Source: an uncultured Lachnospiraceae bacterium (GTDB lineage: Bacteria; Bacillota; Clostridia; Lachnospirales; Lachnospiraceae). From it: a stretch of DNA of 30,210 bases. The translations under genes and the position numbers were made by a program. The stretch spans positions 1-30,210 of the forward strand of contig CAZDAT010000001.1 of assembly GCA_964503695.1 (NCBI GenBank). The letters run 5' to 3'. Numbering within the stretch: the first letter of the stretch is position 1; every line of letters begins with the position of its first letter. Below are positions 1 through 30,210 of the stretch, piece after piece. The notes under the pieces are model-generated. The model ran no database searches. It had not been told where the DNA came from and saw only the letters and a program-made list of their open reading frames with translations.

Positions 1-475
1 TATTTAATTCATTAAAGATCAGGCTGCGCTTCGTTGCTACAAGCGCACTGTCCGTATTCGCATTGCTTTTATCCCCGATGTAACGGATAGACTGACTCTT
101 TGTATAGACATCATCCATCATATGCACAAAGTCTTTTTTATAATTACGGTAATCCCTGTAGCTTTTTGCCACCACCGGTTTAATATCTTCCAAAGCACTT
201 TCCACAATATTATGCATAATGGGAATCGGAATCTCATCACTGTCCAGTTCATCTACCTTGTCAATCACATACTGACAGATTCTTCGCTGTTCTTCTTCTG
301 TAAATTTTGTCAATGCACGATAGGCACTTTTTCCTACGGCACTGATTACCTTCTGTACATTAAAGGCTTCCGTACTTCCATCCTTTTTAATTACTTTTAT
401 CTTTTTTCTGGGAGTATATTCTTTCCCGAAATCCAGTTCATTCTCTGCTTTCTTTTCTTCAAAATTGCTACCCAT
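1..475 (-). CDS. nrdD: Anaerobic ribonucleoside-triphosphate reductase (class III), N-terminal part; runs off the left edge
   Basis: Not in the ORF track; hand-translated from ATG at 475: MGSNFEEKKAENELDFGKEYTPRKKIKVIKKDGSTEAFNVQKVISAVGKSAYRA...YRDYRNYKKDFVHMMDDVYTKSQSIRYIGDKSNANTDSALVATKRSLIFNELN. ATP-cone start (VIKKDG..E.F...K) plus the NrdD-type segment (DKSNANTDS). RBS GAAAGAAGGG upstream. Confidence 0.92.
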   Translation of the reverse strand, partial: MGSNFEEKKAENELDFGKEYTPRKKIKVIKKDGSTEAFNVQKVISAVGKSAYRALTKFTEEEQRRICQYVIDKVDELDSDEIPIPIMHNIVESALEDIKPVVAKSYRDYRNYKKDFVHMMDDVYTKSQSIRYIGDKSNANTDSALVATKRSLIFNELN

Positions 476-501
476 AAAAACCCTTCTTTCCGTTTTTTGA
501 C

Positions 502-547
502 ATACACAATATTGTGCCGACCTTTTGTTTTTCACTAGATATTGTAG
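502..547. promoter_or_regulatory. Putative tandem NrdR boxes
   Basis: ATACACAATATTGTGC (502-517) and TCACTAGATATTGTAG (532-547) resemble the NrdR consensus acaCwAtATaTwGwg. They are 30 bp apart and lie between the promoter and the nrdD start. Confidence 0.7.
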
Positions 548-559
548 TGACATATTTCA

Positions 560-589
560 AGTATAAAGGCTGCCCCCCTCATCTGTCAA
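560..589 (-). promoter_or_regulatory. SigA-type promoter of nrdD
   Basis: TTGACA (589-584), N18, TATACT (565-560) on the minus strand. Confidence 0.7.
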
Positions 590-603
590 CATTAAAAATA
601 ACA

Positions 604-638
604 AAGAAAAAAATGGCAATTTTTGTACAATCACCATT
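604..638 (-). terminator. Intrinsic terminator after the small membrane protein gene
   Basis: Minus strand AATGGTGATT-gtacaaa-AATTGCCATT (G:U pairs) followed by a T-run. Confidence 0.6.
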
Positions 639-669
639 CCTTCTCATTTGTTATTTTCATCTGATATTC

Positions 670-831
670 TTAACTAAGCTTTGGAGTTTCTTTTTGGTTT
701 TGCTCTTTTAAGTCTTTATTTTTGCGAAGCTTAATTCCAGCAAAAACTGCTACAAGACACAATAAAACTATAAGTCCGAATAATAAAAAATAAGATAAAA
801 ATGCATTTACAAATGCAATCAGATTACTCAT
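670..831 (-). CDS. 53-aa single-pass membrane protein of unknown function
   Basis: Not in the ORF track. MSNLIAFVNAFLSYFLLFGLIVLLCLVAVFAGIKLRKNKDLKEQNQKETPKLS*. Hydrophobic helix then a basic stop-transfer segment; RBS-like AAAGG/GGTGAG; own promoter and terminator. Confidence 0.8.
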   Translation of the reverse strand: MSNLIAFVNAFLSYFLLFGLIVLLCLVAVFAGIKLRKNKDLKEQNQKETPKLS

Positions 832-861
832 TTAACTCACCATACCTTTCTTACTGTCACT

Positions 862-891
862 ATCATAGCATTATCTTCTTTCCCCAGTCAA
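862..891 (-). promoter_or_regulatory. SigA-type promoter with extended -10, for the small ORF
   Basis: TTGACT (891-886), N18, TATGAT (867-862) preceded by TGc. Confidence 0.6.
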
Positions 892-906
892 GCCTTCCGC
901 CAAACT

Positions 907-1389
907 TTACTCTTCCATCGGGTCCACCAGCAGATTGGTTCCGTCTGCGGCTTTCGTTGCAAGCTCATCACATCTTTCATTCTCCGGATGTCCGGCATGT
1001 CCCTTAATCCACTGGAATTTTACCTGATGGGGTTCCATGGCTTTTAAAAGCCTGAGCCACAAGGACTTATTTTTCACAGGCTTTTTGGCACTGTTTTTCC
1101 AGTTATTTTTAAGCCAGCTTTCTATCCAGTGCTTATTAAAAGCATCGGTCACATATTTGGAATCCGAAACCACCGTTACCTGACAAGGCTTCTTTAGTGC
1201 TTCCATCCCTACGATAACTGCCATAAGCTCCATACGGTTATTGGTAGTTTTTACATACCCTGCCGAAAATTCCCTGACATGCAATTCTCCCCTGGAGTCT
1301 GTATAATGAAGAACGCATCCATAGCCTCCCGGTCCGTCGGGATTTCCCCTGGCTGCCCCGTCAGAATATAAGGTTACCTGCATATCCAT
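907..1389 (-). CDS. rnhA: Ribonuclease HI
   Basis: YSDGAARGNP, TTNNRMEL, SDSKYV, WIKGHAGHPENERCDELA: full RNase HI catalytic set. Probable start is ATG 1383 (GGGGAG RBS). Confidence 0.97.
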   Translation of the reverse strand: MDMQVTLYSDGAARGNPDGPGGYGCVLHYTDSRGELHVREFSAGYVKTTNNRMELMAVIVGMEALKKPCQVTVVSDSKYVTDAFNKHWIESWLKNNWKNSAKKPVKNKSLWLRLLKAMEPHQVKFQWIKGHAGHPENERCDELATKAADGTNLLVDPMEE

Positions 1390-3059
1390 TCTCCCCTTTC
1401 CGTAAAGTTTTTAATCATTTCTCTTGCTTTTTCAATCAATACATTATCATACCCCAGATGAGCCAGCAAATCAATGGCATTACAGCCTTCTTCCCTGCCT
1501 TTTTTTAACTGGTAAGAAAAGAAAACCTCTCCCTTCACTACGGATTTTTCAAAATGATAATTTTCATAATCCTTTTCCAGTGTTTTGGTTAATTCTACAT
1601 CATGGGTAGCCGCGATACATAAAACACCCTGTTCAGCCATGGTCTTTAAAATCTGTGTAGACGCGGCTATCCTTTCCAGGGTATTGGTTCCCCTTAACAC
1701 CTCATCTATCATGCAGATGACCTGCTTTTCTTCCTTTGCCGCATCTAAAATTCTTTTGATTGCCTTGACTTCTGCCACATAATAGCTTTCCTTCAATTCA
1801 AGGCTGTCCTTTACAGACATGGAAGTATAAAGACTGCTAAACGGCAGTTTAACTTCTTCTGCCGTGCAGGTATGGATTGTCTGTGCCAGCAAAATGTTGA
1901 TTGCTGTCGTTTTCAAAAAGGTAGATTTCCCGGAGGCATTGGATCCGGTTAACAGCATACTCCTTTCCATGGAAAAGGAATTGGAAACCGGATTTTCCAA
2001 AAGCGGATGGTATATTCCTCTGGCAAAAAACTGCTTCTTGTTTTCAAACTCCGGTTTGCAGGTCTGCTTTAAGAATTTACGGTACTGCACAATGGCGGTA
2101 CAGGCATCTGCCTCGCCTAAAATTTCATAAAGCTTCCATATCTCATTTTCCTTTTGCTGCAGCTCATACAGCATTTGGTTAAATTTTATTAAATCCAGAT
2201 GCAGACACATTCTTAAATAATCCAGAATCAGTTCGATTCCCTCTCCGGCCATCCTGCCCGGTACACCCACTAAAAATGAATTTTTTTGAACCTTTTTCAT
2301 GGAAAAAAGTATCTTTTCTAACTGCTCCTTTTCCTCATTCCATTCTTCCGGCAATATTTTTACAAGCTCCCCGGCATCCTTAAGGCTTTTTAAAAGATAA
2401 CGCAGACTTATCAGATAAGGCTCCATAAATGCCTTGTCTTTAAAATATGCCGTTATATTATATAAAATCAGAAGAAAGAAAGCTCCCATACCAAGATACA
2501 GATGAAACTGCATAAAAAAAAGGGAAAAAATAATCAAAAAGATAACCGCATAATGAATCCTGTTGCTTTTTGCATTTTCCTGCATCAGATACGTTATATA
2601 ATCTGAAAAAGAATATTTCTTAATTCTTCCGATATCCGCAAAAAGAACCTGTAGCTTTATTCGGGTTTCCTCCTGATTTTCCAGACAGGAAAGCTTCTTC
2701 TCCCTTTCCAGTAAAACCATTTTCTCCTTCGCGGGATTATGCAGTAAAAAATACAGATAATCGTCACCGACAGAAGAACCGGTATATGCCATCTGCCTAA
2801 AAATAAGGTCCATGTCCAAATCATTCCAGGTCAGTTCATCAATGCTCTCTTTTGTACTTCGTTTCTTACTGTAATGAGAGATTTTTTCCAGTTCCTGTGG
2901 TGTCCATTTTCTTTGATTTTCTTTTCCATAATCTTCTTTTAATTTACAGATTAATTTTTCTGTCTTTTTTTTATTTATGACATAGCCATTGCCAATCATA
3001 AACACAAAAAGGAAGAGAAAAATTCCCAAAAAAACAATTTCTGTCATCCAATTCTCCAT
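1374..3059 (-). CDS. Membrane-anchored MutS-family (domain V) ATPase
   Basis: Walker A GSNASGKST, Walker B IDEVLRGTN, ATHD. Hydrophobic segments at the N-terminus and at ~aa 170-205; no mismatch-binding domain I. Probable start ATG 3047 (GGAG upstream). Confidence 0.85.
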   Translation of the reverse strand: MENWMTEIVFLGIFLFLFVFMIGNGYVINKKKTEKLICKLKEDYGKENQRKWTPQELEKISHYSKKRSTKESIDELTWNDLDMDLIFRQMAYTGSSVGDDYLYFLLHNPAKEKMVLLEREKKLSCLENQEETRIKLQVLFADIGRIKKYSFSDYITYLMQENAKSNRIHYAVIFLIIFSLFFMQFHLYLGMGAFFLLILYNITAYFKDKAFMEPYLISLRYLLKSLKDAGELVKILPEEWNEEKEQLEKILFSMKKVQKNSFLVGVPGRMAGEGIELILDYLRMCLHLDLIKFNQMLYELQQKENEIWKLYEILGEADACTAIVQYRKFLKQTCKPEFENKKQFFARGIYHPLLENPVSNSFSMERSMLLTGSNASGKSTFLKTTAINILLAQTIHTCTAEEVKLPFSSLYTSMSVKDSLELKESYYVAEVKAIKRILDAAKEEKQVICMIDEVLRGTNTLERIAASTQILKTMAEQGVLCIAATHDVELTKTLEKDYENYHFEKSVVKGEVFFSYQLKKGREEGCNAIDLLAHLGYDNVLIEKAREMIKNFTERGEWICR

Positions 3060-3073
3060 TTTATAAAAGCTAT

Positions 3074-3113
3074 AAAAGGGCTGTCTAAAACTAATATTTT
3101 GCAGCCCTCTTTT
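3074..3113 (-). terminator. Hairpin / possible terminator between the deaminase and the MutS-like gene
   Basis: AGGGCTG (3077-3083) and CAGCCCT (3102-3108) stem, with T-runs on both sides. Confidence 0.5.
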
Positions 3114-3123
3114 ACTTAATTAC

Positions 3124-4401
3124 TTAACGCAAACGTTCTAAAATCGTATTGGCTTTTGCGTAAATATCTTCTACATCAATTCCTTCTGCAAACGCTCCAT
3201 TTTCATAAAGAATTTTTCCATTAATCATGGTCATCTTTACATTCATTTTACTTCCGCTGTATACAATGTTTTTTGCAATATTATTCAAAGGCTGCATATT
3301 CGGCTGTTTCAAATCAATCATAATGATGTCTGCCATTTTTCCCTCTGCCAGTACATCACAATCCTCTAAGCCCATGGAATATGCACCATTTTTGGTTGCC
3401 ATGGAGAGTACTTTAATGGCATCTACGGCAGCAGGGTCATTTTCCTTTAACTTTGCAAGTGCCGTTACCAAAAACATTTCCCGGAACATATCCAGACAGT
3501 TGTTGCTGGAGGCTCCATCGGTTCCGATTCCCACATTGATTCCTTTTCGCAAATACTCTCCTATGGGAGCAATACCGCTGGCAAGCTTTGCATTGGAAGC
3601 AGGGTTGGTAATGACACTGATGTTGTGGCGTTTTAATATCTCCATATCTTCCTTCGTGGGATGTACCCCATGGTAAATAGAGCCGCCAAAATCAAATAAG
3701 CCCAGTTCTTCAAACAATGCCGGAGGGGTCATCTGATAACGGCTTTCACATTCTTCTACCTCTGTCTTTGTTTCAGACATATGAACATAAAGCGGTGCTT
3801 TATACTTGTGAATCAGTTCAGACACCTGTTCCAGAAGCTCCCTTGAGCAGGTATATTCTGCATGGACTCCCATTTTATAGGAAACCAAATCATATTTTCC
3901 GTTCAGCTTGTTAAAACGTTCTTCCATGACACATAATGCTGGTCCGAACTTATTCAGGCCGCTGACAAGCACACACCTCATTCCCATATCGTTACAGGCA
4001 TCTGCAATGGTTTCCGGGGTCAGGTACATATCCCCAATTGCCGTAATACCACTGGTAAGGTATTCAAGAATTGCAAGCTTTGTCAAATCATAACAGTCCT
4101 CTCCTGTCATTTTTGCTTCCCTTGGAAAAATCTCATTGTTCAGCCAGTCCTGCAAATTATAATCGTCACACAGAGAACGGAACACCGTCATGGCTGAATG
4201 GGTATGGGCATTTTTAAATCCGGGCATTAAAAGATTTTTCTCACAATCTATCTGTCTGTCCCAGATAATTTCTTCCGCAAATTCTTTTTTCTCGCTTCCT
4301 ACATAAAAAATACGATTTTCCTTTACCCAGATTTCACCCTCATTAATGACTCCCGGTTCTTCCATTGTCATGATTCTTGCATTATATAAACGAATATTCA
4401 T
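3124..4401 (-). CDS. Amidohydrolase, MtaD/SsnA-like (putative nucleoside/MTA-SAH deaminase)
   Basis: NAHTHSAM (HxH), HAEY, HMSET, GTDGASSNN, ADIIMID metal-binding pattern. Substrate cannot be assigned from sequence alone. Confidence 0.85.
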   Translation of the reverse strand: MNIRLYNARIMTMEEPGVINEGEIWVKENRIFYVGSEKKEFAEEIIWDRQIDCEKNLLMPGFKNAHTHSAMTVFRSLCDDYNLQDWLNNEIFPREAKMTGEDCYDLTKLAILEYLTSGITAIGDMYLTPETIADACNDMGMRCVLVSGLNKFGPALCVMEERFNKLNGKYDLVSYKMGVHAEYTCSRELLEQVSELIHKYKAPLYVHMSETKTEVEECESRYQMTPPALFEELGLFDFGGSIYHGVHPTKEDMEILKRHNISVITNPASNAKLASGIAPIGEYLRKGINVGIGTDGASSNNCLDMFREMFLVTALAKLKENDPAAVDAIKVLSMATKNGAYSMGLEDCDVLAEGKMADIIMIDLKQPNMQPLNNIAKNIVYSGSKMNVKMTMINGKILYENGAFAEGIDVEDIYAKANTILERLR

Positions 4402-4433
4402 TTGTTTTTTCCTCTTCTTTCCAAATTTTTCCC

Positions 4434-5582
4434 TTATTTTGTCATTCCCAGAAGACGCAGCTTTAAATCATTTTCAATACGATTCAGTTCCGCTTCTGCC
4501 TGTTTTCTTTTTTCTTTTCCTTCTGCCTGTATCTGCACCACTTCATCCAGAGTCTGGATTAATAACTGATTGGTTTCCGTAAGGGTCTGAATATCGACAA
4601 TACTTCTTTCCGAAGCTTTTGCAGTTTCCACAGTAGACTGATGAAGAATGGCTGCATTTTTCTTCAAAAGCTCATTGGTCACATCCGTAACTGCCTGCTG
4701 TGCCCTGGCAGCCTCTGCGGAACGGTTCATTCCCAGAGCCAGAACCATCTGGCTTTTCCAGAGCGGAATGGTATTGACCAGGGTGGACTGGATTTTTTCT
4801 GCCATAACCGTATCATTATTCTGAATCAGCCTTATCTGGGGTGCCATCTGCAGGGAAATAGTTTTGGTAAGCTCCAAATCATGGATTTTCTTTTCAAAAC
4901 GTTCCAGCATGGATTTCATGTCACTTACTTCCTGTGCATCCTGTGCCAGACCGCTTTTTTGTGCCTTTTCCATCAGTTGCGGCAGTTCTGTTTTCTGTAC
5001 TCTTTCCATCTTTTCTTTTCCGGCAAGAATGTACATATTCAGTTCTTTAAAATAATTCTTATTGATTTCATACATCTTGTCCAGCATGGCAGTATCCTTC
5101 ATCAGTTGTACCTGATGTCCTTCCAGTACCTCTACCATGGTATTCACATTATTTTCAGCTTTTGCATATTTAGTTTTCATGGCTTCAATATTATTGCCTG
5201 CTTTTTTAAAGATTCCAAAAATCCCCTTTTTTTCCTCTTCGTCAAAGCACTTTAGCTGGCTGACTACATCTGTTAAAAGGTCTCCCACTTCTCCCAGGTC
5301 TTTGCTTCTTACATTCTCCAGTGCACTTTCGGAAAAATCCGCAATCTTCTTTTGTGCCCCGGCACCGTACTGAAGCACCATTCCGGTATTTTTCAAATCA
5401 ATTTTACTGGCAAAATCCTGTACCATCTTTTTTTCAGCATCCGTAAGCCTGAGGCTTTCCATTTCCCTCTGTACTTCTGAAATTCCGGTTTCTTCCACAC
5501 TTACTTCTTCTTTTGTTTCCTTTGAAAAAGGTTCCAATGTTAATTCCGGTTCCCGAATTTCTGCATCTTCTATTCTTTCCAT
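4434..5582 (-). CDS. telA: Toxic anion resistance protein (TelA/YaaN family)
   Basis: LQYGAGAQKKIADFS, QMAPQIRLIQ, IPLWKSQM motifs. Start revised from 5630 to ATG 5582 (AAAGGAG RBS). Confidence 0.92.
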   Translation of the reverse strand: MERIEDAEIREPELTLEPFSKETKEEVSVEETGISEVQREMESLRLTDAEKKMVQDFASKIDLKNTGMVLQYGAGAQKKIADFSESALENVRSKDLGEVGDLLTDVVSQLKCFDEEEKKGIFGIFKKAGNNIEAMKTKYAKAENNVNTMVEVLEGHQVQLMKDTAMLDKMYEINKNYFKELNMYILAGKEKMERVQKTELPQLMEKAQKSGLAQDAQEVSDMKSMLERFEKKIHDLELTKTISLQMAPQIRLIQNNDTVMAEKIQSTLVNTIPLWKSQMVLALGMNRSAEAARAQQAVTDVTNELLKKNAAILHQSTVETAKASERSIVDIQTLTETNQLLIQTLDEVVQIQAEGKEKRKQAEAELNRIENDLKLRLLGMTK

Positions 5583-5639
5583 GCTTTTCTCCTTTACATA
5601 TCCCGATATTTTTTTCCGGCATTTTTTCATGTTTTAAGT

Positions 5640-6659
5640 TTATGACAAAGAATGAAGTTCCCCCTCAATCAGACCTTCCTGTGACATCATGGTCTCCAAA
5701 ACGTCTAAATCTGTGGAAACATCTAAAACATCCTCCTGAAACAGCTTTTCCCGCAACGTGCCAAAAGCCGTAATTACTTTTTCCAGGGTCTCCCTGATTT
5801 CCCGCTTGCTTTCTTCCAGCTGTTCACTGGGAACTCTTTCATTTTCAAAATCACGATAAGTGGTAACCACTTTCACTGTCATGGGAAGATAATACTGCAT
5901 CAGTTTTCGAAGCTCGAAACGCTTTTCCGGTTTTCTTTTCACCGTAGTAAAAATACTGTCAATTATATGTTCTATCTGCTCCAGCTGGCTGCTGATATCT
6001 TCCCCTAAAATTTCATCATTTAATCTGCGAATCTGCCGGATATAAAGATTTCCCTCTTCCAGTATCTGTGCCACTTCCTTTTGTACCGGGTCATTTTCCA
6101 GACTTTGTTTTTCTAACTCCTCCTGTTGCCTTAACAGCCTTCCCTCTTCTGCCAGCCTGTATTGTTCATACACTTTGTCCGTCAGCATAAACTGGGTCTT
6201 CCTGTCGTCAAATCTTCCCTCTAAAAACCACTTCTCTTCTATCATAAATTCCAAATCTTTAATTACCGTTCTGGTCTTTTTTGCTACTGCACCAGCCAGC
6301 TCCTCTATGGATGCAAACTGCTTTTTTTCAAGCAGTTTCATATAACGGACATATCGGTCTGCCCGGTCAGAATATGCTTTACCTTTTCTTAATTCATAAA
6401 TTCCATAGCCTGTAATTGCTCCATAAATCACAAGCTTTCTTAACATGGCAAAAGCACCCAGCATTGCCGCTGCCTCCAGGGCACCTAACAGCTTAAAAAC
6501 CCCGAAAGCCGTTACCAGAATGCCCCAGCTGATTTTACTCTTATATTCAGAAATTCCTGCCGGTTTTTTGACTGCGGGAAGTATTTCCTTTATCACTTTT
6601 TTATTCGGTGTGGTATATTGATATTCATATAATTCCTGTTTTTTCTTCTTTTTTCCCAT
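5640..6659 (-). CDS. XpaC-like protein (5-bromo-4-chloroindolyl phosphate hydrolysis family)
   Basis: N-terminal TM pair; C-terminal LRKLMQYYLPMTVKVVTTY and DVSTDLDVLETMMSQEGL; sits directly upstream of telA, as in the xpaC-yaaN arrangement. Confidence 0.85.
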   Translation of the reverse strand: MGKKKKKQELYEYQYTTPNKKVIKEILPAVKKPAGISEYKSKISWGILVTAFGVFKLLGALEAAAMLGAFAMLRKLVIYGAITGYGIYELRKGKAYSDRADRYVRYMKLLEKKQFASIEELAGAVAKKTRTVIKDLEFMIEEKWFLEGRFDDRKTQFMLTDKVYEQYRLAEEGRLLRQQEELEKQSLENDPVQKEVAQILEEGNLYIRQIRRLNDEILGEDISSQLEQIEHIIDSIFTTVKRKPEKRFELRKLMQYYLPMTVKVVTTYRDFENERVPSEQLEESKREIRETLEKVITAFGTLREKLFQEDVLDVSTDLDVLETMMSQEGLIEGELHSLS

Positions 6660-6759
6660 ATTCCCATCCTGCGTATCCTTTTTTGTTATAGATTAACGTG
6701 TCAAAAGTAATTACGGATGATTTTGCTTATCTGGTAGCTTCCGCACTGCTTTCTGATAT

Positions 6760-6795
6760 AAAAATAGCGACGTCAGTATATAACGCCACTATTTT
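6760..6795 (-). terminator. spoIVA terminator
   Basis: Minus strand AAAATAGTGGCGT-loop-ACGTCGCTATTTTT. Confidence 0.7.
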
Positions 6796-6821
6796 ATCAT
6801 AAATATACTTTTTTTGATAGA

Positions 6822-8309
6822 TTAAATAATAATAAAAATCATTCCACCGTTACTTTCATTCAATATTTTCTGCATGGTCTCCTGTAGATTTTTCTGGCTG
6901 TCCTCTCCGACAGTCTCTACTTTCCTCTGAATCCCATCCTGAATCAGCTGTTCTACCGTTTTTCCAAAGATATTGATTTCCCAGATTTCCTTTCCGTTTT
7001 TCTTTTCTTCCTTGATATAATCAATCAGGTCATTAGCCTGTTGTTCTGAACCTACAATGGGTGCAATTTCCGTCGTGATGTTTGCACGTATCATATGAAT
7101 TGACGGACTGTCTGCTTTAATCTTTACTCCGTATTTACTGCCATGCTTTACAATCTGTGCTTCCTCCAGTGCAATTTCTTCTTTTAAGGGAGTTACCACG
7201 CCATAACCGGACATCCGCACACTTTCCATCGCCTGTAATACTTTTTCATATTCCTGTTTTCTTTGTGCATATTCTTTTAATAAATCCAATAACTGATACT
7301 GATTCTTTATTTCTTCGTTTGTAATTTCACCAAGCATTTCATAATAATATTTATCGTCTACCTCGATGTTATAGGTTACCCTGCCCTCTGCCATGGAAAT
7401 TTCCCGGCAGTTACATCTCTTTAAATAATTTCCCTGCAGGCTGTCTTCACGGGTCATGACATCACTCATCTTGTCAACCTGCTGCATTAATTCCTTAATT
7501 TTTTCCATAATCTCCTGTTTCACAGGATGCGTCAGGGCAAGACTTTCCACCCATTTCGGCACAAAAAATTCCATACTGGTCACAGGAAATTCATACAAAG
7601 CTTTTTTTAATACTTTATAAATGTCTTCTTTTTTCATTTGCAGACAGTTTACCGCCATGGCCGCCACCTGATATTTCTCTTCCATATTTTCTACAAGCTG
7701 CAGGGTTTCCTCACTGTATGGCTTGATGGAATTTACCAGTACCACAAAAGGTTTTCTGATATTTTTCAGTTCTGCGATTGTTTTTTCTTCTGCCTGTAAA
7801 TAATCTTTTCGTTCCAGTTCTCCGATGCTTCCGTCTGTTGTAACCACAATTCCTATGGTTGCATGGTCATTGATTACTTTCTGTGTTCCAATTTCCGCTG
7901 CTTTTGTAAAAGGAATGGCTTCTTTATGCCATGGCGTTTTTACCATTCTCTCGGTACCTTCTTCCATATGCCCCGTGGCACCATTCACCAGAAAGCCCAC
8001 ACAATCTATTAACCGGAGCAATACCTGTACCTCATCCGATAATTTTACCCTGACCGCTTCTTTGGGAATAAATTTCGGTTCCGTTGTGGTAATTGTTTTT
8101 CCCGATGCACTTTGAGGCATTTCATCCATGGTTCGTTTTCTTTCTTCATCCTCTTCTATCTGGGGCAGTACCAGAAGGTCCATAAATCTTTTTATAAAAG
8201 TCGATTTTCCCGTTCTTACAGGTCCTACCACCCCTAAATATATTTCTCCCCTGGTACGTTCTTTCACATCTTTATATAAGTCGTATGTATTCTTCGTATA
8301 AAAATCCAT
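6822..8309 (-). CDS. spoIVA: Stage IV sporulation protein A (spore coat morphogenetic ATPase)
   Basis: GEIYLGVVGPVRTGKSTFIKRFM, DEMPQSASGKTITTTEPKF, IAPIVGSEQQ; GGAGG RBS. Confidence 0.98.
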   Translation of the reverse strand: MDFYTKNTYDLYKDVKERTRGEIYLGVVGPVRTGKSTFIKRFMDLLVLPQIEEDEERKRTMDEMPQSASGKTITTTEPKFIPKEAVRVKLSDEVQVLLRLIDCVGFLVNGATGHMEEGTERMVKTPWHKEAIPFTKAAEIGTQKVINDHATIGIVVTTDGSIGELERKDYLQAEEKTIAELKNIRKPFVVLVNSIKPYSEETLQLVENMEEKYQVAAMAVNCLQMKKEDIYKVLKKALYEFPVTSMEFFVPKWVESLALTHPVKQEIMEKIKELMQQVDKMSDVMTREDSLQGNYLKRCNCREISMAEGRVTYNIEVDDKYYYEMLGEITNEEIKNQYQLLDLLKEYAQRKQEYEKVLQAMESVRMSGYGVVTPLKEEIALEEAQIVKHGSKYGVKIKADSPSIHMIRANITTEIAPIVGSEQQANDLIDYIKEEKKNGKEIWEINIFGKTVEQLIQDGIQRKVETVGEDSQKNLQETMQKILNESNGGMIFIII

Positions 8310-8342
8310 GCTAATGCCTCCACCTGCCGATATAGTATTATA

Positions 8343-8371
8343 AATATATGAAAAAAGAGAGGGGAAAATGC
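8343..8371 (-). promoter_or_regulatory. Putative sigma-E promoter of spoIVA
   Basis: GCATTTT (8371-8365), N14, CATATATT (8350-8343) fits the sigma-E pattern kmATATT-N14-CATAcanT. Confidence 0.65.
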
Positions 8372-8385
8372 TTCCCTTCTCTTTT
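8351..8385 (-). terminator. Terminator of the DUF3048 gene, overlapping the sigma-E promoter
   Basis: Minus strand AGAGAAGGGAA-gcatt-TTCCCCTCTCT followed by a T-run. Confidence 0.65.
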
Positions 8386-8403
8386 CTTTTTCACATTTTT
8401 TAT

Positions 8404-9522
8404 TTATTCAGCAGTAATGGCAACATATGGGAAATTGTCATCCGGACAAAGTGCAATATATGTTTTTCCTGTATTGATTGTGATTTCATTGCCATCAAAA
8501 TCATAGTAACGTGTAATGTCTGTATCACTAAGCTTTGACCATGTAATCTGCATTGCCTTACCATTTGTGATGTAGTAACCCCATCTTCCTTCTCCGATAC
8601 AGTTAAAAATCATATAACCGTTTTCATCATACTGATGGAAGGTTACATCCTGGATGATGACATTTTTAAAGGATGTTACCTTGTTATTATCCCCTGCATC
8701 CACATGTGCACTGCCATACTCATAATAGTCATATGTCTGTGTTTCTTCATTATATACCAGGTAAGAGCCGTTATGTTCAAAAGGTAATACAACCTTTGTA
8801 CAATCCTGTGTATTTGCCATATCCGTTAAATCTACAGGATTTGCTTCTGTTGCAAAATTGAAGTGCGGCTCTTCATTTGCGTATTCATTATATTCTGTAG
8901 AAACCTTGGAATTCGCAAAACGGCTTTCCAAATCTCCTGCCACAATATATTCTGTAAATTCCCTTGCTTTTCCATTATCTACACGGGAAAATCCGCCGCT
9001 GAAATGATCCATATATCCTTTTTCAAAATATGCATCAATATAGAACGGACCTCCGTCATGACAAAGAACTGCATTCCATTCTGCTGCAAGTAAAATATTA
9101 GTAGGTCTTACGGAACGGATACTTCCTAACTGTTCAATATTTCCCCAATCCTTTACAAGCACCATCAGACGTGTAATTCTTCCATTTAAGGTACTGTTCA
9201 TCATTTCATACACAACATCTGCCTGGTTAATTCCGTAATGCGGAAGTGCTGTTTTCTCGTTATCTACCATGGCTGCAATGGGTCTCTGGTTTTTGATTTC
9301 CTCAGAAATAATTTCGTTGGTAAGCTCGCTTCTGTACATTCCCTCCGGAACTTCGATTTCCTGTACCTCTTCTACAACTTCCTCTTCTTCCGGTTCTGCT
9401 GTTTCTTCCTTAGTTTCCACAACAGGTGTCTGTTCTGTTACTTCTGCTTCAGAATCCCCACAGGCTGCAAGCATTCCTGCAAGCACCAAAGAAAGCACCA
9501 GCATACTTATCTTCTTTCTCAT
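8404..9522 (-). CDS. DUF3048 (YerB-like) lipoprotein
   Basis: RPIAAMVDNEKTALPHYGINQADVVYE, GSIRSVR, CHDGG. Start revised to ATG 9522 (GGGAG RBS), which gives signal peptide MRKKISMLVLSLVLAGMLAAC with a lipobox. Confidence 0.88.
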   Translation of the reverse strand: MRKKISMLVLSLVLAGMLAACGDSEAEVTEQTPVVETKEETAEPEEEEVVEEVQEIEVPEGMYRSELTNEIISEEIKNQRPIAAMVDNEKTALPHYGINQADVVYEMMNSTLNGRITRLMVLVKDWGNIEQLGSIRSVRPTNILLAAEWNAVLCHDGGPFYIDAYFEKGYMDHFSGGFSRVDNGKAREFTEYIVAGDLESRFANSKVSTEYNEYANEEPHFNFATEANPVDLTDMANTQDCTKVVLPFEHNGSYLVYNEETQTYDYYEYGSAHVDAGDNNKVTSFKNVIIQDVTFHQYDENGYMIFNCIGEGRWGYYITNGKAMQITWSKLSDTDITRYYDFDGNEITINTGKTYIALCPDDNFPYVAITAE

Positions 9523-9581
9523 CTGTCTTCTCCCTTTTCTCATTATAATTTTCAACTCATTTCCTAAATCTCTGATACCAC

Positions 9582-9626
9582 AAAAATAGGAAAGGCTGCC
9601 GCACCAATTCCCCAAGTGCGACAGCC
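9582..9626 (-). terminator. Terminator after the large hydrolase gene
   Basis: 11-bp stem GGCTGCCGCAC (9594-9604) / GTGCGACAGCC (9616-9626), followed by TTTCCTATTTT on the minus strand. Confidence 0.65.
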
Positions 9627-9653
9627 CAATTATACATGAACCTAATCCTTTTT

Positions 9654-12600
9654 TCAATATAAATCTGGTCCCTTTTCCCGATAATCGTCTACATCATCGT
9701 CAAGATATTCTTCTTCCGGTTCTGTCTGACTCTGTGTATCTGTTAAAGGAAGGTCCTTTTCCCGATAATCATCCACGTCATCATCCAGATACTCTTCCGG
9801 TTCTTTTTCCTGTTCCGGCGGCAGGATATTCGCTTTCGTCTGTTGTTTTTTTGTGACTTTTTCCACAGGCTCTTTCTTCTCTTCGTTCAGCCATTCTTCG
9901 AAATCTTTTCCGTCAGAGATTTCTTTTTTTCCGCTCCAGATAACATAGCCTGCTGCTGCCATGGCACCTGCCAGTATCATGATAATCACACAGACTATAA
10001 GCAGATGACTGGCACTTTCTTTCTCTTCCGGCTCTAAGGTTTCCTCAAAGCTATTCTCATCAGAAAGGTTCTCCGTTATTGCCTCTGCTGTCTCTTCTTC
10101 CATAGATTCATCCGCAAATACAATGGCATAATCAGATGCGTGTACAAAATCAAGGGCTACATTTCCTTCTTCATCTACCAAGGCTGCCATCTGAAACTCC
10201 AGTGCTTTTGTCATTTCATTATAGTAGAACAGATTCGCCGTCTTTCCTATGTATTTTTCTTCTACAGGTACCACCAGGGTTGCCGCAAAACCAAATTCGC
10301 CATCATGGGAAAGACTTAATTCCACATATTCATTTTCTCCTACAACTGCATTAATCGCTTCTGCTTCCACCACATCCTGTACTATCTGGGCATTCATATT
10401 TACCTGGGAAGGCATGATATCAGAAAGGCTATCGGTCTGAATGACCCACTTTAAACTGTTTGGAAGCTCCACTTCAAGGTTTACACCCTGTTTTTTTGCC
10501 ATTTCCACAATAGTCTGTGATATTTCCGTATTTTTACTTAACTGAATGGATACGGTCTGTTCAGTTCCTTCCTGCGTTGTTTCCGTCTTGGCATTCTCAA
10601 TCAGACTGGACATTAACTCAGTTTCTGTCTTATTGGCAGGGCTTGAAGCACCTGTGGTAACAGTATTGTTATCCTTCTTTGTCCCGGTTTCTGCATTTTC
10701 TGCGAGTTTCTCATTTTCAGTTTCTTTTTCTTTGGTATCTGCCTTATTTTCTGCAACGTTATCATTGCCTGTTGTATTTCCTTCTGTGGTCACAGCATTA
10801 ACAGCATTGTTGTTCCCGCTTTCAGAACTTTCCTTATTACTATTTGTTATTGTACTTCCGGCATTATTCTCAGAAGAAGGTTTTTTGTTTTCACCGGAGG
10901 TATTTCCGGTATTACTGTCAGTTCCGCTGGCGGATGTATTATTATTTCCGGTATCATTGCTGTTTTCTGTTTTGTTTCCACCAGTTGTGGTTCCGGTATT
11001 ACCGCTAGTTTCGTTATTACCGACATTACTGTTACTTCCAGTATTGCTATTAGTTCCAGTATTACTGTTATTGTTATTACCGCTTCCACTGGTATTACTA
11101 TTTCCGGTATTATTGCTGTTTTCTGTTTTGTTTCCGCCAGTTGTGGTTCCGGTATTACCGTTAGCTGCATTATTGCCAGCATTGCTGTTACTTCCAGTAT
11201 TACTGGTGTTTCCGCTTCCACTGGCATTCGTATTTCCGCTTCCGCTGTTTCCGGCATTGTTGACATTACCGTTTCCTGTCGAATTATTTCCGGCATTGCT
11301 GTTGCTTCCGTTGTTACTGCCAGTACTGTTCCCGGCATTACTGTTGCTTCCATTGTTACTGCCAGTACTGTTCTCGGCATTGCTGTTACTTCCACTGTTA
11401 GCTGTATTTCCGTTTCCCTGGTTGGAATTTACATTATCATTTTTCGGGACTTCCGTTGTCTCTGTATAACCGCATACCTGACAGCGACCATTTACCATGG
11501 TATGACCGGAAGCTTTTATAACCTCCGTATAACTGTCTTTACAGGAGCACTCAAACAGCTTCTGACCATCCACTGTACAGGAAGCCTTCTGTACTATACT
11601 TTCTGTATATTTATGTACATGTACAGGCTGTAATTTAGGAATCGCTTCTGTATAGGTATCTCCACAGTTTTTACAGGTGTAAGTACGGATTCCTTCTTTT
11701 TCCTCGGTTGCCTCTTTTGTTACCTCAGATTCATAAGAATGACCTGTTTTTTCCAAAATAAGTTTTTCTTCTTTTCCACAAATAGAACAGCTTCTTACCT
11801 TACTGCCATCCGTTTCACAGGAAGCCTCTGTAACCTTCCATTCCCCGAAATTATGTGCCGCACAGATTACTTTTACAGGAATTTTAATATCTGTTACTGT
11901 TTCATAATTGGTACTGTCCGGATTATAACTTGCCTTATACTCATAAGTTCCCAAAGTATTCGGCAATTTTTCCTGTGGATTATCCCAATAAAATCCCTCC
12001 GGCAGATTTACGGTGGAAAGTTCGTTTCCTGCTCCGCCTTCCAAGTCTTTCGGTATTGTATATTCATTTGCAGTTAAAGTTTTCTTTTTCACTATCAGAG
12101 ACAGATTAAAAGTAATGGAATTATATTTTTCCTCATTGGGACTATAAATTACCGCATACTCTGTCTGTGCCGCTGTCGGTACCATATCGGGATTTACCCA
12201 TGTATAGCCTGCGGGCAGTGCAATATCCTTTAACGTCATGGCAGAATCATATGTAATCTCTTCAAGCACAGGCTTTTCCAGCTTTGCTTCATCTATATCT
12301 GCCTTTATCACAGTAATCTTACAGCTTCCCACATTTGGATTGTCCGGGTCATCCGCGTCTTTACACGTAATCGTGGTTTCTCCGGCTTTCAGTGCCTTTA
12401 CCAGACCATTGTTATCTACCGTCGCTACCTCCGGATTGGAAGAGGTAAATATCCAGTTAATTCCCTCTGCGGTTTTTCCGTTAACCAGTGGAGTCAATGT
12501 AACCTCACTATCGGTCTGCAAATTAGGTATGCTGGTTGTTGTTAAGGTAATTTTATCTTCTTTTCCCGGTTCTGCCGCCTTTTTTGCAGGCATATTTGCA

Positions 12601-14009
12601 TATACCGGAATGCGGAAAATAAATGCCTGACTTAACAAGCCTTTCTTATTATACGCATTATATACACTTATGGCTTCCGTATAGGGTGCCTTAATATTCT
12701 GCATATACTGATGGGTATAATAAGAGGGACCGATTAAATCAAATTTCTGCAAATACAAGGTATCCTGTCCTACCTTAATATAATCTTTTCCTAAGAACTG
12801 TGCTCCTCCCAGCAAAGCATTATACCGGGTATTCCATCCTTTTTCTTTTGCATATTTTAATCCGCTTTCTATCACTTCCGTATTCGTTTTTCCGCTTGCC
12901 TGTATATTATAATAATTATAATATCCTTCATAGCCTGCATAAACGCCGGAAATCAGTGCACTGTCTCCTTTTACTCCCTGTTCCTGCCGTACTCTGGCCG
13001 CCTGCAGGATGGGGCTTACATTTGTACTTTTTGCCAGCTCTATAAATGTCTGGGCGTAGGTCTTTCCGTTTTCAACCGTCTGTCCCGCCATAAAAGTGCC
13101 CGAAACAATACTTTCTACCATTTCCAAAGTCTGGTAAGTGCTGTCATACCCTAACATTTCAAACTGGAAGATATTTTGTTCTGACAGCCAGTTTCTGGGG
13201 TCCATATAATATTTAATTGCCGCTTCTGACGCATAAGCCCATCCGGTGGAATATATTCCGTTTTTCCAGCATTCTGAAAGATTGGAATGAATTAAACTTT
13301 TATTTCCTTTCTGTGCTTTGACAGACTTACTCCAGTCAAGATTCGTGTTCATGGGTACAAAAATCCAGTTTGGATGTTTATTCTTTAATTCTTTTAAAGC
13401 ACTTTGATAAGAAGATGGAAATTTCTCAATATCGTTATACTTTCCATCCCTCTCATCCAGTCCGATTACACTAATGCTTCGGATATAGGTTGCCTGCCAA
13501 TCCATAAATTCCGAATCAACACAGGCAATATTTTCGCTGTTTATATATCCGGTCACTTCCTCGGTCTCATCGGTAAACTTTACCAGATACCAGATGCCAT
13601 ATTCTGAATCCTGTCCGGCACCAATAATCTGTACCGTATCCGCGGATTTTAATTCCTTGACAGGCTCACTTTTTTCTTCCGGTTCTGTCCGTAACATCAC
13701 CGTATCTGCCAGATAAACAACCGCAGGAAGCTCCCGTTCTTTTGCCAGTTGTTCCAGTGCGGTTACTGCTTCTTCAAAAGGATACAAATAAGTGTTTGCG
13801 GTAATTTCCTCTTCTGCATTTTCAGACTTTTCTTCTGCACCTGCATCATCCCCGGCTAACGTCTCTTCCTTTATTTCCTTATCCTTCTGTCTGCTTACGG
13901 AAGACGTTTTTTCTGCCGCATAGGTCGAAAAAGCCCCTAAATTTCCCTCTGCCACCATCACAGCGGTTAATAAAAAACACAGGAAGCCTTTTAAAATCTT
14001 CTTTTTCAT
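9654..14009 (-). CDS. 1451-aa multidomain cell-surface endo-beta-N-acetylglucosaminidase (GH73/LytD/Atl-like), C-terminally membrane-anchored
   Basis: Signal peptide; SH3b-like (VMLRTEP...WYLV...GYI); glucosaminidase domain ~12590-13421 (YYMDPRN, FQFE, RVRQEQG, YYNYYNI, GQDTLYLQKF, HQYMQNI); Ig-like Big_2 (SSNPEVATVDNNG); Cys/His repeats; N/G/S/T stalk; TM helix ~9937-10005; acidic tail. Confidence 0.85.
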   Translation of the reverse strand: MKKKILKGFLCFLLTAVMVAEGNLGAFSTYAAEKTSSVSRQKDKEIKEETLAGDDAGAEEKSENAEEEITANTYLYPFEEAVTALEQLAKERELPAVVYLADTVMLRTEPEEKSEPVKELKSADTVQIIGAGQDSEYGIWYLVKFTDETEEVTGYINSENIACVDSEFMDWQATYIRSISVIGLDERDGKYNDIEKFPSSYQSALKELKNKHPNWIFVPMNTNLDWSKSVKAQKGNKSLIHSNLSECWKNGIYSTGWAYASEAAIKYYMDPRNWLSEQNIFQFEMLGYDSTYQTLEMVESIVSGTFMAGQTVENGKTYAQTFIELAKSTNVSPILQAARVRQEQGVKGDSALISGVYAGYEGYYNYYNIQASGKTNTEVIESGLKYAKEKGWNTRYNALLGGAQFLGKDYIKVGQDTLYLQKFDLIGPSYYTHQYMQNIKAPYTEAISVYNAYNKKGLLSQAFIFRIPVYANMPAKKAAEPGKEDKITLTTTSIPNLQTDSEVTLTPLVNGKTAEGINWIFTSSNPEVATVDNNGLVKALKAGETTITCKDADDPDNPNVGSCKITVIKADIDEAKLEKPVLEEITYDSAMTLKDIALPAGYTWVNPDMVPTAAQTEYAVIYSPNEEKYNSITFNLSLIVKKKTLTANEYTIPKDLEGGAGNELSTVNLPEGFYWDNPQEKLPNTLGTYEYKASYNPDSTNYETVTDIKIPVKVICAAHNFGEWKVTEASCETDGSKVRSCSICGKEEKLILEKTGHSYESEVTKEATEEKEGIRTYTCKNCGDTYTEAIPKLQPVHVHKYTESIVQKASCTVDGQKLFECSCKDSYTEVIKASGHTMVNGRCQVCGYTETTEVPKNDNVNSNQGNGNTANSGSNSNAENSTGSNNGSNSNAGNSTGSNNGSNSNAGNNSTGNGNVNNAGNSGSGNTNASGSGNTSNTGSNSNAGNNAANGNTGTTTGGNKTENSNNTGNSNTSGSGNNNNSNTGTNSNTGSNSNVGNNETSGNTGTTTGGNKTENSNDTGNNNTSASGTDSNTGNTSGENKKPSSENNAGSTITNSNKESSESGNNNAVNAVTTEGNTTGNDNVAENKADTKEKETENEKLAENAETGTKKDNNTVTTGASSPANKTETELMSSLIENAKTETTQEGTEQTVSIQLSKNTEISQTIVEMAKKQGVNLEVELPNSLKWVIQTDSLSDIMPSQVNMNAQIVQDVVEAEAINAVVGENEYVELSLSHDGEFGFAATLVVPVEEKYIGKTANLFYYNEMTKALEFQMAALVDEEGNVALDFVHASDYAIVFADESMEEETAEAITENLSDENSFEETLEPEEKESASHLLIVCVIIMILAGAMAAAGYVIWSGKKEISDGKDFEEWLNEEKKEPVEKVTKKQQTKANILPPEQEKEPEEYLDDDVDDYREKDLPLTDTQSQTEPEEEYLDDDVDDYREKGPDLY
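9667..9803 (-). repeat. Duplicated motif in the cytoplasmic tail, EPEE(E)YLDDDVDDYREK x2
   Basis: Two copies at ~9667-9723 and ~9752-9803, near-identical protein with several synonymous differences. Confidence 0.9.
10940..11201 (-). repeat. Intragenic duplication, ~105 nt, 156-nt offset
   Basis: GNTGTTTGGNKTENSN occurs twice; TTTCCGGTA at 10945 and 11101; GTTACTTCCAGTATT at 11031 and 11187. Confidence 0.9.
11290..11400 (-). repeat. 42-nt (14-aa) tandem repeat, ~2.6 copies
   Basis: Units start at 11290, 11332 and 11374 and encode SNSNA(G/E)NSTGSNNG. Confidence 0.9.
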
Positions 14010-14053
14010 TTGTATCTTTCCTCTTCTTTCTATGTTAAAGTAGGTAATTGCAA

Positions 14054-14082
14054 ATCTTATTTTGTAATTATGAGTCTCGCAA
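14054..14082 (-). promoter_or_regulatory. Possible SigA promoter of the large hydrolase
   Basis: TTGCGA (14082-14077), N17, TAAGAT (14059-14054). Confidence 0.45.
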
Positions 14083-14102
14083 TTATTCAGTTCTTCTATA
14101 TG

Positions 14103-14315
14103 TTATACATTTTTACATAATCTACGAAAAATAGTATAATACGAATTTATCCCTACTTCAACATAATTTTCGCATAAATTTACTACCAATTCAATGGCAG
14201 ATTTTGGGGAAAGATGATTTATTGCTTCACGGTAGTTTGACAGTTGAATCTGAAACACACGCATGATTTCTTCCTCTGCATTTTTCAGATTTAAGTTGAT
14301 TGCCTGCATTTTCAA
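14103..14315 (-). other. Short ORF of unknown nature, possibly a gene fragment
   Basis: 70 codons, TTG or ATG (14309) start, no convincing RBS, no recognisable motif. Confidence 0.3.
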
Positions 14316-14349
14316 TCAATGCCCCAACTCTTCCCCTTACTCCTGCATC

Positions 14350-14453
14350 CGGATAAGCCATAAGCATACCTGCTGTTCCAACCAGTCCAAGCATCATGAC
14401 CATAATTCCTGTTCCAAGTACCTGTAAGTAAATGTCTGCTGATTTATTTCCAT
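14350..14453 (-). pseudogene. Deleted/frameshifted small membrane protein gene
   Basis: GAAGGTG then ATG 14453 gives MEINQQTFTYRY, and this frame stops after 19 aa (TGA 14394-14396). A TM-like stretch QVLGTGIMVMMLGLVGTAGMLMAYP continues in another frame from the same point. Confidence 0.5.
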
Positions 14454-14467
14454 ACTGCCTGCACCTT

Positions 14468-14683
14468 CTATTTTTCCTGTGAAAGTCTTTTTTTCGCTTC
14501 TTCCACGCTTTCCCCTTCTTTTGCAAAAAGTTTTTCTACACATTTATCCGTTACTTTTGAAAAACCATCCACAGCTCCCTTTTCAATTTTCTTATATCCG
14601 TCTACAACGCCATCCTCGATTTTTTTGTATCCGTTTACAACTGCCTCCGCAATTTTTTCATTTACATCTGCTAATTTTGCCAT
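14468..14683 (-). CDS. 71-aa hypothetical protein with 11-aa amphipathic repeats
   Basis: AAAGGAG RBS; VVNGYKKIEDG/VVDGYKKIEKG/AVDGFSKVTDK. Resembles a small Clostridia protein family (from memory). Confidence 0.8.
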   Translation of the reverse strand: MAKLADVNEKIAEAVVNGYKKIEDGVVDGYKKIEKGAVDGFSKVTDKCVEKLFAKEGESVEEAKKRLSQEK

Positions 14684-14842
14684 TTCTGATATCTCCTTTT
14701 TGATTTTTGTTTATACACTCACTATACAAACCTGTTGTTTCCGTTTTTTTCAAATTATGTTTCTGTTTTGTTAAAGTTACTTTTTCACCCGATAATCATT
14801 AAATAATGTTATATGCCAGTTTTTTTCGTTGAAAAAAGACGT

Positions 14843-14914
14843 TCCATATCATCAGGCATTATAAAAACAAATCAGAAACGATGGGAAATTGAAGAATGCT
14901 TCAAAAACCAAAAA
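14843..14914 (+). mobile_element. Transposase remnant, IS1634/IS4-like
   Basis: IIKTNQKRWEIEECFKNQK matches the (Y/N)xxRWxIEExFRxxK catalytic-Glu helix of IS4/IS1634 DDE transposases. Only ~24 codons are recognisable; no ends found. Confidence 0.55.
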
Positions 14915-15006
14915 CAGAATATCATCCACTGTCTTCACCAATATATGTGCCAGTATACTCTTTTGTCCCAGCAGACGTTTTGCACTAATATCATATTAAC
15001 ATAATG

Positions 15007-15043
15007 AAAAAGGCATTGGCTTCTCATAACCAATACCCCTTTT
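15007..15043 (-). terminator. Terminator of the GH20-ABC-DUF4127 operon
   Basis: Minus strand GGTATTGG-loop-CCAATGCC followed by TTTTT. Confidence 0.6.
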
Positions 15044-15106
15044 CATTCACATTCTCATCTATTCATTTTTACCTGCAATCATCTTTAATTATTTTTCTCA
15101 AAATAT

Positions 15107-16606
15107 CTACAATTCCTTCACTCCAACTTCCAGATTTATCTCAAACATCCTGCTCCATGGCATGGTAACTTTTTTTATCCAAATCCTGTCTGCAATGGAA
15201 GAAAGATTTTCTTTTATAAATTGATTCAACTCTCCGGCTACCATCTGTGCCACACTTCCCGATGGTTCTTTTACATCAAAATAATTCATGGAAGCCGGAA
15301 GTTTTTCTGACACGTCTTTACGTACAACGGCACAATAACCTACATCTTCCACATATCTTTCTGCCAGAAACTTCAAATTTTTCTCTTTCCTGCCAAAAAG
15401 ATAACTGTTTATCCCTTCCGCAATTGCCGTGCCAAGGGTATTTGCAGATGTATTCCATCCTGCGTAACCATCCACCGCAAATAATAAATGATTATTATTT
15501 AAGATTTTAATAATCCCTAAATCACCGCCATTTGCATAAGCATTATCAGCAATTGTTACAATCATCTTCTGCTTTATACAGTATTTCAAAAGACTTGTCA
15601 TATCTGCAAGATTTCTCTCCACACAATATTCCAGCTTTTCCGAAGGCTGCGTCATTGCCTCTTCCATGGCATCCGCAGGTGCGGTCAAAAATAACACAAT
15701 ATCTGCATTTTCATAGCTTTCAGTCAGTAAGCCGCCGGCGGATAAAATATGATATTTCACTGTCGTGGAAAGAGTACATCCTTCATACAATGGAATCATG
15801 TTTTTTGACATTTCCGATACATATTTTACATAAAACTTCGGTCTTTTACCTGCCAGATAATTTAGCATTCTTGATAACAGGGTAAGTTCTACTTCATCTG
15901 CCCCCGGATACATTAACACCTTATCTTCCATATTATATTCGTTTATTTTTTCACGAATCACTTTCTGGTCCAATGCCGCATAACCATATTTTGACGAATC
16001 ATCCTGGGGAATCACCAGAGCATCTATCAGACCTTCCTTTGCAAGCTGAATGGTTTCCACATTCATATAACGGTTGATTTCTCTTCTTGAAATATAATCA
16101 TCCAGATATTCCGGTTTTACTTTTTCCATTGCTTTTTTCACAGGAACATCCCCTTCAATTCCAAGCCTGCTCAAATGAACCGCAACTCCTAATTCATGAA
16201 TTTCTTTTCCACAGATTCCATAATAATCCGGTTCTTCATCATCACTGGAATATTCCGGACATCTCATAATTACATGAAACGCATAGATAACAAGATGCTT
16301 ATTTTTTTCCCTGATTTCCCTCAATAACTGAATCTTTTGTAATAAGGTCTCTTTCGACAGATGATGAAGCCTTGAGGGAACAAGCCCCCCATATAAAAGC
16401 ATATCCATGGAAATTACCAGACCATCTGCATCCACACAGGCATCCCGCAGAAAATCCGCAATTTCATCATAAGAAGCCGGTGTTTTTTTGTTACCCAGTT
16501 TTTCCGGTCTTACAATATTTAAATCATCATGGCAAAATAATTTTTTAGGAAATTCATAATTACAGGGTCTCTCATCCAATGGTAATAATACAATTTTTTT
16601 CTTCAA
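15107..16606 (-). CDS. DUF4127 family protein
   Basis: KIVLLPLDERPCN, SMDMLLYGGLVPSR, DDSSKYG, YPGADE, GWNTSANTLG. Start revised to TTG 16606 (AGAGGA RBS, 4 nt after the upstream stop). Confidence 0.85.
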   Translation of the reverse strand: MKKKIVLLPLDERPCNYEFPKKLFCHDDLNIVRPEKLGNKKTPASYDEIADFLRDACVDADGLVISMDMLLYGGLVPSRLHHLSKETLLQKIQLLREIREKNKHLVIYAFHVIMRCPEYSSDDEEPDYYGICGKEIHELGVAVHLSRLGIEGDVPVKKAMEKVKPEYLDDYISRREINRYMNVETIQLAKEGLIDALVIPQDDSSKYGYAALDQKVIREKINEYNMEDKVLMYPGADEVELTLLSRMLNYLAGKRPKFYVKYVSEMSKNMIPLYEGCTLSTTVKYHILSAGGLLTESYENADIVLFLTAPADAMEEAMTQPSEKLEYCVERNLADMTSLLKYCIKQKMIVTIADNAYANGGDLGIIKILNNNHLLFAVDGYAGWNTSANTLGTAIAEGINSYLFGRKEKNLKFLAERYVEDVGYCAVVRKDVSEKLPASMNYFDVKEPSGSVAQMVAGELNQFIKENLSSIADRIWIKKVTMPWSRMFEINLEVGVKEL

Positions 16607-16610
16607 TGCT

Positions 16611-18761
16611 TTATCCTCTTTTTTCCTTCCAATCTTTATAAGCTGCAAGATATGTTCGTTTTGCTTCTAATCCAAACTGACCATAAAAGTCCTTCAAAAT
16701 TGTCCAGTCAACATTCACACGCACAGCACCATTTTTTTTCAACTGCCGAAGCGACTGATTCAACAGATAATCACCCACATGGCCGCCCCTTATCTTTTTT
16801 GCTATTCCTATGGGTCCTAAACCTCCATTACCATTCGCATCTACAGAAATCATGCAATAGCCTGCAATTTCTGTCTTATCTTTTTTCCATAAAATCACAA
16901 TATTTTCTGAATTATCTATCTCCCGGATTTTTTCCTTCGCTTCGTATTCCCATCTGCCCGGAAATTCTTCCTTCAAAAACCTGAGAAGCTTCTCTTTGTC
17001 CTTTTTATAAGTATCAGTTACATAATACTCTTCAAATGGATTTAAGTCAAAATTATCAATAGCTTCATTTCCTGTAAGTTCTGCCTCTAAATCATAATGC
17101 GGTTCGAAATTTAATTTAAATCCGCATTCCCCAAAAAATCTTTCTTTATTTTTATCAGGCTCCGGAATCCCCGAGAAAAAATTATGAAAATCCTGCCCTG
17201 CATAAATCTTTTTAATTCCACGTTTTTTTAAAGACTGGCAGGTATGATTTAAAAGCATTCTTCCATAGCCTTTTTTCTGCTCTTTTTGGTCAATCGCCAA
17301 AATACTAATCCATGCCGTATCAAGGTATAACTGTTCATTATGTGAAATCTTGACCCCGATAAATCCCAGTATCTCCTTTGTCTGTTCATCTACTATTTTT
17401 CGACTCTCCACACTGCAAAAATCTGCATCTTCAAAAAGATTTTTATAAATACGTTCTTTTGTTACCGTATAACTTTTATCAAACACACCTGCACATATAT
17501 CCGCAATTTTATCAATATCCTTCTTTTCCAACGGCTCGAGACTAACTTTTTTCATAAATTTCCACCAGTCATATTTATGAATATAAGATAAATCAAATAT
17601 CATACAGCCTCCGGTAGTCTGAAAGCAGACAGACATTGCTTCCTGTAATCTTTCCGGACACTCCCTATACTGTTCAATAAAAAGGCTTCCCGTCATTCCT
17701 TTTTTATTACAGGTTATCTTAGAGGCCATTTCGTAAGCTCCTTCCACAGTATACCAGGGTGCCGGAAGGTCTTTTTCTTCGGCTTCTGTAATCCAGACAT
17801 CACTGTAATAAAATCCTGACAATAACCTGTCCGGTATATCCCCATAGGCTGTTTCTTTCAGCTTTTTGGCATCACACCAGAAAAATTCATGACTCTGGTA
17901 TTTACTTCCTGCCCAGTTTGCACCGACCAAATGATACAGCGGGTACCATGAACCGGTATAATTACAAAATTCCACATCCGGGAAATCTGTTTTTAACATC
18001 CTGCTTACTTCTTCCACAAAGCTTTTGATAATTTTTGCCCGGTATTCGAAAAAGCTTCCATAGTATTTTCCCGGTTCTTCCTTAACTCCTTTACCGGTCT
18101 CTTTCAGCCGGTATATATCCTCAGGCCAGTTTTCATCATAAATATTTGTATACTTTTCCCAGTCTTTTCTTGTGTATTCACTAAAATCCGTTGATAATCC
18201 GACATATCTTACCCTGTCAAGTACAATGCCGTCTGGATGATAATTTTCACAAAATTCCCCGAGAAGGTTTAATTCATACTGACGAACCTCCTCTTTTCCG
18301 GGATTTACAAAAATCTCACCAAAATCATCTATAGAGCCTGCCGTCTTAAGTCCGAAGCTTTCCGTACTTTTTCGAATTACTGCGTTTCCATTTTTATCAA
18401 GTCCATAAACCTCACATTCCCATCCTGGTGTAAATCCTTTCATGAAAGGATGTTTCTTTTTTTTATTTCCTTCTGTAAAAACATCAAACGCAGCATAACA
18501 TTTCATTCCCAGTGACCGGATAATCCCAAAACACTGTTTTACATAATCTGTTTCCGGCTTAAAATCAGCATCATAGAAAGAATAATGCTTCGCAAAGCTA
18601 CTTTTATATATGACAAAACCGCTGGTATCTTTTACACTTAAGATAATACCTGTCATTCCTGCTTCTTTGCATTTTTCCATTGAATCCCGAAATGCTTTTT
18701 CATCCAGAATTATTTTTTTATTTGCCGAAATCTCAACCCATACTTCATAAATCTGTTCCAT
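16611..18761 (-). CDS. Fusion of a glycoside hydrolase-like TIM barrel (GHL10/DUF187-like) with tandem GNAT acetyltransferase domains
   Basis: N-terminal ~400 aa: LSVKDTSG, FVNPGKEEV, HPDGIVLDRVRY. C-terminal ~310 aa: EQKKGYGRMLL, GQDFHNFFSGIP, EFPGRW, GGLGPIGIAKKIRGGHVG, DWTILKDFYGQFG. One uninterrupted frame, no signal peptide. Confidence 0.8.
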   Translation of the reverse strand: MEQIYEVWVEISANKKIILDEKAFRDSMEKCKEAGMTGIILSVKDTSGFVIYKSSFAKHYSFYDADFKPETDYVKQCFGIIRSLGMKCYAAFDVFTEGNKKKKHPFMKGFTPGWECEVYGLDKNGNAVIRKSTESFGLKTAGSIDDFGEIFVNPGKEEVRQYELNLLGEFCENYHPDGIVLDRVRYVGLSTDFSEYTRKDWEKYTNIYDENWPEDIYRLKETGKGVKEEPGKYYGSFFEYRAKIIKSFVEEVSRMLKTDFPDVEFCNYTGSWYPLYHLVGANWAGSKYQSHEFFWCDAKKLKETAYGDIPDRLLSGFYYSDVWITEAEEKDLPAPWYTVEGAYEMASKITCNKKGMTGSLFIEQYRECPERLQEAMSVCFQTTGGCMIFDLSYIHKYDWWKFMKKVSLEPLEKKDIDKIADICAGVFDKSYTVTKERIYKNLFEDADFCSVESRKIVDEQTKEILGFIGVKISHNEQLYLDTAWISILAIDQKEQKKGYGRMLLNHTCQSLKKRGIKKIYAGQDFHNFFSGIPEPDKNKERFFGECGFKLNFEPHYDLEAELTGNEAIDNFDLNPFEEYYVTDTYKKDKEKLLRFLKEEFPGRWEYEAKEKIREIDNSENIVILWKKDKTEIAGYCMISVDANGNGGLGPIGIAKKIRGGHVGDYLLNQSLRQLKKNGAVRVNVDWTILKDFYGQFGLEAKRTYLAAYKDWKEKRG

Positions 18762-18765
18762 ATGT

Positions 18766-19605
18766 CTACCCTTTTACAGCACCACTTACTGCTTCTATAT
18801 AATTTCTTTGGAAAACCATAAATACCAGCAATACCGGAACGATGGAAATAATCGTACCTGCTGCCACATAACCGAATTTATAACTAAAGGAACCATTCAA
18901 ATACTGTAAAGCCGTAGCCAGCGGATATTTTTCCGGATCCTGCAGCACGATAATAGGCCACAAAAATGCATTCCAGTTTGCAATAAAATCAAATATCACA
19001 ATTGTTGAAATACTTGGAAGAATCCCCGGAAGCATTACATGTCTCCAGATTTTTAACTCCCCTGCCCCGTCAAGTTTTGCAGCCTCGATTAATTCCTTTG
19101 GTATTCCAAGATAAGCCTGCCGCAATAAAATAATACTAAATGTTTTCACCGAAGACGGAAGAATCACTCCTGCCATGGTATTTAACAAATGTAATTTTGA
19201 AATTGTAAGATAGTTAATAATCATTCCTGCTGCTGCCGGAATAATCATGGTTCCTATTAAAATGGTAAATATCACATTTTTCCCTTTAAATTCCATGGTA
19301 GCCAGAGGATAGGCACATAAGGAAGAAAAGATAATATCAATTATAATTCCGCCAAATGTAATAATAACCGTATTTCCTATATACTTAGGGATATTCATAT
19401 ATTCGACAACGCCTGTATAATTGGCAATCGAAAAATCACTTAATTTAAAATCCAGACTATAAATATTAGCACCCGTTCTGAAGGAAGATAACAAAAGCCA
19501 GATAAAAGGACCTGCACAAATAAGTGCAATAAGAATCAATAATAAATATGTAAAAATATATTCGATTACTTTTTTCTTCTTTTTCTTTGTCATTGTTTTA
19601 TTCAT
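18766..19605 (-). CDS. Carbohydrate ABC transporter permease (CUT1, MalG-like)
   Basis: Six TM segments; EAA loop IPKELIEAAKLDGAG; WNAFLWP. Confidence 0.95.
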   Translation of the reverse strand: MNKTMTKKKKKKVIEYIFTYLLLILIALICAGPFIWLLLSSFRTGANIYSLDFKLSDFSIANYTGVVEYMNIPKYIGNTVIITFGGIIIDIIFSSLCAYPLATMEFKGKNVIFTILIGTMIIPAAAGMIINYLTISKLHLLNTMAGVILPSSVKTFSIILLRQAYLGIPKELIEAAKLDGAGELKIWRHVMLPGILPSISTIVIFDFIANWNAFLWPIIVLQDPEKYPLATALQYLNGSFSYKFGYVAAGTIISIVPVLLVFMVFQRNYIEAVSGAVKG

Positions 19606-20494
19606 TATTTGTCATTCCTCCTTTCTTGCCATAAACAAACACTACAATACTAAGCAATGTAGTAACCGCAGCCTGTACCGCTCCAATGGCCGCTGCATAT
19701 CCGAACTGAAAATCCTGAAATGCCTTTGTGTAAGAATAATAATTAATTACCATTGTTGCATCGTTTGGTCCGCCCTTTGTCAGTACAAATACCACATCAA
19801 ACACTCCGATTGCGGAAATCACGGAATTTAAAGAGCAAAACCAGATATAGGGCTTTAACATCGGCAATTTAATTCTTGTAAATACTTTAACGGCATTTGC
19901 CCCATCAATGGTTGCCGCTTCACAAAGCTCTTTCGGAATCCCCTGTAAGCCTGCCAGATACATCATCATATAATATCCCAGTCCCTGCCAGACAGTAATA
20001 AACATCAGACAAAGCATGGCAGTTTCTTTATCGCTTAAAAATCCCAGCGGCATGGATATCAGTCCCCATTCTTTTAATGCCGTATTTATCAGACCATTTG
20101 AATTAAAAATGAATCCCCAGATAATGGAAACTGCAACCATGGAAGTAACAACCGGTATATAAAACAGGGTACGGAAAAATCCGATTCCTGGTATTTTCTT
20201 ATTTACTAAAACTGCCAGAAGAATAGATAATATCTGAATCACCGGAACAACAATTACAAATATGACTGAATTTTTTATTGAAATCAGAAACACTCTGTCA
20301 TTAAATGCTTTTACAAAGTTACGAAAACCAACAAATTTTGTCTCCCCAAGTACAGAATAATCATAAAACATCAGTATCAGACTTCCAACAATAGGTATAA
20401 TTGTAAATAACAAAATTATAAAAAGTGCCGGAGCCATAAAACCATATGCTTTTATGGTCTGTCTTTTTTTCATTTTTGAAATCTTTTCTCCCAT
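19598..20494 (-). CDS. Carbohydrate ABC transporter permease (CUT1, MalF-like)
   Basis: YLAGLQGIPKELCEAATIDGA; TKGGP; 8-nt overlap with the next permease. Confidence 0.95.
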   Translation of the reverse strand: MGEKISKMKKRQTIKAYGFMAPALFIILLFTIIPIVGSLILMFYDYSVLGETKFVGFRNFVKAFNDRVFLISIKNSVIFVIVVPVIQILSILLAVLVNKKIPGIGFFRTLFYIPVVTSMVAVSIIWGFIFNSNGLINTALKEWGLISMPLGFLSDKETAMLCLMFITVWQGLGYYMMMYLAGLQGIPKELCEAATIDGANAVKVFTRIKLPMLKPYIWFCSLNSVISAIGVFDVVFVLTKGGPNDATMVINYYSYTKAFQDFQFGYAAAIGAVQAAVTTLLSIVVFVYGKKGGMTNNE

Positions 20495-20508
20495 AGTATC
20501 CTCCTGTA

Positions 20509-20545
20509 TTAAACTGTCCCAGAAAAAACTTCCGGGACAGTTTAA
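20509..20545. other. Perfect 12-bp intergenic hairpin downstream of the binding-protein gene
   Basis: TTAAACTGTCCC-N13-GGGACAGTTTAA; likely mRNA stabiliser or partial terminator. Confidence 0.7.
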
Positions 20546-20548
20546 CTA

Positions 20549-21856
20549 TTAATTAATTTCTGCAAGAATTGCATTTACATCCGCTTCTGCCTGGGCTAAA
20601 GATGCTTTAATGTCCTCCCCATTTGTAATAGCTGCTTCATATGCTTTATCCACTGCTGTCTGAATATTTGTCTGATCCGCGATTCCTAAAGAGAAATCCT
20701 TTGAAGTTTTACTTGCTTTTGCAGACATTGCACTTGCCTGACCTTCCAAGGTTTCTGTATCAGAAGTAAAATATTCATCTTCACTGGCTGCCTTTGTGGA
20801 TGGGAAGATGGAAACTTCCTTACAAAATGCCAACTGGTTTGCATCATTTGTTACATAATGGGCAAAGTTAATGGCAGCTTCATGATTTTTACTTGCTTTT
20901 GGAACTACAAGGTTCATTAACGGGTTTCTGGACAATCCATTTTTTCCTGTTAAAGGTGTAGATATACCAATGTTTTCATAAATATCGGGTGCTTCATCTT
21001 TGATTCTGGATAAAGAAGAACCTGAGGAGCTTATGATTCCCAACTGACCGGATTCAAATAATTTTAACATTTCATCCCATTTTCCCCAGTTCGTTTTTAA
21101 AATAACACCTTTATCTGTGCATTCTTTGTATTTTGCCAGTAAATCTGCTGTTTCTTCGGTATTAAATGCAGCCGCTGTCTTATCTTCTGTCAATACATCA
21201 ATATTTTCTTCAAATAAAATGTTGAAAAATTCATCCGGCATAAATAAATATGCTCCTGTTTTATTATAAAATTCTTCAGCCATTTCCAGTGCTTCATCAA
21301 AAGTAGCCGGAACTTCCATTCCTGCTTTTTCAAATAAAGCTTCATTATAGAACATGATATCCGGTGATGCATACCATGGGAAAGCATACACGGAATCCCC
21401 GATTTGTGCAGATTCCCACAAATCTTCAATATAAATGGATTTCTGTTCTTCTGTAGCTTCTTCATTTAAATCCACTAATGCTCCCTGTCCTGCAAGTGTT
21501 AATGCAAACTGGGTATTTAAGTTTACAACATCCGGTGCTGTTCCCCCGGCAACTGATGTGACTAATTTTGACTGGATATCTGCATAAGGAACATCTGTCC
21601 AGTTAATTTTTACACCCGGATTTTGTGCTTCATAATTTGCAATCATTTCATTGAAAAAGTCCCCAAATGCTGCTTTCAGGTCAATGGTCCAAAACTCTAC
21701 CGTAACCTCTTGTCCGCTAACCGCTTCCGAATCGGTATTTACTCCGTTATCTGCCGATTCCACTTCCCCATTTCCTGCATCATTACCGCCACATCCTATC
21801 AGCATTGCTGCTGCCATGGAAATGCATAATAACACACTTAACATTTTCTTTCTCAT
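20549..21856 (-). CDS. Sugar ABC transporter substrate-binding lipoprotein
   Basis: MRKKMLSVLLCISMAAAMLIGC lipobox; AGGTAPDVV; YAFPWY; GGAGG-type RBS. Confidence 0.95.
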   Translation of the reverse strand: MRKKMLSVLLCISMAAAMLIGCGGNDAGNGEVESADNGVNTDSEAVSGQEVTVEFWTIDLKAAFGDFFNEMIANYEAQNPGVKINWTDVPYADIQSKLVTSVAGGTAPDVVNLNTQFALTLAGQGALVDLNEEATEEQKSIYIEDLWESAQIGDSVYAFPWYASPDIMFYNEALFEKAGMEVPATFDEALEMAEEFYNKTGAYLFMPDEFFNILFEENIDVLTEDKTAAAFNTEETADLLAKYKECTDKGVILKTNWGKWDEMLKLFESGQLGIISSSGSSLSRIKDEAPDIYENIGISTPLTGKNGLSRNPLMNLVVPKASKNHEAAINFAHYVTNDANQLAFCKEVSIFPSTKAASEDEYFTSDTETLEGQASAMSAKASKTSKDFSLGIADQTNIQTAVDKAYEAAITNGEDIKASLAQAEADVNAILAEIN

Positions 21857-21921
21857 AGTTTTTTGTCCTCCTTAGTCCTTAAGTTTTGTAATTTATATAA
21901 ACCTTCTGGTTTATAACTGTT

Positions 21922-23808
21922 TCAGCCGATAACCGCAGGTGTTGCAATATCTGACCACAAATTATAATTCAGCTCTTCAATCTGGTTCTTTTCAAAATAA
22001 CCAAATGATTGATATTCTTCCTCTAATTCCTCAATCACCGGTATCCTGCCTTCCACAAACTCTTCCAGCTGTTTTGCAGTATCCGACAGTCGCCGTTCCA
22101 GACCTCCTATCCGAAGGGTCTGTACTTCAAACCCAAATGCTTTATTTTCCAGTCTCCACTGTCTTTGAAAGGCTTCATAAAAGGCGTTCAAATCTCTTCT
22201 AAGTACCGGAATTTCTTCTTTTGCAATACGCGAAAGCTCTTCTTTATCCCCTTTCTCATATGCCTCACGTATTCTGATTCCCAAATCCGCTTTCTGTTTT
22301 AATACGATACACAGCTTATGCATGGTTTCAAAAATATAAGAAAACCTTCCCTGTCCGGAAATCTTTTCCATCATTTTTTCTGCCTCTGCAAACTTTTTTG
22401 CCGTATCTTTTTTTACCACAGAATCAAATGTTCCAATCAGCGGGTCATTATAAAGCAGATATTTGCTACAATTATTATGAATTTTATCATTTTCCGAATA
22501 TGGATTTACCAAATCTATCCTGCAAAATTCCTCAAATCCATAACCTGTCAGCTTTTCAAATGCCAGTTCCTCCATACGGCTTTCATATGCCAGCTTTGCA
22601 TCCTTAAAAATTGTCGGAAGCACCGAAAAACTGCTTGTTTCTGCTCCATTATCTCCCCAGCAGGTAATGGTATAAGAATCAATACCATGTTTTTTGCAGG
22701 CTGCAATGGATGCTTTTCCTATCTGTATGCTGTATCCGTTATGTGGTACAAAACCTGTCCATTTCCAGGCTCCTGTTGCAAAACCTATGTCATTACTTAT
22801 TTTCTTTTGTTTTACAATATTTTCACTGTAGTGTTCTTCACTGGTAGAGTAATAGTCCCAGTAAACAGGCTGTAAATCTTTTGGAATTACAAAATCCAAA
22901 TCATTGTTATCCAGCATATGTACAAACATATCGCTCCACATTTGTGGTCTCAGATTGTATTTTCGGCATATTTTTAAAACACATTCCAGATGTTTTGTCA
23001 TAATCCTGCTTTTTTTATGGAATCCATTTTTCGTAAGATATTTTCCGGAGCCTAAAAGCTCTGCCTCATCCATCCCTATATTAATCCGGTCGGTAGAAAA
23101 ACATTCCGAAACTTTTTTAATCAGATGTTCTAAAAACTGCTCTGTTCGTTCTTCGCCCACAAGCAGAATATCTTTTGCATCAATGATTTCGCTATAAGTT
23201 TCATAACGTGTAATCTGATTTAAATGGGCAAGTGTCTGTATGTAGGGTCTTAGTTCCATATCAAATATCTTCGCATATGCATCTAACGTTTTGATTTCTT
23301 TTTGTGTCAGCCTTCCCCGCATATACCCAAAATAAGGCTCTTCTTCCACTGCAAAAGTATCTTCCATGTAAAGCCCTACATAATGAAATCCCATGCACGC
23401 AGCATAACAAATCATCTGCTTAATTTTTTCCGGCTTCATAACTGCATTTCTTGATAAATCCAGCATGATTCCAAAATCACAAAATATACATTTTTCAGAA
23501 ACTTCCGTTTCTATTTCTTTGCTGTTTCCTGATAAAAACAGCAGTGCCCGACACATATCCAGGATTTTGCCGTATTCTACAACCAAAGCTTCCCTGTGCT
23601 TTTTAATCCGATAACCTGATTCTGCCGTATTTTTTAAGATGACTTTCTGAATCCTTCCTGTTTTCCGGCTTTCTTCCAATGAATTTAATGCCATCTTTTC
23701 CCATTTTTTATCTTCGTTTTGCCATACGTTTAAAATATCCGTATATTTTTTTAATTCTTCAATTACTCTTTCTTCTTTTTTACAAGCTTCCTCAATCGTA
23801 AAAAGCAT
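21922..23808 (-). CDS. GH20 beta-N-acetylhexosaminidase (cytoplasmic, GH20C/HexD-like)
   Basis: MLDLSRN, LYMEDT, PYFGYMRGR, IQTLAHL, catalytic GMDE pair, WSDMF, YWDY, WGDNG; no signal peptide. Confidence 0.92.
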   Translation of the reverse strand: MLFTIEEACKKEERVIEELKKYTDILNVWQNEDKKWEKMALNSLEESRKTGRIQKVILKNTAESGYRIKKHREALVVEYGKILDMCRALLFLSGNSKEIETEVSEKCIFCDFGIMLDLSRNAVMKPEKIKQMICYAACMGFHYVGLYMEDTFAVEEEPYFGYMRGRLTQKEIKTLDAYAKIFDMELRPYIQTLAHLNQITRYETYSEIIDAKDILLVGEERTEQFLEHLIKKVSECFSTDRINIGMDEAELLGSGKYLTKNGFHKKSRIMTKHLECVLKICRKYNLRPQMWSDMFVHMLDNNDLDFVIPKDLQPVYWDYYSTSEEHYSENIVKQKKISNDIGFATGAWKWTGFVPHNGYSIQIGKASIAACKKHGIDSYTITCWGDNGAETSSFSVLPTIFKDAKLAYESRMEELAFEKLTGYGFEEFCRIDLVNPYSENDKIHNNCSKYLLYNDPLIGTFDSVVKKDTAKKFAEAEKMMEKISGQGRFSYIFETMHKLCIVLKQKADLGIRIREAYEKGDKEELSRIAKEEIPVLRRDLNAFYEAFQRQWRLENKAFGFEVQTLRIGGLERRLSDTAKQLEEFVEGRIPVIEELEEEYQSFGYFEKNQIEELNYNLWSDIATPAVIG

Positions 23809-23856
23809 ACTTTTTCTCCATTCTTATAATCTGACCTAATGTTTTAATTTGAGTCC

Positions 23857-24021
23857 GTTTGTTTATTTTACTTTCAAAGAAACATTACCCATAAACCGTA
23901 CGTTTCTTTTTGATGTTCGAATTATAACAACTTCATTCTCCTCATTCAAGCTTTTTGCTCCTTTCAGAAAGTAGAATAAAAAAACATTCTTTTTTCTTTC
24001 TTAGCAGAAACTACTTTCAGT
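23857..24021. promoter_or_regulatory. Three putative RpiR-family operator sites
   Basis: GCAGAAACTACTTTCAGT (24004-24021, near-palindrome), TCAGAAAGTAGAATAAAA (23964-23981, +) and TTTGAAAGTAAAATAAAC (23878-23861, -). Confidence 0.6.
23921..23949 (-). promoter_or_regulatory. SigA promoter of the GH20-ABC operon
   Basis: TTGAAT (23949-23944), N17, TATAAT (23926-23921) with an extended TG. Confidence 0.8.
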
Positions 24022-24081
24022 TATTTTTACTATATATCTATCTTTTTTTCATTTTTCATTATTCATTTTGACCATGAAAAC

Positions 24082-24951
24082 CTAATATGGCATACCTGTT
24101 TCATTTGCAGATGCTACCTCTTCTCCACGAAGAGCTGCCAAAGTTTCTTTATATTTTTTCTCATTATGATAGACATCATTTGCAAAATAATAGGAATATA
24201 AGACATCTATAATAATCAGTATGGGAATCTGTGGTGAAATTTTAGTTCCGGTTTCCAAATTTTTAATATATGCTGTCTTCACCACTTCGTCGCATAATTC
24301 TAAAACATCCATGTTCTCACCGGAAGTAATGTAAATCACCTTTGCTCCTTTTTTCTTGGCAATGCGGATACTGTTATTTATTTCTTTGGTTTTTCCGCTA
24401 ATCGAAAATGCTACAATTACAGAATTTTTTCCTGCAAGGGCTGCACTCATTTGTATCAGATGTACATCTGTTACCGCTTCCACTAAAAGTCCCATGCACA
24501 TAAACCGGAAACAAAATTCCCTGGCAGCAAAGCCTGAGCTTCCAACTCCATAGCATAAAGTTTTTTCTGCCTGCATAAGTATATCCACCACTCTCTGGAT
24601 TTGTTTATCTTTCAAAATCTGAAAGCTTTCCGCCAAAAGCTCTGAATAACTCTGACATACTTTTTGGGTAAGAATGCTGATATCCTTCTTCTGATTTTCT
24701 TTTGGCATTTCACGCTCTAAATCTTTTTCATAAGAAAAAATAAATTCACGATATCCCTTATATCCGCATTTTTTGGAAAATCTCGATAATGCAGCCTCTG
24801 ATACATATAATCGTTTGGAAATATTTTTGGAAGAAAAATCCATTTTTTCTGTATTACTTAGGAAAAAAGAAGCAATACTTCTTTCCACCGGTGTCATTTC
24901 GTTATAAAAACCCGACATATTCTGTTTCGTTTCATTCTGGTAATAGTCCAT
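24082..24951 (-). CDS. MurR/RpiR family transcriptional regulator (HTH + SIS)
   Basis: VSEAALSRFSKKCGYKGY (HTH); YGVGSSG and SISGKTKE (SIS). Start revised to ATG 24951. Confidence 0.93.
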   Translation of the reverse strand: MDYYQNETKQNMSGFYNEMTPVERSIASFFLSNTEKMDFSSKNISKRLYVSEAALSRFSKKCGYKGYREFIFSYEKDLEREMPKENQKKDISILTQKVCQSYSELLAESFQILKDKQIQRVVDILMQAEKTLCYGVGSSGFAAREFCFRFMCMGLLVEAVTDVHLIQMSAALAGKNSVIVAFSISGKTKEINNSIRIAKKKGAKVIYITSGENMDVLELCDEVVKTAYIKNLETGTKISPQIPILIIIDVLYSYYFANDVYHNEKKYKETLAALRGEEVASANETGMPY

Positions 24952-24958
24952 AATCTTC

Positions 24959-25972
24959 TCACTCTTCTTTCCAATCCATAATATCTGCGACCTCACGTAC
25001 AAGAATCTGTGCAATCTTTTTATGTGTCGTAAAAGACGGATGACCTCCGGTTCCCACCCCGTCTTCTTTTTCCATTAACGGCAATTCCACAAAAGAACAC
25101 CTTATTTTATTTTTCTGACATATCTCTGCCATATTTTTAACAGCTTTTGTTAAGGTAGCTTCCATTAAACCGTATAGGATTAAAATATAGGATTTCGGAT
25201 ATTTTTCCGCAATTTTATGAACAAATTCCATGTATTTTCCTGCAAAAGCTTCTTCTTTATTCTTGTCTTTTCTCGTATAACTGGCATCATTTGTTCCAAG
25301 ATTCATGAAAATAATATCCGGTTCATACTCGTTGTCCATGCTTTGTTCTAATACTTCCGGCATCAAAATGTCCGTTAAGGGTTTCTCCTCCTCAGGTGCA
25401 ATATAACGCGATATAATTCCGCCTCCGCTAAAGCAGGCAAACCACGCCTGTGCTCCAAAAGCTTCTGCTGTCAGATACGAATATGTTTTTGTAACATTCT
25501 CTGTGGCAGTCGTAAATATGAAATCCTCTGCCTTTCCCTCCACCCCATATCCGGCTGTCAGAGAATCTCCAATAAAGAGCATTTTGCGTTTTGAATTTTC
25601 TTTTTCTTTTGCAGGTGACATTTTTCCATCTGCATTCAATTCCTTTATTTTTAATTTTCCATACTGTAACTCCGTTAATTTCATAGCCCTGACTGTCACG
25701 TTTTCTTTTTGTCTGCTTTGAAACAATGTATAAACATGGATTCCATTTTCTATCTTAAAAATTTGTTCCGGTATTTTTTCTTCATTTATAAAAACACCCA
25801 GATAAGCTTCCAAATCCTTTTCTGCCTCTCCTTCTATCCTGGCAGTTACCCTGGTAAATTCTCCGCCAAATTCCAGAAATGAGCCAGAGGTTATAAGCTC
25901 TGCTTCACTGTTTATTTCCTTTATTTTTCCAAATTTTTCGATATTTTCATCGTTTATTGTATATCTGTACAT
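24959..25972 (-). CDS. SGNH/GDSL esterase, CE2-like
   Basis: FIGDSLTAGYG, SGGG, NLGTND, GGHP (His with no Asp three residues before it, as in CE2); N-terminal beta domain. Start revised to ATG 25972 (GGGAG RBS). Confidence 0.82.
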   Translation of the reverse strand: MYRYTINDENIEKFGKIKEINSEAELITSGSFLEFGGEFTRVTARIEGEAEKDLEAYLGVFINEEKIPEQIFKIENGIHVYTLFQSRQKENVTVRAMKLTELQYGKLKIKELNADGKMSPAKEKENSKRKMLFIGDSLTAGYGVEGKAEDFIFTTATENVTKTYSYLTAEAFGAQAWFACFSGGGIISRYIAPEEEKPLTDILMPEVLEQSMDNEYEPDIIFMNLGTNDASYTRKDKNKEEAFAGKYMEFVHKIAEKYPKSYILILYGLMEATLTKAVKNMAEICQKNKIRCSFVELPLMEKEDGVGTGGHPSFTTHKKIAQILVREVADIMDWKEE

Positions 25973-25989
25973 ATTATTCTCCCGCTTTA

Positions 25990-26820
25990 TCAAATCTCAA
26001 TTTCCATCCCATCATAAGAAATCATAATTTTGTCATTTTTCATATATTCTACAGCATACGCATAGCCTGCATGACCATTATGCGAAAAATGATTTGCCAC
26101 AAATATGGTATTTTCATCTGCTATATTTTTCTCTAACATTTTTTCCTTAAGCTTTAGGTTCTTTTCAAAATTCATATGCCCGGTATACTGCATTTTTTCA
26201 ACTCCTGAAGTGCAATCCATCGATACCAGTTGAAAATGCATCTGATTTTTTTCCAGATAATCCCAGATTTCTTCTGTAAAAAAATCAGTATCATGAGCAT
26301 AAAGAATTGTCTTGTTTTCTTTTTCTATACTGTAAAAGAGCGGATTTTTGGTTCCATGTACCGCCGGAAATGCCGTAACCTTATACTTTCCAAGTGTTAC
26401 AGGATGATAAGGCTCTATCGTATTAATCTGTACCTCCTTATTATCTCCAATGCTGTTTTCTCCCAGTTCCATTACCATTTTTTTCACATCTTCACTGCCA
26501 TATACATAAAGCGGCTCTGTTCCTTCTTTTAATACTGCATATCCGGCAGTTCTATAGATAAACTGGTCCGGCAAAAGGTGGTCTTCATGTATATGTGTAA
26601 TCAGACAATACTTTAAATCTGTAATGTCCAGCTGATAGGTCAGAGTATGAAAATAAGTATCCGGTCCGAAATCTATCATAATCTCATTATCTATCATTGC
26701 CTGACACCTTGTCCGTATCTCTTTCTTTCCATGTATTCTTGCAAACCTGCAAGTATCACAATGACAAAATAGTGCCGGAATCCCTTCTGCGGCTGCAGTT
26801 CCCAAATATTTAATTTTCAC
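25990..26820 (-). CDS. Metallo-beta-lactamase-fold hydrolase, PhnP-like phosphodiesterase
   Basis: LGTAAAEGIPALFCHCDTC (CxCxxC), THIHEDH (HxHxDH), AVHG, NHFSH. GTG start with GGAGGAG RBS. Confidence 0.85.
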   Translation of the reverse strand: MKIKYLGTAAAEGIPALFCHCDTCRFARIHGKKEIRTRCQAMIDNEIMIDFGPDTYFHTLTYQLDITDLKYCLITHIHEDHLLPDQFIYRTAGYAVLKEGTEPLYVYGSEDVKKMVMELGENSIGDNKEVQINTIEPYHPVTLGKYKVTAFPAVHGTKNPLFYSIEKENKTILYAHDTDFFTEEIWDYLEKNQMHFQLVSMDCTSGVEKMQYTGHMNFEKNLKLKEKMLEKNIADENTIFVANHFSHNGHAGYAYAVEYMKNDKIMISYDGMEIEI

Positions 26821-28036
26821 TTTTTTGCTCCTCCTTTTTACTTCTTTCTATCTGCCAGAAAGCGGCACTGACACCAACTCCCATTAAAATTACCCATATA
26901 AGAATCAGATTTTTCCACCCTGTCCCGGCTACTGTATTTCCCAAAATAATATTAAACACTGATGCTGCCATGTAGCTTACAAAATCCAGATATCCTGTTG
27001 CAGTAGAAACCATTCCCGTATCTTTAAGACTTGGACAATATACAATCCATATTATGGAAGATACGCAATTTGAAGCCATTACTGCAAAAGTAATACATAT
27101 AACATTCCCCAACGGCTGCCTGACAAAATACAAGAGTAAAAATGCCAGCATTGCCGACAGGAAAAAAACAAAGATTGTTCTTTCCATATTCCGCTGCAAA
27201 TAATCAAAAAGCCATACCGCCACAAAAGCTGACATAGAAATACAGATTGTGGACATAGAAAACAAAAAAGAAGAACTCTCTGAAGAAAATCCAAGATATT
27301 GTGAAAAATAAGCAGGCATCCAAAATACCACTGCACTTCTCACAACTCCGGTCAGACCGGTAACTAATGTAAAAAAAAGTATTTTTCGCTTTAAAAGATT
27401 GTAAATGCGGTGCTTTTTTTCCTTCTTTTTCTCTTCTTTTAGTTTCACCCCTTCTTCTTTACCGCCCCATTCAGACATAAAGAAATAGAAAATTATTCCC
27501 ATGAAAATCAGCCAGAAACCGACAATTCCAAAAGAAAGTTTCCAACCACAGATTGCTCCGATTAGTCCGGCTGCCGGTCCTCCAAACAAAGCAAAAACCT
27601 CCAATGCCAGATTACATTTCTGTGCATACACCACACTGGTATTTTCTGCAATACACCTTACCATGGGAGCATACACCATAGACAAGGCAAAGCCCATAAT
27701 ACCATAAATAAGCATTGCCGCAGTCTGATATCCGATAAAAAAGACCATGAAAAGCTTTGCCATTCCGGCTAAAATAAGCCCAGAAGCAACCATATATCTT
27801 TCTTTCATTCGGTCTCCCAGCATTCCGTTAATCAGTTGTCCGACCGCATAAACTATAAAAAAGACAGAAGATAACGCACTAATCTTTTCATTCGTGCTTT
27901 CTCCATTTTCTATCAGTTTAGGAAGGGAAACACTTAAAATATTTTTTGCTATATAAACTGCCAGATATGCGGCTGAACATAAACCGCCTATAAATACAGC
28001 TCTTTTTAAAGCATATTTTTCTTCATTTTCTTTCAT
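26810..28036 (-). CDS. MFS transporter resembling the OPA (GlpT/UhpT) family
   Basis: About 12 TM segments; YAVGQLINGMLGDR; STATGYLDFVSY. Start revised to ATG 28036. The OPA assignment is tentative. Confidence 0.8.
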   Translation of the reverse strand: MKENEEKYALKRAVFIGGLCSAAYLAVYIAKNILSVSLPKLIENGESTNEKISALSSVFFIVYAVGQLINGMLGDRMKERYMVASGLILAGMAKLFMVFFIGYQTAAMLIYGIMGFALSMVYAPMVRCIAENTSVVYAQKCNLALEVFALFGGPAAGLIGAICGWKLSFGIVGFWLIFMGIIFYFFMSEWGGKEEGVKLKEEKKKEKKHRIYNLLKRKILFFTLVTGLTGVVRSAVVFWMPAYFSQYLGFSSESSSFLFSMSTICISMSAFVAVWLFDYLQRNMERTIFVFFLSAMLAFLLLYFVRQPLGNVICITFAVMASNCVSSIIWIVYCPSLKDTGMVSTATGYLDFVSYMAASVFNIILGNTVAGTGWKNLILIWVILMGVGVSAAFWQIERSKKEEQKSEN

Positions 28037-28094
28037 ATTTATCTCACATTTTCTTTCGTAGCTTTTTACATGATTTAGTATCATGCAGGGTTTG

Positions 28095-29495
28095 TTATAT
28101 TTTTTCGATACTTTTTAGCCATCTCTCTGTTTTGAATCTATGATAAAAAATAATGCTCCGAATCAGCCATTCTATTCCTACACTTATCCAAATGCCTTCC
28201 ACACCCAGGTTCGTTTTCATCGTAAGGAAATATCCAAGTCCGACCCGTACAACCCACATAGTAAGTAAGGAAACAAAAGAGGTAAACCGCACATCTCCGG
28301 CTGCATTTAACACACTCGGCAATACGTTGGATGTAACCCATAAAAAAACAATCGGAATACAGGTAATTACAAACAATCGGTAAATTATCGCCATAGTATC
28401 CTGCGGTGCCTGATATAATTTCAATATAAAATCCAGAAACGGAAGAAATAAACCAAAGGAAATTATAATAACTGCTTCTCCAAGCCAAAGCATTTTTCTT
28501 CCATAATCACGTGCCATTTTTTTATCTCCTGCCCCTATACACTGCCCTACAATGGTTACCACTAAATTTGAAACTGCAATTCCGGCAGCATAAAAAACAG
28601 ATATGGCAGAATTAGTCACTGCATTCGCTGCAACACTGGCGGTTCCCAGTTTTACCAAAAACATGGATACCAGGATTCCTCCGCCATTAAAACAAATTTG
28701 TTCCAGTGCAAACGGCGCACTGATATTCACAATTGACTTTAAAATCTTTTTGTTTAAATGAAATGTATCTCTTCCGCAAATTCGCAGTTTACTTCCTTTT
28801 CCATATAAATAGTACACTACAGCGATACTCCCAATACAGCGTGCCAGATTCAGCGACAGAATGGTTCCCATGATATCCAACTGCATAACATTAATAAATA
28901 CAAAACTGGCAATCAAATGTGTTACATTAATCATTACCGATAGCTGTAAGCATACCTTCATCCTGCCGATTCCCCTGAATACCGCAATGCCTCCCATATA
29001 AACAGACAAAAAAATGAAAGAAACGGCATTCCCAGTAAGATACACAACTGCTTTATCCCTCACTTCTTGTTTAGCATCTGCAAACATCCCCTGAATCACC
29101 GGTTCTGCCATGATAATTAAAAAAGCAGAAAATACAACCGCCGTAAGAAATGTAAATATTACTATCTGTTCTGCTGCCTTTTTCATTTTTTCCTGATTTC
29201 CCTGACCCTTATACTGTGCAATCAATACGGTTCCCGCAGAAGAAATCGCACTATAAACTGAATAAATCATAGTACATAATGGTGAAACAAGACTGACTGC
29301 TGAAACAGATTCCTGACTTGACGAGCTAATCATTGCTGTAGTCAGAAGTCCAATGATACTTACAAAAAACTGGTCAAAAATCAGCGGCACAAGCATGGAA
29401 AAAATCTGTTTATAAGAAAAAAAGCTACTGTTAAACCAATGCTCTAAAATGGCAGTTGCATTCTTTTTTGGCGACATTTTCTTTGGCATGTCCAT
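28095..29495 (-). CDS. MATE family transporter
   Basis: VSAVSLV, VLIAQYKG, LGTASVAANA, VGQCIGAG, LGVEGIW; start may be ATG 29489. Confidence 0.92.
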   Translation of the reverse strand: MDMPKKMSPKKNATAILEHWFNSSFFSYKQIFSMLVPLIFDQFFVSIIGLLTTAMISSSSQESVSAVSLVSPLCTMIYSVYSAISSAGTVLIAQYKGQGNQEKMKKAAEQIVIFTFLTAVVFSAFLIIMAEPVIQGMFADAKQEVRDKAVVYLTGNAVSFIFLSVYMGGIAVFRGIGRMKVCLQLSVMINVTHLIASFVFINVMQLDIMGTILSLNLARCIGSIAVVYYLYGKGSKLRICGRDTFHLNKKILKSIVNISAPFALEQICFNGGGILVSMFLVKLGTASVAANAVTNSAISVFYAAGIAVSNLVVTIVGQCIGAGDKKMARDYGRKMLWLGEAVIIISFGLFLPFLDFILKLYQAPQDTMAIIYRLFVITCIPIVFLWVTSNVLPSVLNAAGDVRFTSFVSLLTMWVVRVGLGYFLTMKTNLGVEGIWISVGIEWLIRSIIFYHRFKTERWLKSIEKI

Positions 29496-29546
29496 TCCCT
29501 CTTCCTTTGTATCCCTGTTCCTTCAAGCTATTTATATACCTAAATG

Positions 29547-29595
29547 ATAGATTTTTAATTATCTATTTTCTACCACGTAATGGATTCTATTACAA
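29547..29595 (-). promoter_or_regulatory. Possible promoter of the MATE operon with a downstream palindrome
   Basis: TTGTAA (29595-29590), N17, TAGAAA (29572-29567) with TG; ATAGAT-N8-ATCTAT at 29547-29566. Confidence 0.4.
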
Positions 29596-29654
29596 GCATC
29601 TTTCCCCAAAACCGGACATTTAGATTCTACTTGCAGTTATCTTCTTTTTTTTAC

Positions 29655-29694
29655 AAAAAAAAGAATGTTCTTGCCAAAAACAAAGAACACTCTT
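29655..29694 (-). terminator. tyrS terminator
   Basis: Minus strand AAGAGTGTTCTT-loop-AAGAACATTCTT followed by a T-run. Confidence 0.75.
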
Positions 29695-29742
29695 TCTATA
29701 TTATTCACCAAAGAATCTAATTTCAAGCTCTAAAAACTTCCA

Positions 29743-30210
29743 TTATTTTACCACTCTTCTAAAGTTTTTCTTACCACGTTTTACAACCAGTCCATCACCT
29801 TCAAAGACAGATGCTTCGTAAATGGTTTTCATATCTGTCACTTTTTCACCTTCTACAGATACGCCGCCCTGTTCTACTGCTCTTCTTGCTTCTGATTTTG
29901 ATGGAACCAGACCGGATTTTACAAGTACAGTTAAAATATCAATCTTGCCTTCCGTAAAATCTTCTTCCGCCAAAGTTGCGGTAGGCATATCTGCGGCTAC
30001 TCCGCTGGCAAATAAAGCCCTTGCACTTTCCTGTGCCTTAACAGCTTCTTCTTCTCCATGCACCAGTTTGGTCAATTCAAAAGCTAAGATTTCTTTTGCC
30101 TGATTCAACTGGCTTCCTTCCCATGCATCCATTTTTTCAATCTCTTCCAAAGGAAGGAAGGTCAGCATACGGATACATTTTAATACATCTGCATCTGCCA
30201 CATTTCTCCA
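29743..30210 (-). CDS. tyrS: Tyrosyl-tRNA synthetase, C-terminal part (begins beyond the right edge)
   Basis: WRNVADADVLKCIRMLTFL, AKEILAFELTKLVHG, S4-like SKSEARRAVEQGGV, KRGKKNF. Confidence 0.96.
   Translation of the reverse strand, partial: WRNVADADVLKCIRMLTFLPLEEIEKMDAWEGSQLNQAKEILAFELTKLVHGEEEAVKAQESARALFASGVAADMPTATLAEEDFTEGKIDILTVLVKSGLVPSKSEARRAVEQGGVSVEGEKVTDMKTIYEASVFEGDGLVVKRGKKNFRRVVK

Follow-up and report, generated by a model that had tools for sequence, protein, structure and literature searches.

The locus analysed here is probably a horizontally acquired, 3'-shortened copy of a Bacillota operon family by which O-acetylated oligosaccharides of ManNAc, GlcNAc and GlcN would be imported and degraded inside the cell, the substrate coming most likely from the cell-wall glycopolymers of other bacteria. 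The window, which is the whole 30,210-nucleotide stretch of DNA that was analysed, belongs to the genome of an animal-gut Clostridia member whose assembly is 67% complete, and a search of sequencing runs with its sequence matched DNA runs only, all from animal gut metagenomes. The conserved system comprises eight genes, not eleven. For this genome, the analysis leads to a corrected boundary of the system and to a truncated copy of it. The locus family is widespread and apparently undescribed, as the earlier note had proposed for an import and breakdown locus acting on amino-sugar glycans, and its signature enzyme, DUF4127, represents a never-characterised enzyme family.

Gene content and the conserved eight-gene unit

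Eleven genes were counted between 15107 and 29495, where twelve had been announced, and all the named domains were confirmed at their coordinates, including the GH20, the hydrolase-GNAT fusion, DUF4127, RpiR, the SGNH esterase and the MATE of the earlier note. From the upstream end, the genes and signals are:

28095..29495, minus strand: MATE efflux transporter (PF01554, E 2.9e-43; TIGR00797, 151.8 bits versus a cut-off of 147.4)
26810..28084, minus strand: MFS transporter (PF07690, E 2.2e-29), weakly like organophosphate:phosphate antiporters
25990..26820, minus strand: MBL-fold metallohydrolase, distantly PhnP-like (PF12706, E 1.3e-15; HIHEDH motif)
24959..25993, minus strand: cytoplasmic CE2-family O-acetyl esterase (PF17996, CE2_N, and PF13472, SGNH; CtCE2 2WAO, E 1.3e-22)
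24082..24954, minus strand: RpiR/MurR-family regulator, HTH_6 and SIS domains (Pfam, NCBIfam)
24006..24019, minus strand: operator-like palindrome TGAAAGTAGTTTCT, placed in the gap between RpiR and GH20C
23921..23949, minus strand: promoter-like site preceding GH20C, from a consensus scan only (TTGAAT, a spacer of 17 nt and TATAAT, the -10 being extended by a TG in front of it)
21922..23808, minus strand: cytoplasmic GH20C-type exo-beta-N-acetylhexosaminidase (PF18088, E 1e-55; PF00728, E 6e-7)
20549..21856, minus strand: ChiE-like substrate-binding lipoprotein of a CUT1 ABC importer (SBP_bac_1, SBP_bac_8)
19598..20494, minus strand: ABC permease 1 (PF00528; in 40/80 loci, up to 89% identity)
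18766..19605, minus strand: ABC permease 2 (PF00528; in 54/80 loci)
16611..18761, minus strand: GHL10, DUF4985 and double GNAT fusion (Pfam; residues 1-405, putative GHL10 TIM-barrel glycosidase-like region and DUF4985; residues 406-716, GlmA-like tandem GNAT)
15107..16606, minus strand: DUF4127, signature enzyme of the locus and last gene of the window's copy (PF13552, 537.5 bits, model positions 1-489 of 489)
15007..15042, minus strand: terminator-like hairpin of 15 pairs, 65 nt past the DUF4127 stop

The genes of the locus are co-oriented, as had been observed; however, the minus strand carries every gene-like ORF of at least 100 aa along the entire 30-kb contig, so this arrangement carries no weight. 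The GC skew is uniformly negative along the contig. The reported lack of signal peptides in the enzymes agrees with the N-termini as read from the translations.

Co-occurrence was counted over 80 related DUF4127 loci. The order CE2-RpiR-GH20C-SBP-permease-permease-GHL10/GNAT-DUF4127 is conserved in many Bacillota and recurs in L006, L012, L015, L019, L025, L029, L084 and L087 (tblastn synteny, with called genes in L084 and L087). This co-occurrence in related genomes is far above chance expectation, and the window DNA is 70-74% identical to L084 over exactly the eight conserved genes. A check across genomes thus gave a split outcome, since eight of the eleven genes recur in order whereas the MATE, MFS and MBL genes do not. 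The carriers include soil Bacillus, soil Paenibacillus and environmental Acholeplasma, and among those in culture are Lachnoclostridium phytofermentans, Catonella morbi and Allofournierella massiliensis; the wall-less Acholeplasma harbor expanded versions of the locus.

In relatives whose DUF4127 is 80-82% identical, the operon goes on with a PHP-type metal hydrolase, NanE (the ManNAc-6-P epimerase) and a ROK kinase. There, the ROK kinase and NanE would turn ManNAc into GlcNAc-6-P, and NagA and NagB would complete the route. This usual operon end, overlooked by the earlier note, is missing from the window's copy: in this genome PHP, NanE and ROK would have gone from the locus while MATE, MFS and the PhnP-like hydrolase would have joined it upstream.

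It is conceivable, though rather unlikely, that the window's copy is an incomplete remnant, either decaying or limited to the release of GlcNAc and GlcN, as the loss of PHP, NanE and ROK would mean that ManNAc is no longer fed into metabolism. Homology to the full-length operon indeed stops at the DUF4127 stop codon and is followed by the terminator-like hairpin, no remnants of PHP, NanE or ROK were found in 14010-15106, and the independent assembly L102 shows an identical end. Moreover, searches of the assembly yielded neither NanE nor PHP, and DUF4127 was not found in 16 same-genus and 33 same-family genomes. Against this reading, none of the eight conserved genes is disrupted or shortened, two ROK genes are present elsewhere in the genome (contigs C46 and C154) and, at 67% completeness, NanE and a ManNAc kinase may lie outside the assembled part. 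NagA and NagB are encoded elsewhere in the same genome.

DUF4127 and the candidate ManNAc-releasing step

The DUF4127 family counts 2364 representatives, and the 499-aa form of the window's protein was confirmed by P0001. The literature search found no mention of DUF4127, DUF4985 or any N-acetylmannosaminidase. The structural model (pLDDT 84.7) gave TM values below 0.2 with Foldseek against the PDB, and the VIA wide search returned generic flavodoxin/Rossmann/SGNH/PBP-like folds only (best Z 9.9). The AFDB clusters returned DUF4127 members only, the protein atlas no usable match, and the family profile no solved relative among PDB sequences (E at least 1).

The function was approached through neighbouring genes and fusions. 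A DUF4127 ORF is contained in 77 loci; of these, 42 have NanE next to DUF4127 or fused with it, 36 have ROK, and 50 have NanE and/or ROK. DUF4127 is fused to ROK (5 proteins), to NanE in both orders, to GHL10, to an FAD oxidoreductase and to SGNH. Frequent partners are PHP or the PF12831 FAD oxidoreductase, never both; in the literature, PF12831 appears in flavoproteome lists only. These neighbourhoods and fusions suggest that DUF4127 most likely releases ManNAc, or makes it from a derivative, which may be anionic. The ManNAc-containing wall material proposed by the earlier note fits this strong link to NanE and the ROK kinase in other genomes.

Six arginines are invariant throughout the family. 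They hint that the substrate is anionic and would not be accounted for by a simple glycoside of ManNAc, which counts against the main reading. Distant members carry signal peptides, indicating that the chemistry needs no ATP. DUF4127 was also considered as a kinase, and this was ruled out by the secretion of these distant members and by the repeated fusion of the family to the ROK kinase. Our tentative proposal is that DUF4127 might be the first known ManNAc-releasing enzyme, with a new fold and the activity of a beta-N-acetylmannosaminidase or of some kindred hydrolase or lyase. Aided by PHP or the FAD oxidoreductase, it would attack anionic fragments that bear ManNAc, for instance teichoic-acid linkage units or pyruvylated secondary cell-wall polymers. 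Further points against the main reading of the locus are that the DUF4127 model matches no informative fold, that the PHP and PF12831 FAD partners have no role in a simple glycosidase scheme, and that the window's copy is devoid of PHP, NanE and ROK.

The wall polymers of Gram-positive bacteria universally contain ManNAc as a building block, as in teichoic-acid linkage units, S-layer-anchoring polymers and many capsules. A literature search under N-acetylmannosaminidase found no ManNAc-releasing glycan enzyme, and one on the recycling of ManNAc linkage units yielded nothing on catabolism. The association of this family of about 2,400 representatives with a ManNAc kinase and an epimerase provides candidate genes for the missing release step, and the DUF4127 operons are candidate systems by which bacteria of the gut, the mouth and the soil could use bacterial necromass as food. 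If ManNAc is indeed released by DUF4127, the operons would constitute a new and widespread Bacillota route for the salvage of non-peptidoglycan glycopolymers from dead Gram-positive cells. Three more uncharacterised families come into view with it: DUF4985, the PF12831 oxidoreductase and the PHP partner.

Importer, intracellular enzymes and regulator

The binding protein, whose lipoprotein leader ends in LIGCGG, has orthologues in 27 of the 80 loci. It falls in the ChiE-like group (grouping according to PMC8938411) and its nearest solved relative is MsBP of Synechococcus (6WPM, E 4.4e-42), which prefers phosphorylated sugars (PMC8938411), a point that also counts against the ManNAc-release model. 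MsBP and the ChiEFG-type chitobiose ABC systems of Thermotoga have uncertain ligands of their own and, unlike the present importer, no DUF4127 or NanE context. The ABC import claimed by the earlier note is borne out for the binding protein and the two permeases, but no ABC ATPase is encoded in the locus (15107-29495); MsmK-like ATPases are encoded on contigs C9 and C69 of the same genome. The lipoprotein and the permeases would import the oligosaccharide, powered presumably by such a shared MsmK-type ATPase.

Inside the cell, O-acetyl groups would be removed by the CE2 esterase, as judged from its family. The protein has the GDS serine motif (FIGDSLT in the translation). CE2 occurs in 15/80 loci and, in close relatives, opens the conserved operon; L084 and L087 have it at the same position, and its DNA is 70% identical to that of L084. 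Terminal beta-HexNAc would then be removed by GH20C, a strong homologue of S. pneumoniae GH20C (5A69, E 3e-118) and of Paenibacillus sp. TS12 Hex1 (2EPK, E 4e-124), which are likewise cytoplasmic GH20C-type enzymes with the C-terminal domain of the family. The D-E pair is found in NIGMDEA. This close relationship to solved exo-beta-hexosaminidases upholds the HexNAc release proposed before; GH20C is present in 29/80 loci.

By homology, the GHL10 domain of the fusion protein would cleave another linkage and its GlmA-like half would N-acetylate free glucosamine residues. The GHL10 assignment (PF02638) is marginal, at 30.5 bits versus a cut-off of 27.9, and the AF2 model of the fusion (pLDDT 93) shows alternating strands and helices. 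The best solved relative is C. difficile Cwp19 (5OQ2), matched by the family profile with E 8e-9 in a local alignment only; E. coli DigH belongs to the same Pfam family. Both of these proteins are secreted and act on bacterial cell-wall glycans, whereas the window's GHL10 is cytoplasmic and bears DUF4985 and GNAT. To date, the GHL10 proteins that have been investigated are active on cell-wall glycans (Cwp19: PMC6016235, PMC5765458). The Deinococcus GHL10 protein DogH gave no useful context for the locus. The GNAT half aligns with Clostridium acetobutylicum GlmA (5KF1, E 1.8e-18) over both GNAT domains (residues 76-320 of 5KF1), and the acetyl-CoA motif (Q/RxxGxG/A) reads QKKGYG. Since it is a true GlmA homologue, the re-acetylation of free amines put forward in the earlier note seems reasonable. 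A GNAT region is also fused to a glycosidase in the fungal GH3 enzyme RmNag (4ZM6), but here the partner is GHL10 with DUF4985 and not GH3. The fusion is present in 29/80 loci and its halves are split in some relatives, as in L006, where they are separate genes.

The regulator, with orthologues in 43/80 loci, likely starts at the ATG at 24954 and not at the TTG at 25014; its relatives are 283-285 aa long. The palindrome TGAAAGTAGTTTCT is the best match of the window to TGAAAGTASTTTCA, with 1 mismatch, and L084 and L087 have this palindrome too, both at the equivalent spot and ahead of CE2. RpiR is probably a repressor which, with this conserved palindrome before GH20C, senses a sugar phosphate.

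Two other substrates were considered for these enzymes. In a chitin or chitosan oligomer system, a ChiE-like importer would be combined with a GH20 chitobiase and with GlmA re-acetylation, DUF4127 and GHL10 being accessory. Chitobiose is cleaved by GH20 enzymes, and GlmA is said, after Reith and Mayer in 2011, to acetylate chitosan oligomers. However, ManNAc is absent from chitin, whereas DUF4127 is accompanied most often by NanE and ROK and in some proteins is fused to them; chitinases of GH18 or GH19 are not recurrent among the 80 loci, and CE2 would have no role on chitin. We regard this reading as improbable. The locus could also recycle O-acetylated, partly de-N-acetylated peptidoglycan strands, with GHL10 cutting denuded strands, CE2 as O-acetyl-peptidoglycan esterase, GlmA re-acetylating GlcN-MurNAc and RpiR sensing MurNAc-6-P. 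DigH reportedly acts on peptidoglycan, GlmA is said to have been characterised on peptidoglycan-derived GlcN-MurNAc, and RpiR resembles MurR. Cwp19 acts on peptidoglycan as well (PMC6016235), and a giant gene for a GH73-type glucosaminidase is found 1.1 kb downstream. Nevertheless, this GH73 neighbour is found in 0/80 related loci, neither a MurQ etherase nor a MurNAc kinase was recognised as a recurrent gene, and NanE is left unexplained. The expanded loci of the wall-less Acholeplasma imply that own-wall recycling cannot be the general role, and the peptidoglycan reading seems unlikely too.

Upstream genes and comparison with nan clusters

The MATE gene is separated from the MFS gene by a 10-nt gap, and the MBL gene overlaps both the MFS stop and the CE2 start. 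These overlaps and short gaps from MATE to RpiR indicate that the genes are probably co-transcribed here, which favours the earlier view that all genes form one pathway, with CE2 stripping O-acetyl and the PhnP-like enzyme phosphodiester groups; in such a pathway, the OPA-like MFS would move phospho-sugars and MATE would export a by-product. The MBL hydrolase could also be a non-orthologous replacement of the PHP-type hydrolase of the relatives, and NAGPA-type phosphodiester glycosidases are added, like secreted GHL10 and GH84, in related loci of other lineages. However, orthologues of MFS and MBL are found in 0/80 DUF4127 loci and a MATE orthologue adjoins DUF4127 in only 2/80. Orthologues of the MBL protein (54-61% identity) are encoded in unrelated sugar loci of GH38, GH43/rhamnosidase, GH3/CE4 and GH88 type, next to MFS genes that are not orthologous to the window's MFS. 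The OPA-like and PhnP-like labels of the earlier note hold at the level of fold and superfamily only: the MFS protein satisfies the general MFS_1 model alone and scores 87.5 bits against the PgtP subfamily (cut-off 407), and the MBL-fold protein, which matches PhnP 3G1P with E 2.2e-8, scores 74.2 bits against the PhnP equivalog TIGR03307 (cut-off 272). Upstream of MATE, the only operator match has 3 mismatches, a chance level. By their distribution among the loci, the MATE, MFS and PhnP-like genes represent genome-specific additions outside the conserved unit; a single eleven-gene pathway is very doubtful, and the phosphodiester-stripping step is unsupported because MFS and MBL fall outside the conserved system.

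The full-length relatives resemble the firmicute nan clusters of Streptococcus pneumoniae and Clostridium perfringens in having NanE, a ROK-type kinase, RpiR and a binding-protein-dependent ABC importer feeding GlcNAc-6-P. The DUF4127 loci differ from them by the lack of NanA lyase and sialidase, in place of which DUF4127, GH20C, GHL10 and GNAT are found, and the window's copy lacks NanE and the kinase as well; of the canonical set (NanA, NanE and NanK), no NanA-family ORF and no NanE is present in the window. Only 1 of the 80 loci has an ORF of the DHDPS/NanA family, 8.5 kb from DUF4127, and in five carrier genomes the NanA equivalog gave nothing over its cut-off, this strict model being passed only by E. 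coli among the controls. GH20C was reportedly first described in a pneumococcal host-glycan locus. For N-glycans, mannosidases and a fucosidase are encoded in that locus; GH20C stands beside a ROK gene there as in the window's relatives, but mannosidases and fucosidase do not recur here, the partners being DUF4127, GHL10 and GNAT. A variant sialic-acid or host-glycan cluster, with DUF4127 replacing the lyase or sialidase step, is highly improbable despite this shared nan-type set and the pneumococcal GH20C, given the absence of a NanA-family gene from 79/80 loci and of any recurrent sialidase, the soil and environmental carriers, and the GHL10, GNAT and esterases that it leaves unexplained. 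A minimal cluster seen among the DUF4127 loci consists of RpiR, an ABC importer, NanE, a DUF4127::ROK fusion and an FAD oxidoreductase.

Gene content and conservation of the locus

The 30,210-base contig is C1 of a 1.86-Mb MAG (67% complete). Every gene-like ORF of at least 100 aa is carried by its minus strand, the GC skew is below zero along its entire length, and the window sequence was present in DNA runs only, all of them animal gut metagenomes. The genes between 29495 and 15107 share one strand as the earlier note had stated, but eleven were found and not twelve. Their proteins were searched against 80 loci encoding DUF4127, the signature family of the locus, on one-genome-per-species contigs.

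Genes from 29495 to 15107 (minus strand), in order, and DUF4127 loci with an orthologue
First (29495 end): MATE transporter; 2/80
Second: MFS transporter; 0/80
Third: PhnP-like metallohydrolase (MBL); 0/80
Fourth: CE2/SGNH O-acetyl esterase (CE2); 15/80
Fifth: RpiR regulator; 43/80
Sixth, after a 274-bp spacer: GH20C; 29/80
Seventh: lipoprotein binding protein (SBP); 27/80
Eighth and ninth: two permeases (P); permease 1, 40/80; permease 2, 54/80
Tenth: 716-aa fusion of GHL10, DUF4985 and two GNAT domains; 29/80
Eleventh (15107 end): DUF4127 protein

The order CE2-RpiR-GH20C-SBP-P-P-GHL10/GNAT-DUF4127 is shared by several Lachnospiraceae-type loci and by the contigs of the closest relatives, L084 and L087, in which DUF4127 is 78-80% identical. 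At the DNA level, the window aligned with L084 at 25822-24100 (70% identity) and at 23560-15126 (74%), and no match was detected outside these two segments. This kept order, together with an alignment limited to these genes, indicates that the eight genes from CE2 to DUF4127 form a single conserved unit. The MATE, MFS and MBL genes, which the earlier note had placed in one pathway with all the others, are absent or nearly so from the 80 loci. MBL orthologues (54-61% identity) occur in sugar loci of quite different kinds, with GH38, with GH43 and a rhamnosidase, with GH3 and CE4, with a glycyl-radical enzyme and GH88, or beside CRISPR genes, and where an MFS gene adjoins such an orthologue it is no orthologue of the window MFS gene. 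MATE, MFS and MBL are thus additions peculiar to the window genome. The labels PhnP-like and OPA-like are weak, the window MBL and MFS proteins scoring far below the curated cut-offs for PhnP and OPA. The PhnP/Apyc1-like MBL family (PF12706 + PF23023) is itself frequent in unrelated sugar-utilisation loci of gut Clostridia (L088, L090, L091, L095, L096 and L097), where it may have an undescribed general role.

Importer, flanking enzymes and regulatory elements

From MATE through RpiR the genes overlap or are separated by 10-nt gaps. Translations read by eye revealed a hydrophobic leader on the binding protein and none on the enzymes, in agreement with the earlier proposal that the latter lack signal peptides. 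No ABC ATPase gene is present in the locus; MsmK-like genes sit elsewhere in the genome, on contigs C9 and C69. GH20C is closely related to exo-beta-hexosaminidases of solved structure and has retained the D-E pair, and the window CE2 is similar to solved CE2 esterases. The fusion is GlmA-like in its C-terminal half, where the alignment with GlmA spans both GNAT domains; in locus L006 this half is encoded by its own separate gene. The N-terminal half (residues 1-405) gave a confident alpha/beta model whose best solved relative is Cwp19, a hydrolase acting on the cell wall (PMC5765458, PMC6016235). The nearest solved relative of the binding protein (20549-21856) is MsBP, a ChiE-like binding protein (PMC8938411).

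The RpiR-GH20C spacer contains, at 24006-24019, the palindrome TGAAAGTAsTTTCA, its best match in the window. The palindrome recurs at the equivalent site in L084 (2695-2832) and L087 (2154-2354) and also 5' of the CE2 genes of both, and is likely to be the RpiR operator. It is accompanied ahead of GH20C by a second element, TTCTACTTTC-n-GAAAG, and a promoter-like site with an extended -10 lies upstream of GH20C. A 15-pair hairpin was found 3' of DUF4127.

The DUF4127 family and the truncated end of the operon

All ORFs of the 80 loci were clustered and the clusters were scanned. Frequent neighbours not in the window are NanE (ManNAc-6-P 2-epimerase), ROK kinase, a PF12831 FAD oxidoreductase, a PHP-domain metal hydrolase, NagA and NagB; other lineages add GH84, large secreted GHL10 proteins, GxDLY-SGNH esterases and NAGPA-type phosphodiester glycosidases. 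Among the 77 loci with a DUF4127 ORF, NanE is adjacent or fused in 42, ROK is present in 36, and 50 carry one or both. Two immediate partners of DUF4127, PHP (in 8 loci) and the PF12831 enzyme (in 25), exclude each other and may be alternative solutions for one step. The DUF4127 family counts 2364 representatives at 50% identity, and cultured bacteria that carry it include Lachnoclostridium phytofermentans, Catonella morbi, Allofournierella massiliensis, Anaerocolumna and Paenibacillus. DUF4127 is fused to ROK in five of them, to NanE in both orders, and also to GHL10, PF12831, SGNH esterase and alpha/beta hydrolase partners; these gene fusions tie it closely to a network of functional partners. 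A minimal cluster, in one 6.2-Mb genome, comprises RpiR, a binding protein, two permeases, NanE, DUF4127::ROK and an FAD oxidoreductase.

The AF2 model of DUF4127 (pLDDT 84.7, pTM 0.87) displays Rossmann-like alpha/beta domains, and searches of PDB and AFDB returned nothing informative outside its own family. Five Asp, two Glu, three Asn and six Arg are invariant down to 25% identity; the carboxylates are compatible with hydrolase or lyase chemistry, and the presence of the arginines suggests that the substrate may be anionic. Since distant members carry signal peptides or a wall-associated domain, chemistry without need of ATP is favoured.

In the nearest relatives the operon runs on as DUF4127-PHP-NanE-ROK. 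The homology of the window ends at the DUF4127 stop codon, and no remnants of PHP, NanE or ROK were detectable after it. This truncated 3' end is genuine, because it recurs in an independent Logan assembly, built from another sample, that is 99.2% identical to the window over 20521-14672, a stretch reaching 435 bp past DUF4127. NagA and NagB are encoded elsewhere in the MAG, as are two generic ROK genes; NanE and PHP were not found in its 67% of the genome, and the pathway may be incomplete in this organism. Canonical DUF4127 was not found in 16 genomes of the same genus nor in 33 of the same family, and is present in about 11/251 genomes of the order; this patchy distribution points to horizontal acquisition of the locus.

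Two further observations concern the family. One family of the same order, sampled with 33 genomes, has in 26 of them a secreted and distant DUF4127-like paralogue, about 610-640 aa long (L098:8613-10484, L099:9135-11072), in non-sugar surroundings without any sugar-locus gene alongside. In L012, L013, L016 and L036, DUF4127 is followed 3' by a recurrent module of PF12831-type FAD oxidoreductase, aminoglycoside-type N-acetyltransferase, GFO/IDH/MocA oxidoreductase, xylose-isomerase-like TIM barrel and ADP-ribosylglycohydrolase; it is reminiscent of oxidative (3-keto) glycoside-cleavage pathways and may act on aminated sugars.

Proposed substrate and adjacent genes

The system is best read as RpiR-controlled import and cytoplasmic breakdown of O-acetylated, partly de-N-acetylated ManNAc/GlcNAc oligosaccharides, in which DUF4127, to judge from its context only, would release ManNAc upstream of the kinase and the epimerase. 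The oligosaccharides most plausibly come from cell-wall glycopolymers of other bacteria, because such polymers contain ManNAc, GlcNAc, GlcN and O-acetyl groups, because cell walls are the target of those GHL10 members that have been studied, and because wall-less Acholeplasma have expanded versions of the locus with secreted enzymes. Chitosan or peptidoglycan strands as substrate, a single pathway of all eleven genes, or sialic acid all fail to account for either the NanE/ROK link or the co-occurrence data. For sialic acid, moreover, a NanA-family gene was detected in just 1/80 loci, 8.5 kb from DUF4127, so that the ManNAc handled by these loci does not derive from sialic acid via the known lyase. 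A literature search yielded no mention of DUF4127, DUF4985 or any N-acetylmannosaminidase. In its general architecture the locus is a familiar Gram-positive glycan utilisation operon; its novelty lies in the enzyme families and the substrate.

Outside the operon, the following minus-strand genes were observed.

6822-8309 (-) and 8404-9657 (-): SpoIVA and a DUF3048 protein
9654-14009 (-): giant 1451-aa protein, 1.1 kb 3' of DUF4127
14468-14683 (-): 71-aa ORF

The first two mark the organism, by gene content, as a spore-forming member of the Clostridia. The giant protein, a conserved neighbour of DUF4127 in 0/80 loci, combines a signal peptide, an SH3 domain, a SagB/GH73-like glucosaminidase region, an Ig-like domain and Cys/His-rich repeats with a stalk of roughly 220 aa rich in N/G/S/T and a C-terminal TM helix. 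The 71-aa ORF, which lies in the 1.1-kb gap 3' of the operon, an otherwise gene-poor stretch, encodes three V-[VD]-[ND]-G-[YF]-K-K-I-E-like repeats.

What the first reader, a model, noticed from the sequence alone, without database searches (positions are those of the whole stretch)
16611..18761. Glycoside-hydrolase-like barrel fused to a GlmA-like tandem GNAT acetyltransferase
Seen: one frame joins a GHL10/DUF187-like domain (~17560-18761) to two GNAT folds (~16611-17545). Known: tandem-GNAT glucosamine/glucosaminide N-acetyltransferases exist (Clostridium acetobutylicum GlmA), and similar domains are fused to some GH3 N-acetylglucosaminidases. Motifs here (FFSGIP, FPGRW, GPIGI, DWT.L.DFYG.FG) fit that family as I recall it. 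Inference: acetylating terminal GlcN makes the oligomer cleavable by GH20, while the barrel cuts a different linkage. I do not know this fusion from the literature.
Basis: partly seen in the sequence, partly recalled or inferred. Interest (0 to 1): 0.8.

Follow-up and report, generated by a model that had tools for sequence, protein, structure and literature searches.

The report
Sugar-cutting barrel fused to amino-sugar acetyltransferase
One gut-bacterial gene joins an unstudied sugar-cleaving-type barrel to an enzyme that re-attaches acetyl groups to glucosamine; the fusion is real and recurs in many genomes, I found no paper on it, and it offers a testable way into an uncharacterised pathway for recycling amino sugars.

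Summary
Window 16611-18761 (minus strand) is one intact 716-aa ORF. Residues 1-405 form a single (β/α)8 barrel, covered by the Pfam GHL10 and DUF4985 hits together; its closest solved structure is C. difficile Cwp19 (Z 32.6). Residues 406-716 are a tandem GNAT. A profile of that half matches C. acetobutylicum GlmA end to end (E 1e-55) and the RmNag transferase region (4e-33); the next acetyltransferase scores only 3e-7. GlmA's probed Asp and Tyr and the sugar-pocket Trp/Asp-Trp are invariant.

It is not an assembly artefact. Contigs from four other gut metagenomes bridge the junction, and 16 species-level genomes, including isolates, carry the fusion. 14 others encode the two halves as separate genes in the same operon. 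A tree indicates one fusion event, followed by later fission or loss.

The gene sits in a conserved cassette: RpiR, GH20C, ABC importer, the fusion and DUF4127, elsewhere also NanE, ROK, NagA/NagB.

A glycosidase fused to a GlmA-type transferase is known (fungal GH3 RmNag), but not with this barrel. The scan noted the wider DUF4127/NanE cassette before on other DNA, but not this fusion. The substrate remains unknown.

The parts
16611..18761 (-). Whole fusion gene: 716 aa (P0001) plus the stop codon at 16611-16613
   Evidence: The start lies 4 nt after the permease stop, and the stop lies 4 nt before the DUF4127 TTG start.
17547..18761 (-). Residues 1-405: one (β/α)8 barrel, a divergent GHL10 type. 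No signal peptide; β1 begins at residue 4.
   Evidence: The model range 2-408 superposes on Cwp19 5OQ2 with Z 32.6 and rmsd 2.4 Å over 313 residues.
17964..18746 (-). Pfam GHL10 (PF02638) match, residues 6-266
17547..17894 (-). Pfam DUF4985 (PF16373) match, residues 290-405. This is the C-terminal strands of the same barrel, not a separate domain.
17082..17546 (-). Residues 406-~560: first GNAT fold of the GlmA-like tandem. It carries a canonical Q-x-x-G-x-G acetyl-CoA motif (Q495..G498..G500).
16614..17081 (-). Residues ~561-716: second GNAT fold, presumed catalytic. It holds W604, GPIGI 649-653, R658..G663, D685-W686-T687 and Y693.
   Evidence: residue roles are taken from PMC4680927 and from the GlmA mutant entries 5KGA and 5KGH
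15107..16606 (-). DUF4127 gene (499 aa from TTG 16606), translationally coupled downstream partner. It is fused to this protein in P0012 and to NanE in other genomes.
18766..21856 (-). CUT1-type ABC importer: substrate-binding protein 20549-21856 and permeases 19598-20494 and 18766-19605
21922..23808 (-). GH20C-type β-N-acetylhexosaminidase
   Evidence: 2EPK at E 4e-124; S. pneumoniae GH20C 5A69 at 3e-118
24082..25014 (-). RpiR-family regulator (HTH_6 + SIS) at the head of the cassette
   Evidence: conserved at this position

Best explanation
This is a cytoplasmic two-enzyme protein of an amino-sugar oligosaccharide salvage operon. A sugar fragment containing hexosamines is imported by the adjacent ABC transporter. 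The N-terminal barrel is a divergent member of the GHL10 fold; its solved relatives cut peptidoglycan or partly de-N-acetylated poly-GlcNAc, and here I infer that it hydrolyses one glycosidic bond of the imported fragment. The C-terminal GlmA-type tandem GNAT uses acetyl-CoA to N-acetylate a free 2-amino group. [quoted passage not shown] Downstream steps that require the N-acetyl group can then proceed. The two steps are consecutive. My odds are about 55% for acetylate-then-cleave by the barrel itself, as in the fungal GH3-GlmA enzyme RmNag and in lysosomal HGSNAT followed by NAGLU, and about 45% for cleave-then-acetylate. The products pass through DUF4127, a ROK kinase and NanE (ManNAc-6-P to GlcNAc-6-P), then NagA/NagB. 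The most likely source of substrate is partly de-N-acetylated bacterial cell-wall glycan (about 55%). Shown here: the domain identities, conserved catalytic and pocket residues, the reality of the fusion, and the conserved gene partnership. Inferred: both activities, their order, and the substrate.
For: GNAT half: a profile of this half matches GlmA over its full length at E 1.1e-55 and the RmNag transferase region at 3.8e-33, while the next PDB hit scores 2.6e-7. The structure match to GlmA is Z 30 over 295 of 317 residues at 27% identity. GlmA D287 and Y297, the residues mutated in 5KGA and 5KGH, correspond to D685 and Y693, which are invariant in 54 fusion homologs. RmNag pocket residues W735 and D834-W835 correspond to W604 and D685-W686 (PMC4680927). 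Barrel: Cwp19 is the top structural match at Z 32.6, followed by PgaB-C/GH153 at Z 27.8. D182, R185, D192, D311, E340, D390 and a Tyr/Trp-rich set stay invariant across 68 barrels down to 28% identity. Coupling: 16 fused loci, 6 adjacent-split loci and 8 split loci with one gene between, all in the same cassette. A triple fusion with DUF4127 exists, as do DUF4127-NanE fusions. All fused barrels fall in one clade with 100/100 support. The coding sequences are separated by 4 nt on each side. Precedent: RmNag cleaves (GlcN)2 only when acetyl-CoA is present (PMC4680927), and HGSNAT must acetylate terminal GlcN before glycosidases can act (PMC11199644 abstract). Cytoplasmic location: there is no hydrophobic N-terminus, and β1 starts at residue 4.
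Against: No activity has been measured for any DUF4985-type barrel. Cwp19's proposed key Asp196 is an invariant Arg here, so the catalytic apparatus is unknown and the barrel might not be a hydrolase. The invariant R183, R185, K44 and R241 suggest an anionic substrate group that a plain GlcN oligomer lacks. NanE was not found in the window's own genome, but that assembly is only 67% complete. Barrel-only cassettes exist (L007, L026, L042), so the transferase is accessory. The order of the two reactions cannot be told from sequence. The interface test on a split pair gave no answer.
Confidence: 0.62

Rival explanations
1. The GNAT half acetylates terminal GlcN so that the neighbouring GH20C, which needs the 2-acetamido group, can remove it. 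The barrel independently cuts a different linkage, and the fusion reflects only co-expression.
For: GH20C is encoded in the same operon here and in about 15 related cassettes. GH20 enzymes use substrate-assisted catalysis (established knowledge). In Thermoanaerobacterium a GH84 replaces GH20C. In RmNag the two active sites are separate, and the product diffuses between them (PMC4680927).
Against: At least nine GNAT-bearing cassettes have no GH20C or GH84 within the fetched flanks of up to 10 kb, and two cassettes have GH20C but no GNAT. The GNAT gene is always fused to, adjacent to, or one gene from the barrel; it is next to GH20C only in L034 and L052, where it also follows the barrel.
Confidence: 0.22
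2. The barrel is not a hydrolase. It is either a carbohydrate-binding scaffold that presents the amino-sugar substrate to the transferase, or an enzyme of another class such as a lyase or epimerase acting on an acidic sugar.
For: Cwp19's Asp196 is replaced by an invariant Arg. The clade keeps a conserved basic cluster of R183, R185, K44 and R241. Cwp19 itself is reported to be a lytic transglycosylase rather than a hydrolase (title of PMC6016235). R185-Y/F186 line up weakly with the carboxylate-binding Arg202-Phe203 of the GH156 sialidase (at E 0.055; PMC6811678).
Against: Several acidic residues at strand ends are invariant to 28% identity (E/D10, D182, D390, plus E340 and D311), which is typical of a live active site. 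Stand-alone barrels occur without any GNAT. GH156 is structurally no closer (Z 22) than generic clan relatives.
Confidence: 0.12
3. The GNAT half acetylates something other than an amino sugar, such as a protein, an antibiotic or a polyamine, and the resemblance to GlmA is only at the fold level.
For: Generic GNAT models such as RimI, AAC(6') and ArsN give weak hits, all far below their cut-offs.
Against: The full-length profile match to the two experimentally characterised glucosamine N-acetyltransferases is at least 26 orders of magnitude better than to any other solved GNAT. The catalytic and sugar-pocket residues are conserved. The gene context is amino-sugar catabolism throughout.
Confidence: 0.03
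4. The fusion is an assembly or frameshift artefact of this metagenome-assembled genome.
For: The genome is a 67%-complete MAG in 210 contigs. Three related species have the two halves as overlapping separate ORFs.
Against: Contigs from four other gut-metagenome runs, 95-97% identical, cross the junction with no gaps (records 4, 12, 17, 18). About 60 protein clusters and 16 species genomes carry the same fused ORF, including complete or isolate genomes of Anaerocolumna, Caproicibacterium and Allofournierella.
Confidence: 0.01

Closest known systems
GlmA, glucosamine/glucosaminide N-acetyltransferase of Clostridium acetobutylicum (PDB 5KF1 and related entries)
   Same: Tandem-GNAT fold of about 310 residues. 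The profile match covers the full length at E 1e-55, and the structure match is Z 30 at 27% identity. It shares the motifs FF(S/P)GIP, F(P/S)GRW, GGLGPIGI, DWT and FYG.F, including the Asp and Tyr probed by the deposited mutants.
   Different: GlmA is a free-standing 328-aa protein. Here the module is the C-terminal half of a 716-aa protein, and it lacks GlmA's ~15-residue insert before GGLGPIGI. The acceptor specificity is untested.
RmNag, the GH3 β-N-acetylglucosaminidase of Rhizomucor miehei with a C-terminal GlmA-type transferase region (PDB 4ZM6; PMC4680927)
   Same: It has the same design logic and the same domain order: a glycosidase at the N-terminus and a tandem GNAT at the C-terminus. 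The transferase makes GlcN-terminated substrates cleavable. The profile match to its transferase region is E 4e-33.
   Different: The partner there is a GH3 enzyme of known activity in a fungus. Here the partner is an uncharacterised GHL10/DUF4985 barrel in anaerobic Firmicutes, with no GH3 signal, inside an operon with DUF4127 and NanE.
Cwp19 of C. difficile (GHL10; PDB 5OQ2/5OQ3). E. coli DigH/YddW belongs to the same Pfam family (from my own knowledge).
   Same: It is the closest solved fold, at Z 32.6 and rmsd 2.4 Å over 313 residues. It shares the β4 motif context DG(I/V)..D...Y.G, the first Asp (D195 = D182), the β6 Tyr, and a Phe-x pair on β8.
   Different: Cwp19 is secreted and wall-anchored and acts on peptidoglycan. 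This barrel is cytoplasmic, only 18% identical, scores just above the Pfam cut-off, has Arg in place of Asp196, and carries a cassette-specific D145-D146 pair in an inserted loop.
Lysosomal heparan sulfate step: HGSNAT (acetyl-CoA:α-glucosaminide N-acetyltransferase) followed by α-N-acetylglucosaminidase
   Same: The functional logic is the same: a terminal glucosamine must be N-acetylated before a glycosidase can remove it (abstracts listed).
   Different: There is no homology. HGSNAT is a multi-pass membrane enzyme of another fold, and the two activities are on separate proteins.
PgaB C-terminal domain (GH153; PDB 4P7L/4P7N)
   Same: It is the second-closest fold (Z about 27.8), and one of its structures was solved with bound glucosamine (the title of 4P7N).
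   Different: There is no detectable sequence similarity. PgaB is periplasmic, fused to a deacetylase rather than an acetyltransferase, and its catalytic residues were not compared here.

Membership tests
GlmA-type glucosamine/glucosaminide N-acetyltransferase | Two GNAT folds in tandem in about 310 residues | tested here: met
   Pfam finds two Acetyltransf_1 stretches. The model range 406-713 superposes on 5KF2 at Z 30.0 with 295 of 317 residues aligned.
GlmA-type glucosamine/glucosaminide N-acetyltransferase | Full-length sequence similarity to GlmA and the RmNag transferase region that clearly exceeds similarity to other GNATs | tested here: met
   Profile A4 scores 5KF1 at E 1.1e-55, 4ZM6 at 3.8e-33, and the next hit (Naa30) at 2.6e-7.
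GlmA-type glucosamine/glucosaminide N-acetyltransferase | The active-site Asp and Tyr of the C-terminal GNAT (GlmA D287 and Y297) | tested here: met
   They align with D685 and Y693, both invariant in 54 fusion homologs and 17 fused or split modules.
GlmA-type glucosamine/glucosaminide N-acetyltransferase | The sugar pocket described for RmNag (Trp735, Asp834, Trp835, and the backbone of Cys799-Val800) | tested here: met
   These align with W604, D685, W686 and P650-I651 (residue roles from PMC4680927). Thr738 aligns with the variable E607.
GlmA-type glucosamine/glucosaminide N-acetyltransferase | Acetyl-CoA-dependent N-acetylation of GlcN and GlcN-terminated oligomers | not testable with these tools
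   This needs an enzyme assay.
GHL10 (PF02638; Cwp19, DigH/YddW) | Match to the family HMM above the gathering score | tested here: met
   30.5 bits for the whole protein and 33.8 bits for residues 1-290, against a cut-off of 27.9. The match is marginal and covers only profile positions 4-226 of 311.
GHL10 (PF02638; Cwp19, DigH/YddW) | A (β/α)8 barrel with Cwp19 as the nearest solved structure | tested here: met
   Z 32.6 and rmsd 2.4 Å over 313 residues, well above PgaB-C at 27.8 and GH42/GH14/GH156 at 21-25.
GHL10 (PF02638; Cwp19, DigH/YddW) | The Asp195-Asp196 pair at the end of β4 that was proposed as catalytically important in Cwp19 (PMC5765458) | tested here: not met
   The profile alignment pairs Cwp19 FDDYFY with LDRVRY. 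D182 is kept, but Asp196 is R183, which is invariant in the 42 cassette-type barrels and present in 21 of 26 distant ones.
GHL10 (PF02638; Cwp19, DigH/YddW) | Cleavage of peptidoglycan glycan strands | not testable with these tools
   This needs an assay. No biochemical data exist for any DUF4985-type barrel.
RmNag-type bifunctional GH3-GlmA enzymes | An N-terminal GH3 β-N-acetylglucosaminidase domain | tested here: not met
   There is no GH3 hit in Pfam or NCBIfam. The N-terminal half is a GHL10-type barrel.
GH156 inverting sialidases | The catalytic Asp14/His134 pair and the carboxylate triad Arg129/Arg202/Asn346 (PMC6811678) | tested here: inconclusive
   The only sequence link is a weak profile match (E 0.055) that puts R185-Y186 on Arg202-Phe203. 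An acidic residue (E/D10) sits at the end of β1. No equivalents of His134, Arg129 or Asn346 were identified. The structural Z of 22 is lower than for Cwp19 or PgaB.

The most novel reading that the evidence does not exclude
The fusion is an 'acetylate-then-cleave' machine in which the DUF4985-type barrel is a new kind of N-acetyl-dependent exo-glycosidase, a new activity or family branching from GHL10. It would act on an acidic amino-sugar unit of bacterial cell-wall polymers. Together with DUF4127, the PF12831 flavoenzyme and NanE, it would form an undescribed route that yields ManNAc-6-P without the sialic-acid lyase NanA.
Probability: 0.3. Interest if true: 0.8.

Novelty: new variant of a known kind. 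Interest (0 to 1): 0.6.

Why it matters
GHL10/DUF4985, DUF4127 and the PF12831 flavoenzyme are all uncharacterised, yet they recur together in gut and plant-fibre-degrading Clostridia. The fusion ties one of these unknowns to a module whose chemistry is known and easy to assay: acetyl-CoA-dependent N-acetylation of a free amino sugar. Finding which amino sugar or oligomer the GNAT half accepts would reveal the substrate of the barrel and of the whole cassette. It could also add a second, bacterial example of the 'acetylate so that it can be cleaved' logic known from RmNag and from lysosomal heparan sulfate breakdown. Finally, it bears on how gut anaerobes recycle de-N-acetylated cell-wall material.

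Tried and rejected
1. Interface prediction for a naturally split barrel and GNAT2 pair (L034) gave no answer (score 0.00). It counts neither for nor against binding.

2. GH156 sialidase kinship was considered because of a weak profile hit and the nan-like gene context. The structural Z of 22 is below Cwp19 (32.6) and PgaB (27.8), and only one motif coincides, so I did not adopt it.

3. A canonical NanA elsewhere could explain the presence of NanE. TIGR00683 was not reached above its cut-off in any of five cassette genomes (best 209 bits against a cut-off of 382). That model's cut-off is strict, so this is weak evidence.

4. DUF4127 fold: the model is confident (pLDDT 94.6), but nothing convincing appears in the PDB by Foldseek (TM about 0.23) or by VIA-align (generic flavodoxin/SGNH-like and CheY/TIR-like halves at Z about 9).

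5. The PF12831 flavoenzyme has no informative solved relative.

6. The nearest solved relative of the substrate-binding protein (6WPM) carries only the generic name 'Substrate-binding protein', so it says nothing about the ligand.

7. The Symbiobacterium 727-aa ORF carrying a GNAT2 module has no barrel in its N-terminal part; it may be an over-extended ORF.

8. Literature searches for DUF4127, DUF4985, N-acetylmannosaminidase, and GlmA with C. acetobutylicum found nothing relevant beyond the RmNag paper.

9. A sample of 300 other genomes from the window's own class found no other DUF4985. The cassette is rare among relatives, and this gave no further insight.

10. I could not measure the distance or orientation between the two active sites, because model coordinates are not exposed.
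Full report
**1. The observation**

Window 16611-18761 on the minus strand is one uninterrupted ORF of 716 codons. Pfam places GHL10 (PF02638, the former DUF187) on residues 6-266. The score is 30.5 bits against a gathering score of 27.9, and 33.8 bits when the N-terminal half is scanned alone. DUF4985 (PF16373) covers residues 290-405 at 117.6 bits. Two GNAT folds lie at about 410-550 and 590-700.

**2. Not an artefact**

Contigs from four other gut-metagenome runs carry 95-97% identical strain variants. They cross the junction with substitutions only and no gaps (records 4, 12, 17, 18). The same fused architecture occurs in about 60 protein clusters at 39-72% identity, some with thousands of member sequences. 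These include proteins from complete or isolate genomes of Caproicibacterium and Anaerocolumna, where they are annotated only as 'GNAT family N-acetyltransferase'; Allofournierella is added.

**3. The C-terminal half is a GlmA-type amino-sugar N-acetyltransferase**

- As a single sequence, the best PDB hit is C. acetobutylicum GlmA (5KF1, E 1.5e-17). The second is the GH3-acetyltransferase fusion RmNag (4ZM6, 6.6e-12). RimI-type enzymes score only 0.006.
- A profile of 17 fused and split modules (A4) matches GlmA end to end at E 1.1e-55 and the RmNag transferase region at 3.8e-33. The next solved GNAT scores 2.6e-7.
- The AlphaFold2 model (pLDDT 90.9) superposes on GlmA at Z 30 over 295 of 317 residues with 27% identity (Foldseek E 2e-22).
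- The residues changed in the deposited GlmA mutants D287N (5KGA) and Y297F (5KGH) align with D685 and Y693, which are invariant in 54 fusion homologs.
- RmNag's sugar-pocket residues Trp735 and Asp834-Trp835 align with the invariant W604 and D685-W686 (PMC4680927).
Activity itself cannot be tested here.

**4. The N-terminal half is one barrel of a divergent GHL10 type**

- The GHL10 and DUF4985 Pfam matches together form a single (β/α)8 barrel. Model residues 2-408 superpose on Cwp19 (5OQ2) at Z 32.6 and rmsd 2.4 Å over 313 residues. That is ahead of PgaB-C/GH153 (Z about 27.8), GH29/GH42 (24-25) and GH156/GH14/GH35 (about 21-22).
- At sequence level, a profile of 39 barrels finds only Cwp19 significantly (E 2.4e-8). 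It pairs Cwp19's FDDYFY with this family's LDRVRY. The first Asp is therefore kept (D182), but Asp196, which the Cwp19 authors proposed as the key residue (PMC5765458), is an Arg here.
- I aligned 68 barrels, 26 of them only 28-36% identical and from Bacteroidota, Ignavibacteriota, Elusimicrobiota and other phyla. The residues conserved throughout are E/D10, K44, D72, D182, R183 (63 of 68), R185, D192, R241, Y268, W272, Y273, Y276, N282, D311, Y318, W336, E340 and F389-D390. D45, H59, D93 and D145-D146 are specific to the cassette-type barrels.
- This pattern looks like a live, aromatic-rich sugar site with several candidate acids and a basic cluster that hints at an anionic group on the substrate. 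The catalytic mechanism is unknown.
- There is no signal peptide, and β1 starts at residue 4, so the protein is cytoplasmic. Cwp19, by contrast, is secreted.

**5. Gene context**

- In the window the gene lies in a tightly packed co-directional run: RpiR regulator, GH20C-type β-N-acetylhexosaminidase (E 4e-124 to 2EPK, 3e-118 to pneumococcal GH20C), substrate-binding protein, two permeases, the fusion, then DUF4127. The gaps on either side of the fusion gene are 4 nt.
- The same order recurs around homologs down to 40% identity, usually with NanE directly after DUF4127 and with a ROK kinase, NagA/NagB and a CE2/SGNH esterase nearby.
- One protein (P0012, 1216 aa) fuses barrel, GNAT2 and DUF4127. 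DUF4127 is fused to NanE in several genomes.
- The pathway therefore normally ends in ManNAc-6-P to GlcNAc-6-P. No NanA lies in any fetched flank, and no clear NanA was found in five cassette genomes (weak evidence).
- In the exhaustive library the GlmA-like family has 253 representatives at E ≤ 1e-30. Among the best 150 only three are long. Two are barrel fusions. The third carries an SGNH esterase. A truncated fourth protein continues into a ROK kinase. The module thus fuses repeatedly with members of this cassette.

**6. Fused against split**

- Among 63 species-level loci analysed with my own HMMs, 16 are fused: Roseburia MAGs at 66% identity, other Lachnospiraceae, Butyrivibrio, two Anaerocolumna, Lachnoclostridium, Caproicibacter and Allofournierella.
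- Six loci have barrel and GNAT2 as adjacent genes. Eight have a PF12831 FAD oxidoreductase gene between them (Thermoanaerobacterium, Ruminiclostridium cellobioparum and others).
- A few loci have the barrel and DUF4127 but no GNAT2 nearby.
- In a maximum-likelihood tree of the barrels, all 20 fused rows lie in one 28-row clade with 100/100 support. That clade also contains three split forms whose ORFs overlap by 28 nt and five barrel-only forms. The basal Firmicute lineages are split.
- With the distant phyla as outgroup, this fits one fusion event followed by at least three fissions or losses.
- The window's own class yielded no other DUF4985 among 300 sampled genomes, so the cassette is rare.

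**7. Mechanism**

- What is shown: the two domain identities, conservation of the transferase's catalytic and pocket residues, a conserved candidate active site in the barrel, cytoplasmic location, and a tight and evolutionarily persistent partnership between barrel, GNAT2, DUF4127 and NanE behind an ABC importer.
- What is inferred: the barrel cleaves a glycosidic bond in an imported hexosamine oligosaccharide, and the GNAT half N-acetylates a free amino group, most likely GlcN. GlmA and RmNag accept both free GlcN and GlcN-terminated oligomers (PMC4680927).
- The GNAT module tracks the barrel and not GH20C (section 6), so I take the barrel's reaction to be the adjacent step.
- RmNag cannot cleave (GlcN)2 without acetyl-CoA, and HGSNAT must act before the glycosidases can. 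Both favour acetylate-then-cleave.
- The gene order barrel, (flavoenzyme), GNAT2, DUF4127, NanE, the GNAT2-ROK fusion, and the preference of known enzymes for free GlcN favour cleave-then-acetylate. I put the odds at about 55:45.
- For the substrate, cell-wall glycans carrying de-N-acetylated residues are the best guess. The supports are GHL10 relatives that act on peptidoglycan, GlmA's proposed role in wall recycling (from my own knowledge of Reith and Mayer 2011), a secreted-size canonical GHL10 protein in the Ruminiclostridium cassettes, and NanE pointing to ManNAc-containing wall polymers. This remains unproven.

**8. Comparison with known systems, and novelty**

A glycosidase fused to a GlmA-type transferase is known from fungal GH3 enzymes. 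This is a bacterial version with a different, uncharacterised barrel in an undescribed operon, so I class it as a new variant of a known kind. No paper in the searched library mentions DUF4985 or DUF4127. Earlier notes of this scan had already flagged the wider DUF4127/NanE/GHL10 cassette on other genomes as an undescribed amino-sugar salvage system. My independent results agree with them, but none of those notes dealt with this fusion.

Noticed in passing
window 15107-16606 (-): DUF4127 most likely starts at TTG 16606 (499 aa, MKKKIVLLPLDERPCN...), 4 nt after the fusion gene's stop, and not at 16648. Its AF2 model is very confident (pLDDT 94.6), but no solved structure matches beyond generic flavodoxin/SGNH-like and CheY/TIR-like halves. 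More than 2,300 homologs were found, most of them 54-80% identical.
   Followed up: partly
L003 10001-13651; L014, L016, L017: Two kinds of gene fusion link cassette members. One 1216-aa protein joins barrel, GNAT2 and DUF4127. Proteins of about 750 aa join DUF4127 to NanE.
   Followed up: partly
L006, L030, L032, L033, L035, L036, L038, L039, L041; L055-L070: In the basal split cassettes, a PF12831 FAD-dependent oxidoreductase (about 455-470 aa) sits between the barrel and GNAT2 genes. A 620-aa version lies near the distant barrels of Sphingobacterium. It has no informative solved relative, and its role is unknown.
   Followed up: partly
P0303 (794 aa); P0269 (355 aa, truncated): The GlmA-like tandem GNAT also occurs fused to an N-terminal SGNH/GDSL esterase. 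In a contig-end fragment it is followed by the start of a ROK kinase.
   Followed up: partly
L036 3345-6686 (also L030, L033, L035): A protein of about 1000-1100 aa with a canonical GHL10 domain (140 bits, residues 558-826) is encoded just upstream of the substrate-binding protein in the Ruminiclostridium-type cassettes. It may be the extracellular depolymerase. Its N-terminal 550 residues have no Pfam match.
   Followed up: no
L023, L025, L043 at 11194-11221: In three species the barrel ORF and the GNAT2 ORF overlap by 28 nt in different frames. These rows are nested in the fused clade, which looks like secondary fission of the fused gene.
   Followed up: partly
window 16601 / 18304 (joints in X3 and X4): One 8-kb contig in run X3, and a contig showing the same joint in X4, match the window only at 16550-16601 and 18304-18346, with 787 letters between instead of 1702. 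That length fits a related organism with a barrel-only gene directly followed by DUF4127. The matches are short (43-52 nt), so this is tentative.
   Followed up: no
window 24959-28084 (-): Upstream of the RpiR gene lie a CE2/SGNH esterase, an MBL-fold (Lactamase_B_2) protein and an MFS transporter, all co-directional and closely spaced. The esterase recurs in many related cassettes. The MBL protein was seen again in only three of the fetched loci (L034, L049, L052).
   Followed up: partly
whole genome G000: The window is an entire 30.2-kb contig of a MAG that is 67% complete and has 210 contigs. NanE was not found in that assembly. DUF4985 was found in none of 300 other genomes sampled from the same class. 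The nearest barrel relatives are Roseburia MAGs (69% identity).
   Followed up: partly
window 9654-14009 (-): A 1451-aa protein shows only weak SH3_3 and Ig-like hits in Pfam and is separated from the cassette by about 1.1 kb. I did not study it.
   Followed up: no
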